Shown here: one piece after another, positions 1-32,000 of the stretch
Position numbering within the stretch: position 1 is the first letter of the stretch
Layout of the letters: each line of letters begins with the position of its first letter
NCBI GenBank assembly: GCA_016699145.1
Contig: CP064962.1
Coordinates: forward strand, 1,290,001-1,322,000
Source of the DNA: Candidatus Saccharimonadota bacterium
GTDB lineage: Bacteria; Patescibacteriota; Gracilibacteria; UBA1369; 2-02-FULL-48-14
DNA: 32,000 nt
Direction: 5' to 3'
Notes under the pieces: generated by a model
Told to the model about the DNA's origin: nothing
Databases searched by the model: none
What the model saw: only the letters and a program-made list of their open reading frames with translations
Program-made: the position numbers and the translations under genes

Positions 1-828
1 ATAGACCTCACTGGAACTGGTACAAGAAGTGGAGGGACCGATGCCCAAATCAGCACTACAATAGCAGCTGTTAAATATGCTCATAAAGTCACGGGACAGA
101 CAGAACTCAGTGGAAGCTTAACGACTGCGACAGTAACAGTCGGAGGGACGTCCTGCAGCGAATCGAGTGGAGTTTACTATTGCGCCACACCACTGGCTTC
201 AGATGGCGGAGTCAGTGACCTAATTGTGACCAAAGATGGCTATGTGACTTACACCGCTAACTCTACCAATCGTGCGACGAATTCAACCGCTCAGGCAACG
301 TATACTTCCAGCAACGCCTTCGCCTACAAAATTACGAGCATCACAACAGAAGTCCTATCCACGAACATCACGGGAAGCATCAGCACATTCACTGCAGGAG
401 ACAGCAGTGGACAAGACAACTGCACCCTAAATGGAGGCTCATGGTACTGCCCCGTACTGCTCACGAATAGTAATTTGGAACCAACCGGAACCGCTACCTT
501 GGATGGTTACGTAAGTGAGGCCCTGGATTTGACCGGCAGTGACATACGAATAAGCAACACAGATGCACAAATTTCAACGACTTTAAGCGGAATAAAATAT
601 GCTCACAAAGTCACCGGCCAGACGGAATTGGGGGGCGGCCTCACCGCAGCAACTGTAACGGTGGGAGGCACGACTTGCACAGAAAATTCTGGCACCTACT
701 ATTGCGCAACTCTCTTAGCGGACGACGGCGGTACAAACGACGTCATTGTCATAAAGGATGACTACCTTACTCACACCGAAAATTCGACCAATCGCAGCAC
801 AAATGCCACGGTCCAAGCCCTTTATGAA
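1..828 (+). repeat. Internal duplication of a ~101-aa Cys-pair beta-sandwich-like module (copy 1 nt 1-~303, copy 2 nt 523-~828, offset 522 nt) with a diverged related module between them
   Basis: My hand alignment of IDLTGTGTRSGGTDAQISTTIAAVKYAHKVTGQTEL...NSTNRATNSTAQATY against LDLTGSDIRISNTDAQISTTLSGIKYAHKVTGQTEL...NSTNRSTNATVQALY gives about two-thirds identity. Each module has a C-x5-6-(Y/W)YC pair. Confidence 0.75.
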
Positions 829-1488
829 ATCACTTTATATTCATCTGAAGAAGAACCCGAAGAAGAGCCCGAAGATGAACCCGAGGATGAACCCGAGGAT
901 GAACCCGAAGAACTTGAGCAAACCTCTCTCATTCAATTTCGATATTGCTACTTCGCCGATATCTCTTCTCATTGGGCAGAGCCCTACATTCTGGACTTGT
1001 GCGCGCGAAGCATAATGGACTCAAGTGAACCCTTTTTTAATCCCGATGAATTCATCACACGAGCTGAAATGGCTCAAATCACATGGATGAGTTTTGGCGA
1101 TCCCACAGCCGAAATCACCCTAGCTTCAGAATTGAAAACTTTTGAAGATGTGGCTCCCAACGATTGGTTCAGTGACTATGTGAATGGAGCTCGAACCATG
1201 GGTGCAATAGAAGGATATGCCGATGGAACCTTCCGTCCCAACCAACCACTCAACCGAGCCGAATGCATGAAAATCGTACTTTCAGCTTTGTCCTTAAGTG
1301 GAGAAATTTCCGAAGTGCCTTTTTCAGATGTGGATCAATCCGCGTGGTACGCTCCTTATATCGACTGGGCTTATCAAAACAACATCATTGATGGGAAAAA
1401 CGAAAATACTTTTGCTCCTCAAGATTTCATTACTCGTGCAGAAGTAACAAAAATAATCTCAAACATGCTCGATTATGCAAATCGTTAG
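1..1488 (+). CDS. SLH-domain cell-surface (S-layer-like) protein, 5'-partial; the reading frame is open from base 1, so the GTG at 226 in the ORF track is not the true start
   Basis: Frame 1 is open from nt 1 and the upstream translation (IDLTGTG...KYAHKVTGQTELSGSL...) repeats the module seen again from nt 523. The C-terminus carries three S-layer-homology-like segments (FADISSHWAEPYI...ITRAEMAQI; FEDVAPNDWFSDYV...LNRAECMKIV; FSDVDQSAWYAPYI...ITRAEVTKII). Stop codon at 1486-1488. Confidence 0.8.
   Translation: MDLTGTGTRSGGTDAQISTTIAAVKYAHKVTGQTELSGSLTTATVTVGGTSCSESSGVYYCATPLASDGGVSDLIVTKDGYVTYTANSTNRATNSTAQATYTSSNAFAYKITSITTEVLSTNITGSISTFTAGDSSGQDNCTLNGGSWYCPVLLTNSNLEPTGTATLDGYVSEALDLTGSDIRISNTDAQISTTLSGIKYAHKVTGQTELGGGLTAATVTVGGTTCTENSGTYYCATLLADDGGTNDVIVIKDDYLTHTENSTNRSTNATVQALYEITLYSSEEEPEEEPEDEPEDEPEDEPEELEQTSLIQFRYCYFADISSHWAEPYILDLCARSIMDSSEPFFNPDEFITRAEMAQITWMSFGDPTAEITLASELKTFEDVAPNDWFSDYVNGARTMGAIEGYADGTFRPNQPLNRAECMKIVLSALSLSGEISEVPFSDVDQSAWYAPYIDWAYQNNIIDGKNENTFAPQDFITRAEVTKIISNMLDYANR
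847..906 (+). repeat. Five tandem copies of a 12-nt repeat (GAR GAW GAR CCC) encoding an EEEP/EDEP acidic linker
   Basis: gaagaagaaccc gaagaagagccc gaagatgaaccc gaggatgaaccc gaggatgaaccc is read directly. It separates the repeat modules from the SLH triplet. Confidence 0.9.
952..1470 (+). other. Three tandem SLH (S-layer homology)-like domains (approx 952-1095, 1141-1290, 1321-1470)
   Basis: Each segment has the pattern F-x-D-(I/V)-x3-W-(A/F/Y)-x2-Y-(I/V) ... (I/L)-(T/N)-R-A-E, recognised by eye. No HMM was run. Confidence 0.65.
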
Positions 1489-1568
1489 CTGCTAAAGACC
1501 TTCTCAAAAAACTTGTGTTCTTTCTTGAAAATTGATAAAAAGAAGGTCAAGTTTTTACCTGTTCGTCC

Positions 1569-2699
1569 GTGTCTTTACTGGAACAATTCATCCAAACTCC
1601 GGCTCCTTTTTTCACCCTCAACGGGGATGGCTTACCCATGGGTGAGGCTGGCAATTATCGTAAAAAAATTCCAGATGAAGATTTCACAAAAAAGCATGAT
1701 CCTCTCGTGCCCATCAAGGATGAACTTTTAACGCGACCCATGTATTTCAATCTGAAAATGACGGAGGAAGAATGCATGCATTTTCGCGTGCCAGCATTGG
1801 CTCATTGCATAAAATTTGATCGAGCTCTTCAAAAACTCGTTGCTTGGAAAATTCGTGTGTGCGATGCGTACCGTCCCATGGAAGTGCAACGCCAAGGTTT
1901 TTGCTGGGGAATGAGGGAGTTGCTCACACGCAGTGGAGAAGGGGCTTACGAACGATTTTTAATTCTTTTACAAGAAGCCGTTACTTGTGGAGTGGACAAT
2001 GAAGACCGTCAATTTTTGGAAGATTATATTACGCTTGGGGAACAATTTTTTTCCTACGTTGAAGCCCAAGCTTTGCCAACTACAAAATTACCCGAAAGCG
2101 CTACGCCGCTCATCATTCACGCCGCTGGCAACTTTCAATTGGAGGGATTTGAACTCGATCCATTCGCCATAAACGAACACAATTCAGGGGGCATCGCCGA
2201 CATCGAATTCATCGATCAAAAAACAGACAAAGTGGTGAACATGGGAGTGGCCGTAGACACGCCGGGCTACTGCAGTATTTTTGCTTATTTTGAAGACGAA
2301 CCAGCGCCAATTTTTAAACACGTTCCGCGCTTCCCAAAACAGTTGTACAAGTTGGAAGCTCGCAAGGCTTACTATAAAAAAGAACTTGCCGAAAATGTCT
2401 ACATTCGCAATCATTTGATTGCAGCAGGAAGGGACCCAGACTTGGCAATTAAAGACGCTAAGGTTTTCAAAAAACTTTGGGAAGAAATCCGAACTCATCG
2501 TCGAATTTTTTCACACCTTGCCTTCAGCATGGGCATAGTGGTGGAAGCTGCAGAAGCTTGGCATCTGCGTTTCAATGACGAAGCAGGAGGAGTCCGTTAC
2601 AAGCGCACCGGGGAAGTTTCTGGAGCCGGTTCTTATGCCACTCACCTTGGAAAAACCCACTGCGCGTGGGGTTCCGCCAATCCCATTTATCACTCATGA
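1569..2699 (+). CDS. VanX-like D-Ala-D-Ala dipeptidase family protein (peptidase M15D / LAS metallopeptidase), enlarged version
   Basis: VanX-type motifs occur in the right order: CDAYRP (aa 98-103), H-x6-D in EHNSGGIAD (H204, D211) and E-x2-H in EAWH (E329, H332). It is 376 aa versus about 200 aa for classical VanX. The start (GTG at 1569) is uncertain. Confidence 0.55.
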   Translation: MSLLEQFIQTPAPFFTLNGDGLPMGEAGNYRKKIPDEDFTKKHDPLVPIKDELLTRPMYFNLKMTEEECMHFRVPALAHCIKFDRALQKLVAWKIRVCDAYRPMEVQRQGFCWGMRELLTRSGEGAYERFLILLQEAVTCGVDNEDRQFLEDYITLGEQFFSYVEAQALPTTKLPESATPLIIHAAGNFQLEGFELDPFAINEHNSGGIADIEFIDQKTDKVVNMGVAVDTPGYCSIFAYFEDEPAPIFKHVPRFPKQLYKLEARKAYYKKELAENVYIRNHLIAAGRDPDLAIKDAKVFKKLWEEIRTHRRIFSHLAFSMGIVVEAAEAWHLRFNDEAGGVRYKRTGEVSGAGSYATHLGKTHCAWGSANPIYHS

Positions 2700-3193
2700 A
2701 AAAACGTTATTCTGCTCAGCAAATTCATCAAAGAATTCACGAACTCGCGGAGCAAATTTCAAAAGACTACGAAGGTCAAGAGGTGCTCCTGCTGGGCGTG
2801 CTCAAAGGCGCAATGATTTTTCTTGCCCACCTCCTGGTGCAACTCAAAGGCGATTTTGAAATCAACACACTCACGGTGAGCAGCTACACAGGCACGAGCA
2901 GCACTGAACTCAAACTTCAATCCGAACCCACCTGCACTCTCAAAGGCCGTCGCATTTTACTGGTGGAAGACATCATCGACAGCGGAAAAACAGTTCATTT
3001 TATTAAAGAATACTTGCTGCAAAAAGGCGCAGCGGAAGTAGAAATCGTCACCTTGGTGGACAAAGAAACAAAGACCAATGTGCTGAGTCCCAAATACGTG
3101 GGCTTTCACTATGCCGAGCCCAACTTTCTTGTAGGCTTTGGCTTCGACCTGGATGAAAAACTCCGCAACTTGCCAGAAATCCACCAACTCTAA
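2696..3193 (+). CDS. hpt: Hypoxanthine(-guanine) phosphoribosyltransferase
   Basis: PRPP-binding motif LLVEDIIDSGKT is present, along with overall Hpt-like sequence (GVLKGAMIFLAHL, VGFGFDLDEKLRNLPEI). I chose the ATG at 2696, which overlaps the upstream TGA (ATGA), rather than the track start at 2666. Confidence 0.85.
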   Translation: MKKRYSAQQIHQRIHELAEQISKDYEGQEVLLLGVLKGAMIFLAHLLVQLKGDFEINTLTVSSYTGTSSTELKLQSEPTCTLKGRRILLVEDIIDSGKTVHFIKEYLLQKGAAEVEIVTLVDKETKTNVLSPKYVGFHYAEPNFLVGFGFDLDEKLRNLPEIHQL

Positions 3194-3199
3194 ACACCC

Positions 3200-3228
3200 T
3201 GGTCTTTTTTGGATTTAGCCTCTATACT
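3200..3228 (+). promoter_or_regulatory. Candidate sigma70-type promoter for tRNA-Ala/tsaC (TGGTCT, 17-nt spacer, TATACT)
   Basis: The -10-like TATACT lies at 3223-3228 and a weak -35-like TGGTCT at 3200-3205. The tRNA begins about 25 nt downstream. Confidence 0.3.
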
Positions 3229-3252
3229 CCGTCCACGAAAGCTTTTTGACGT

Positions 3253-3329
3253 GGGCCCATAGCTCAGTTGGCTAGAGCGCTTCCATGGCATGGAAGAGGC
3301 CGTCGGTTCAAGTCCGATTGGGTCCACCA
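3253..3329 (+). tRNA. tRNA-Ala (anticodon GGC) with encoded 3' CCA
   Basis: I folded the cloverleaf by hand. The acceptor stem is GGGCCCA/TGGGTCC with the G3:U70 alanine identity pair. The D arm is GCTC-AGTTGGCTA-GAGC, the anticodon arm is CTTCC-ATGGCAT-GGAAG (anticodon GGC), and the T arm is GTCGG-TTCAAGT-CCGAT. The discriminator is A, followed by CCA. Confidence 0.9.
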
Positions 3330-3337
3330 AATTTTTT

Positions 3338-4297
3338 ATGAACGAAGACTTGAAAATTGCAGCTGAGCACATCCAAACTGGGAGTCTGGTGGCTTTCCCA
3401 ACAGAAACGGTCTATGGATTGGGTGCCGATGCCTTCAACGAATCCGCCATTCAAAAAATTTACGAAGCCAAGGGGCGCCCCAGCAGCAATCCACTCATCG
3501 TGCACATCGCCGAATTGGCCGACCTCTCCAAACTCACAGACCAAGTAGGTGAGGAAGAACAAAAGCTCATCACGGCATTTTGGCCCGGCCCGCTCACCCT
3601 TGTTTTTCGAAAAAAACCCACCGTTTCAGCCCAAGTCACCGGCGGACTGAACACCGTCGCCGTGCGCATGCCCGCTCACCCTCTAGCCCTCGAACTCATC
3701 CAAGAAGCAGGCACACCCATCGCTGCTCCTTCCGCCAAGCTTTCCGGCAAGCCCAGTGCCACCCATCATGAGCATGTACGAACTTATTTTGGCAAAAAAG
3801 GTTTCACACTCGAAGGAGGAGCCACTCAGCACGGCCTCGAATCCACTGTTTTGCAAATGAAAGAAGGCCTCCCTCATATTTACCGCCTGGGTTCCATCAC
3901 CCCCGAAGACATTGAACGAGTGCTGGGCGTAAAACCCATTTTAGAAACGCATTCCAAAAATTCACCAGGCACTCATTTCAAGCACTATGCCCCTGAGACA
4001 CAGCTCGAAATTCTCGAACCTGAAGCCCTCTTAAAAGCCGCCACCTCAGCGGGTCCTCAAGTCGGAATTCTGGCCACCACGGAACTCCTTGTTCAGCTGC
4101 CCAAAGAGTTGCCGCATTACGACCTTGGCTCAGCCTCCGATCTCCTTACTGTAGGTTCTCATCTCTATTCCGGTCTCATCGCTCTCGACGCCCTACAGTT
4201 GAATAAAATTTTAGTTCAATCCTTCCCAGAAAAAGGCCTGGGCCTGGCTCTCATGGATAGACTCCGACGCGCCTCAGGCCAGAAGTGGCTTGCCTAA
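3338..4297 (+). CDS. tsaC: L-threonylcarbamoyladenylate synthase (Sua5/YwlC-type TsaC with C-terminal Sua5 domain)
   Basis: YrdC-domain motifs FPTETVYGLGADAF and KGRPSSNPLIVHI are present, and the ~320-aa length fits the Sua5 type. The ATG at 3338 is preferred because the track ORF start (3290) lies inside the tRNA. Confidence 0.85.
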   Translation: MNEDLKIAAEHIQTGSLVAFPTETVYGLGADAFNESAIQKIYEAKGRPSSNPLIVHIAELADLSKLTDQVGEEEQKLITAFWPGPLTLVFRKKPTVSAQVTGGLNTVAVRMPAHPLALELIQEAGTPIAAPSAKLSGKPSATHHEHVRTYFGKKGFTLEGGATQHGLESTVLQMKEGLPHIYRLGSITPEDIERVLGVKPILETHSKNSPGTHFKHYAPETQLEILEPEALLKAATSAGPQVGILATTELLVQLPKELPHYDLGSASDLLTVGSHLYSGLIALDALQLNKILVQSFPEKGLGLALMDRLRRASGQKWLA

Positions 4298-4329
4298 GCC
4301 AATAAAAGAGGTAAAATGAAAGCTTCCTT

Positions 4330-5046
4330 ATGGAACCTCTCAAAAACAAAGCGCTGTTCCTCTTCATTGTCCTCATTGCTTTTGTGGATGGACTTCTAGT
4401 GGCCGATCATTTTTATCGCACGCAGCCCAGCCTCACCTCAGCCAGTGAACCGGTTCTTTTGGAAGACATTTTCGAGCCCAAAACCAGCGAACCACTCGCC
4501 GAACCCGAACCTCAAAAGTTGCCCTTCACCACTCAAGCACCCCTGGGCATGTGGGAGGAACCCTGGGCCGACTACGGTGAAGAAGCCTGTGTATGGATGG
4601 CCATGAAGTGGGCAAACGGAGAAGAATTCACTTCCATTTACAACACCGCAGATGAGCTGAACGCCATCGCAGCCTGGGAAGAACAAGCCTTTGGCAGCTC
4701 TAAACTCACAGACATTCCTCAAGTTTTACAGATTGTTGTGAACCATTTCGGTCACAGCAAAGCCTATCTTTCGGGGGACCTCACCGAAGAGGGGCTTCGT
4801 GCCTTCCTCAGCGACGGAGCAATCCTCATCCTTCCTGTGAATGGACAAATTTTACAGAACCCCAATTACAGTGATCCTGCACCAGAACATCACATGATTG
4901 TACTCTATGCGGCCACTGAAACGGGCTTTTTAGCCAACGATCCTGGCACCCGCCGTGGGGAAGGCGTAGAATACGACACGCAAAAAATCCTAGACAGCGT
5001 CCAGGATTTAGAAGGTGAACGAATCATGCTCGTGATCGAACGCTGA
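4330..5046 (+). CDS. Membrane-anchored C39-like cysteine peptidase domain protein (Peptidase_C39_2-like)
   Basis: There is an N-terminal TM helix (ALFLFIVLIAFVDGLLVA). LPFTTQAPLGMWEEPWADYGEEACVWMAM and HHMIVLY...NDPGTRRGEGVEY resemble the family often annotated as C39 peptidase. This is recognised from memory only. Confidence 0.5.
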   Translation: MEPLKNKALFLFIVLIAFVDGLLVADHFYRTQPSLTSASEPVLLEDIFEPKTSEPLAEPEPQKLPFTTQAPLGMWEEPWADYGEEACVWMAMKWANGEEFTSIYNTADELNAIAAWEEQAFGSSKLTDIPQVLQIVVNHFGHSKAYLSGDLTEEGLRAFLSDGAILILPVNGQILQNPNYSDPAPEHHMIVLYAATETGFLANDPGTRRGEGVEYDTQKILDSVQDLEGERIMLVIER

Positions 5047-5331
5047 CTATTTTTCAGCTTTCTTCTTCGCAACAACAGTGGCCACGCTGCGGGCAAGCAA
5101 AGATTTTCGTCGAGCCGCCGTATTTTTTTGAAGCACATTCTTCTTCGTTGCGAGGTCGATTTGCTTGTAAGCCGTGCTCATCATTTTTTCAGCTTCTGCC
5201 TTGTCGCCTGCTTTAACGGCATCCATAACAGAACGCATGGACTTACGAACGGCGGTGCGCACATTGTAATTGCGAGCTTGGCGAACCAAAGATTGTTTTG
5301 CACGCTTCTTAGCTGACTTGATGATAGGCAT
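5047..5331 (-). CDS. rpsT: 30S ribosomal protein S20
   Basis: MPIIKSAKKRAKQSLVRQARN... is typical of S20. The ATG at 5331 is preceded by AAGGAAAG (Shine-Dalgarno), and the upstream extension in the ORF track is non-homologous. Confidence 0.9.
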   Translation of the reverse strand: MPIIKSAKKRAKQSLVRQARNYNVRTAVRKSMRSVMDAVKAGDKAEAEKMMSTAYKQIDLATKKNVLQKNTAARRKSLLARSVATVVAKKKAEK

Positions 5332-5362
5332 CTTTCCTTGAGATTTAAAAAATTGCCCGTAA

Positions 5363-5391
5363 AATATAGGGGCTAAACCTGATCTTGTCAA
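5363..5391 (-). promoter_or_regulatory. Near-consensus sigma70 promoter for rpsT (TTGACA, 17 nt, TATATT)
   Basis: On the minus strand the -35 TTGACA is the reverse complement of 5386-5391 and the -10 TATATT is the reverse complement of 5363-5368. The spacer is exactly 17 nt and the -10 lies about 30 nt upstream of the rpsT ATG. Confidence 0.6.
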
Positions 5392-5410
5392 AGGAAAAAG
5401 CACTTTTCTT

Positions 5411-5995
5411 ATGCTAAACCTGAAGTACCCCCTTATTTTGGCCTCTCAAAGCCCCCGTCGTAAGGAGCTTTTAAACCTTATAAATCTCTCTTTTGAAGTG
5501 GACATTCCACACGAATTTGAAGAATTCACTGCCGCCCAAATCCCAGATCCTCAAGAGCTGGTCAAAGCCAATGCCGCTGGCAAGGTTCAGGAGGTGAGGA
5601 CTCGCCATCCCGCAGCCGTGATCTTAGGAGTGGACACCGTGGTCGCCCTCGATGGACAAATCCTCGGAAAGCCTGCAAACCCTGAAGAAGCAGTGAAAAT
5701 GCTCCAAAAACTCCAAGGGAAAACACACACCGTTTGGACAGGGGTGCAACTTCTCGACACCACCACCGGCAAGAAACTCAGTTTCGAAGAACAAACAGAA
5801 GTGGATTTTCTCCCTATGAGCGACGAGGTCATCCGCGCTTACGTAAAAACAGGTGAGCCCATGGACAAGGCCGGTGCCTACGCCATTCAAGGTTTGGGTA
5901 GCGTTCACATTCGCGGAATTCGCGGTGATTTTTTCACGGTTGTAGGATTGCCTCTCGCCAAGGTTTACGCCGCCTTGCGTGAACTGCAAATCTGA
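5411..5995 (+). CDS. maf: Maf-family nucleoside triphosphate pyrophosphatase (septum formation protein Maf)
   Basis: It has the N-terminal LILASQSPRRKELL motif, DTVV...GKP, and KAGAYAIQG near the C-terminus. Confidence 0.85.
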   Translation: MLNLKYPLILASQSPRRKELLNLINLSFEVDIPHEFEEFTAAQIPDPQELVKANAAGKVQEVRTRHPAAVILGVDTVVALDGQILGKPANPEEAVKMLQKLQGKTHTVWTGVQLLDTTTGKKLSFEEQTEVDFLPMSDEVIRAYVKTGEPMDKAGAYAIQGLGSVHIRGIRGDFFTVVGLPLAKVYAALRELQI

Positions 5996-6025
5996 ACTAA
6001 ACTGAAGCCATCTTAACTCCACGCA

Positions 6026-6490
6026 ATGGAAAAAAAAGCAGGTAAAATTGCCCTCGGACTCGGGCTTTTAACAGGAGCCATCACGGGTCTTCTTTTCGCT
6101 CCCGATGAAGGGAAAAACATTCGTAAAAAAATCGCAAAAGGAGACACGAAGGGACTTTTGCAAGACCTCGAAAACATGGGGAATGAAATGAAAGAAATGG
6201 CTTCCCACCTTGCTAAAAATCCAAGCATCCACCATGCGCTTGAAAAAGGGAAAAATATGGCTGCCGAAGCTGCAAATCTGCGTCGTGAAGAGCTCGATGC
6301 CATGCTCAAAAAAGCCAACAAAAAGGCCGATGCCTTCAAAAAAACGGTCGCTACTTTTGTTAATGAGCAAAAAGCCATGCTGGAAGACAAAATGGACAAG
6401 ACTCCCAAGGCTAAATCCAGCAAAAAATCTTCCAAAAAGGCCGTTGCTAAAAAGCCCAGTAAAAAAGGAGGAGCAAAGAAAAAGAAGTAG
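6026..6490 (+). CDS. YtxH-domain protein with lysine-rich C-terminal tail
   Basis: The N-terminal GLGLLTGAITGLLFAPDEGKNIRKKI is typical of YtxH. It is followed by a coiled, charged region and a KK-rich tail. Confidence 0.6.
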   Translation: MEKKAGKIALGLGLLTGAITGLLFAPDEGKNIRKKIAKGDTKGLLQDLENMGNEMKEMASHLAKNPSIHHALEKGKNMAAEAANLRREELDAMLKKANKKADAFKKTVATFVNEQKAMLEDKMDKTPKAKSSKKSSKKAVAKKPSKKGGAKKKK

Positions 6491-6531
6491 AGGCCACTCA
6501 AAAAAGACCAGAGTGAGTTTTAAAGGCCAAA

Positions 6532-6810
6532 TCATCCTAAGCGTTTTGTCGTATTTTTATAAATCACAGAACGATGAGCAATCACAAGCACTTTTACAAA
6601 AAAATCTTCAATCCTAAAAATCACCCGATAATCTCCCACTCTCAGTTTTCGATACCCTTTCAAAGACTTCCTTAAAGGCTTGCCAAATTTTTCAGGCTCC
6701 ACAGTGAGTTTTTTCTCAATAGCAGCTTTGATAACCCCTCGAATTTCCGAGGAAAGTTTAGGAATGTCCACCTGAGCCACTTCTTCAGCATACTGAACAA
6801 GAAAACTCAT
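6532..6810 (-). CDS. RelE/ParE-family type II toxin
   Basis: KPLRKSLKGYRKLRVGDYRVIFRIED..VKVLVIAHRS is the RelE/StbE/ParE signature. The ATG at 6810 overlaps the antitoxin stop by 4 nt (ATGA). Confidence 0.8.
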   Translation of the reverse strand: MSFLVQYAEEVAQVDIPKLSSEIRGVIKAAIEKKLTVEPEKFGKPLRKSLKGYRKLRVGDYRVIFRIEDFFVKVLVIAHRSVIYKNTTKRLG

Positions 6811-7028
6811 GCCCAAGCATCTTTATGAGATACAAAACGAGCATTTTTATAGTCTCTTTCAGCTGCAATTTTATCCCAAACAGCATCTTCATCCATCTCA
6901 AGGGCCAGTTGAATGAGATGGGCAGCTTTAGTGGAAGAAGGAACTCCATCACGACGAGCAATTTGTGTGAGAGCAGCCTCCACTTCATCCGGTAAACTCA
7001 CCATGCGGCGTTTTTTTAAAGTGCTCAT
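6807..7028 (-). CDS. Ribbon-helix-helix (CopG/RelB-like) antitoxin
   Basis: It is a small protein immediately upstream of the toxin and translationally coupled to it. KRRMVSLPDEVEAALTQIARRDG fits an RHH beta-strand plus helix pattern. ATG at 7028 is preferred over TTG at 7040. Confidence 0.7.
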   Translation of the reverse strand: MSTLKKRRMVSLPDEVEAALTQIARRDGVPSSTKAAHLIQLALEMDEDAVWDKIAAERDYKNARFVSHKDAWA

Positions 7029-7050
7029 AGGTAAAAACAAAGACTCATTA

Positions 7051-7072
7051 AGTGTAACACTTGTGTTGCACT
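7051..7072. promoter_or_regulatory. Imperfect 22-bp palindrome, candidate antitoxin operator
   Basis: AGTGtAACAC-tt-GTGTTgCACT has 18 of 22 positions self-complementary and lies 23-44 nt upstream of the antitoxin ATG. Confidence 0.5.
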
Positions 7073-7083
7073 AAAAGCAAGCA

Positions 7084-8406
7084 TCAGAGACTCTCCCTCA
7101 AACCTCGCATCATTTCCACCCTCTTTCCAATGAGCTCCGCCGTCCCCACATCGCGTCGATGAAACACGGGTCCCGTTACCGCTGCGCAGGCCGCCTCAGC
7201 CGCGCGTTCAGCCTCTGCTAAATTCGAGCCCATTCCCACCATCGCAATCGCACGCGAGCCCAGCAAATAGAGCCCATCTTCACGGGAGTCCACAGAGGCG
7301 TAATACATTTTCACCCCTTCCGGCATAGGGCCCAGCTCAATCCTCACATTCTTTATCGCCGCAGTAGGGTAGCCTTCAGGGCACAGATATTTCACCACCG
7401 TTGCTTTTTTTTCAAATTCCACAGTGAGCGAATCCAAAGTGCCTTCCAAAATCGCCTCACACACAGTCACAAAATCCGACTGAAGCAGCGGCAGCACATT
7501 CATCACCTCGGGGTCACCGAAACGCGCATTGTACTCAATGAGACGCACGCCGTCTTTCACCGCCATAAAGCCTCCGTACATGATGCCCTTAAATTCCGCA
7601 CCGCACTCTTGCTTCAATGCCGCAGCCACCTTCACCGTGATCTCATGTGCTGCCGCTAAATCCGCTTCTGTCAAAAAGGGAAGGGAGCCATTCGCATCGC
7701 CATAAGTGCCCATTCCACCGGTGTTCGGACCCGTGTCCCCTTCGAAGGCGCGTTTGTGATCTTGCACCGCCGGCATGTCCACCACATGAGTGCCATCACA
7801 AAAACTCATGAGTGAAAACTCAACTCCCACAAATTTTTCTTCCACCACAACGCGTCCAAATTTTTCAATGGAAGCCTGAGCAAAAGCCACTCCCTCATCG
7901 AAAGTCTTCAAATGTTCACCGGACACCTGCACCCCTTTTCCACCCAAGAGACCATCGGCTTTCACCACATATTCACCGCCGAGTTCCGCCATCCACTCTT
8001 TGAGGCCCTCCACCGCAAAAAAAACTTTGTAACGAGGGTTGCCAAGGATGCCATATTTTTCCACTAAATCGCGCGTGAAGGATTTGGAACTTTCCAGGCG
8101 AGCCAAGCTTTTCAAAGGAGCCACACTGCGAATGCCGAGTTCTAAAAGCACATCGGCAGCGCCCGCACCAATGGGATCATCGGGACCCACGAAAGCAAAG
8201 TCCGGTTTGAAACTCATCGCAAAGGTTTTCAATGCTTCAAAATCCAGCAAACTGTCCGCAAGATGATACTCACTCGCAAGCTCTTTAATCCCTGGATTCA
8301 CCGCCGTCGCAAACACGCCCAGTTCCACTTCTTGTGGGCTGCGCTTCAAAGTTTCTGCAATGCAATGTTCACGAGCCCCATTTCCAACAAGAAGGATTTT
8401 TTTCAT
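7084..8406 (-). CDS. purD: Phosphoribosylamine--glycine ligase
   Basis: MKKILLVGNGAREH is the typical N-terminus, and there is ATP-grasp and PurD-like sequence throughout (GGMGTY, EYNARFGDPE). ATG at 8406. Confidence 0.9.
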   Translation of the reverse strand: MKKILLVGNGAREHCIAETLKRSPQEVELGVFATAVNPGIKELASEYHLADSLLDFEALKTFAMSFKPDFAFVGPDDPIGAGAADVLLELGIRSVAPLKSLARLESSKSFTRDLVEKYGILGNPRYKVFFAVEGLKEWMAELGGEYVVKADGLLGGKGVQVSGEHLKTFDEGVAFAQASIEKFGRVVVEEKFVGVEFSLMSFCDGTHVVDMPAVQDHKRAFEGDTGPNTGGMGTYGDANGSLPFLTEADLAAAHEITVKVAAALKQECGAEFKGIMYGGFMAVKDGVRLIEYNARFGDPEVMNVLPLLQSDFVTVCEAILEGTLDSLTVEFEKKATVVKYLCPEGYPTAAIKNVRIELGPMPEGVKMYYASVDSREDGLYLLGSRAIAMVGMGSNLAEAERAAEAACAAVTGPVFHRRDVGTAELIGKRVEMMRGLRESL

Positions 8407-8418
8407 GAGCAACGGAGT

Positions 8419-9900
8419 TTAAATCAAAGGCACTTGCGCTTCCATTTCCACTTGCGCACACGAACGACTTTCTTCCGCCGCACGCAACACTTCTTCCGTC
8501 ACATCTGGAGTGGGGTATTTTCCATCGAAACACGCCATGCAAAAACGCTCAATTTTTGGATTTCCTTCACGCACCGCTTCTGCCAAATCTTCTAAATTTT
8601 GATAAAAAACCCGATCCGCTCCAATGGCCTTTGAAATTTCATCTTCAGTCAATTCATTGGCCACAAATTCTTTACGACTGGGCATATCCACTCCATACAC
8701 ACAAGGATTATGCAGAGGCGCTGCTGCAGAAGCAAAATAAACCTTTTTAGCCCCCATATCTCGAACCATTTGCACAATCTTTTTAGATGTGTTTCCACGC
8801 ACAATGGAGTCATCCACCAGCAGCACATTCTTGCCCTCAATTTCGAGCCGAATCGGATTCAACTTTCGACGAATATTGCTTTGACGCATACTCTGTCCTG
8901 GCATAATAAAAGTGCGCCCCACATAACGATTTTTTACCAATCCTTCGCGGTACTTCACGCCCAGTTCATAGGCAAGAGGCACAGCGGAGTGACGAGAAGT
9001 GGAGGGCACCGGAATCACCACATCGATATCCATATTCGCAGCCTTGATTTTATGCGCCAATTTTTCACCCATGCGCAAACGTGCCTTGTACACCGAAATA
9101 TCATCAATCATGCTGTCGGGACGGGCAAAATAAACATATTCAAAAATACACGGGGTATAGACAGGTTTTTCGGCACAAATTTTACTAGTCATTTGTCCTT
9201 TGGTGTCCACAAAAATGACTTCCCCCGGTTTCACGTCGCGAATCACATTAAAGCCGAGCACATCGAGCGCCACGCTTTCAGAAGCAAAGATGGTGTCGGT
9301 GTACAAATCATCCTGGCGCTGCCCCATAATGAGCGGACGAATGGCATTGGGGTCACGGAACGCCATCATGCCCCTGCCGGCGATCATCACAATGCAGGCA
9401 TAGGCCCCCTTCACGCGTTTATAAACCTGTTCCATGGCCTTAAAGCACACCTCTGGCGTGAGCCCTGAAACGCCCAGTGCTTCAATTTCATGCGCTAAAA
9501 TATTGAGCAAAACTTCCGAGTCCGACTCCGTATTGAGATGCCGATGATCGGTGTCCAAAACTTCGCGTTTGAGTTGAGCCGTGTTCGTCAAATTTCCATT
9601 GTGAATCAGCGCAAGTCCAAACGGTGCGTTCACATAAAAAGGCTGTGCCTCCGCAGGATTGTAAGTGCCAGCCGTGGGGTAACGCACATGGGCCATTCCC
9701 GTATTTCCACGCAATACCTCCATGTCCTTTTGCTTAAAAACCTCAGACGCAAGTCCGTCCGCTTTTTTCATGTGGATGTGATGTCCCTCCATCGTCACCA
9801 TTCCCGCTGCATCTTGCCCGCGATGTTGAAGCATCATGAGTCCGTCGTAAAGTTCATTGGCGACAGGCTGATTGGAATGAATTCCGACGATTCCACACAT
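8419..9900 (-). CDS. purF: Amidophosphoribosyltransferase
   Basis: It has the N-terminal MCGIVG (Ntn nucleophile Cys) and the PRPP loop VLLVDDSIVRGNTS. A C-terminal Cys cluster (CMACFDGKYP) is consistent with the Fe-S type. Confidence 0.92.
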   Translation of the reverse strand: MCGIVGIHSNQPVANELYDGLMMLQHRGQDAAGMVTMEGHHIHMKKADGLASEVFKQKDMEVLRGNTGMAHVRYPTAGTYNPAEAQPFYVNAPFGLALIHNGNLTNTAQLKREVLDTDHRHLNTESDSEVLLNILAHEIEALGVSGLTPEVCFKAMEQVYKRVKGAYACIVMIAGRGMMAFRDPNAIRPLIMGQRQDDLYTDTIFASESVALDVLGFNVIRDVKPGEVIFVDTKGQMTSKICAEKPVYTPCIFEYVYFARPDSMIDDISVYKARLRMGEKLAHKIKAANMDIDVVIPVPSTSRHSAVPLAYELGVKYREGLVKNRYVGRTFIMPGQSMRQSNIRRKLNPIRLEIEGKNVLLVDDSIVRGNTSKKIVQMVRDMGAKKVYFASAAAPLHNPCVYGVDMPSRKEFVANELTEDEISKAIGADRVFYQNLEDLAEAVREGNPKIERFCMACFDGKYPTPDVTEEVLRAAEESRSCAQVEMEAQVPLI

Positions 9901-9931
9901 AGGGGAGGCCCGTTGGGCTATTTAAAAGCGA

Positions 9932-10789
9932 TCAAAGAGTAACTTGTTTGCGTGCCGCTGTCACGGTATTCATCAGCAAGCAGGCTACGGTCATGGGCCC
10001 CACGCCTCCAGGAACAGGAGTGATCATAGAGACCTTGGGTTCCACAGTTTCAAAATCCACATCTCCACACAGTTTTCCGTCTTCCGTGCGATGCATGCCC
10101 ACGTCGATCACAATGGCTCCTTCTTTCACCATGTCGGCTTTCACAAAACGAGGCTTGCCCACGGCAGCGACGAGCAAATCCGCCTCACGAGTGAATTTTT
10201 CTAAATCTTTGGTTTTACTGTGGCAAATCGTCACGGTGGCGTCGCGGTTCAAAAGCATCACTCCCATGGGTTTGCCCACAATATTGCTGCGTCCAATCAC
10301 TACGATGTTCATGCCGGATACATCGATCTTATAAAACTCCAAAATCTTGGTGATTCCCTTGGGTGTGCAAGGTGCCATGTTTTCAAATTCAGCGCTCAAA
10401 AACATTTTGCCCACATTATAGGCTTGGAATCCATCCACATCTTTCACGGGATCAATGGCTTTGATGATTTTTGAAACCTCCAAATGCTTGGGAATCGGCA
10501 ATTGCAAAATCATGCCATGCACTTCAGGATCATGATTGAGTCGCTCAATTTCAGCGATAAGCGCATCTTGGCTGATGCTTGCAGGCAATTCCAATTTTTC
10601 ACTGAGCATGCCCACTTTTTCACACGCTTCTTGCTTTTTGCGAACATAGACTTGGCTCGCAGCATTTTCACCCACAAAAATCACCACAAGTTTTGGGAAA
10701 ACACCCTTCTGCTTCAGTTCCTCCACGTCGCGTTGCACTTCAGCGAGCAGAGAATCAGAAACCGCGCGTCCATCCAGGATTTGTGCCAT
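9932..10789 (-). CDS. folD: Bifunctional methylenetetrahydrofolate dehydrogenase/methenyl-THF cyclohydrolase
   Basis: Motifs YVRKKQEACEKVGM, VIGRSNIVGKPM and TPVPGGVGPMTVA are present. Confidence 0.92.
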   Translation of the reverse strand: MAQILDGRAVSDSLLAEVQRDVEELKQKGVFPKLVVIFVGENAASQVYVRKKQEACEKVGMLSEKLELPASISQDALIAEIERLNHDPEVHGMILQLPIPKHLEVSKIIKAIDPVKDVDGFQAYNVGKMFLSAEFENMAPCTPKGITKILEFYKIDVSGMNIVVIGRSNIVGKPMGVMLLNRDATVTICHSKTKDLEKFTREADLLVAAVGKPRFVKADMVKEGAIVIDVGMHRTEDGKLCGDVDFETVEPKVSMITPVPGGVGPMTVACLLMNTVTAARKQVTL

Positions 10790-10815
10790 TGGCTTTTGAG
10801 ATTCGGGCCTCCATT

Positions 10816-11412
10816 CTAGCGGCTTAGACGACTAAGATGCAACTTCTCTTCAACAAGCCCCCACAAGCGTTGGGCAACTTCTTCAATACTTCCTTCTACG
10901 GGAACTTTCAGCCAGCCATATTTTTGGCCCAGTTCCAGATGAATTTGACGAGAGCGTTCCATGAAATCAGGGTTGCTTTCGTGGATGTGCGCCTTTTCGG
11001 CAGCATGCCCAAAACGTTCCCCATCGAGTAAAATGGCCAAATCTTCTTTTATGAGCCCTGCATTCAAAGCCTCCAGCCATTCTACTTTTGCACCTTTCAC
11101 CGTGCCCCAGGCCAATCCCGTTCCCGTATAATCCTCTGCTACTACTATTTTTCCCTCCGCCAGCCAAGCCTGCAAAGTGGGTTGAAACTGATAGCGATTC
11201 AAGGTGAACCACATCTGTAACTCCTCCTCAGTGATGGTTTGAGCAGCTCCACTCCTCAAAAACTCATTTAAATAAGGTCCGGTGGGTTCTACGTCATAAA
11301 CTGGATATTTCACATAAACCGCATCTCGTCCGGCAGCTTTCAATCGATCCACCAGCAACTTTGCTTGAGTGGTTTTCCCTATATTGTTGATGCCGTACAA
11401 AGTGATGAGCAT
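10816..11412 (-). CDS. Thymidylate (dTMP) kinase-like P-loop nucleotide kinase
   Basis: A P-loop-like GINNIGKTTQ is followed by LVDRL...G as in Tmk-family kinases. The specific substrate cannot be inferred. Confidence 0.55.
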   Translation of the reverse strand: MLITLYGINNIGKTTQAKLLVDRLKAAGRDAVYVKYPVYDVEPTGPYLNEFLRSGAAQTITEEELQMWFTLNRYQFQPTLQAWLAEGKIVVAEDYTGTGLAWGTVKGAKVEWLEALNAGLIKEDLAILLDGERFGHAAEKAHIHESNPDFMERSRQIHLELGQKYGWLKVPVEGSIEEVAQRLWGLVEEKLHLSRLSR

Positions 11413-11419
11413 ACAATGA

Positions 11420-12664
11420 TTATTGCTTTTCCATTATGACGAGGTCCCATGGTAACACGAAATCATTCTTTGTGAGAGGGTAGGAGTTCTCCGTAGGCGC
11501 AAGGATGATACCGGGCCCTATATCCAAACGGGGGTAAGCTTCTCTAAAAGCTTGAATGCCACGTGCATCGGAGCGTTTTGGGTGGCTGTCGGCCTTGATT
11601 TCAATGGGAAAGTAACGACCATCTTTTTCTAAAATGAGATCGACTTCGGATCCGGAATGGAGCCGCCAATGATACAATTTAGGGGATGTACTCATGGCGC
11701 TGCATTGCTTGTGAAGCTCCATCACCACAGCAGTTTCAAAAAGTGCCCCTAAAAGAGGATGGCTTGCAATGCTTTGAGGTGAAGAAATGGCCTGCAGGGC
11801 ACAGACGAGTCCCGTATCTACGCAGTAGCCCTTAGGTTTTCGACTCAATCTTTTGATTAGATTTCCAGAAAAAGCAGGTATCTCAAACCACTGAAAACTA
11901 GCTTTAAGCAAGTCCAAATAATGTCTGGCAGTTTGAGGAGAAAGACCAAATTCTCGGCCCATCTGCGAATAGTTCACTTCTTGTGCGCTAAGTGCAGCGC
12001 TTAAAGCAACAAATCGATTGAAAAGTTGAAGATTGGATATATCCGCCATCAAGCGAACGTCACGTTCGATGTAGCTACGAATGTAAGATTGATAATAATC
12101 TGGAACCGTTTCTAGTGGAATCACTTGAGCTTCTGGGTAGAACCCCCTCCACAACTGTTCATAGAGTGTAGTTTTTTGTAGCGGGCGACTGTGTTTTGCT
12201 CTTAAAAAGGCTTCTGGATCTTTCAAGAAAGTGTCTAGCCATGGAGAAAAATCATCGTTGATTTCGTAAAAAGAAAAAGGAGGCAAATCCAAAAAAACAG
12301 CTCGTCCAGCTAGACTTTCAGAAATAGATTTCATGACACCCCACTGTTGAGAGCCAGTGATGATGTATTGACCTGGTTTACGATTCTTATCGACCCGGCG
12401 TTTAATCACAGCTAAAAGATCAGGGGCATATTGAATCTCATCTAAAATGAGTGGAGTGGGATGGTGGTCCAAAAAAAGCTCAGGATCCTGGCGAGCATTG
12501 CCAATATCAATCACAGGGTCAAAGACAATATAATCAAAGCCTGCGCCAAACTCATGATTGAGCAAGGTGCTTTTTCCCACTTGTCGCGCGCCTGAAAGAA
12601 CCACCACCGGGAAGGTTTCTACTAAAAACTTCAGTCTATCTGTGATCAATCGGCGTCTGTACAT
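11420..12664 (-). CDS. AAA+ ATPase with C-terminal DUF4143-type domain
   Basis: It has Walker A GARQVGKST and Walker B-like LILDEIQ. The length (414 aa) and the C-terminal EVDLILE...PIEIK pattern are typical of the AAA_14/DUF4143 family. Confidence 0.7.
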   Translation of the reverse strand: MYRRRLITDRLKFLVETFPVVVLSGARQVGKSTLLNHEFGAGFDYIVFDPVIDIGNARQDPELFLDHHPTPLILDEIQYAPDLLAVIKRRVDKNRKPGQYIITGSQQWGVMKSISESLAGRAVFLDLPPFSFYEINDDFSPWLDTFLKDPEAFLRAKHSRPLQKTTLYEQLWRGFYPEAQVIPLETVPDYYQSYIRSYIERDVRLMADISNLQLFNRFVALSAALSAQEVNYSQMGREFGLSPQTARHYLDLLKASFQWFEIPAFSGNLIKRLSRKPKGYCVDTGLVCALQAISSPQSIASHPLLGALFETAVVMELHKQCSAMSTSPKLYHWRLHSGSEVDLILEKDGRYFPIEIKADSHPKRSDARGIQAFREAYPRLDIGPGIILAPTENSYPLTKNDFVLPWDLVIMEKQ

Positions 12665-12706
12665 ACTCGAATTTTAACAGTCAGACTGTTAAATATCAAG
12701 CCAAAA

Positions 12707-13135
12707 CTAGTCCGTACTCCCAAATCCACCCCGGCTTTCTTCACGAATACTGTCCACTTCCAACCAGTCAAACTTGTCCACTCGTACAAAGACCCCCTGA
12801 GCAATCTTTTCGCCGCGTTCCACGGTCACCGGAGCATCCGAAAAATTATAAACCTGGATTTTAAGTTCATCTTGGGGGCCGCAATAATCTCGATCAATCA
12901 CCCCAAAACCATGCGGAGGAGTGAGGCCCTTCTTTTTAGGTGTGCTGCTGCGAGAAGCCACCGCCAGCATATAACCTTTAGGCACTTCTACGATCACGTT
13001 CCCCGGCACCAACTCGATTTTCCCAGGTTCTATCACCACCGTTTCCCGCGCCACCAAATCAAATCCCACACTGCCCTCGGTGGCATAAGTGGGAAGGGGA
13101 AGGCTTTTGTCGATGCGTTGGATGCGGATTTGCAT
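12707..13135 (-). CDS. dut: dUTP diphosphatase
   Basis: GSVGFDL, GVIDRDYCG and the C-terminal RGGFGSTD are dUTPase motifs, and the 142-aa length fits. Confidence 0.88.
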   Translation of the reverse strand: MQIRIQRIDKSLPLPTYATEGSVGFDLVARETVVIEPGKIELVPGNVIVEVPKGYMLAVASRSSTPKKKGLTPPHGFGVIDRDYCGPQDELKIQVYNFSDAPVTVERGEKIAQGVFVRVDKFDWLEVDSIREESRGGFGSTD

Positions 13136-13166
13136 GACGCAACTTTAGCATGAAGTCATCAACACT

Positions 13167-13200
13167 AGTCAATTGACTAAAGTAGGAAAAGATTTATAAT
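13167..13200 (+). promoter_or_regulatory. Promoter for 13207 gene: TTGACT (13173-13178), 16 nt, TATAAT (13195-13200), embedded in the perfect palindrome AGTCAATTGACT (13167-13178)
   Basis: The hexamers were read directly. The -10 ends 6 nt before the ATG at 13207, which implies a leaderless or near-leaderless transcript. Confidence 0.55.
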
Positions 13201-13206
13201 AAAAGC

Positions 13207-13818
13207 ATGAATCAGCTCTTACGAATAGGATTACTAGCCGCCACGACAATGACATCTGGGAGTCTGAAAGAAAGGACTCCAGCTCAAGTTGATTCTATCC
13301 ATCAAGAGAATCGTAGAGAAGGGGAAGGCACCATCCCAAATTGGGTGAATGACTACCAAAAATTACTCGAGCAAGCCGTCAAACAAGAAAAAGTCAGCTC
13401 AGCAGAAGCTCCCCAAACTGAAGACGTTGATCAAGAGATCAACTTAACATTGGAACGCAATCAACGTACCAACACAGAAGAACAATTTTGGACAACAGCT
13501 TCAAAACTGGAGGAACAATTGAATCGAAAAAATTTACGCTTTGCTTTAGAAAGTGATTTTGCTCAACCTGAAAAAGGAACTCTAGTACTGAGAGATGGCG
13601 AATGGATGTATAAGCTCAGTTTACCAAATAAGGGACAGGTCAATTTAGCTTATCAATACAATGTTCTTTTTGAAGAATTTGAATGGAAAAATGGGGAATT
13701 TGAACGCAGGGATGAAAAAGTAATTCAGTCCAATTTAATAAACTTACTGGTAGAAAAAATTGCAAACGAATTTATTCAAGCCAATCCCATAAAGCCTGAA
13801 GGAGCTGTTCAAGAATAA
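13207..13818 (+). CDS. Hypothetical protein (no recognisable family), AT-rich orphan
   Basis: It is a 203-aa ORF with a strong promoter upstream and a terminator downstream. Two 60-nt lines I counted give 38% and 28% GC, against 55% for one rplA line. Confidence 0.55.
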   Translation: MNQLLRIGLLAATTMTSGSLKERTPAQVDSIHQENRREGEGTIPNWVNDYQKLLEQAVKQEKVSSAEAPQTEDVDQEINLTLERNQRTNTEEQFWTTASKLEEQLNRKNLRFALESDFAQPEKGTLVLRDGEWMYKLSLPNKGQVNLAYQYNVLFEEFEWKNGEFERRDEKVIQSNLINLLVEKIANEFIQANPIKPEGAVQE

Positions 13819-13838
13819 AGAGCCCCTTTCGGAGCTCT
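13811..13838 (-). terminator. Rho-independent terminator serving rplA (minus strand): AGAGCTCC-GAAA-GGGGCTCT followed by TTATTCTT
   Basis: An 8-bp stem with one mismatch sits at 13819-13838 with a GNRA loop on the minus strand. The U-rich tract runs into the 3' end of the convergent gene. Confidence 0.5.
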
Positions 13839-13857
13839 TTGAGGGAAGCACATTCAG

Positions 13858-13875
13858 GCCGCATTGCGGCTTTTT
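13858..13875 (+). terminator. Rho-independent terminator serving the 13207 gene (plus strand): GCCGC-ATT-GCGGC followed by TTTTT
   Basis: A GC-only 5-bp stem at 13858-13870 is followed by T5 at 13871-13875, and the T-tract overlaps the rplA stop codon. Confidence 0.5.
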
Positions 13876-14572
13876 ATAAACTGCTGAGGGTTTCGTTCAC
13901 CGTTACCTTCACAGCAGGTCCCATAGACGCACAAAGGGTGATGGTGTTGATGAAGTTTCCCTTCACGGCAGCCGGTTTCTTTTCATTCACAGCCTTGAGA
14001 TAGCTAGCGATGTTTTCTTCGAGTTGTTTGGCTCCGAAAGAAGCTTTTCCCACTACATTGTGCAGATTTCCTTGCTTGTCATTGCGGAATTCCACCTGTC
14101 CTTTGATGAGATCGGCAATCACTCCGGTCACATTGGGAGTAACGGTTCCAGATTTAGGATTGGGCATGAGTCCTGCCTGACCGAGTTGGCGAGCCACCTT
14201 GGCAAGGTTCTTCATCATATCGGGAGTGGCCACAGCAACATCAAAGTCGAGCCATCCTTTCTCAATCTTTTCAACGAGTTCATTGGCACCGGCTTCAATC
14301 GCTCCTGCTTCCTTGGCTTCCTTAACCTTGTCTTCGGTCACGAAAGCCACCACACGCACCTTTTTACCGGTTCCATGAGGCAAAGCCACTGTAGAACGGA
14401 TCATTTGTTCCGCTTGAGTGGGATCGATCCCCAGGTTCAAATGGATCTCGATTGAAGAATCAAACTTGGTGCTTGCGGTTTCTTTAACCAGCGCAGCCGC
14501 TTCATTAAGAGGATAAAGCTTTCCAGCTTCGATCTTTCCAAGCGCGGCTTGGTACTTTTTACCGTGAGACAT
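13874..14572 (-). CDS. rplA: 50S ribosomal protein L1
   Basis: MSHGKKYQAALGKIE...YPLNEAAALVKE...KFDSSIEIHLNLGIDP is typical L1. Confidence 0.92.
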   Translation of the reverse strand: MSHGKKYQAALGKIEAGKLYPLNEAAALVKETASTKFDSSIEIHLNLGIDPTQAEQMIRSTVALPHGTGKKVRVVAFVTEDKVKEAKEAGAIEAGANELVEKIEKGWLDFDVAVATPDMMKNLAKVARQLGQAGLMPNPKSGTVTPNVTGVIADLIKGQVEFRNDKQGNLHNVVGKASFGAKQLEENIASYLKAVNEKKPAAVKGNFINTITLCASMGPAVKVTVNETLSSL

Positions 14573-14586
14573 ACTAGAGGGGTTAT

Positions 14587-14615
14587 GGGGTGCGAACGAT
14601 CTTGCGATCTCCCCC
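14587..14615 (-). promoter_or_regulatory. Structured element in the rplK-rplA spacer (GGGG-A-GAUC-GCAA-GAUC-GUUCGCA-CCCC), candidate L1 autoregulatory site
   Basis: Read on the minus strand, it forms two short helices separated by an asymmetric internal loop and capped by a GNRA tetraloop. It lies 15 nt upstream of the rplA ATG. The function is inferred only. Confidence 0.3.
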
Positions 14616-14628
14616 GTGAATTATTAGA

Positions 14629-15057
14629 TTACCACTCAACCTTAACTCCCATGCTGCGAGCGGTTCCAGCCATGATTTTCATAGCGGCTTCCACATCATT
14701 GGCATTGAGGTCTTCCATCTTTTCTTTAGCAATTTCTTCGAGTTGAGCGCGAGTGATGGTTCCAACCTTATCCTTGTGAGGAACAGCAGAACCCTTCTCG
14801 AGATTGATGGCTTTTTTGATCAAAATCGCAGCCGGAGCCTTCTTCATGATGAAGCTGAAGCTTCGATCTTCATAAATCGTGATGATACAAGGAACAATTG
14901 TGTCCCCGAGAGGTCGGGTTTTTTCATTGAATTCCTGGCAAAAACCTTGCAAATTCACTCCGTGTGGACCGAGAGCGGTTCCGACTGGAGGTGCTGGGTT
15001 TGCCTTTCCTGCAGGGATTTGCAGTTTGACAATCGCGTTGATCTTTTTAGGAGCCAT
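14629..15057 (-). CDS. rplK: 50S ribosomal protein L11
   Basis: [25 protein letters not shown] is the L11 signature. Confidence 0.93.
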
Positions 15058-15080
15058 AGTCGTTTTAAAGCCTGCAAACT

Positions 15081-15704
15081 CTACTGAAGACTCTTTAGGA
15101 TGTCAAATAGTTTTTTCATCTTTTCATGTTCCGTTTGTGCGTACTCAAAACCATAAATGCGCTTCCCATACAAAGCGACCATGTGCACGGTCTTCACTTT
15201 ACTCTTATGATTGAAGTAAAACGAAGCATCTCCATACATGTTGACTTCATTCACGGTTCCCAGGTCGGGAAGAGCTTTAGCGGCTTCGCGCAAAGTCAAA
15301 TAAGCCTGAAAAGATCCGGTATCGGTCGGATAAACGATTTCATAAAAACTGCCCACATAGCGTTCTCCATCAAAAAAATTGAGTTGTGAAAGCTGGGACT
15401 GACTGGCATCGCTGAAGGGAATAATCTGAAAAATCAAGCCTGAAAAAAGAGCTTCTTTCACCACTGGAAGCGTAAAGCCCGCCTGGGTGAGCAAATCTCC
15501 AGTGATCCATGAAGGACTTTTTTCTTCTTGCAGTTCCACTTCTTCCTCCACAGGTTCCGTGTCCAGTGGCTCGGGGATTTCTTCCACGGTTTGATTCTCT
15601 TCCACCGCAGGGTCTTCACCCAAATAATCATGAAAAAGCACATCCACCGTCGCCAGCACCACGACTAGGGAAAGAAGCAGAGAAAATACGGTGAATTTTT
15701 GCAT
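15081..15704 (-). CDS. Hypothetical membrane-anchored protein (N-terminal TM/signal anchor, acidic E/P-rich linker, ~130-aa globular domain)
   Basis: [20 protein letters not shown] is the hydrophobic anchor and [21 protein letters not shown] the linker. I recognise no family. It sits co-directionally 17 nt downstream of nusG and 23 nt upstream of rplK. Confidence 0.6.
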
Positions 15705-15721
15705 AGAACGAGGTGAGAAGC

Positions 15722-16270
15722 TTATTTCTTCTTAACCTGATCAAAGTCGAGTTCCACAGGCGTTTCACGTCCGAAAATCGTGATCATCACTTTCACTTTA
15801 CCCTTTTCATCATCAATGGTGTTGACCACTCCTTCATAACCTGCAAAAGGTCCATCCAAAACCATGACCAAATCGGTCTTGGAAAGGCTAATTTTAAACT
15901 TGGGAGCATTGTCATCTTCCAAATAACGAGAAATCACACCAAACTCTTCGGCAGAAACAGGAACAGGGATGGTTCCGCTGCCCACAAAGCCGGTCACGTT
16001 GGGAGTGTTACGAACCACATACCAAGATTCGTCATCCACCATCATATCCACCAGTACATAACCAGGGAAAAGGCGTTTTTTTTCAGTTTTCGGCTTTCCT
16101 TTTTTCACTACAATTTGAGTTTCTTTAGGCACAATCACATCAAAAATCTTATCTTGCATGTTCATGGATTCGATACGCTGCAAAAGCGCCTCTCGAACCG
16201 CATCTTCATACCCGCTATAAGTATGGATGACATACCAGTGACGACCGGTGTTTTTAGCCTGTTTAGCCAT
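15722..16270 (-). CDS. nusG: Transcription termination/antitermination factor NusG
   Basis: WYVIHTYSGYE marks the NGN domain and GPFAGYEGVV the KOW motif. Confidence 0.92.
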   Translation of the reverse strand: MAKQAKNTGRHWYVIHTYSGYEDAVREALLQRIESMNMQDKIFDVIVPKETQIVVKKGKPKTEKKRLFPGYVLVDMMVDDESWYVVRNTPNVTGFVGSGTIPVPVSAEEFGVISRYLEDDNAPKFKISLSKTDLVMVLDGPFAGYEGVVNTIDDEKGKVKVMITIFGRETPVELDFDQVKKK

Positions 16271-16276
16271 AAAAAA

Positions 16277-16501
16277 TTAGGAAGAAAATTGTTCAAGAAC
16301 CCATTGATAAAGAGCGCTGAGACCGAAGTCGTAAGCGCCGAGCACAAGGGCGAAAAGAAGGGAAACGGCCACTACGATGCCCGTAAGGAGAGCGGCTTGT
16401 TCTTTGGTGGGCCAGGTGACCTTGCCAAATTCCTCAAAAGCTCCGACAAAGTAAGCCACAATGGGGTTCTTTGATTCGGAAGCGGATTTTTTTGCGTCCA
16501 T
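16277..16501 (-). CDS. secE: Preprotein translocase subunit SecE
   Basis: The 74-aa product MDAKKSASESKNPIVAYFVGAFEEFGKVTWPTKEQ... has a single C-terminal TM helix and sits directly upstream of nusG. The longer ORF to 16951 is a non-homologous extension running antisense to the next gene. Confidence 0.85.
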   Translation of the reverse strand: MDAKKSASESKNPIVAYFVGAFEEFGKVTWPTKEQAALLTGIVVAVSLLFALVLGAYDFGLSALYQWVLEQFSS

Positions 16502-16600
16502 AGTAACGTGAGTTATGCCAAAAAAGCCTTGGGGCTTCATGACAAGTTCCATTAAACAGCAAATGGAGCATAAAAAGCAAGTGCTTTCTTTCCTGTTTTG

Positions 16601-16609
16601 TGCTAAAAT
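16601..16609 (+). promoter_or_regulatory. Candidate extended -10 element (TGcTAAAAT) for the pilin-like/PKD operon
   Basis: TG at 16601-16602 and TAAAAT at 16604-16609 lie in an AT-rich stretch 20 nt upstream of the ATG at 16629. I found no good -35. Confidence 0.3.
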
Positions 16610-16628
16610 AATAAGAATAAATAAACGT

Positions 16629-17561
16629 ATGGCCTTCAAAATAGGTAAAAAACACCTTTGCAGCTTCTTGCTTTCGGTCGTGCTCGCCCTAGTCTTGAAC
16701 CTTACGCTGGGGGCCCTGCCCACCGCTTTTGCCAGCAGCTTTCTGCCTCTTCCTGGCACCGAAGGTTTGAACATTGCCACGCCTGAAGGAAACACGGCCA
16801 TAGAAAAACTGGAAAACTTTTTAGGCCCCTTCGCTCGCAATTTGCGCATCATTTTAGGGGGACTCGCCGTACTTTTCATTGTAGTTTCAGGGTTCACAAT
16901 GGTGGTTTCCGGCGACAACGAAGAAACTGCAAAAACGCAAAGAAAATCCATTGTTTACGGCTGCATCGGCCTCATGATGATCAGCATTGCCGGGCCCATC
17001 GCAGAGGTTTTTGACTACCGACAGGGCAATTTCATCAGCGATCCCTCGGACTTCACGGAGCGGGTCCGAATTTTTGACAATGTCACTCAACTCATCATCA
17101 CTTTCCTCAAATATCTTTTAGGAGGACTCGCCACGCTCATGGCCGTTCGGGCGGGAGCCATGCTCGTGATGTCAGGGGACAATGACGACGACGTGAGTAA
17201 GGCAAAAAAACAACTCACGCTCAGTCTAGCGGGTTTGATGCTCATTTTCGTTTCCAATTTGGTGATCCGTCGTATTTTCTATGTTGCCACTTACAGCACC
17301 AATGCCGAAGCCACCATCGTGCAACTGGACCAAAACGAATTCATTCGCCAACTCGTGGCTGTCACCAATTTGATGATCAGTTTCTTAGGCCCCATCATGA
17401 TGCTGGGCATTGTGATTGGAGGCTTCCTTTACGTGACTTCTCAAGGGGAAGAAGAAAAGACGGGTCTCGCCAAAAAAATCATCACCAATTCCATCATTGG
17501 AATCGTCATTATTTATGGAGCTTTTGCCCTTGTTTCAACTCTTATTGCAGGTCAATTCTAA
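16629..17561 (+). CDS. Secreted/polytopic membrane protein built from three tandem two-TM pilin-like hairpin modules (TrbC/VirB2-like, T4SS_pilin-type as I recall the family)
   Basis: It has a signal peptide, MAFKIGKKHLCSFLLSVVLALVLNLTLGALPTAFA. The three modules lie at nt 16842-17012, 17103-17279 and 17370-17546. Each is a hydrophobic helix, then (V/M/T)S(G/Q)(D/G)(N/E)(E/D)-x-(K)AKK, then a second hydrophobic helix, for example IGGFLYVTSQGEEEKTGLAKKIITNSIIGIVIIYGAFAL. ATG at 16629 is preferred over 16515 because the signal peptide begins there. Confidence 0.7.
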   Translation: MAFKIGKKHLCSFLLSVVLALVLNLTLGALPTAFASSFLPLPGTEGLNIATPEGNTAIEKLENFLGPFARNLRIILGGLAVLFIVVSGFTMVVSGDNEETAKTQRKSIVYGCIGLMMISIAGPIAEVFDYRQGNFISDPSDFTERVRIFDNVTQLIITFLKYLLGGLATLMAVRAGAMLVMSGDNDDDVSKAKKQLTLSLAGLMLIFVSNLVIRRIFYVATYSTNAEATIVQLDQNEFIRQLVAVTNLMISFLGPIMMLGIVIGGFLYVTSQGEEEKTGLAKKIITNSIIGIVIIYGAFALVSTLIAGQF

Positions 17562-17564
17562 TTC

Positions 17565-18506
17565 ATGAAAAAAATCCTCTTCACTTTCGCCCTCGCTGTG
17601 CTCGCCTCCACCGCACCCCATGTGGCAGCCACGAGCATTCAATTCCAAGAAATTTTGGATGATTTTCAAGAAGACGTAGCCAGCGAAAGTCAAGATGTGC
17701 AAGAAGGAGCAGAAGGCATCACCTTGCCCAATTTCAGTGAAGATGCTGAGGAAGGGGCCGACATCATTGTGTTGACCATCCGCCGTTTTTTGGACTTTTT
17801 TAAACTGATTGTGGCTCCTTTTGCCGTGCTGTTCGCCGTCATCATGGGGGTACGCATGGTCTCTGCAGGTCAAGAAAATGAAGAAGTGGCAGGACAAGCA
17901 AAAAATTTCATCCGCTACGCCTTGGAAGGTCTCATCATTATTTTTATGTCCGATTCCATTGTGAATGTGATGTTTGGCGCCGAAGGAGAAGTCTTCAGAG
18001 AAGGACAAGCGGGAGTGCAAGAGTTTGCAACGCGCAGCAGCAATCTTTTTAAAGGGATTTATACTTTGGTTCAAACCGTCATCGCCTCCATTGCCGTCTT
18101 TGTACTGGTCATGGCCGGGATGCGTTACGTGGTGGGTTCCACCAGTGACGACCAAATCGGTAAAGCCAAAAATCAGATCAAATGGGCCTTTGTGGGTCTT
18201 TTTGTGATTGGGATTTCTGAATTTGTGGTCAAAGATATCCTCTTTGAAAACTATGGACAAACTCTGGGAATCGAATCCGCCAAAGAACTCTTTGTGGATC
18301 TCACCAATTTTGTTTCAGGCACTTTGGGAACCTTGGCTTTCGTCATGCTCATTTACGCAGGTTTTTTATACCTCACCGCTTCTCAAAACGAGGACAATGC
18401 CGCTAAAGCCAAGAAGATCATTTTTGCCGCTTTGATTGGAATTGTGATCGCCATTTCGGCCTTTGCCATCACAAACACCTTTGTGGAGCTTGATGCTTCC
18501 CGATAA
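17565..18506 (+). CDS. Paralogous triple pilin-like hairpin membrane protein
   Basis: It has a signal peptide, MKKILFTFALAVLASTAPHVAA, followed by an acidic N-terminal region. The modules lie at nt 17796-17975, 18066-18245 and 18309-18485, for example IYAGFLYLTASQNEDNAAKAKKIIFAALIGIVIAISAFAI. It starts 3 nt after the upstream stop. Confidence 0.7.
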   Translation: MKKILFTFALAVLASTAPHVAATSIQFQEILDDFQEDVASESQDVQEGAEGITLPNFSEDAEEGADIIVLTIRRFLDFFKLIVAPFAVLFAVIMGVRMVSAGQENEEVAGQAKNFIRYALEGLIIIFMSDSIVNVMFGAEGEVFREGQAGVQEFATRSSNLFKGIYTLVQTVIASIAVFVLVMAGMRYVVGSTSDDQIGKAKNQIKWAFVGLFVIGISEFVVKDILFENYGQTLGIESAKELFVDLTNFVSGTLGTLAFVMLIYAGFLYLTASQNEDNAAKAKKIIFAALIGIVIAISAFAITNTFVELDASR

Positions 18507-18520
18507 CTCTCTATAATACT

Positions 18521-21500
18521 ATGGAAAGAATCCTCGCCATGACTTTAAAACCTCGTACCTTTCTCGCGACCCTGCTCCTCTTGAGCGGTCTCCTAACGGC
18601 CGTTCCGGTGGCTCAAGCCATCAGCGTTCCCATTGGGGATCAAGACTTGGAACAAGGGGATTTACAACCTGAAGATTGTGCCAATTTGGATGAAAGCTTA
18701 GCGGGTGCATTTGGCTGTGACACCAGCGATACCGTCACCGATTTTGTGGACTTCACCGGGGAATTGGAAGGACCCGATGCCGCCGGTTACGACGAAGCTC
18801 TCACCGAAAACACCAATGCGCGCGATTTCATTCAATCCGTCGTCAACTTTGCACTTTCTTTTGTGGGACTGATTTGTGTGGTCACCGTCATTTACGGAGG
18901 TCTCTTGTATGTGACCAGCCGTGGGGACGAAGAGCAAACCTCCAAAGCCAAAAAAGCCATCACTTATTCAGTGATTGGAATTGTGATCATCATGGGGTCC
19001 TTTGCCTTTGTGAACACCATTTTGCAGGTGGGCGGCGGGGGAAGCACAGGAGACGGCAACGGCACGGCTTTGAATGGAGAGACCATCAATGAATCGGGCG
19101 CCGCCTTCGACGTGAAAGACGTGCTCGACGAAATCGAACAAATCACCGAAGAATATGTGGAAGCCTATCAAACCTTGCTCGCAGTGAATAAAGAAGTGTC
19201 CTCGATGCAAGCCTTAGAAATGCCCGTAGTGGTGGAAGTGACAGAAAGGGAAAGAAGTTTAGGAGGAGTGATCGACTTCACCACCGAATATTTTACCGGT
19301 GAAGACGACGATTTCGCCGACACCTATACGGTTTTGGAAGAAGCGAGAGTGGATGCTTACACCACCAGCCTCGCTCGTGCCGCTCAAAACATCATGTCCG
19401 AAACCGATGCCCTGAGTGACACTTATGAAGACGCTTATCAATTGTATCAATATTTGCAATACGGCAGCCGAAATTTTGTGGCAGACGGTGACCCTGAGGC
19501 AGAGGCGTGTAACACGCTGAGTTTCAACGTTCGCGATAGAGAAGTGAATGGGAATTTGGGCTGGACCCGAACCGATGCCGAGGTGCAAGTGGTGGATCCT
19601 TACATTTGCAACTACATTGCCGCCATTTTGCAAAGCGCGGAATCCGACTACTTAGAAGTGATTGGAGATTCAGGTGTGGGGCTCATCGGTCGCTTTGAAG
19701 AATTGAAAGCGCTTTTCGACGTCAGTGAAAATGCAAGCGGTTCCAATCTCACCGGCATTGTGATGGCTTTGTCCAACGCACAAACCGCTTTGACCAATGC
19801 AAAAACCGTGATCAGCAACAGCACTATTCAAGAGATCCAATACGCTATGAACGAGCTTTATGAATTGGTGAAAAATGTCGAATTCGTTCAAGTGAGACTC
19901 ACCGCTACGGTGGTGGAGGGCAATGCGCCTTTGTTGGTGCGTTTTGATATTTTGGGTACGGAAGATCCCAGCGGAAACACAGTGGAAGATGCTCAAATTC
20001 AATGGGATTTGGATGGAAATGGAGTTTATGACGAAGCCGCAGTGGGTGAAGATTTAGGCGCAGATTCCATCAGTTACATTTTTGATCAAGCAGGCACTTA
20101 TAGAGTCAAAGTACGGGTGCTCAGTTCAGAACCCGACATTGCAGCAGGAGTTTCCACAGTGAGCATTCGAGTGCAGCCCGCAAAATCCCTCATCGTCATC
20201 AACGCCACAGTCGGTTCCAATGGCCCTCAAGCCATCGCCAACTTCATTCAGTCGCCAGCCATCAATAAGCCCAAGTTCAAAGTCACGGCCTCGGAAGCCT
20301 CCTCAGAAGCAGGGATTTTATTCGACGCCTCAGAAAGCACTGATGGAGAAGGAAACGTGTCTGGAATTCGCTATTATGAATGGGACTTTGGGGACAATGA
20401 AACAGAAGCCGGCAATTTTGAGCAAGCGGCCACCATTCGTCATTTCTATGCTCAAGAAGGAGTCTATGACGTGTCGCTGACCGTCACCGATCAAGATGGC
20501 GTGAAAGACAGCAAATACTTTAAACTTTACGTTGCCACCCCTGCAGCTCGCATCAATGCGTCTCCGGCCCTGGGCATCGCAGGCACGACCTTCACCTTAG
20601 ATGGATCTTCCTCCACCGCGGATGTCGGTTCGATTCGAAACTATCAATGGTCAGTGAGCAAGCAAGGAGGCGCCGCCATAAACCTTTCTCAAAACACCGG
20701 AAGCAGCATTCAAGTCACTTTAAACGAGCCTGGAATTTATGATGTGAACCTGAACGTATCCGACACTTCCTCTAAATCGGATGCAGCCACCGCCTTCGTG
20801 GTGGTGGAATCTCAAGCTCCTGTGGTGACTTACACCTATGAAATTGAAAATGAAAATCAGCCCTCCATTGTCACTTTCGACGCTCGAAACAGTTACGATC
20901 CCGACCCCAACGACCGCTTGGAATTTTCTTGGGATTTCGGCGGCTTTGAAGGGGAGGATTACATCATTCTAGAAGAATCGGAAGATCAATCGGAAGTCAC
21001 CGTTCAATTCTTAGACACCGGGGCTTACACCGTGCTGCTCACGGGTCACGATCAACACCCGCAGGCCATTCAAAAAAGCGACACAGCCACCGCCACCATT
21101 CAGGTGAATTCTATTTTGGATGTCGACCTCACAGTGAGCGGAGATGAAGCGCGGCATTTGAACCAAGATGGAGAAGCCGAAGTGGAATTCACTGCAGAAA
21201 GTGAATTCGGCTCCGCCTTTCAAATTGAATATGGAGACGGGGAAGTGGATTTTACCGACACACTCACCAATGGAAGAGCCATTTTCACTCATACTTACAA
21301 GCAAGCGGGGGTCTTTTATGTGAAACTCACCACCTACGATGACTCCGAACAGGAAGAAACCAACACCGACACTGTTCGTGTCTACATTGGCTCGGGCAAC
21401 GCCCCCATTGCCGTGATTGGAATTGGAGCCGAAAACACCGACATCGGTACAGGGCCCAGTTTTGTGGGCAGCGTGAAAACAACCTTCACCTTCTCTGCAA

Positions 21501-23368
21501 GCAATTCTGTGAATGTGGACGGCAGCAATCAAAACCTAACTTACAGTTGGAATTTTGGAGATGGCAGCACGGCGAATCAAGCGACCGTTACCCATAAATT
21601 TACAGAAAAAGCCACCTACAACGTCACCCTCACTGTGAAAGATAAAAACGACCCCAGCATCAGTGATGAAGCCGTGGTTCCCATTCAAATTCAAGGCATT
21701 GAGCCCAAAATCCAAAGCATTTCAGTGGTTCCCGTAAGCACCACCGAACTCACCACACCCCTCAAGGTCAACGTCTCGGTTACTGCTTCTGATGACGATG
21801 GAAAAATCACTTACATAAGAGGCTGGTATTACGACTTGGACGATTCCGCCACTCCACTCGGAACCGTGATTTCAGAATCCGGAAACTTCACTCTCACGCT
21901 CAACACCAACGGAGAAGAAGGTGAAAATAAAGAATACGGTTTTGCCGTGGAAGTCACCGACAACGACAACCAAACAGTGTCCAGTTTTGATCAACTCGAT
22001 CCCGCAGACATCCCCACGCTTTCTGTCATCAACGGGCCCAACGACAGTCCCGTAGCCTCTTTTTCAGTGGATAAATCTTCTCGTTACGTGGGGGAAGAAG
22101 TCACCTTTTCAAGCCTTTCTTACGACCCCGATGGAGAAATCGTGACCTACTGGTGGGACATTGAAGGCGATGGATTTTACAACAATGAGCCGACCCAAGT
22201 CAGCTCCTACACTTATGAATTTTCTCAAGTGCACAGTGAAGGCATCCCCGTGCGCTTAAAAGTGGAAGACAGTGCGGGCGCTACGGCTGAATCCGAACCC
22301 GTGATGATTTATGTGGACTCTTTGGCAGAAGATCCTGATGCCAAGTTTTTAACCGACATCGATGGCACTTATGTTCAGTTCCGTAACAATTCTTTTGTCG
22401 ACAGTGAAAACGGCGCAGAACTCGCCGGCACGTATTGGGATTTTGACCTGCAAAACGACAGCGATGGCAATGGAGTCAAAGACGACGACTTCGATTCTTT
22501 TGAAGAAAATCCCACATACAATTACGAAGAATTCGGTGTTTATAAAGTCAAAATGACCGTGGTGGACACCGTTGGACAAAGCGACACCGTGACGCAAGAC
22601 ATTGAAGTCAAAGAAACCGCCGCACCCGTGGCTGCCTTCACCTTCACCGTAGATGAAAAAAACGTTACTTTTAGGAACACCAGCACCGTGGACACCGAAC
22701 ATGGAGTGGACGTGCGCACTTACGCCTGGGATTTCGACACCACTCTAGATTCCAATGGCGATTCAGAAACGGACAATGACACTGATGCAGAATTGAAAAA
22801 CCCAAGCCACGAATACGCGGATTACGGCACTTATGAAGTGACCCTCACCGTGGTGGATACCTATGGAAAAATCGACACGGTCACTCAAACGGTGGAAATT
22901 GAAAATCCCATTCAAGCCTTGAATGCCATCTTAAGCAGCGTGCCTCAAGCCAATTCTTTGTCTCAAATTCTATTGAGGCAAGATGGCCAAGAAGTCAGTT
23001 TCTATTTTGGAGCCGAAGGGGGCAGTGAAGACTATCATTTCAGCTTGGATAAAAACATTTTTTACGACAGCAACGCGGATGGAATACGCGACAACGACGA
23101 AGATTACAGCTCTTCTTCACCGGGTTCTTGGAAAACTCCTTTCTTCATTTCTTACGGACAAATCGTGACCAAACTCACCGTAACCGACAATGAAACCGGC
23201 GACAGAGACATCAGCACCCTTCAAGTGGTCTTTGAAGGACACTTGGGAAGTGCTAATCTGTTCAATGCCACGCCCAAACAAATGGCACTGCTCATCTTGA
23301 GCGCCGCACTCACGGCTGCACTTGGAGTGAGCATGGCCTTTCGTTACAAACCTTTACCACGCCGCTAA
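18521..23368 (+). CDS. Giant (1615 aa) surface protein: signal peptide, one pilin-like hairpin module, ~290-aa helical region, ~11 PKD-like domains, C-terminal TM anchor
   Basis: The signal peptide is LATLLLLSGLLTAVPVAQA. The hairpin module at nt 18848-19024 reads IYGGLLYVTSRGDEEQTSKAKKAITYSVIGIVIIMGSFAF. PKD-type motifs recur (YEWDFGDN, YSWNFGDGSTANQATVTHKFTEKATYNVTLTVKD, YAWDFD...). The C-terminal sequence is MALLILSAALTAALGVSMAFRYKPLPRR. Confidence 0.8.
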   Translation: MERILAMTLKPRTFLATLLLLSGLLTAVPVAQAISVPIGDQDLEQGDLQPEDCANLDESLAGAFGCDTSDTVTDFVDFTGELEGPDAAGYDEALTENTNARDFIQSVVNFALSFVGLICVVTVIYGGLLYVTSRGDEEQTSKAKKAITYSVIGIVIIMGSFAFVNTILQVGGGGSTGDGNGTALNGETINESGAAFDVKDVLDEIEQITEEYVEAYQTLLAVNKEVSSMQALEMPVVVEVTERERSLGGVIDFTTEYFTGEDDDFADTYTVLEEARVDAYTTSLARAAQNIMSETDALSDTYEDAYQLYQYLQYGSRNFVADGDPEAEACNTLSFNVRDREVNGNLGWTRTDAEVQVVDPYICNYIAAILQSAESDYLEVIGDSGVGLIGRFEELKALFDVSENASGSNLTGIVMALSNAQTALTNAKTVISNSTIQEIQYAMNELYELVKNVEFVQVRLTATVVEGNAPLLVRFDILGTEDPSGNTVEDAQIQWDLDGNGVYDEAAVGEDLGADSISYIFDQAGTYRVKVRVLSSEPDIAAGVSTVSIRVQPAKSLIVINATVGSNGPQAIANFIQSPAINKPKFKVTASEASSEAGILFDASESTDGEGNVSGIRYYEWDFGDNETEAGNFEQAATIRHFYAQEGVYDVSLTVTDQDGVKDSKYFKLYVATPAARINASPALGIAGTTFTLDGSSSTADVGSIRNYQWSVSKQGGAAINLSQNTGSSIQVTLNEPGIYDVNLNVSDTSSKSDAATAFVVVESQAPVVTYTYEIENENQPSIVTFDARNSYDPDPNDRLEFSWDFGGFEGEDYIILEESEDQSEVTVQFLDTGAYTVLLTGHDQHPQAIQKSDTATATIQVNSILDVDLTVSGDEARHLNQDGEAEVEFTAESEFGSAFQIEYGDGEVDFTDTLTNGRAIFTHTYKQAGVFYVKLTTYDDSEQEETNTDTVRVYIGSGNAPIAVIGIGAENTDIGTGPSFVGSVKTTFTFSASNSVNVDGSNQNLTYSWNFGDGSTANQATVTHKFTEKATYNVTLTVKDKNDPSISDEAVVPIQIQGIEPKIQSISVVPVSTTELTTPLKVNVSVTASDDDGKITYIRGWYYDLDDSATPLGTVISESGNFTLTLNTNGEEGENKEYGFAVEVTDNDNQTVSSFDQLDPADIPTLSVINGPNDSPVASFSVDKSSRYVGEEVTFSSLSYDPDGEIVTYWWDIEGDGFYNNEPTQVSSYTYEFSQVHSEGIPVRLKVEDSAGATAESEPVMIYVDSLAEDPDAKFLTDIDGTYVQFRNNSFVDSENGAELAGTYWDFDLQNDSDGNGVKDDDFDSFEENPTYNYEEFGVYKVKMTVVDTVGQSDTVTQDIEVKETAAPVAAFTFTVDEKNVTFRNTSTVDTEHGVDVRTYAWDFDTTLDSNGDSETDNDTDAELKNPSHEYADYGTYEVTLTVVDTYGKIDTVTQTVEIENPIQALNAILSSVPQANSLSQILLRQDGQEVSFYFGAEGGSEDYHFSLDKNIFYDSNADGIRDNDEDYSSSSPGSWKTPFFISYGQIVTKLTVTDNETGDRDISTLQVVFEGHLGSANLFNATPKQMALLILSAALTAALGVSMAFRYKPLPRR
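19895..23236 (+). repeat. Array of ~11 PKD-like Ig-fold domains (protein-level repeats, diverged at DNA level)
   Basis: I counted by hand the recurrence of W-x-(F/L)-(G/D)-(D/G) ... Y-x-V-x-L-x-V-x-D blocks roughly every 85-110 aa. Confidence 0.7.
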
Positions 23369-23370
23369 TT

Positions 23371-25566
23371 ATGGATGTCACGCCCAATCCAATTCCAGAA
23401 AACAATCCAAATTTGGAAATGAAACCGAGTCCTGAGCCTGTGCCAAATGCTCCGTCACCTTTGCAAAATCCAGCGCCTCTGCAAAATTCCGCCTCTTTGC
23501 CCAATCCTGCTCCCAAAAAAACTCTGACTCCCGAAGAAAAAAAAGTCCAGCGCCAGGCCACGTTAAAACGCTTGGCCACGGTTTCAGTCGCCCTTTATGT
23601 CTTTCTTTTGTTGTTGATTTTTGCCTGGGGCACCTTCACCGCAGGGGTAGAACTCACGGTTTTTGATTACCTGCCGCTCAGCCAGAACACCTTCAGTGGA
23701 GCCTTGATGACTTTGTTTCATATTCTCTTAGGAGCCAGCGTTTTTATTTTGTTCTTCTACAGTTTAGTGGCTCTCCTTAAGTCCATGTTCACCAAAAAAG
23801 AAGAGGTGGAAAAAAAGAAAAAAGCGTCTCGAAAAGCATTGCTCGGAGGCTTGACCTTTCTCCTGTTTGCAGCCGCTTGGTTGGCGGGCATTTGGTATTT
23901 GGGGCCTCGTTTGGTGCTTACCGATCTTTACGAGTCTCCCATCAAAACCATTCCCACTCAAACGCTGGGTTTGACTTCTCCCGTTGAAATTCGTTTCGAT
24001 GCCAGTGGAATTCCGGTGGACACCAAGCTTTATAGAATTCTTTCTTACACCTGGGATTTTGGAGATGGAGCCACGGCCAATGGAGTCAGCACTGCACACA
24101 CTTACACGCAAAAAGCCACTGGAAACGGAATTTACACCGTGCTTCTTTCCGTGCGTTATGCCGATCTGAGCACGGGTGAACAATTTGAAGACACTTTCAA
24201 AACCACCGTGGCCATTGCCAATGAAAAGACAGCCGCCTATTTCACGGCCAATCCTGAAGCAGGGGAATTGCCCTTGAAAGTGCATTTCGACGCCACCAGT
24301 TCTTATGATCCCGACGGGGAAATTGTGGCCTACGAATGGGATTTCGACAACGACGGAAGTTTTGATGATGGAGAAGGAGAAGAAATCGATCACACCTTCA
24401 CTCAAGAAGGGGACTACCTCGTGTCTTTGCGCGTCACCGACAACAGTGGTGAATACAACACGGCCAGTCTCACCATTGAAGCGGGAAGCATTGGAGGCTT
24501 GCGTGCCGTCATCACCACCAACGTCGCAGAAGGGGAAGCCTACTACTTGGACGAAGAATATAAATTCGATGGCTCTCTTTCACAAATTGGAGAAGGGAAA
24601 ATCACTCAATACAGCTGGGATTTTGGAGATGGCAGTGTTGCCGTAAAGACGCGTTCCGTCAATCACCGTTTTGAAGCAGTGGGAGTTTATACGGTGGTGC
24701 TCACCGTGACCGATCCCGAAGGCAACAGCGATGAAAGCACGCTCGAAGTTCGGGTGGTGGAAGAAGGCTCCGCTCCCGAGGCAAAAATTTCTACGCTTCC
24801 AGCTTTAGAAAATAGAGCCGTTACGGGTCCGGTTCCTTTAGAAGTTCGTTTTGATGCCACTGCTTCTTTCGATGAAGAAAACGACATCGTGGACTATGAA
24901 TGGGATTTCGACAACGATGGAACGGTAGATGACACTGGGGACACCGCTACCCACACGTATCAAGTAGAAGGCTCTTTTGAAGCCCGCCTCATCACCACCG
25001 ACTCGGTTGGGAATGTGGACGAAGCCCTCGTGCCCATTGAAGTGACAGCTCAAGGACTCATCGCTCGTCTCGAAATCGATCAAAGCAATGGAGAAGTGCC
25101 GCTCACCGTTGAATTCGACGCCAGCGCATCGACCTACAAAGAAGGCAACATTGTCTCTTATGAATACGATTTTGGGGATGGAAGTGACAGCTACATTGGA
25201 GGCTCCAGCGTCACATATCGTTACAATGCCGTGGGTACTTTCACCGCCAGCGTCACCGTGATCGCGAGCGACGGAAAAAGAGGCAGCACCAGCGTTCAAA
25301 TTGTCGTTCGTCCTGTGGCTTTGACGGCTTGTTTCACCGTGAACACCGATTCCGGACAAGCACCCCTCTTCGTTTCTGTGGATCCTTCCTGTTCGGAGGG
25401 CACCGTGGATTCCTATCATTGGGATTTTGGCGACGGGGAAATCAGTTTTGACCGCAAACCCGAAACCCACACCTATTCCACTCCCGGCACCTACACCATC
25501 ACTTTAGAAGTGACCAGTGCAGAAGGAATCGTCAGCGTCTTTGAAAATGAAATCACCGTGCGCTAA
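23371..25566 (+). CDS. Polytopic membrane protein with Pro/Asn-rich N-terminal tail, 3 TM helices and 6 PKD domains
   Basis: The N-terminal tail reads PNPIPENNPNLEMKPSPEPVPNAPSPLQNPAPLQNSASLPNPAP. The TM helices are VSVALYVFLLLLIFAWGTF, ALMTLFHILLGASVFILFFYSLVALL and LLGGLTFLLFAAAWLAGIWYLG. Six WDFGDG/WDFDNDG PKD blocks follow. It starts 2 nt after the upstream stop. Confidence 0.8.
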   Translation: MDVTPNPIPENNPNLEMKPSPEPVPNAPSPLQNPAPLQNSASLPNPAPKKTLTPEEKKVQRQATLKRLATVSVALYVFLLLLIFAWGTFTAGVELTVFDYLPLSQNTFSGALMTLFHILLGASVFILFFYSLVALLKSMFTKKEEVEKKKKASRKALLGGLTFLLFAAAWLAGIWYLGPRLVLTDLYESPIKTIPTQTLGLTSPVEIRFDASGIPVDTKLYRILSYTWDFGDGATANGVSTAHTYTQKATGNGIYTVLLSVRYADLSTGEQFEDTFKTTVAIANEKTAAYFTANPEAGELPLKVHFDATSSYDPDGEIVAYEWDFDNDGSFDDGEGEEIDHTFTQEGDYLVSLRVTDNSGEYNTASLTIEAGSIGGLRAVITTNVAEGEAYYLDEEYKFDGSLSQIGEGKITQYSWDFGDGSVAVKTRSVNHRFEAVGVYTVVLTVTDPEGNSDESTLEVRVVEEGSAPEAKISTLPALENRAVTGPVPLEVRFDATASFDEENDIVDYEWDFDNDGTVDDTGDTATHTYQVEGSFEARLITTDSVGNVDEALVPIEVTAQGLIARLEIDQSNGEVPLTVEFDASASTYKEGNIVSYEYDFGDGSDSYIGGSSVTYRYNAVGTFTASVTVIASDGKRGSTSVQIVVRPVALTACFTVNTDSGQAPLFVSVDPSCSEGTVDSYHWDFGDGEISFDRKPETHTYSTPGTYTITLEVTSAEGIVSVFENEITVR
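23978..25563 (+). repeat. Array of 6 PKD domains
   Basis: The six blocks are SYTWDFGDGATANG, AYEWDFDNDGSFDDG, QYSWDFGDGSVAV, DYEWDFDNDGTVDD, SYEYDFGDGSDSY and SYHWDFGDGEISF. Each is followed by a Y-T-V/L-x-L-x-V-type strand. Confidence 0.8.
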
Positions 25567-26921
25567 GTTCGATTGGGGTGGACCAAATTTTCTAAAGCGA
25601 TGAGCTTCTTGTATTTTTCAGGAACTTTTTTCACAAAAGGGATTTTTTTAGCTTTGGATTCTTTCACCCACTCCGCCACTTCATGATAACCGAGCACGGG
25701 CGCCAAGGCTGTGGCCATCGCCGTACTGTTTTCCAAAACGATCTTCATTTGAGATGCGTTGGCCTCAATTCCTTCAATACAATGTTCGCGCAAAATTTGA
25801 AAACCCTGTGTCATGATTTCAATGGCATGCAAAAGATCGAACATGATGAGCGGTGTGTACCAATTGAGTTCCAATTGACCGCGCTGTGCAGCCAGCGCAA
25901 TGGCATGATCCATGGCCATGCTTTGCACGCAGATCATGCTCACACATTCTAAAACCGAAGGATTCACTTTTCCTGGCATGATAGAAGACCCAGGCTCCAC
26001 TTCAGGCAGTTGAATTTCTGCAAAAGCCCCACTGGAGAGCAGGCGTAAATCATCGCTCATGCGTAAAACTTCACTGGCGAGCCCTCGCAAAGCTCCAGAA
26101 ACAGAAGCAAAAACCGCCATGCTGTTGTTGTTCTCAAAAGGATTCAAAGCTTGAAACTCAATGTCCAAACGTCGACTCAAATTTTTACGCATTTTTTCAG
26201 TAAATTTTGGATGAGTGTTGATGCCACTTCCTGTAGCAGTGGCCCCAATGCCGGTGTAGGTCAATTCTTCGGCTGCAAAATCCAAACGCTCCAAAGCATG
26301 TTCCAGAGCACTGGCATAGGATTTGAATTCTTGGCCCAGCGTTACGGGCACGGCATCCTGCAAATGAGTGCGGCCCACTTTCAAGATTTTTTCAAATTTC
26401 TTTGCTTTCTTTTCCAAAGCTTCAATCAAATCCAAACCACTCACCACCAGTCCTCCCAAATCCATCAGGGCTGCGAGCCGAATGGCCGTGGGAATCACAT
26501 CGTTGGACGATTGACTCATGTTCACGTGATTGTTGGGGTGCACCCGCTTGTATTCCCCCTTTTTTCCACCCAAAAGTTCACTGGCTCGATTGGCTAAAAT
26601 TTCATTCAAATTCATATTGAAAGGGGTGCCAGCTCCCGCTTGATAAACATCCAACTGAAAATCTGCATCGAATTTTCCATCTAAAAATTCTTCTCCTGCT
26701 TGAACAATGGCCGCCGCACTTTTTTTAGGCAGATGACCCAACGCCGCATTCACTTCCGCCGCTGCCATTTTAATGAGAGCCAAGCTGACACGAAAAGAAT
26801 CGGGCGCTTTGAGATTTGAAATTTTAAAATTGGCTAAGGCCCGCGCAGTGAAACTCCCCCCATAACTCTCTGAAGGGACCTGAACAGAACCCAATGCATC
26901 GATTTCAGTACGAGTTTTCAT
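25563..26921 (-). CDS. Class II fumarate hydratase / aspartate ammonia-lyase family enzyme (subfamily not resolved)
   Basis: The signature GSSIMPGKVNPS is present. SQSSNDVIPTA and LANRASELLGG resemble FumC, while DVYQAGAGT resembles aspartase. The stop overlaps the convergent PKD gene stop. Confidence 0.8.
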   Translation of the reverse strand: MKTRTEIDALGSVQVPSESYGGSFTARALANFKISNLKAPDSFRVSLALIKMAAAEVNAALGHLPKKSAAAIVQAGEEFLDGKFDADFQLDVYQAGAGTPFNMNLNEILANRASELLGGKKGEYKRVHPNNHVNMSQSSNDVIPTAIRLAALMDLGGLVVSGLDLIEALEKKAKKFEKILKVGRTHLQDAVPVTLGQEFKSYASALEHALERLDFAAEELTYTGIGATATGSGINTHPKFTEKMRKNLSRRLDIEFQALNPFENNNSMAVFASVSGALRGLASEVLRMSDDLRLLSSGAFAEIQLPEVEPGSSIMPGKVNPSVLECVSMICVQSMAMDHAIALAAQRGQLELNWYTPLIMFDLLHAIEIMTQGFQILREHCIEGIEANASQMKIVLENSTAMATALAPVLGYHEVAEWVKESKAKKIPFVKKVPEKYKKLIALENLVHPNRT

Positions 26922-26936
26922 GAGAAGGAGGAAAGT

Positions 26937-27575
26937 TTAAAAGAGATTTTCTTCAGGCTTAGTTTTACCTAAAAATCCTTGCGCGACAATATAGGTTTCA
27001 TAGCTTCGGTCGCGACAAGCTTCGGGTTTAAAAACATTCACCGTTCTAAAATGACGTTTCACTTTTCGCAAAACGCGTTGAAACTCACTGCCTTCAAAAA
27101 TCTTTCCAACAAAATAGCCGCCTGGTTTTAAAATCTGTATAGCCAAGTAAGCCGCTTGATCGGTGAGTTCCGCCGAAAGTCCGGTGTCCATGTCTTTCAC
27201 ACCACTGGTTTTTGGAGCTAAATCGCTGGTCACGCCATCGACTTTCTGAAACCCATTCTTTTCAAGGGTTTCAAAAAAAACTTCTTTCTCAAAAATGTCC
27301 CCTTGCGCGGTTTTCATGTTGGCTTGAGGGAAAGTTTCCATTGCCTGCAAATCCACTCCCAATACCTGCCCTTGCATTCCAACGAGTTCGGCAATCACTT
27401 GCATGAAACTGCCCGGAGCTGCTCCTAAATCCACCACCATTTGTCCAGGTTTAATCAGATGAAATTTCTTTTGTATATCTAAAAGTTTAAAAGCGCTGCG
27501 CGCTCGATAGCCCTTTTGTTTGGCGAGCAAAAAGTACTTGTCTTGAACTTGGTAAGGGTGAGGTTTTTTAGGCAT
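26937..27575 (-). CDS. rlmE: 23S rRNA (uridine2552-2'-O)-methyltransferase RlmE/FtsJ
   Basis: YRARSAFKLLDIQKKF and the SAM motif VVDLGAAPGSF are present. ATG at 27575 is preferred, with GTG at 27593 as the alternative. Confidence 0.85.
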   Translation of the reverse strand: MPKKPHPYQVQDKYFLLAKQKGYRARSAFKLLDIQKKFHLIKPGQMVVDLGAAPGSFMQVIAELVGMQGQVLGVDLQAMETFPQANMKTAQGDIFEKEVFFETLEKNGFQKVDGVTSDLAPKTSGVKDMDTGLSAELTDQAAYLAIQILKPGGYFVGKIFEGSEFQRVLRKVKRHFRTVNVFKPEACRDRSYETYIVAQGFLGKTKPEENLF

Positions 27576-27576
27576 C

Positions 27577-28221
27577 TTATAAAGGTTTAGCACTGGGAAC
27601 CCCCACTCGTCGAGGGTAGGATGCAGACAAGGATTTCACTTTTTCAAAGCGTAAAATCACGCGCTCTTCAGAACCCGCAAGGGAATAGATAAAAGAATCG
27701 CGATACAGCAGCCCCAATTCCGCTTGAGCTCTTTGAGAAGTTGTCAATTCTTCCAGGTATTCAGGTCCCTTCCAAGCGTAAAGATGCCCACCAACTTTTA
27801 AAAAACTTGAGGAGTATTCCAAAAGCACCGGCAAAGCCGCTAAAGCGCGTGCCGTCACAAAATCAAAACGCTCCCGATATTTTTTTTCATGACCCAATTC
27901 TTCCAAACGTCCCACAAGCGTGCTGGCATTTTTAAGTTTCAAAGCCTCAATCATCTGCTGCACGGCTTTCATTTTTTTTTCACGAGCATCCACCAAAGTG
28001 AACTTCACCTCCGGGCAACTCACTGCCAAAGCCAACCCTGGCAATCCGCCCCCGGTGCCCACATCCATACCCTGGGCCCCTTTTTTCACCATCCAAAATT
28101 CAAGCACCGCCAGACTGTCGGGCAAATGCTTCTCCCCAATCTTCAATCGATCTCCCGCTGAAAACAGATTAAGCTCCTGGCTCTTCTGTTCCAATAGGCT
28201 CTGGAGTAGGGGAAGGTTCAT
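27577..28221 (-). CDS. rsmG: 16S rRNA (guanine527-N7)-methyltransferase RsmG (GidB)
   Basis: It contains HLPDSL, the SAM motif DVGTGGGLPGLALA and TLVDAREKK. The start is uncertain (ATG 28221, ATG 28254, ATG 28293 or TTG 28194), and every candidate overlaps the upstream lipoprotein ORF. Confidence 0.8.
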   Translation of the reverse strand: MNLPLLQSLLEQKSQELNLFSAGDRLKIGEKHLPDSLAVLEFWMVKKGAQGMDVGTGGGLPGLALAVSCPEVKFTLVDAREKKMKAVQQMIEALKLKNASTLVGRLEELGHEKKYRERFDFVTARALAALPVLLEYSSSFLKVGGHLYAWKGPEYLEELTTSQRAQAELGLLYRDSFIYSLAGSEERVILRFEKVKSLSASYPRRVGVPSAKPL

Positions 28222-28678
28222 GGGGTTCAGAAACGGGTTCAAGGGGCTCTTCATTTTCAATGCCTTCAGGATTCTCAAGGGGTTCTTCCGCAAGGGGTTC
28301 TTCCACCGCAGGCTCGCCCTGCAAAGTCAGCTCAATGGAAGCCGAAGCCGTCTCGGTGGTCGTAGGGTCAAAAACAGTAGCGGTCACTTCACAAGCCGCC
28401 CCTGTAGGTAAATCTTTCATCAGAGTCAAAGGAAGTTTGTGCACGGTAGAAACAGGACTATCCTCGTCCACAATCGGCAAAAGTTCCAAGGGTTCAGCCC
28501 CGTCACAGCTCACTTTGGAGATGTAAGCCAAGGTGGGCTGACTCACCACAAAGTCCAAGGTGCTGACTGCAGGATCCACCACCGAGCCTGGGGCATTGGT
28601 GAAGGTGAGGGTATAAGGTGCAACTAAAGAACAGCCGGCGCTGAGCAGCAAAGCGGCAAAGGAAAGAGTCTTTTTCAT
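28169..28678 (-). CDS. Putative lipoprotein with acidic E/P-rich C-terminal tail
   Basis: MKKTLSFAALLLSAGC has a lipobox-like LSAGC with Cys at position 16. The C-terminus reads EEPLAEEPLENPEGIENEEPLEPVSEPHEPSPTPEP. Confidence 0.6.
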   Translation of the reverse strand: MKKTLSFAALLLSAGCSLVAPYTLTFTNAPGSVVDPAVSTLDFVVSQPTLAYISKVSCDGAEPLELLPIVDEDSPVSTVHKLPLTLMKDLPTGAACEVTATVFDPTTTETASASIELTLQGEPAVEEPLAEEPLENPEGIENEEPLEPVSEPHEPSPTPEPIGTEEPGA

Positions 28679-28708
28679 GGCGTTTTAAAAGGATTCAAGA
28701 AGACGATA

Positions 28709-29422
28709 CTAGCGGTATTGAACCAATGCAAGAGCTGCGATCACCGCCGTTTCCATGCGCAGCACCGTTTCTCCCAATAAAAACACTCGAGCATCCTTTG
28801 CTCTTAAAGCAGAGAGTTCCTCAGAACTGAGTCCGCCTTCAGGACCAATGAAAAGATTCACATCTTCTGCATTTGAGGGTAAAAGAGCAGCCAAAGGCCC
28901 ATCGTAGTCCCACGCATCACCCACCAAGCTTGTGCCTTTAGGAAAGTTCATGAGCAAATCTTTAAAAGAAAGCAGTCCATGCAAGTGAGGCAAATGATTG
29001 CGCTCGCATTGTTCTGCCGCTTCTTTCATAATGGCAAGCAAACGGTCATTTTTACGCAATTCATGCACTTGAGTGCGTTCGGTTTCGAGTGGAATCAGCT
29101 CGGTGACGCCCATTTCGCTGGCTTTTTCAACGATCCATTCAAAGGTGGACGGTTTTTTTGAAAGAGCCACATACAAACGCAGCGCTCGTTTAGGCGCAGT
29201 CACTCGCTCACGCGCTTCGATTCTAAACATGGCTTCCTTGGAGTGAAATTCTTCTAAAACAGCTTTGGCTTTGCCCCCGCGATTGTCTAAAAGCACGCAA
29301 GTATCCCCTTTGCGAAAACGCAGTACATCCTTCATTTGATGTAAAAGATTTTTTTCAGTGATATGAACTGAAGGGGCGCTCAAATCTGCATCCAAAAAAA
29401 AGTGTTGAATTTGTCGCATCAT
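28709..29422 (-). CDS. rsmE: 16S rRNA (uracil1498-N3)-methyltransferase RsmE
   Basis: It has a PUA-like N-terminus (HQMKDVLRFRKGD) and the C-terminal FIGPEGGLSSEEL motif. The start overlaps the polX stop by 4 nt. Confidence 0.85.
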   Translation of the reverse strand: MMRQIQHFFLDADLSAPSVHITEKNLLHQMKDVLRFRKGDTCVLLDNRGGKAKAVLEEFHSKEAMFRIEARERVTAPKRALRLYVALSKKPSTFEWIVEKASEMGVTELIPLETERTQVHELRKNDRLLAIMKEAAEQCERNHLPHLHGLLSFKDLLMNFPKGTSLVGDAWDYDGPLAALLPSNAEDVNLFIGPEGGLSSEELSALRAKDARVFLLGETVLRMETAVIAALALVQYR

Positions 29423-30396
29423 TGAAAGTGGTGACGTTCTTGCGGAGTCATATAAGGCATTTCCAGTGCTTCAAACATTTCTTCCTCCGTTTTGCCAGCA
29501 AGTTTTTCTTCCCCCTGATACACGCCATATTCATTGATTTTGAGGCCTCGTTTCAAAGCCAAAGTGCGCACATGGATATTGAATTGCTTGGGGCCGGTGA
29601 AATAAAAAAGAGCCGCTCCAAAACTGTCTTCATCCACCACGCGAAAATCCACCTGAAGGTTGCCATGAATCACCACGCTGGATTTGGTTTCCCCTTCGGC
29701 AAGCACAGTTTGAACTTTAGGGTAAGCAATGAAATACTTCATAAGTGCTGCAACCGTTTCAGTACTCATATTTTTCCCTCCGGTAGCCAAAAGATCCAAA
29801 TCGCCAATGGTGCTTTGCCCTCTTCGCAAACTGCCCGCATAAACCACTTCTTTAATGAGAAGATTTTTTCGCAAATAACTCAAATAGGCTTCGGCCTCCG
29901 GCAAAGCCACTTCATGAGGAGTGCGTGTCTTACTTTGAGTGTTTTCATTCAACGCCACCAAAATGGCGGACTGACTTTTTTCACCCATCCCTGGCAGAGT
30001 CGCCAGGGCACCGCTTTCGGCGGCACTGCGGAGTTGCTCCAAACTTTGAATGCCCAATTGCTCATAAAAGAGCTTCACTTTTTTAGGACCGATGCCGCGC
30101 ACTCGCAAAATGTCCAAAATGCCCGGAGACAGTTTTTTCATGAGTCGTTCATGCATTTCACAGTGCCCGGTTTCTAAAATTTCCACGATTTTTGCATGCA
30201 AATCTTTGCCAATGCCAGGAATTTCCTCTAAATCTGCATCGCGATTTTTATGCATTTCTTTCAGGTCACTCAGCCCCCGAATGACTTCTGCTGCTCGGCG
30301 ATAGGCTCGCACGCGAAACACATTTTCCCCAAGCACGTCGAGCATGTCGGCGATCTCTTCAAAAATTTGAACAATGTGATCGTTTGCAAGAGACAT
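29419..30396 (-). CDS. Family X DNA polymerase (Pol beta-like core only, no PHP domain)
   Basis: It has the N-terminal IFEEIADMLDVLGENVFRVRAYRRAA, HhH motifs IPGIGKDLHAKI and VRGIGPKKVKLF, and the catalytic GSLRRGQSTIGDLDLL. It is 325 aa. Confidence 0.85.
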   Translation of the reverse strand: MSLANDHIVQIFEEIADMLDVLGENVFRVRAYRRAAEVIRGLSDLKEMHKNRDADLEEIPGIGKDLHAKIVEILETGHCEMHERLMKKLSPGILDILRVRGIGPKKVKLFYEQLGIQSLEQLRSAAESGALATLPGMGEKSQSAILVALNENTQSKTRTPHEVALPEAEAYLSYLRKNLLIKEVVYAGSLRRGQSTIGDLDLLATGGKNMSTETVAALMKYFIAYPKVQTVLAEGETKSSVVIHGNLQVDFRVVDEDSFGAALFYFTGPKQFNIHVRTLALKRGLKINEYGVYQGEEKLAGKTEEEMFEALEMPYMTPQERHHFQ

Positions 30397-30462
30397 GAAT
30401 CCAGCTAAGTCACATTCAGTATAGAAGCTTTCTTTTTCTTAAGGAACCCCTAAAATACAAAC

Positions 30463-31697
30463 ATGGACATTCTTGTGATTGGAGGAGGGGCAGCCGGCAT
30501 GATGGCCGCAGTGGAGGCTGTGCAAAATCCTCAGGCCAAAGTGATGCTCATCGAAAAAAATCCAGGCCTCGGACACAAAGTGCTCATTTCGGGTGGAGGT
30601 CGCTGCAACGTGACCACCGGTTTTCACGATCTTCGAGCTCTTGTTCAACGCTATCCACGTGGAGGAAAATTCTTGCAATCGGCTTTTTATCGTTTTTCAC
30701 CTCAGGCTGTGATGGATTGGTTTGAGACCCACGACGTGCCCTTAAAAGTGGAGGCAGACGGACGCGTTTTTCCTCAATCCGACAATGGCAAGGATGTGCT
30801 GGGCGCTCTCGAAAAATCCCTTCAAGCAAAGGGAGCAAAAATTCTGCTGCGAAAAGAAGTCGCCTCCATTCAAAAAGAGAGGCGTTTTCTCGTAACTCTC
30901 AAGTCCGGCGAAAGCTTCGAAGTGGACAAAGTCATTCTCACAACCGGTGGACAGGCCTATCGACACACGGGTTCCACAGGGGACGGCTATAGCTTTGCCG
31001 AAAGCTTGGGACATCACATCACACCGCTCGCTCCCAGCCTCAACTCTTTCATTGTGAAAGAAAATGGCCTCGTGAATTGGCGGGAGTTTCCCTCAAAAAA
31101 GTTCAGCTCAAAATCAAAACGAAGCAAAAATATGAATGGACGGGACCCATCCTCTTCACTCATAGAGGCATCACGGGGCCAGCTGTTTTTGCGCTTTCTT
31201 CCATGATCGCTTTTGAAAATTACAGTGAAAAAGAACCGCTACTCCTACTCTTAGATTTTTGCCCGGACACCAAGGCCAATGTGCTGGAAGAAGAGCTAAC
31301 GAAAGAACTCAAAGAAAACCCAAAAAAACAATTCAACAATCTGCTCGCTCGCTTCGTTCCTCGCTCGCTCGCCTTAAAACTCTGCGAAGCTCTGGCCCTC
31401 CCCGAAGAAAAAATCAGTGCCGAACTCAGCAAAAAAGATTTTCACCGAACACTTGAACTGCTTAAAAATTGCCCCATACAACTCATCGGGCGTGCCGCCG
31501 GGGAAGAATTCGTCACTGCCGGGGGAGTGGACACCGATGAAGTCGATCCTCGCAGCATGGAATCCAAAATCTGTCCCGACCTTTATTTTGCCGGAGAAAT
31601 TTTAAACGTGGATGGCTTCACGGGCGGTTTCAATTTACAAGCCGCTTGGGCCACCGGACATCTGGCAGGGGTCAGCGCCGCAGAACTCAAGGCTTGA
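30463..31697 (+). pseudogene. HI0933/YhiN-family FAD-dependent oxidoreductase, split by a 1-nt frameshift near 31060-31065
   Basis: The first frame carries VIGGGAAGMMAA and ISGGGRCNVT and runs to ...PSLNSFIVKE. The second frame continues KWPRELAGVSLKKVQLKI...GPILFTHRGITGPAVF...TAGGVDTDEVDP...AGEILNVDGFTGGFNLQ. Together the two ORFs (30463-31206 and 31077-31697) make one normal-length protein. Confidence 0.8.
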
Positions 31698-31708
31698 AGC
31701 TTCTTGTT

Positions 31709-31736
31709 TTGCAAAGGCCATAAGGTGGTTTATAAT
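31709..31736 (+). promoter_or_regulatory. Near-consensus promoter for msrB (TTGCAA, 16 nt, TATAAT)
   Basis: The -35 TTGCAA is at 31709-31714 and the -10 TATAAT at 31731-31736, 21 nt upstream of the ATG at 31758. Confidence 0.5.
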
Positions 31737-31757
31737 GAAATTCGTCTATTCCACTCC

Positions 31758-32000
31758 ATGCCTCCATTCAATAAGGAAGAGCTCAAAGCCCGTCTGACCG
31801 CCGAGCAATATCGAGTGACCCAAGAAAAAGGCACCGAAGCTCCTTTTACAGGTGAATACGACCGAGTTTTCACGCCTGGTACTTATCAATGTGTGGTTTG
31901 TGGAAGCCCTCTTTTTGTTTCTGACCATAAATTCGATGCTGGTTGCGGTTGGCCCAGTTTCGACCGCAGCGCCGACAAAAACGCAGTGACTGAACACGAA
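31758..32000 (+). CDS. msrB: Peptide-methionine (R)-S-oxide reductase MsrB, 3'-partial (runs off the window)
   Basis: My own translation from ATG 31758 is MPPFNKEELKARLTAEQYRVTQEKGTEAPFTGEY...YQCVVCGSPLFVSDHKFDAGCGWPSF. This ORF is not in the track because it has no stop in the window, and it supersedes the antisense ORF 31746-31997. Confidence 0.85.
   Translation, partial: MPPFNKEELKARLTAEQYRVTQEKGTEAPFTGEYDRVFTPGTYQCVVCGSPLFVSDHKFDAGCGWPSFDRSADKNAVTEHE

Follow-up and report, generated by a model that had tools for sequence, protein, structure and literature searches.

A four-gene operon of fused VirB2-like pilin modules and PKD-domain proteins beside secE-nusG in Peribacteria and Peregrinibacteria

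Layout of the operon

Four genes, here named A to D, lie on the plus strand of the window (the whole stretch of 32,000 nucleotides that was analysed). The list of open reading frames bears out the tight, divergent arrangement described in the earlier note, with spacers of 3, 14 and 2 nt between the genes and secE facing away from them. Past secE, the minus strand carries nusG, a conserved unknown gene, rplK and rplA. At the other end, the stop codon of D overlaps that of a convergent class-II lyase gene.

16277..16501, minus strand: secE, divergent from the operon (translation; SecE/NusG Pfam labels at the equivalent place in L001-L004)
16502..16628, no strand: AT-rich divergent intergenic spacer, 127 nt, presumed promoter region
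16629..17561, plus strand: gene A, 310 aa (ORF list; PF18895, TM pairs, NF045849)
17565..18506, plus strand: gene B, 313 aa (ORF list; PF18895)
18521..23368, plus strand: gene C, 1615 aa (ORF list; Pfam, hydropathy, locus-derived PKD profile)
23371..25566, plus strand: gene D, 731 aa (ORF list; Pfam, hydropathy, locus-derived PKD profile)

The start of A was placed at the ATG at 16629, within an open reading frame spanning 16515-17561; A orthologues are 307-322 aa long. A consensus promoter scan of the spacer found nothing above chance. The window belongs to a Candidatus Peregrinibacteria MAG, whose protein IPG41_07145 is 100% identical to the product of B. Other window ORFs that were scanned with Pfam are housekeeping genes or belong to no Pfam family, and the single extra ATPase is an AAA_14/DUF4143 protein. 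The scan returned no type IV secretion component, in agreement with the earlier claim that the window lacks VirB4/VirD4-like ATPases, VirB6 and other such parts.

Seven pilin modules in three proteins

A and B each begin with a signal peptide, placed by eye (AFA/S near aa 35 in A, VAA/T near aa 22 in B), and continue with three pilin hairpin modules; C carries a seventh. B is a paralogue of A, position by position.

16812..17018, plus strand: module A1, aa 62-130 (alignment; position-specific orthology 31/31)
17070..17288, plus strand: module A2, aa 148-220 (alignment; position-specific orthology 30/31)
17340..17558, plus strand: module A3, aa 238-310, "third-type" (alignment, orthology; 49-50% identical to C1)
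17760..17984, plus strand: module B1, aa 66-140 (alignment, position-specific orthology)
18036..18254, plus strand: module B2, aa 158-230 (alignment, position-specific orthology)
18282..18503, plus strand: module B3, aa 240-313 (alignment, position-specific orthology)
18806..19036, plus strand: module C1, aa 96-172 (PF18895 E 6.3e-11, TrbC E 1e-3)

The 3 + 3 + 1 recurrence first noticed by inspection is reproduced by the Pfam family PF18895 (T4SS_pilin), which matches three stretches in A (E 6.6e-22), three in B (3.6e-28) and one in C (6.3e-11), with bit scores of 77.8, 97.9 and 42.6 against a cut-off of 26.6. PF04956 (TrbC) falls just under its threshold in the window proteins (26.4 vs 27.9). 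It matches 27/29 C orthologues at E<=0.1 (best E 1.1e-7), all 29 of which are matched by PF18895, and exceeds its threshold in other multi-module relatives. NF045849 (NCBIfam, cut-off 40 bits) scores 45 bits for A, 57 for B and 39 for C; it is an 80-position single-module model, and the A and B scores are sums over three modules. The seven modules align nearly gap-free at a pairwise identity of 17-50%, and hydropathy, alignment and AF2 hairpins agree on a signal peptide followed by two hydrophobic helices with a short charged loop. The AF2 model of B consists of three long helical hairpins (pLDDT 75, pTM only 0.50), and a Foldseek search against the PDB gave nothing specific. Together, the family matches support the proposed assignment of the module to the TrbC/VirB2-type pilin hairpins. 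These are not small single-module subunits: A and B hold three modules each, and C joins its module to ~1440 further residues.

PKD arrays and a further hairpin in D

In C, a signal peptide (Sec-type and by eye, as in A and B) and a Cys-containing N-terminal ectodomain segment precede the pilin module, which is followed by a helical linker, a PKD array and a C-terminal anchor. D begins with a Pro-rich cytoplasmic N-terminus, continues through a signal-anchor TM and a TM/basic loop/TM hairpin to six PKD domains, and ends in a free C-terminus.

19037..19894, plus strand: linker domain of C, aa 173-458, ~290 aa, predicted mostly alpha-helical
19895..23227, plus strand: PKD array of C, aa 459-1569, 9 firm and 2 marginal domains (Pfam, locus-derived profile)
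23246..23365, plus strand: tripartite C-terminal signal of C (GSANLFNATP motif, TM helix aa 1589-1607, basic tail RYKPLPRR)
23692..23916, plus strand: hairpin of D, aa 108-182 (hhalign, NF045849, L031 orthologue)
23959..25554, plus strand: PKD array of D, aa 197-728, six PKD domains (Pfam, locus-derived profile)

Both arrays match Pfam PKD families (PF18911/PF00801), PKD_4 with E values of 3e-69 in C and 3e-87 in D. Pfam recognises 9 PKD stretches in C and 6 in D, and the locus-derived profile 11 and 6, the two marginal domains of C lying at aa 1070-1158 and aa 1489-1569. The 17 domains originally counted thus hold as 15 firm and 2 weak ones. The linker domain of C, in which Cys330 and Cys363 are conserved, has no relative in Pfam or the PDB, and its AF2 model is of low confidence. 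Conserved Cys pairs of C fall in its predicted outside parts. Its tripartite C-terminus is kept in most orthologues (G[SG]ANLFNATP or SGANNVFVVPG, a TM helix and basic residues), which suggests a sorting-signal-like anchor. No NCBIfam sorting-signal model matches this motif, and no processing enzyme for it was identified.

Hydropathy places the TM helices of D at aa 68-86, 118-136 and 156-174, the last two linked by KSMFTKKEEVEKKKKASRK. While the six PKD domains that the earlier note described in D are plain, the similarity of its hairpin to the module is less so. No Pfam pilin family matches it, NF045849 matches aa 115-171 weakly (E 0.008), and one D orthologue, L031, passes the module HMM. 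When the profile of the D N-terminal family was aligned with that of the module family (hhalign), the match had 89% probability (P 2.4e-6) and was in register; TM segments can inflate scores of this type. The D hairpin is thus probably a degenerate eighth pilin-like module.

Conservation across genomes

The gene order, pil3-pil3-pil1PKD-PKD6, is strictly syntenic in ~30 species-level Peribacteria/Peregrinibacteria genomes, at every sufficiently long locus, and persists down to ~27-32% identity of B. In these groups the operon almost always adjoins secE-nusG-rplK-rplA, and it is a single-copy, vertically inherited core feature next to these housekeeping genes. Because the pattern recurs gene for gene in ~30 other genomes, it lies far beyond chance, and such strict linkage points to a joint function of the four genes. 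The survey of relatives that the earlier note had recommended found the genes together, and it found no linked ATPase: a VirB4-like ATPase is absent within 10 kb in ~70 loci examined, including those of ~30 related genomes.

Conservation extends to the single module. For 209/211 modules, the nearest relative is the module at the same position in another genome, with identities of 43-62% between equal positions and 20-36% across positions. Each module position is its own orthologous group, and the seven modules are therefore not interchangeable copies. Three-module length is conserved in ~119 protein clusters, and the inter-module linkers of A and B are likewise conserved, with invariant Gly, Glu and Arg positions (consensus, by eye).

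Other lineages repartition the same parts, as expected of fusion and fission among subunits of one complex. For example, L044 has the arrangement 8+1+(1+PKD)+PKD6, L008 combines single pilins with a triple and two PKD proteins, L056 and L057 have pil1-pil1-PKD6, and L083 has pil1 - pil1PKD8 - PKD. Single polypeptides that string together 3-17 modules are widespread in metagenomes, and so is pilin-PKD linkage in other partitions. The module family as a whole comprises 60,560 representative proteins at E<=1e-3. Elsewhere, the module is fused to unrelated ectodomains (Cys-rich, coiled coils, zincin-like HExxH (by eye) and PKD), and standalone polypeptides with 10-17 modules occur in archaeal contigs.

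Comparison with known systems

The closest parallel is found in the VirB2-like arrays of Patescibacteria type IV secretion systems (T4SS), which share with this locus the Pfam family (PF18895/PF04956), a monoderm CPR host and adjacent divergent paralogues. In Southlakia epibionticum, six pilins (SEML1_0006-0019) form an array inside an essential T4SS cluster (PMC10633639), and a survey of Patescibacteria reported 2-11 VirB2 pilins per array at ~25% identity (PMC12102498). With seven (or eight) modules at 17-50% identity, the present locus falls within the range of 2-11 adjacent divergent pilin units, here spread over three genes. However, whereas each pilin of those arrays is a separate gene, the 3+3+1 fusion is found in ~30 genomes. 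One module is moreover continuous with a 1400-aa PKD protein, a second gene for a PKD protein always accompanies it, and the setting is the secE-nusG housekeeping region with no VirB4, VirB6 or TrsD nearby. The operon is thus a previously undescribed fused form of Patescibacteria pilin gene arrays.

Other systems share parts of this architecture. The TrbC/VirB2/TraA conjugative pilins (F pilus, T pilus) have in common with the modules a signal peptide, two hydrophobic helices and a short charged loop. Classical conjugative pilins are single-module proteins of ~70-120 aa that are encoded beside virB3/virB4 and polymerise with phospholipid, whereas covalent trimers and a giant fusion are found here, with no adjacent machinery. 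The Mycoplasma ICE protein Mbov_0395 / MMCAP2_0565 (NF045849), whose model cut-off A and B exceed, also belongs to monoderm hosts, but the present operon is chromosomal and vertically inherited rather than carried on an ICE. Tandem PKD/Ig-like surface domains (predicted here) are shared with PKD-repeat adhesins and S-layer-associated proteins. What sets this locus apart is the anchoring, through a pilin hairpin in C and through a signal anchor and a subsequent pilin-like hairpin in D, and the operon shared with poly-pilin proteins. In Bartonella and Anaplasma, the virB2 copies have been linked to antigenic or host-range variation. Several copies stand in a row there too (as cited in PMC12102498), but the strict position-specific conservation of the modules here argues for obligate co-use rather than alternatives.

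A proposed assembly and its alternatives

We propose, at about even odds, that the locus is a Peregrinibacteria/Peribacteria VirB2-like pilin array remodelled by fusion into a heteromeric, membrane-rooted assembly that displays PKD adhesins. After Sec export and signal-peptide cleavage, every hairpin would lie in the cytoplasmic membrane, its acidic/KAKK loop facing inward and its two ends outward. This topology, which hydropathy predicts self-consistently for all four proteins, would put all 17 PKD domains outside and leave the C-terminal basic tail of C and the N-terminal one of D on the inner side. By analogy with VirB2 protomers, the seven hairpins and the degenerate eighth in D may pack side by side into one assembly whose stoichiometry would be set by the gene fusions. 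C would be tethered at both ends and D would keep its cytoplasmic N-terminal tail. Both look membrane-retained, C through its conserved C-terminal TM and basic tail and D through its extra N-terminal TM and Pro-rich tail. From this base, they would project Ig-like PKD chains as adhesins or spacers contacting another cell or surface, an adhesin role that we infer from the PKD family. With no ATPase in cis, extrusion of A and B as a short pilus would need a VirB4 encoded elsewhere.

Such an apparatus is central to the alternative of a canonical T4SS pilus, which is quite possible but less probable. Here, A and B would be covalently trimerised major pilins, C a pilus-associated adhesin joined via its single module, and the locus an ordinary fused T4SS component whose A and B are extracted and polymerised by a VirB4/VirB6-type apparatus at another locus. 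Homologous arrays in Saccharibacteria do sit inside an essential T4SS cluster (PMC10633639; PMC12857230), and VirB4 is present in 2417/3035 Patescibacteria assemblies (~80%). Pilin genes lie near virB4 in only 1135/1948 Patescibacteria assemblies having both and apart from it in 813/1948, and T4SS parts are typically dispersed in class Gracilibacteria (Quinonero-Coronel et al. 2025, PMC12102498). The operon's distance from machinery is therefore ordinary, and less remarkable than the earlier note had held. By our own reasoning, linkers of ~18-30 aa between modules whose ends lie outside would also be sterically compatible with a VirB2-type lattice. However, the absence of VirB4 within 10 kb of any of the ~70 loci speaks against such a pilus, and the anchoring of C at both ends and the cytoplasmic tail of D argue against extraction of these two into a filament. 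The accessible part of that survey's genome table lists no Peregrinibacteria-named genomes, leaving VirB4 undocumented in this lineage, and the Peribacter genome paper, which names type II secretion and type IV pili, makes no mention of a T4SS.

The size of the module family, its many unrelated ectodomain fusions and the standalone archaeal polypeptides would also fit hairpins that are generic, reused membrane anchors with no polymerisation or co-assembly. The operon would then encode a PKD-rich surface layer and two polytopic proteins. This is quite unlikely: mere anchors would hardly call for seven positions that are each conserved, not interchangeable and joined by conserved linkers; A and B have no ectodomain to anchor; and the strict four-gene linkage points to a joint function. 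Very unlikely is a polyprotein origin, in which signal peptidase or another protease would cut A and B after each second helix into six single-hairpin pilins. On inspection of the sequence, the basic KAKK loop and second helix do look like an internal signal peptide's n and h regions, and related lineages carry modules as separate genes. Yet the linkers have no small-x-small cleavage motifs (consensus, by eye), their invariant residues suggest structured connectors, and three-module length is widely conserved. A Pam-type pilus, an Ig-like donor-strand-exchange filament of CPR bacteria with C and D as Ig-domain subunits, was also considered. CPR bacteria do build such Ig-fold pili with no need of trans-envelope machinery, and Pam is reported mainly from Saccharimonadia and Microgenomatia (bioRxiv 10.64898/2026.03.03.709456). 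The weak matches to NF058578 (NCBIfam PamR; 44.5 bits for C and 36.5 for D) fall far short of the 300-bit equivalog cut-off, generic Ig/FnIII-PKD similarity accounts for them, and Pfam, NCBIfam and homology annotation found nothing else pilus-related in the window or its flanks. This candidate is effectively refuted.

Implications for Patescibacteria

Patescibacteria account for a large part of bacterial diversity, and they seem to live attached to other cells; the Peregrinibacteria/Peribacteria among them are ultra-small and probably host-attached. Their enigmatic VirB2-like pilin arrays have proved essential in Southlakia epibionticum, the single species in which this was tested (PMC10633639), and the published survey of Patescibacteria T4SS detected no PrgB-type adhesin. 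Literature searches found no paper describing a 3+3+1+PKD architecture, consistent with the earlier note, although its impression of uniqueness was overstated: arrays of 2-11 pilins are published and polypeptides of 3-17 modules are widespread.

The fusion of seven individually conserved paralogues into a 3+3+1 pattern argues that such paralogues act together in fixed proportion, not as alternatives. Obligatory coupling to PKD proteins, in one case covalent, makes these proteins candidates for the missing adhesins of the pilin arrays. As a single-copy, vertically inherited operon beside secE-nusG, the locus serves well as a marker and lends itself to cryo-ET, proteomics and multimer modelling.

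It is also conceivable, if unlikely, that PF18895 hairpins build an envelope structure independent of any T4SS: a heteromeric "poly-pilin" raft, ring or stalk, embedded in lipid, which would assemble by itself once exported through Sec and in which surface adhesins would be rooted. If true, all Peribacteria/Peregrinibacteria would possess such a structure, and versions with 3-17 fused modules would be common among other CPR bacteria and DPANN/Altiarchaeales archaea. The gene fusions would in that case reveal the essential Patescibacteria pilin arrays as obligate hetero-oligomers and not antigenic variants.

Gene layout and genomic surroundings

Four plus-strand genes, A to D, are separated by gaps of 3 (A-B), 14 (B-C) and 2 nt (C-D) and form an operon. 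The features on which the following discussion relies are listed by window position.

Features of the operon and its flank
15081-15704, minus strand: 207-aa protein between nusG and rplK; N-terminal TM helix, acidic linker and a conserved domain of ~130 aa
16277-16501, minus strand: secE, upstream of A across a 127-nt AT-rich spacer
16629-17561, plus strand: A, 310 aa; start taken as the ATG at 16629 inside ORF 16515-17561
17565-18506, plus strand: B, 313 aa (ORF list)
18521-23368, plus strand: C, 1615 aa (ORF list)
23246-23365, plus strand: conserved tail signal of C (aa 1576-1615), with G(S/G)ANLFNATP ahead of a TM helix and a basic tail; orthologues in related loci L001-L040
23371-25566, plus strand: D, 731 aa (ORF list)

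Beyond the spacer, the minus strand carries secE, nusG, the gene for the 207-aa protein (without known family), rplK and rplA. On the other side, a class-II lyase gene converges on D so closely that the two stop codons overlap. Directly past it lie RlmE and RsmG by our own reading of the translations, and the same positions in loci L001 and L003 bear the Pfam labels FtsJ and GidB. A Pfam scan of the 20 other substantial ORFs of the window returned housekeeping or family-less proteins only, including purD, purF, folD, tmk, dut, Sua5, Maf, S20, an RsmE-type methyltransferase and pol X, together with an SLH protein and an AAA_14/DUF4143 ATPase. Scanning for promoters and terminators gave matches no better than chance. 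One sigma-70-like site (TTGATG, 16 nt, TATAAT; 10/12 matches) lies at 18490-18517 on the plus strand, spanning the end of B and the B-C gap just 5' of C, and may be meaningless, as the count of such sites in the region is not above that in shuffles.

Several neighbours merit separate mention. The nusG-rplK junction is normally uninterrupted; here it holds the gene for the 207-aa protein, which is kept at the same spot in at least 26 related loci. This gene lies two genes (nusG and secE) from the operon, and a functional link is conceivable, for example as a candidate VirB8-like bitopic partner; a check for such a relationship in Pfam, NCBIfam and PDB found no relative. The AAA_14/DUF4143 ATPase gene (11420-12664, minus strand, between tmk and dut) has no counterpart at its position in the homology annotation of related loci, a few of which have an unidentified ORF there, and looks like a local insertion. 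At 226-1488 (plus strand), three S-layer-homology (SLH) domains in a 420-aa protein suggest that the organism has an S-layer tethered to a cell-wall polymer. A tRNA-Ala(GGC) gene at 3253-3329 (plus strand) overlaps the listed start of the Sua5/TsaC ORF (3290), so the true start of that ORF must be further downstream.

Pilin-like modules and predicted topology

The earlier note read seven pilin-like hairpins across A, B and C, as 3 + 3 + 1 copies. Pfam bears this out: three stretches of A (E 6.6e-22), three of B (3.6e-28) and a single one of C (6.3e-11) are assigned to PF18895 (T4SS_pilin), and PF04956 (TrbC/VirB2) falls just below threshold. The seven modules align nearly without gaps. All have a conserved glycine in the first helix and a glycine early in the second, and their loops follow the pattern (S/G)xx(D/N)E(E/D)...KAKK. 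Identities follow position, with A1 and B1 at 32%, A2 and B2 at 28% and A3 and B3 at 36%, indicating that A and B are duplicates of an ancestral three-module gene. At 49-50% identity to A3, the single module of C is, on sequence comparison, of the third type. An AlphaFold2 model of B built from 62 homologues (pLDDT 75, pTM 0.50) contains three long helical hairpins (64-104/106-137, 142-190/195-226 and 236-273/276-311). Sequence searches of PDB with profiles of B and C gave no meaningful match.

Hydropathy indicates a signal peptide and six TM helices in both A and B, a signal peptide, one TM pair and a C-terminal TM helix (aa 1589-1607) in C, and three TM helices in D. By eye, putative signal-peptide cleavage sites fall between AFA and S in A, VAA and T in B, and AQA and I in C. 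With cleaved signal peptides, all hairpins of A-C would begin and end outside with the charged loop inside; C would then expose its entire PKD array and keep its basic tail, RYKPLPRR, on the inner side. In D, the basic, proline-rich N-terminus is predicted to be cytoplasmic, with TM1 running outward, TM2 inward, the loop KSMFTKKEEVEKKKKASRK inside, and TM3 outward, leading to six PKD domains. A single topology scheme would thus satisfy the positive-inside rule in all four proteins.

The hairpin of D has no pilin match in Pfam. When a profile of 27 D N-termini was compared with one of 238 modules, the probability was 89% (P 2.4e-6) over 66 columns, with helix-loop-helix in register; the NCBIfam pilin-like model NF045849 weakly matches D aa 115-171 at E 0.008, and the D orthologue of locus L031 passes an HMM of the modules. 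D probably carries a degenerate eighth module, with the reservation that TM composition can inflate such profile scores.

PKD arrays and the termini of C

A profile built from the locus finds 11 PKD domains in C (nine firm, two marginal) and six in D, so the 17 domains counted earlier stand as 15 firm and two marginal. Two conserved cysteine pairs of C, C53/C66 and C330/C363, fall in parts predicted to be outside. Homology searches returned one match with C aa 1-480 and none with the linker between module and PKD array (aa 172-458), and structure prediction of the N-terminus from two sequences was unusable (pLDDT 43.7). The C tail has a tripartite layout like that of sortase and exosortase sorting signals, but no known model matches it and no processing enzyme came to light; a divergent group of C proteins has SGANNVFVVPG in place of G(S/G)ANLFNATP. 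In more divergent relatives, a fifth gene follows D (L004 18154-20271, L033, L034, L035, L037 and L040; 647-1071 aa). Its product begins with an anchor, continues into a large ectodomain and ends in a (S/T)AxTGPE motif, TM helix and Lys-rich tail reminiscent of a variant sortase signal. Pam, a newly described Ig-fold pilus of CPR bacteria (bioRxiv 10.64898/2026.03.03.709456), was rejected as a relative, since the scores of 44.5 bits for C and 36.5 bits for D are far below the NCBIfam cut-off of 300.

Conservation across related genomes

IPG41_07145, encoded on a contig of 1,338,973 bp in a Candidatus Peregrinibacteria MAG, matches B with 100% identity. Related to B are 119 protein clusters, of which most full-length ones have ~300-355 aa. 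The same gene order occurs on three large contigs, whose B homologues share 59%, 60% and 32% identity with it, and, using a search profile of 30 sequences, in 30 species-representative genomes named Peribacteria, Peregrinibacteria or 'Gracilibacteria'. Every sufficiently long locus has the identical order, confirming the expected synteny: a three-module gene of ~310 aa, another of ~320 aa, a C-type gene (one module and 7-10 PKD domains, ~1530-1710 aa) and a D-type gene (six PKD domains, ~700-810 aa). Its neighbours are nearly always secE-nusG-unknown-rplK-rplA. Across 31 loci, the nearest module in another genome is the one at the same position in 209 of 211 cases, with identities of 43-62% at the same position and 20-36% across positions. 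Judged from these sequences, each of the seven positions is an old paralogue in its own right, and the seven are not interchangeable.

A tblastn search of PLSDB plasmids with B found no match. GC skew of the window's plus strand is negative almost throughout, rsmG (gidB) lies just 3' of the operon, and in two large records the operon is within ~40 kb of the start (L023, OZ246396.1 17182-38081 of 1,306,353 bp; L001, 6581-27549 of 1,316,577 bp). Together, these hint at an origin-proximal location, as reported for T4SS genes of some Patescibacteria. Two further large contigs carry it mid-contig.

Distance from secretion machinery

As the earlier note stated, no secretion machinery is nearby: the window, which extends 16.6 kb upstream and 6.4 kb downstream of the operon, contains no VirB4, VirD4, VirB6 or other type IV component, and the related genome loci likewise show no VirB4-like ATPase within 10 kb. 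Scanning metagenomes for the third-type module added 79 loci, ~40 of them at least 5 kb long. Among these ~40, a Walker-A filter flagged 14 proteins of at least 450 aa; the nine scanned with Pfam were FtsK, UvrA, SMC, FtsH, IF-2 or a PilB-type T2SSE ATPase, and none of these nine was VirB4.

Pilin genes distant from the machinery are ordinary for Patescibacteria. In a survey of 3035 assemblies, VirB4 was found in 2417, of which 1948 had VirB2-like pilins (PF18895/PF04956), near virB4 in only 1135 (Quinonero-Coronel et al. 2025, PMC12102498). The survey counted 441 arrays of 2-11 pilin genes (mean identity 25%), found T4SS parts dispersed in the class Gracilibacteria, detected no PrgB-type adhesin and mentions neither fused modules nor PKD; the available part of its genome table has no Peregrinibacteria- or Peribacter-named genome. 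For comparison, Southlakia epibionticum has an essential T4SS cluster with a series of predicted pilins, unusual in a monoderm (Wang et al. 2023, PMC10633639), and six VirB2-like pilins were counted in it (2025 review, PMC12857230). The Peribacter genome paper describes large exported proteins, S-layer genes, sortase, type II secretion and type IV pili, and the four-gene operon is absent from its account. Nothing relevant emerged from the literature on VirB4 or type IV secretion in Peregrinibacteria, or on PKD in combination with VirB2. In other CPR bacteria, such as Doudnabacteria, arrays of 3-7 mostly single-module pilin genes (L010-L012, L103, L109 and L112) adjoin ftsH and mostly also smc, not any T4SS ATPase.

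Spread of the architecture

Among 1.84 billion representative proteins, 60,560 match a seven-module profile at E<=1e-3. The best 150 are almost all multi-module, with 2 to 17 stretches and nearly all with at least three. For example, a 1775-aa protein with 17 modules (L043 10001-15328, GCA_975902405.1) lies on a contig whose gene content (L39e ribosomal protein) is archaeal, with no T4SS gene in the 10 kb upstream or the remaining 3.3 kb downstream, and a Candidatus Altiarchaeales protein (P0216) has 10 tandem VirB2-like hairpins in a single polypeptide. Another protein has two PKD domains followed by seven modules; further fusions join modules to coiled coils or to Cys-rich or zincin-motif-bearing ectodomains. 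Several multi-module proteins score 60-84 bits to TrbC/VirB2, well over threshold, a link between the family and bona fide VirB2. Other loci partition the parts differently: 8 + 1 + (1 + PKD) + PKD6 in L044, a mixture of single pilins, a triple and two PKD proteins in L008, pil1-pil1-PKD6 in L056 and L057, and pil1 - pil1PKD8 - PKD in L083. Neither module concatenation nor PKD coupling is therefore unique to the window. Specific to this lineage is that the 3+3+1(+1) layout is fixed and forms a core operon inherited vertically.

A proposed assembly and its implications

The earlier observation is borne out, and its interpretation in part: the pilin relationship, the synteny and the absence of nearby machinery hold, and a self-contained structure is a hypothesis. 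In summary, the family membership of the hairpins, the conservation of the operon and of each module position, fusion and fission of the same parts among lineages, and the lack of an ATPase in cis are established. The hairpins may co-assemble side by side, like VirB2 protomers, into one heteromer of fixed stoichiometry, with A and B forming its body. C, tethered at both ends, and D, with its cytoplasmic tail and extra TM helix, would remain membrane-rooted and display their PKD chains as adhesins or spacers. We consider the chances of this membrane-rooted reading to be about even.

The main alternative, a classical T4SS pilus into which a VirB4 encoded elsewhere would also extrude A and B, is possible but somewhat doubtful. 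Processing of A and B as polyproteins is unlikely, because their linkers, inspected by eye, lack small-x-small sites and contain invariant residues. If the hairpins served as anchors only, the conservation of seven positions would be unexplained, and A and B would have nothing to anchor.

The operon is a hitherto undescribed variant of the Patescibacteria VirB2-like pilin array. Under the membrane-rooted reading, the pilin paralogues would assemble obligately as a hetero-oligomer, and the PKD proteins would be adhesins associated with a pilin array.

Follow-up and report, generated by a model that had tools for sequence, protein, structure and literature searches.

Canonical VirB2 and TrbC pilins are proteolytically processed, and in the solved conjugative pili (the F- and the T-pilus) both pilin termini lie on the outer face. 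VirB2, TrbC and TraA (T-pilus, PDB 8cue/8exh; F-pilus) have one hairpin per chain of about 70–120 aa, are encoded in type IV secretion system (T4SS) operons and are polymerized by VirB4-type machinery. The proteins A, B and C described here are unlike them in this respect, although they share the signal peptide, the two long hydrophobic helices and the short charged turn.

Pilin arrays with 2–11 separate VirB2-like genes per array have been reported from 383 Patescibacteria assemblies, and these arrays diverge fast, with an average identity of 25% (PMC12102498). The gene for VirB4 was found in 2,417 of 3,035 Patescibacteria genomes, and in the Gracilibacteria other T4SS genes (TrsD, VirB3) mostly lie away from virB4 (PMC12102498). 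The six-pilin array of Ca. Southlakia epibionticum, which belongs to the T4SS cluster SEML1_0006-0019, is essential (PMC10633639, PMC12857230). A different type of appendage, the Pam pili of the CPR, is assembled from Ig-fold pilins by donor-strand exchange and contains no hairpins (bioRxiv 10.64898/2026.03.03.709456).

Here we analyze an operon of four genes, termed A to D, in a 32-kb stretch of DNA (the window) from the chromosome of a member of the Peregrinibacteria within the CPR. Like the pilin arrays of other Patescibacteria the locus is chromosomal, is kept in a reduced genome and encodes PF18895 proteins with a Sec signal peptide and divergent hairpins side by side. Whereas S. epibionticum has six separate pilin genes, six modules reside here in A and B and a further one in C. 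Unlike the known arrays, three hairpins are fused per chain by invariant linkers, A-B-C is neither inside nor adjoining a virB4 cluster, the genes are always accompanied by two PKD-repeat membrane proteins, one of which itself bears a hairpin, and within the lineage every module position shows strong conservation instead of rapid divergence. In the literature searched we found no description of VirB2-like modules fused within a chain, and this fused form of the known patescibacterial "pilin arrays" appears not to have been described previously.

Results and Discussion

Organization of the operon

Gene A (16629..17561, plus strand; NCBI IPG41_07140) encodes a protein of 310 aa with a signal peptide and three pilin-type hairpins. 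It is followed by its paralogue B (17565..18506, plus strand; 313 aa), likewise with a signal peptide and three hairpins, by gene C (18521..23368, plus strand; 1615 aa), whose product has a signal peptide and a single hairpin in front of nine PKD stretches, with a transmembrane anchor at the C-terminus, and by gene D (23371..25566, plus strand; 731 aa) with three transmembrane helices and six PKD domains. Transmembrane segments are present in all four products. The intergenic gaps measure 3 nt (A/B), 14 nt (B/C) and 2 nt (C/D), and this spacing of 2–14 nt is conserved. A-B-C-D is a single co-transcribed operon with near-abutting genes; a promoter and terminator scan of 16200–25800 gave counts no higher than chance. 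On the opposite strand secE (16277..16474, minus strand) opens the divergent cluster secE-nusG-(hypothetical)-rplK-rplA. One correction concerns the beginning of gene A: its open reading frame reaches upstream to a first ATG at 16515, and the true start is at 16629 according to NCBI and all orthologues. Proteins of the A/B type are currently annotated as "hypothetical" or "pilin" or wrongly as "cytochrome bd subunit II" or "NADH dehydrogenase subunit 6".

Three pilin-type hairpins in one chain

The Pfam family PF18895 (T4SS_pilin, gathering threshold 26.6 bits) matches A in three separate stretches (E = 6.6e-22, 77.8 bits), B also in three (E = 3.6e-28, 97.9 bits) and C in a single stretch at aa 102–167 (E = 6.3e-11, 42.6 bits). 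The three proteins are homologues of this pilin family, which has 56,743 representative clusters, and as consecutive genes that each carry PF18895 they have the arrangement that defines a pilin array, i.e., at least two PF18895/PF04956 genes in tandem or with one gene in between. The first-pass annotation had described A and B as a signal peptide followed by three hairpins in one chain, and the triple PF18895 matches, the hydropathy profiles and the AlphaFold2 models all bear this out.

All modules are on the plus strand. In A the modules A1 (16815..17012) and A2 (17079..17279) are internal-type hairpins and A3 (17349..17546; YVTSQGEEEKTGLAKKII...) is of the canonical or terminal type; in B, correspondingly, B1 (17775..17975) and B2 (18042..18242) are of the internal type and B3 (18288..18485) is canonical/terminal. 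Module C1 (18824..19024), the seventh hairpin of the operon, is of the canonical type. These bounds were set by HMM and start about 8 residues upstream of those given in the first reading, whose six pairs of coordinates all keep the reading frame of the two ORFs and yield the peptides that had been quoted. A six-frame scan of the window with an HMM built from the seven modules detected no eighth module, the scores of those seven themselves being circular.

According to the Kyte–Doolittle profiles A and B alike begin with a signal-like segment, which is followed by six hydrophobic helices. The signal peptide of A comprises aa 1–35 (...TAFA/SS), with a probable cleavage after TAFA according to the AXA rule, and that of B aa 1–22 (...HVAA/TS), probably cleaved after HVAA. 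The cleavage sites TAFA/S, HVAA/T and AQA/I are predictions from the sequence alone. Hydropathy and AlphaFold2 thus show the layout typical of a VirB2-type pilin: an N-terminal signal peptide with a putative cleavage site, two hydrophobic helices and a short charged loop. With 310, 313 and 1615 aa, however, A, B and C exceed the size of a single-hairpin pilin (about 70–130 aa).

The threshold of the TrbC/VirB2 family PF04956 (27.9 bits) is not reached by A (26.4 bits) and C (19.7 bits), and B has no match. Relatives above this cutoff are a 487-aa protein of locus L009 (28.8 bits) and the proteins P0240, P0279 and P0363 (51–84 bits). Judged from these profile scores, homology to PF04956 is likely at the level of the family, for which the window proteins alone do not qualify. 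The NCBIfam model NF045849 (cutoff 40) is passed by A (45.3) and B (57.3), and C (39.2) falls just below. As this "equivalog" model is approximately one hairpin long, its match to A and B is that of a domain, and the two proteins should not be taken for true equivalents. The Mycoplasma ICE family behind the model (Mbov_0395/MMCAP2_0565) resembles A and B in its VirB2-like hairpins and its occurrence in wall-poor or monoderm lineages; it differs in that the model has 80 positions and its members reside on mobile elements, whereas A and B have three modules per chain, are chromosomal and belong to the core genome.

The modules are joined by short linkers, to which the peptides QGNFISDPSDFTER and IFDNVTQLIITFLK of A belong; in B the linker regions are located around residues 138–167 and 228–248. 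Across 95–115 orthologues the linkers have a gap fraction of 0.00 and an entropy of 1.24–1.37 bits versus 2.3 bits for the signal peptides, and the module period is constant with 89/89 aa in A and 89/81 aa in B. Gap-free linkers and a fixed period are compatible with the idea that the fusion would pre-set the stoichiometry or register of an assembly. Tandem fusion of membrane hairpins is known from the c subunits of rotary ATPases, e.g., from the V-type c subunit, which is duplicated, and from archaeal K subunits, in which the hairpin is triplicated or multiplied 13-fold. These proteolipids may serve as a design analogy only, in that tandem fusion of oligomerizing hairpins fixes number and order; they are not homologous to A and B and form an ion-driven rotor ring with a different function.

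Predicted structures

AlphaFold2 predicts for both proteins six long helices which are paired via 4-residue turns, in agreement with the paired hairpins postulated in the first-pass annotation. The helices span residues 57–93/98–127, 139–181/186–217 and 235–270/275–309 in A (pLDDT 70.1) and 64–101/106–137, 148–190/195–226 and 236–271/276–311 in B (pLDDT 79.6). With pTM values of 0.56 and 0.46 the global confidence of the two models is no more than moderate. Foldseek comparison of both whole-chain models with the PDB gave no match with E < 0.29, neither module profile nor single-sequence searches found a solved pilin among the PDB sequences, and hhalign scores against the verified VirB2 of A. 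tumefaciens were no better than those of shuffled and reversed controls. As these comparisons gave no significant match to a solved pilin, the link to real pili consists only of cross-hits between profile families.

Phylogeny of the modules

It had been suggested that the modules have position-specific roles, an idea which demands that they cluster by position in a phylogeny. This is what we observe: with 20–22 core genomes the modules cluster by position with bootstrap values of 79–99/100 and each of the seven positions has a clade of its own. The third modules and the module of C are closest to each other, as also noted before, with 36–40% identity versus 20–29% for the other pairs, and they form a clade (87/100). 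The identities between modules of different positions are therefore in the order of the ~25% known from arrays, with A3, B3 and C1 being more similar. The class A3+B3+C1 resembles ordinary single-hairpin pilins, and free single pilins of another CPR lineage obtained their best scores with the C1 and A3 profiles. We propose that the four internal modules are derived and that A3, B3 and C1 are still like free-standing pilins.

When the three most divergent genomes were added, the bootstrap for strict monophyly of positions 1 and 2 dropped to 1–8/100, which leaves no well-supported branching order among A1, A2, B1 and B2. The hhalign scores are 68.5 for A1–B1, 71.7 for A2–B2, 75.2 for A3–B3 and 75.1 for A1–A2. 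An order of events in which a triplication was followed by a duplication of the whole gene is compatible with these scores, and we do not claim it.

Conservation of the locus

The 3+3+1 layout was found in all 23 related loci which cover the genes, and 21 of these yielded both A and B as intact genes with three modules apiece. Genomes with the operon include the chromosome OZ246396.1, the 1.34-Mb IPG41 contig and Ca. Peribacter riflensis. Since all 23 loci show it, the layout is not an assembly artefact. Such an artefact, by which separate genes would have been joined, had been raised in the first-pass annotation and is likewise excluded by more than 200 clusters at 90% identity with the same length and layout (NCBI, JGI, ENA and Logan assemblies). 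Among the loci with gene tables the order A-B-C-D beside the divergent secE-nusG is kept down to ~30% protein identity, and secE is the neighbour in all those related loci for which a table of the upstream genes was made (L001–L006). The mean column identity of A and B amounts to 53–57%, including the parts that would face outward.

We found no gene for VirB4 or other type IV secretion components in the 32-kb window, none within ~10 kb on either side in L001 and L003, whose gene tables reach that far, and none around the analogous operons of the loci L009, L032 and L033.

The PKD proteins C and D

Protein C contains a region of ~300 aa which is unannotated and has no Pfam match, and a PKD-repeat ectodomain of roughly 1100 aa. 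Its C-terminal end (23252..23344, plus strand) consists of the conserved motif ANLFNATP with an N-x-T sequon and a transmembrane helix (aa 1587–1608), after which the basic tail RYKPLPRR extends to the stop codon. A homologue search with residues 1–490 of C returned one protein. In having one pilin-type module and a large extracellular binding-type region C is similar to the two-domain tip adhesin FimH; unlike FimH, which has an Ig-like donor-strand pilin, C has a helical hairpin and is also membrane-anchored at its C-terminus.

Protein D has a Pro-rich, cytoplasmic N-terminus and three transmembrane helices at aa 63–178 (nt 23557–23904). This transmembrane domain has a homologue in the transmembrane domain of the PKD protein encoded at L009 (E = 3e-12). 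The helices TM2–TM3 have a pilin-like layout with weak matches to NF045849 (15.8 bits) and NF045848 (17.1 bits); as a candidate eighth hairpin of the operon they reach an hhalign probability of only 20–34% and 0.8 bits with the module HMM.

A relationship to the Pam pili was considered and rejected. The scores of C (44.5 bits) and D (36.5 bits) with the NCBIfam model PamR are far under its cutoff of 300 and reflect cross-talk between beta-sandwich folds. What the Pam pili and the A–D operon would have in common is that both are CPR-specific surface appendage systems.

Fused chains in other lineages

Contrary to what had been assumed, the fusion is not unique to this operon: 147 further representative proteins contain from 2 to at least 14 modules. 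Fused chains are often encoded beside PKD proteins, and the hairpin–PKD operon recurs in three lineages. In L009 and L032, which represent other CPR lineages, the hairpins are arranged in a 4+4+1+1 and an 8+1+1 layout together with PKD proteins. In protein P0316 one and the same chain comprises seven hairpins as well as PKD domains. The archaeal locus L033 (Altiarchaeales) has two multi-hairpin genes with 5+10 hairpins and without PKD neighbours.

A model for the assembly

On balance we favor the explanation that A–D probably constitute a chain-fused "VirB2-like pilin array" of the Peribacteria lineage, with a fixed composition, which roots PKD surface proteins in the envelope. According to this model A and B would be exported by Sec and would each span the membrane with six helices, forming three PF18895 hairpins of the VirB2/TrbC helix-turn-helix type. 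Upon cleavage of the signal peptide each hairpin would insert with both ends outside the cell, so that the acidic-then-basic turn (..GDNEE..KAKK..) would be cytoplasmic, and the short rigid linkers of invariant length would keep the three hairpins next to each other in a set order. Seven distinct and individually conserved hairpins (3+3+1) together with D could then build up a hetero-oligomeric envelope assembly of fixed composition, which would root the PKD repeat proteins and present them at the cell surface, presumably for cell–cell attachment. The model requires that A, B, C and D associate physically and that they have an adhesive role, both of which we infer. The assembly may be a membrane platform or stalk or may be pushed out as a short lipid-lined fibre.

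Alternatively, A and B might be the major subunits of a true extruded, lipid-containing pilus of the conjugative type, to which three hairpins at a time would be added by a VirB4-type machine encoded elsewhere, C being a FimH-like adhesin subunit that enters via its own pilin module. We regard this as possible though not probable. Homology links the hairpins to the VirB2/TrbC and the Mycoplasma-ICE pilin-like families, and their helices of 30–43 residues exceed what is needed to cross the bilayer, as in conjugative pilins. Because both termini are outside in the solved pili, short outside linkers could join neighbouring protomers, and chains with up to at least 14 hairpins resemble pre-made strands. 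That VirB4 is widespread in Patescibacteria and that the T4SS genes of Gracilibacteria are mostly away from virB4 (PMC12102498) would fit a distant machine. However, no type IV secretion gene is present in the window or within ~10 kb on either side in L001 and L003, C is held in the membrane a second time by its C-terminal anchor, and D clearly resides in the membrane. The near-abutting genes furthermore suggest roughly equimolar products and not a large excess of pilin, and A and B are strongly conserved including their outward parts, in contrast to the fast-diverging arrays (25%, PMC12102498).

The hairpins could also be released from A and B as polyprotein precursors that are cut between the modules into three ordinary single-hairpin pilins each, since helix 2 of every hairpin is laid out like a signal peptide (a basic stretch followed by a hydrophobic helix that leads from the inner to the outer side) and proteolysis also occurs in canonical VirB2/TrbC. 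We consider this very improbable: a conserved small-x-small motif is lacking after helix 2 of modules 1 and 2 (...IAGPIAEVF/DYRQ in A, ...IVNVMF/GAEGE in B), and in the AlphaFold2 models a good part of each linker is taken up by the first helix of the following module. Moreover, conservation in the linkers comes close to that in the helices and the length of the linkers is constant, which speaks for a structural function and against disposable spacers. It is also improbable that the hairpin repeat is a mere building block of a polytopic channel or transporter that has no pilus or secretion role and no functional link to the PKD genes. Some sources name the orthologues "cytochrome bd oxidase subunit 2" or "NADH:ubiquinone oxidoreductase subunit 6", Pfam reports weak matches to Cyt_bd_oxida_II, and the two multi-hairpin genes of the archaeal L033 do without PKD neighbours. 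Yet the matches of the Cyt_bd_oxida_II type are far under the cutoffs (19.4 vs 35.6 bits), hairpin and PKD repeats are found in the same chain in C and P0316, and the hairpin–PKD operon occurs in three lineages. The gene spacing of 2–14 nt within A–D is conserved.

Returning to the envelope-rooted array, some observations count against it. The AlphaFold2 models have a moderate global confidence, and the comparisons with solved pilins gave no match. Chains with 8 to at least 14 hairpins are hard to envisage as simple anchors, and a polymer-like wall fits them better.

Implications

Only a few gene sets have been shown to be essential to Patescibacteria for living as epibionts, and VirB2-like pilin arrays belong to them. 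Fused neighbours are forced to lie side by side with a common orientation and a set order, which makes structural models of the assembly testable. Chains of three hairpins, and elsewhere of four to at least 14, severely restrict the geometry that any such assembly can adopt. The invariant linkage to the PKD giants, one of them hairpin-bearing, points to adhesin presentation rather than to DNA transfer, and as no secretion ATPases are encoded nearby the question arises whether the hairpins depend on a type IV secretion system in the first place. More speculatively, and in our view rather unlikely, the hairpin-plus-PKD operons could encode a T4SS-independent ring, tube or short fibre of VirB2-like hairpins, in which the fusion of the chains would dictate how many subunits there are and in which order, as in the c-ring proteolipids of rotary ATPases. 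This structure would form the base or the conduit of an organelle decorated with PKD proteins, by which ultrasmall symbiotic cells would attach. If such an organelle exists, it would represent a new class of cell-surface appendage, and VirB2-like proteins would also live outside type IV secretion.

Results

Four consecutive genes on the forward strand, here called A (16629-17561, 310 aa), B (17565-18506, 313 aa), C (18521-23368, 1615 aa) and D (23371-25566, 731 aa), are arranged head to tail with intergenic gaps of 3, 14 and 2 nt, and all four products have transmembrane segments. The DNA is chromosomal and belongs to a Candidatus Peregrinibacteria/Peribacteria bacterium; A and B are 100% identical to IPG41_07140 and IPG41_07145 of NCBI, which both lie on one 1.34-Mb contig. 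The reading frame of A is open upstream to 16515, and the start is 16629 (MAFKIGK...) in NCBI, in all orthologues and in the alignment consensus.

The first-pass annotation had described A and B as adjacent paralogs, each encoding a signal peptide followed by three pilin-like hairpins, and this description stands. Both A and B contain three stretches that match the Pfam model PF18895 (T4SS_pilin), at E 6.6e-22 and 3.6e-28 respectively, and C contains one (E 6.3e-11); all exceed the curated cutoff. The six coordinate pairs proposed for the modules of A and B are in frame, their translations matching the peptides quoted for them. By hydropathy A and B each have a signal-like N-terminus and then six hydrophobic helices; in C the signal is followed by two helices and, at the C-terminus, by one more. 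The AlphaFold2 models of A and B, computed with family alignments, both show a signal helix and then six long helices (30-43 residues) paired by four-residue turns (pLDDT 79.6 and pTM 0.56 for B, 70.1 and 0.46 for A). Since the helices are paired as hairpins, the objection that topology might contradict the module reading falls away. In a six-frame scan of the whole window with the module HMM these seven modules (A1-A3, B1-B3 and C1) were the only ones.

Homologues of A and B were collected from NCBI, JGI, ENA and Logan assemblies and form 178 and 119 clusters at 90% identity, respectively, nearly all of 300-350 aa. A one-genome-per-species scan yielded 21 Peribacteria, Peregrinibacteria or 'Gracilibacteria' loci, which we analyzed together with three loci fetched earlier (L001, L003 and L005) and the window. 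Three modules in A, three in B and one in C (3+3+1) are found in 23 of the 23 loci spanning these genes; together with the clusters from four sources this rules out that separate genes were joined in assembly. Intact three-module A and B genes were recovered in 21 of these 23 loci, and the exceptions to the pattern are all trivial. A contig end cuts off A in L011 and C in L023, and in L005 and L028 the ORF-based start of B is extended upstream so that B overlaps A, with 3+3 intact. Apart from contig ends and start calls the sole exception to intact three-module genes is a Peribacteria MAG (L012, 9059-9999), in which A is broken into two ORFs (182 and 147 aa, with one and two modules), either by a frameshift error or as a pseudogene. 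The loci with called-gene tables preserve the order secE-nusG-x-rplK-rplA followed by A-B-C-D, even where protein identity has dropped to about 30%. Modules recur at a constant period of 89 and 89 aa in A and of 89 and 81 aa in B. The linkers of both families have a gap fraction of 0.00 and an entropy of 1.24-1.37 bits; the signal peptides reach 2.3 bits, and helices and turns range from 0.7 to 1.3.

The modules differ by position. Profile-profile scores were 75.2 for A3-B3, which are best partners, 71.7 for A2-B2, 68.5 for A1-B1 and 75.1 for A1-A2, and modules 1 and 2 reached only 32-43 against A3 and 34-59 against B3. By neighbour joining, the 168 modules of the 25 loci fall into an almost pure clade for every position (22/23, 22/23, 23/23, 22/25, 24/25, 25/25 and 24/24), with bootstrap values of 79-99/100 per position when the three most divergent genomes are excluded. 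With these genomes in the tree, bootstrap does not support positions 1 and 2 as strictly monophyletic, nor does it resolve the branching order of A1, A2, B1 and B2. The modules thus cluster by position as the first-pass annotation had suggested, and its observation that the third modules and the module of the giant protein C are closest to each other is borne out by an A3+B3+C1 clade (87/100 with or without the divergent genomes). Modules at one position share 45-64% identity on average, those at different positions 20-29%, and A3, B3 and C1 among themselves 36-40%. Ordinary single-hairpin pilins of a Doudnabacteria array (L007) score best with the A3, B3 and C1 profiles, as do those modules of L009, a metagenomic locus, that stand last or alone in their chains. 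The C-terminal module is therefore of the canonical pilin type, and the modules before it are of a derived internal type.

As judged from their sequences the modules are probably homologous to the conjugative-pilin superfamily. This is supported by PF18895, by near-threshold or above-threshold matches of window proteins and relatives to PF04956 (TrbC/VirB2 pilin), and by NF045849 (Mycoplasma-ICE pilin-like conjugal transfer protein, cutoff 40), which scores 45.3 with A and 57.3 with B. Profile and sequence searches of PDB sequences with the modules found no pilin, and Agrobacterium tumefaciens VirB2, checked residue by residue against 8cue/8exh, gave an hhalign score of 11.5 against the 168 modules, the reversed control scoring higher (15.0). 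Foldseek with the whole-chain models of A and B returned only designed helical-repeat, 14-3-3 and HEAT-like proteins (E >= 0.29), which at most hints at hairpins in an open array and not in a compact bundle. Some entries name orthologues of A and B (P0058, P0193, P0238) 'cytochrome bd-type quinol oxidase subunit 2' or 'NADH:ubiquinone oxidoreductase subunit 6', names which probably stem from sub-threshold cross-matches of transmembrane helices.

Among 1.84 billion representative proteins, a profile of a single module matched 56,743 at E <= 1e-3 and 194 at <= 1e-30, and each of the best 150 of the 56,743 has at least two matched stretches. Modules were counted in the 147 new proteins among these 150, a list biased toward relatives of A and B. 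Three modules per chain are found in 93 proteins, four in 29, six in nine, five in seven, seven in four and two in two; one protein each has eight, ten and at least 14. The 147 proteins have a median period of 88 aa and end almost directly after their last module (median 6 residues remaining), which is of the canonical type in 138. In Pfam searches the multi-module relatives have as many as 8-11 PF18895 stretches in a chain and score 51-84 bits with TrbC/VirB2, and one protein (P0316) combines seven hairpins with PKD domains. Two metagenomic loci of other bacterial lineages repeat the logic of the window operon, which has seven hairpins in total. L009 (5158-14424) has two 4-module proteins, a 400-aa protein without assigned function, single-module proteins of 487 and 174 aa and a PKD protein whose three-helix transmembrane domain is homologous to that of D (30% identity over 191 aa, E 3e-12); in L032 (9925-16481) an 8-module protein is accompanied by a single pilin, a hairpin-PKD fusion and a PKD protein, and each locus totals ten hairpins. 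A 10-module protein is also encoded by a Candidatus Altiarchaeales archaeon, its gene adjoining a 5-module gene (L033, NJDH01000003.1, 4175-9247); this pair of VirB2-like genes has Mrp antiporter and A/V-ATPase genes as neighbours, and no PKD genes. The genes called within about 10 kb of the loci L001, L003, L009, L032 and L033 include no type IV secretion ATPase.

The end of C (23252-23368) carries a conserved G(S/G)ANLFNATP with an N-x-T sequon, then a transmembrane helix and a basic tail, a three-part layout resembling a sortase- or exosortase-type sorting signal; known CTERM models did not match it. Besides the window, 17 loci have the ANLFNATP motif in their C orthologues; across the roughly 0.45 Mb compared no other protein carries it. 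The N-terminus of D is Pro-rich and cytoplasmic, and three transmembrane helices follow (23557-23904, aa 63-178), of which the second and third, with a KKEEVEKKKK loop, look like a degenerate pilin hairpin. Its matches are weak (NF045849 15.8 bits; NF045848 17.1 bits; hhalign probability only 20-34%). NF045848 is the MMCAP2_0566-family conjugal transfer protein, judging by its name the ICE neighbour of the pilin-like gene.

Upstream of A lie, divergently, secE, nusG, a hypothetical gene, rplK and rplA, and downstream of the operon, on the opposite strand, a Lyase_1-family gene, an FtsJ-family methyltransferase gene and rsmG/gidB. The genes nusG and rplK are usually adjacent; here a 207-aa protein with an N-terminal hydrophobic helix (15081-15704, reverse strand), without match in Pfam or NCBIfam, is encoded between them, and in relatives this slot is filled by genes encoding 227 aa (L001) and 297 aa (L003). 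Because rsmG/gidB (27577-28293) lies about 2 kb downstream of the operon and two records of about 1.3 Mb (L001 and L021; one, OZ246396.1, labelled chromosome) have the syntenic locus 6.5-38 kb from their start, the operon may be close to the replication origin, although record starts may be arbitrary; possibly it resembles in this the Patescibacteria T4SS genes, for which a near-origin location has been reported. A sigma-70-like match (TTGATG, 16 nt, TATAAT; 18490-18517, forward strand) in the 3' end of B just before the start of C may be without meaning, since such sites number at chance level in the region. A tRNA-Ala gene (anticodon GGC, 3253-3329, forward strand) overlaps the first 40 nt of a Sua5/TsaC-family ORF (3290-4297), whose true start probably lies downstream of 3290. 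A protein with three S-layer homology (SLH) domains (226-1488, forward strand) implies that the organism has a wall-anchored surface layer.

Discussion

We lean toward the interpretation that all four proteins, A to D, come together in the envelope as one hetero-oligomeric hairpin assembly which roots PKD repeats at the surface. This is based on near-abutting genes for membrane proteins, seven individually conserved kinds of hairpin, rigid linkers, two proteins with PKD-repeat ectodomains, one of them with a hairpin, and the same design in other lineages. After Sec export the signals would be cleaved at putative AXA-type sites (TAFA|S, HVAA|T and AQA|I), and each hairpin would insert with both ends outside and the acidic-then-basic turn inside. 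Fusion and co-expression would set the order and number of hairpins. In the resulting assembly the PKD repeats of C would be held by a two-point anchor, hairpin and C-terminal helix, and those of D by the same assembly, probably for cell-cell attachment. This preferred interpretation, which we hold to be somewhat more probable than its opposite, covers both an assembly kept as a membrane platform and one pushed out as a short fibre.

The main alternative is a true pilus made by a T4SS from tri-pilin subunits, with C as adhesin. Long helices and the very long fusions would suit such a pilus, but assembly genes are absent nearby, C and D have extra membrane anchors, the operon is tight and conservation is strong, so that we regard it as rather unlikely. 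That A and B are polytopic membrane proteins of unrelated function is improbable, and so is their cleavage into single pilins.

VirB2-like pilin arrays of Patescibacteria are already known. These bacteria have a chromosomal, monoderm-type T4SS, with VirB4 in 2,417 of 3,035 genomes; VirB2-like pilins identified through PF18895 and PF04956 include 441 arrays in which 2-11 separate genes share about 25% identity, and in Gracilibacteria TrsD, VirB3 and similar T4SS genes are mostly not near virB4 (PMC12102498). In the literature searched, including PMC12102498, PMC10633639 and PMC12857230, we found no mention of hairpins fused in one chain or paired with PKD proteins. The variant with in-chain fusion, position-specific module types and a 3+3+1 operon with PKD proteins appears to be undescribed, as do its core-genome site beside secE-nusG, away from any T4SS cluster, and the recurrent fusions, from twofold to at least 14-fold and including one archaeon. 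In Southlakia epibionticum a six-pilin array inside the T4SS cluster is essential (PMC10633639, PMC12857230), and the fused chains are a concrete structural constraint on what the essential hairpins build.

Follow-up and report, generated by a model that had tools for sequence, protein, structure and literature searches.

The 1615-aa protein encoded by g3 (18521-23368; this and all other features described lie on the + strand) is, judging from its sequence, a giant cell-surface protein of an ultra-small bacterium of the Peribacteria-like CPR (Patescibacteria). It belongs to a large, uncharacterised family encoded in a fixed four-gene cassette, g1-g4. With somewhat better than even confidence, the protein is explained as a giant surface protein that is anchored by a VirB2-like hairpin in a membrane complex of the g1-g4 products and that, in this clade, is tethered at both ends. 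The reading frame, which starts with ATG, agreed exactly with the coordinates given in an earlier note on this DNA. From the N-terminus, it encodes a signal peptide, an acidic segment with a Cys pair, the hairpin, a Gly-rich linker, a helical domain, a PKD/Ig array and, at the C-terminus, a TM helix that ends in a basic tail. This whole layout was common to the orthologs and to more than 100 distant homologs, and on that basis is judged to lie far above the chance level. The earlier note had presented the fusion of a pilin module to an adhesin array as an oddity; instead, the fusion defines a large conserved family of more than 100 clusters at 50% identity. Across identities of 15-30%, the lengths are well maintained, with a median of 1604-1619 aa for g3 (IQR ~1577-1676) and of 762 aa for g4. 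The cassette occurs in groundwater, lake, sediment and marine metagenomes.

Topology was assigned from hydropathy and charge counts. Four hydrophobic segments were detected in g3 (Kyte-Doolittle, 19-aa window), at aa 12-39, 102-135, 145-173 and 1586-1609. The first is part of a predicted Sec-type signal peptide (aa 1-33; 18521..18619) comprising a basic n-region, a hydrophobic core and the sequence ...VPVAQA|IS, where the A-x-A motif suggests cleavage. An N-terminal hydrophobic segment was present in almost all of 103 long homologs. The leader is followed by an acidic ecto-segment (aa 34-101; 18620..18823) that includes C53/C66 and the motif ...TDF.DF.GEL..PDAAGYDEALT, and that contains 18 D/E and a single K/R in 68 residues. 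This segment was 78% identical to that of the ortholog in locus L002. C53, C66 and the TDF.DF.GEL motif were invariant in the nearest homolog, and the motif was kept family-wide. The two conserved Cys pairs of g3 and its highly acidic ectodomain are extracellular-type features. The hairpin had previously been placed at the very N-terminal end of the protein, the signal peptide having been missed; both the leader and the 68-aa acidic segment precede it.

If the leader were not cleaved, the first hydrophobic segment would serve as a signal anchor and g3 would have four TM helices; the acidic segment would connect helix 1 to the hairpin as a short loop outside the cell, and the remainder would be as in the main model. 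The n-region of g3 is long, and leaders of the VirB2 family are atypical, both of which would suit such an arrangement. Nevertheless, a canonical small-x-small motif (AQA) lies behind a hydrophobic core of ~20 residues, and of all parts of g3 the leader shows the least conservation (6-30% identity), which is the expectation for a peptide that is removed. An uncleaved leader is therefore considered very improbable, and a cleaved signal peptide is assumed below.

The hairpin itself (aa 102-168; 18824..19024) consists of TM1, a predicted cytoplasmic loop (TSRGDEEQTSKAKK) and TM2. It matched the Pfam family PF18895 (T4SS_pilin) over aa 102-167 at 42.6 bits, above the gathering cut-off of 26.6, so that the pilin-like hairpin described earlier is a true homology signal. 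The matches to TrbC/VirB2 (PF04956; 19.7 bits, cut-off 27.9) and to NCBIfam NF045849 (39.2 bits, cut-off 40) were below threshold. Two long helices were modelled by AF2 at aa 100-132 and 137-170 (pLDDT 77-86). The hairpin was rated the most conserved part of the protein, being 63-75% identical in orthologs, and it was 63-65% identical to stand-alone hairpin proteins of 121-131 aa. The loop, with KAKK at aa 142-145, has four K+R in g3; across 92 family members the mean was 3.24, compared with 0.73 and 0.88 in the outside flanks. A basic loop between acidic flanks, in g3 as in these 92 members, agrees with the earlier placement of the KAKK loop inside the cell by the positive-inside rule. While g3 has the leader, the two hydrophobic helices and the short positive loop of VirB2-TrbC pilins, it is not a small stand-alone subunit (~70-130 aa mature) of the kind that can pack into a helical pilus lattice, since its 1615 aa include an extension of 1450 aa and a second TM helix.

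Behind the hairpin, a Gly-rich flexible linker (aa 169-190, QVGGGGSTGDGNG...; 19025..19090) was indicated by low AF2 confidence (pLDDT ~30 across aa 171-194), and its GGGG was kept in close homologs. The helical domain that follows (aa ~186-462, ~280 aa; about 19076-19906, or 19091..19906 beyond the linker) was modelled from a 26-sequence alignment as a helical bundle with two beta-hairpin insertions (pLDDT 77.2, pTM 0.71). The AF2 picture is thus of a helix-loop-helix hairpin, then a disordered linker, then an independently folded helical domain. The paired cysteines noted earlier in this region correspond to C330/C363, both of which were invariant in the nearest homolog. In 119 of 152 sequences, iterative HMM searching placed the domain directly behind the hairpin, and at 28-53% identity between orthologs it was rated the most variable part of g3. 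It had no match in Pfam or NCBIfam, and a Foldseek search of the model against the PDB gave no match at E<=1e-3 (TM<=0.25). The earlier remark that the region matches nothing recognised thus held when structure was considered as well. The domain is family-specific, conserved family-wide and of no known fold.

The PKD/Ig-like array (aa 463-1572; 19907..23236) was delimited by Pfam matches and motif spacing. Pfam gave PKD_4 at 229.5 bits in eight stretches, PKD at 169.7 bits in seven stretches and K319L-like_PKD at 60.6 bits. Motifs of the W-D-F type recur at intervals of ~95 aa, and three to four degenerate modules lie among them; this spacing corresponds to 11-12 Ig-like modules, close to the ~11 PKD-like domains counted before. 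No DNA-level tandem repeats were found in the array, and the domains are therefore considered old. As several PKD domains score above the Pfam threshold and the protein is predicted to be secreted, g3 fits the description of a PKD repeat surface protein. The PamR model NF058578 matched at 44.5 bits, and over Ig-like stretches only, compared with an equivalog cut-off of 300.

The C-terminal segment (aa 1573-1615 and stop; 23237..23368) has the sequence LGSANLFNATPKQ, within which a TM helix (MALLILSAALTAALGVSMAF) is followed by the basic tail RYKPLPRR. The tail is basic across the 63 C-tails compared (mean K/R 4.35, versus 0.83 just ahead of the TM), consistent with the earlier assignment of RYKPLPRR to the inside of the cell by charge. 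In the closest full-length ortholog, L002, the helix and tail were near-identical (85-88%, compared with ~65% for the Ig domains), and likewise in P0002. This conservation, on a par with that of the hairpin, exceeds what a generic anchor needs, suggesting a specific packing of the helix in the membrane. Across the family, the hydrophobic segment was present in 63/98 representatives and in 37/51 metagenome loci and hence absent from ~27-36%, while the hairpin was universal. Members without it form a coherent subfamily whose proteins stop right behind the last Ig domain. The ortholog comparison, which the earlier note had named as a test of anchoring at both ends, thus divides that proposal. The charge pattern and the near-identity in close orthologs support it for g3, where a second anchor at the far end probably holds the protein in the membrane; the variability of the segment counts against it for the family. 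Since the segment is missing from 27-36% of members, the hairpin would be the universal anchor and the second tether specific to the clade, and double anchoring cannot be essential to the core function of the family. It appears to be a clade feature rather than the core design.

The alternative raised earlier, that the C-terminal helix is a sorting signal to be removed, was also considered. An undescribed sortase-, exosortase- or rhombosortase-like enzyme would read 'G-S-A-N-L-F ... TM ... basic tail', the helix would be removed, that end would be released or attached to the wall, and the hairpin would be left as the sole membrane anchor. A helix and basic tail at the extreme C-terminus, together with a short motif, is the anatomy of known sorting signals, and the unusually high conservation among close orthologs might just as well be due to a processing enzyme that recognises the segment. 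The subfamily without the segment would mean that a g3-type protein works with a free C-terminus, and sortase A is encoded in Peribacteria genomes (PMC4736985). Against this, neither the last 70 aa of g3 nor the full protein matched any NCBIfam sorting-signal model even at E<=10, the models for LPXTG/sortase, PEP-CTERM, GlyGly-CTERM, PGF-CTERM and MYXO-CTERM signals among them. No LPXTG, PEP, GG or PGF motif was present in LGSANLFNATPKQMALLILSAALTAALGVSMAFRYKPLPRR, nor was a Cys signature visible in the g3 sequence. The candidate motif G-x-[AS]-N-[LIVM]-[FLYS] was poorly conserved, occurring in its strict form in 22/90 and in its loose form in 48/90 of the members that bear the C-terminal TM, and it lay 4-12 residues from the helix rather than abutting it. 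A sorting signal would normally be found on several unrelated proteins of a genome; among the six-frame ORFs of the window (the whole 32-kb stretch of DNA analysed) and of loci L001-L009 (~1 Mb), the RYKPLPRR-type tail was confined to g3. No candidate for a sortase-like or other sorting enzyme was found in the window. Removal of the helix as a sorting signal is accordingly rated improbable, and a retained stop-transfer anchor is preferred.

The three genes that accompany g3 are closely packed around it, with intergenic gaps of 3 nt (g1-g2), 14 nt (g2-g3) and 2 nt (g3-g4). The g1 product (348 aa; 16515..17561) begins with a hydrophobic leader, which three VirB2-like (T4SS_pilin) hairpins follow in tandem, with PF18895 matching at 77.3 bits in three stretches and the family hairpin HMM at aa 100-162, 192-255 and 280-344. 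The g2 product (313 aa; 17565..18506) combines a predicted signal peptide with three further hairpins (PF18895 97.9 bits, three stretches; hairpin HMM at aa 71-136, 163-226 and 238-307) and is kept in related loci. Both passed the NF045849 cut-off of 40, at 44.2 and 57.3 bits, respectively. The g4 product (731 aa; 23371..25566) has a Pro-rich, predicted cytoplasmic N-tail, three TM helices (aa 63-98, 107-142 and 155-179) and six PKD domains (PKD_4 287.2 bits, six stretches), and its homologs keep the same TM layout. Its TM2-basic loop-TM3 unit resembles a hairpin; the hairpin HMM match was not significant (iE 0.2) and that to NF045849 was weak (E 0.008). Among loci with enough flank, two multi-hairpin genes lay upstream of g3 in 37/39 and a g4 homolog downstream in 38/38. 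The cassette adjoined secE-nusG-rplK-rplA in nearly every locus examined, with nusG upstream in 32/34.

From this arrangement we infer that g1-g4 are expressed from one tightly packed operon and most likely form one membrane-embedded complex, a step for which synteny is the evidence. In the proposed mechanism, g3 would be exported by Sec and its signal peptide removed, after which the VirB2-like hairpin would insert with its basic loop in the cytoplasm. Approximately 1400 residues, namely the Gly linker, the novel helical domain and the 11-12 PKD/Ig domains, would then lie outside the cell. In the clade of g3, the C-terminal helix would act as a stop-transfer anchor with the RYKPLPRR tail inside, so that the ectodomain would be a long loop with a tether at either end. 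The hairpin would be a membrane anchor and assembly module, not a subunit drawn out into a T4SS pilus. The Ig arrays of the complex would project through the wall and S-layer, where they may serve either as surface fibrils through which the cell makes contact or adheres, or as a fixed-length scaffold of the envelope.

Coupling of an adhesin to a fibre, as envisaged in the earlier note, would require that the hairpin is a true VirB2-type pilin. It would be extracted from the membrane and would polymerise, either with the hairpins of g1 and g2 or with stand-alone pilins, and a T4SS from another part of the genome would build the resulting fibre, with the Ig array on the fibre surface and the C-terminal helix either removed or tethering a subunit at the fibre base. 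The above-threshold match to PF18895 is compatible with this, and the 63-65% identity to small stand-alone pilin-like proteins would make entry into a hairpin polymer possible. In VirB2/TraA the two termini are on the outer side of the pilus, which would allow an extension at the C-terminus to be displayed, and the subfamily without the C-terminal TM is topologically compatible with extraction. VirB2-like pilin arrays are also widespread in Patescibacteria (PMC12102498) and essential in one cultured species (PMC10633639). However, searches of the 32-kb window and of the large flanking ORFs of more than 50 related loci (+/-10 kb each) gave neither a T4SS ATPase nor another T4SS Pfam family. The genes in the window are all of housekeeping, SLH or unknown type, and the related loci share its housekeeping synteny. 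T4SS genes may sit elsewhere, these stretches being what was seen of this genome and of each relative. The covalent triple hairpins of g1 and g2 misfit a helical lattice with one hairpin per subunit, the second TM anchor of this clade would block extraction unless cleaved, and a Gly linker with a 1400-aa load on each subunit is sterically unlike any known VirB2 pilus. We know of no CPR organism for which a VirB2-type filament has been demonstrated. Thin filaments from one CPR species, whose structure has been solved, consist of Ig-fold Pam pilins (bioRxiv 10.64898/2026.03.03.709456). Incorporation of g3 into a pilus is thus regarded as unlikely. With three covalently linked hairpins in each of g1 and g2, a membrane complex fits better than a canonical VirB2 polymer, and the sequences are best read as encoding a complex embedded in the membrane, for the envelope or for adhesion, whose anchors are reused VirB2-like hairpins.

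More speculatively, and with a probability rated well below even, the cassette may specify an undescribed, T4SS-independent surface organelle that is core and vertically inherited in Peribacteria/Peregrinibacteria. Seven or eight VirB2-like hairpins would form its membrane base, and fixed-length Ig fibrils, with the novel-fold helical domain as the fastest-evolving part, would mediate host-cell contact or set envelope dimensions. If so, evolution would have put the VirB2 fold to a second use outside pili. The CPR/Patescibacteria are believed to rely on contact with other cells, yet of their surface structures only a handful is so far understood. A single odd gene has here led to a defined, testable system, a four-gene operon of fixed composition, gene lengths and chromosomal position. 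In this operon the VirB2 pilin hairpin is reused in three forms, as a single copy, as a triplet and as a fusion to a giant Ig array, and a ~280-aa domain of no known fold is added. Should the hairpins be a membrane assembly platform and not a pilus, many 'VirB2-like pilin' annotations in CPR would need rereading. Should g3 prove an ordinary tail-anchored adhesin, the value would lie in a clean family definition and in the caution that 'T4SS_pilin' matches do not imply a T4SS.

Among known systems, the VirB2/TrbC/TraA T4SS pilins (PF04956; CPR-rich sister PF18895) share with g3 a leader, two helices, a short basic cytoplasmic loop and both ends outside. The canonical pilins measure ~70-130 aa, and their genes accompany virB4, virB6 and the like. 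The g3 hairpin, by contrast, is joined to an ectodomain of 1450 aa and in this clade also to a second TM anchor, with covalent triple hairpins as partners in a housekeeping neighbourhood without detectable T4SS genes. The VirB2-like pilin arrays of Patescibacteria (PMC12102498), including the essential pilin series of Ca. Southlakia epibionticum (PMC10633639), likewise comprise tandem, mutually divergent hairpin genes in a CPR genome. Those are small pilin genes, often beside virB4, while the cassette has a fixed four genes in a fixed place beside secE-nusG. Fusion to PKD arrays is unmentioned in PMC12102498 (0 occurrences of 'PKD'), as are internally triplicated hairpins. The CPR Pam pilus (PamA/B, PamR; bioRxiv 10.64898/2026.03.03.709456; NF058578) is also a CPR-specific surface structure of Ig-like folds, and the g3 PKD domains weakly match PamR. 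Pam pili employ donor-strand exchange and chaperone-usher-like factors, none of which were found here. The Mbov_0395 family pilin-like conjugal transfer protein of the Mycoplasma ICE (NF045849) resembles g1, g2 and g3 in its 80-aa two-helix membrane hairpin; g3 falls just below the cut-off, is without ICE context and is ~20 times larger. Proteins of the EsaA/YueB/PIP type are comparable to g3 in having a large ectodomain and TM segments at both ends, and are thought to span the Gram-positive wall. No sequence or fold similarity to g3 was detected, and the TM arrangements and ectodomain folds differ. Finally, g3 resembles the tail-anchored or LPXTG-type Ig-repeat adhesins of monoderm bacteria in its long exposed array of Ig-like (PKD) domains and its C-terminal hydrophobic helix with basic tail. 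It differs from them in being without LPXTG or another sorting motif, in its extra N-terminal hairpin anchor and in its repeat number, which is variable in the adhesins and strikingly constant in the g3 family.

The ORF at 18521-23368 (+), termed g3, was confirmed as a real gene encoding 1615 aa. A hydropathy scan revealed four hydrophobic segments, at aa 12-39, 102-135, 145-173 and 1586-1609, the last being followed directly by RYKPLPRR. In Pfam searches, T4SS_pilin (PF18895, VirB2-like) scored 42.6 bits over aa 102-167, above its cut-off of 26.6, which makes the two-helix hairpin a member of this family, while TrbC/VirB2 (PF04956) was matched at sub-threshold level only. Eight PKD_4 stretches were also found, and motif spacing indicated 11-12 Ig-like (PKD-type) modules over aa 463-1572. 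The anatomy proposed in an earlier note, with a hairpin at one end and a C-terminal TM at the other, was confirmed; that description had lacked a Sec-type signal peptide N-terminal to the hairpin (aa 1-33, ...AQA/IS, cleavage presumed) and a very acidic 68-aa segment between the two, which carries the Cys pair C53/C66. Among family representatives, a Cys-x12-Cys loop immediately C-terminal to the signal peptide (within aa 34-101 in g3) was common in members with a C-terminal TM and rare in the subfamily lacking it. This pattern tracks clades and is therefore not independent evidence, though the membrane-proximal ends could interact. A sigma-70-like match (10/12; TTGATG, 16 nt, TATAAT) at 18490-18517 (+) has its end 4 nt upstream of the g3 ATG; matches of this kind were no more numerous in the region than expected from shuffling.

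The hairpin loop, TSRGDEEQTSKAKK, contains four K/R residues between acidic flanks. Across 92 family members, the loop averaged 3.24 K/R compared to 0.73 and 0.88 in the 17-residue outside flanks, and 63 C-terminal tails averaged 4.35 compared to 0.83 just before the helix. An AF2 model of aa 34-480, built with a 22-sequence alignment, showed long helices at aa 100-132 and 137-170 (pLDDT 77-86), after which a Gly-rich linker is disordered (pLDDT ~30) and the helical domain folds as a separate unit. Given signal peptide cleavage, the acidic N-terminal segment is predicted to lie outside, with TM1 running out-to-in, the loop cytoplasmic and TM2 running in-to-out. Approximately 1400 aa would then be outside, before the C-terminal helix crosses out-to-in to a cytoplasmic tail. 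The orientation originally suggested, with loop and tail inside and the ectodomain outside, agrees with this prediction, its basis being sequence rules.

The helical region (aa ~186-462), which contains C330/C363, had no Pfam or NCBIfam match, and the domain is novel. In 119 of 152 sequences, an iterative HMM located it immediately C-terminal to the hairpin. With 26 diverse sequences aligned, AF2 predicted seven helices, the first of 34 residues, and two beta-hairpin insertions (pLDDT 77.2, pTM 0.71). Between orthologs it was the fastest-evolving part of g3 (28-53% identity vs 63-75% for the hairpin), which fits a surface exposed for interactions, or just a helical fold that tolerates substitutions.

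The C-terminal segment was near-unchanged in the Peribacteria ortholog (LGSANLFNATPSQMALLLVSALLTAILGVSMAFRYKPLPRR), at 85-88% identity compared to ~65% for the Ig domains, and was well kept (~70%) in the homolog P0002. Conservation this strong over so short a stretch may reflect specific packing between helices. Family-wide the segment was variable, being present in 63/98 long representatives and 37/51 metagenome genes, and a coherent subfamily without it ends straight after the last Ig domain (...QEIKFK). Among the proteins of the window and a subset of related loci, the g3 tail was found on g3 only. Cleavage of the segment by a sorting enzyme is less likely: the sole candidate motif, G-x-[AS]-N-[LIVM]-[FLYS], occurred 4-12 residues before the helix in 22 of 90 members bearing the C-terminal TM, no NCBIfam sorting-signal model matched the segment at E<=10, and no sortase or similar gene was seen in the 32-kb window. 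The preferred reading of the segment is a simple stop-transfer sequence or tail anchor that only certain clades possess. The proposal of double anchoring is retained for g3 and its close orthologs, as a probable clade-specific rather than a family-wide trait.

Three co-oriented genes flank g3, with intergenic gaps of 3, 14 and 2 nt along the order g1-g2-g3-g4. Both g1 (16515-17561, +) and g2 (17565-18506, +) encode three tandem VirB2-like hairpins, and g4 (23371-25566, +) encodes a Pro-rich cytoplasmic tail, three TM helices and six PKD domains. The g4 start (first ~65 aa in the window) is a low-complexity Pro/Gln-rich tail, of 35-135 aa and also seen in loci L005, L006, L008 and L011, which may be a docking or regulatory region in the cytoplasm. 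When the N-terminal 480 aa of g3 were used in an exhaustive profile search, 112 cluster representatives were returned at E<=1e-30; 103 of the best 150 matches were at least 1000 aa long, and most of those 103 were 1450-1750 aa. Signal peptide, acidic segment, hairpin and long ectodomain were common to most long homologs. Ten protein-derived contexts and an 80-locus metagenome scan yielded 51 unique complete g3 genes, with a median length of 1604 aa (5-95%: 1506-1883). Two multi-hairpin genes lay upstream in 37/39 loci (exactly 3+3 in 35), a g4 homolog downstream in 38/38 (median 762 aa) and nusG upstream in 32/34. These counts indicate a cassette that is vertically inherited and near-universal in one lineage; the constancy of its gene lengths despite 15-30% identity is notable. 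The g3 gene is no isolated curiosity but the signature member of a conserved, uncharacterised CPR envelope operon. Loci L032 (g3 9899-14695) and L036 (g3 6677-11494) had g3 and g4 without nusG or the triple-hairpin genes upstream, where large unknown ORFs and, in L036, also a helicase-methyltransferase (ResIII / Helicase_C / Methyltransf_11) lay instead; here the pair may have moved or been duplicated.

Housekeeping genes surround the cassette: upstream of it, on the minus strand, are purD, purF, folD, tmk, dut, rplA, rplK, nusG and secE; downstream are a class-II fumarase/aspartase-type lyase, ftsJ, gidB and rsmE-like genes. Among genomes, g3 was matched best by a MAG labelled 'uncultured Candidatus Peribacteria bacterium', with 58% identity across its first 460 aa; NusG was nearly identical. 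The source is taken to be a CPR member of Peribacteria/Peregrinibacteria-like type. Between nusG and rplK, a 207-aa protein (15081-15704, -) that bears a TM helix at its N-terminus and matches no Pfam family has an unannotated homolog (204-282 aa) in the same slot of most related loci. It is unusual for the secE-nusG-rplK-rplA cluster, which is otherwise universal, to be interrupted by a conserved gene. An AAA_14 / DUF4143 ATPase gene (11420-12664, -) separates tmk from dut, which are adjacent in L005 and L006, so it looks inserted in the source genome. The tRNA-Ala(GGC) at 3253-3329 (+) overlaps the first 40 nt of a Sua5/YrdC-like ORF (3290-4297), which probably begins instead at a Met a few codons further in. 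An HI0933-like flavoprotein (199.6 bits, aa 2-217) is apparently split between overlapping ORFs in different frames (30463-31206 and 31077-31697, +), a frameshift that marks either a pseudogene or a mistake in the assembly. Near the left edge of the window, an ORF listed as 226-1488 (+) encodes a protein that carries an acidic EEEPEEEPEDEPEDEPEDEPEE linker and, at its C-terminus, three SLH domains (129.8 bits), which implies that the envelope of this organism is S-layer- or SCWP-anchored.

The anatomy of g3 and its conservation are well established, and the system lends itself to experiment; for the function of the cassette the following is proposed as most likely. The hairpin would be the universal membrane anchor of the g3 family, and in g3's own clade the second anchor would close the ectodomain into a tethered loop. 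From typical domain sizes, 11-12 Ig domains plus the helical domain would span roughly 45-55 nm if extended, so that a loop anchored at both ends would extend about half as far. The tight operon, the covalently triplicated hairpins of g1 and g2 and the 'TM region plus PKD array' logic of g4 suggest that g1-g4 probably form one membrane-embedded complex presenting Ig arrays through the wall and S-layer, serving cell-cell contact or adhesion, or as a fixed-length envelope scaffold.

CPR genomes commonly encode giant surface proteins with Ig repeats, and large proteins outside the cell in Peribacteria and other CPR organisms have been mentioned in general terms only (PMC4736985, PMC8080830). VirB2-like pilin arrays are known in Patescibacteria (PMC12102498, PMC10633639), in papers that report no PKD-array fusions, internal triplication or g1-g4 cassette, and full-text literature searches found no published description of the cassette. 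Stand-alone T4SS_pilin proteins of 121-131 aa (L012 8650-9045; P0152-P0155) end in FAFVNTILQVG like the g3 hairpin, and their genes adjoin murB, not a T4SS. The hairpin's 63-65% identity to such proteins lends some weight to a role in a T4SS pilus. That role is nevertheless less likely: T4SS genes were not detected beside the cassette in any locus examined, nor a T4SS ATPase in the 32-kb window, nor T4SS Pfam families in the large flanking ORFs of L032, L036 and other related loci; a VirB2 lattice is a poor match for triple hairpins and a load of 1400 aa; and the only thin filaments of CPR with a solved structure are Pam pili, which have an Ig fold (bioRxiv 10.64898/2026.03.03.709456). The reading preferred here is that a VirB2-fold hairpin has probably been reused to anchor a giant protein, which combines an Ig array with a novel helical domain. 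Compared with T4SS pilins, the g3 hairpin matches the family, whereas the whole protein departs from it in size, in context and probably in polymerisation.
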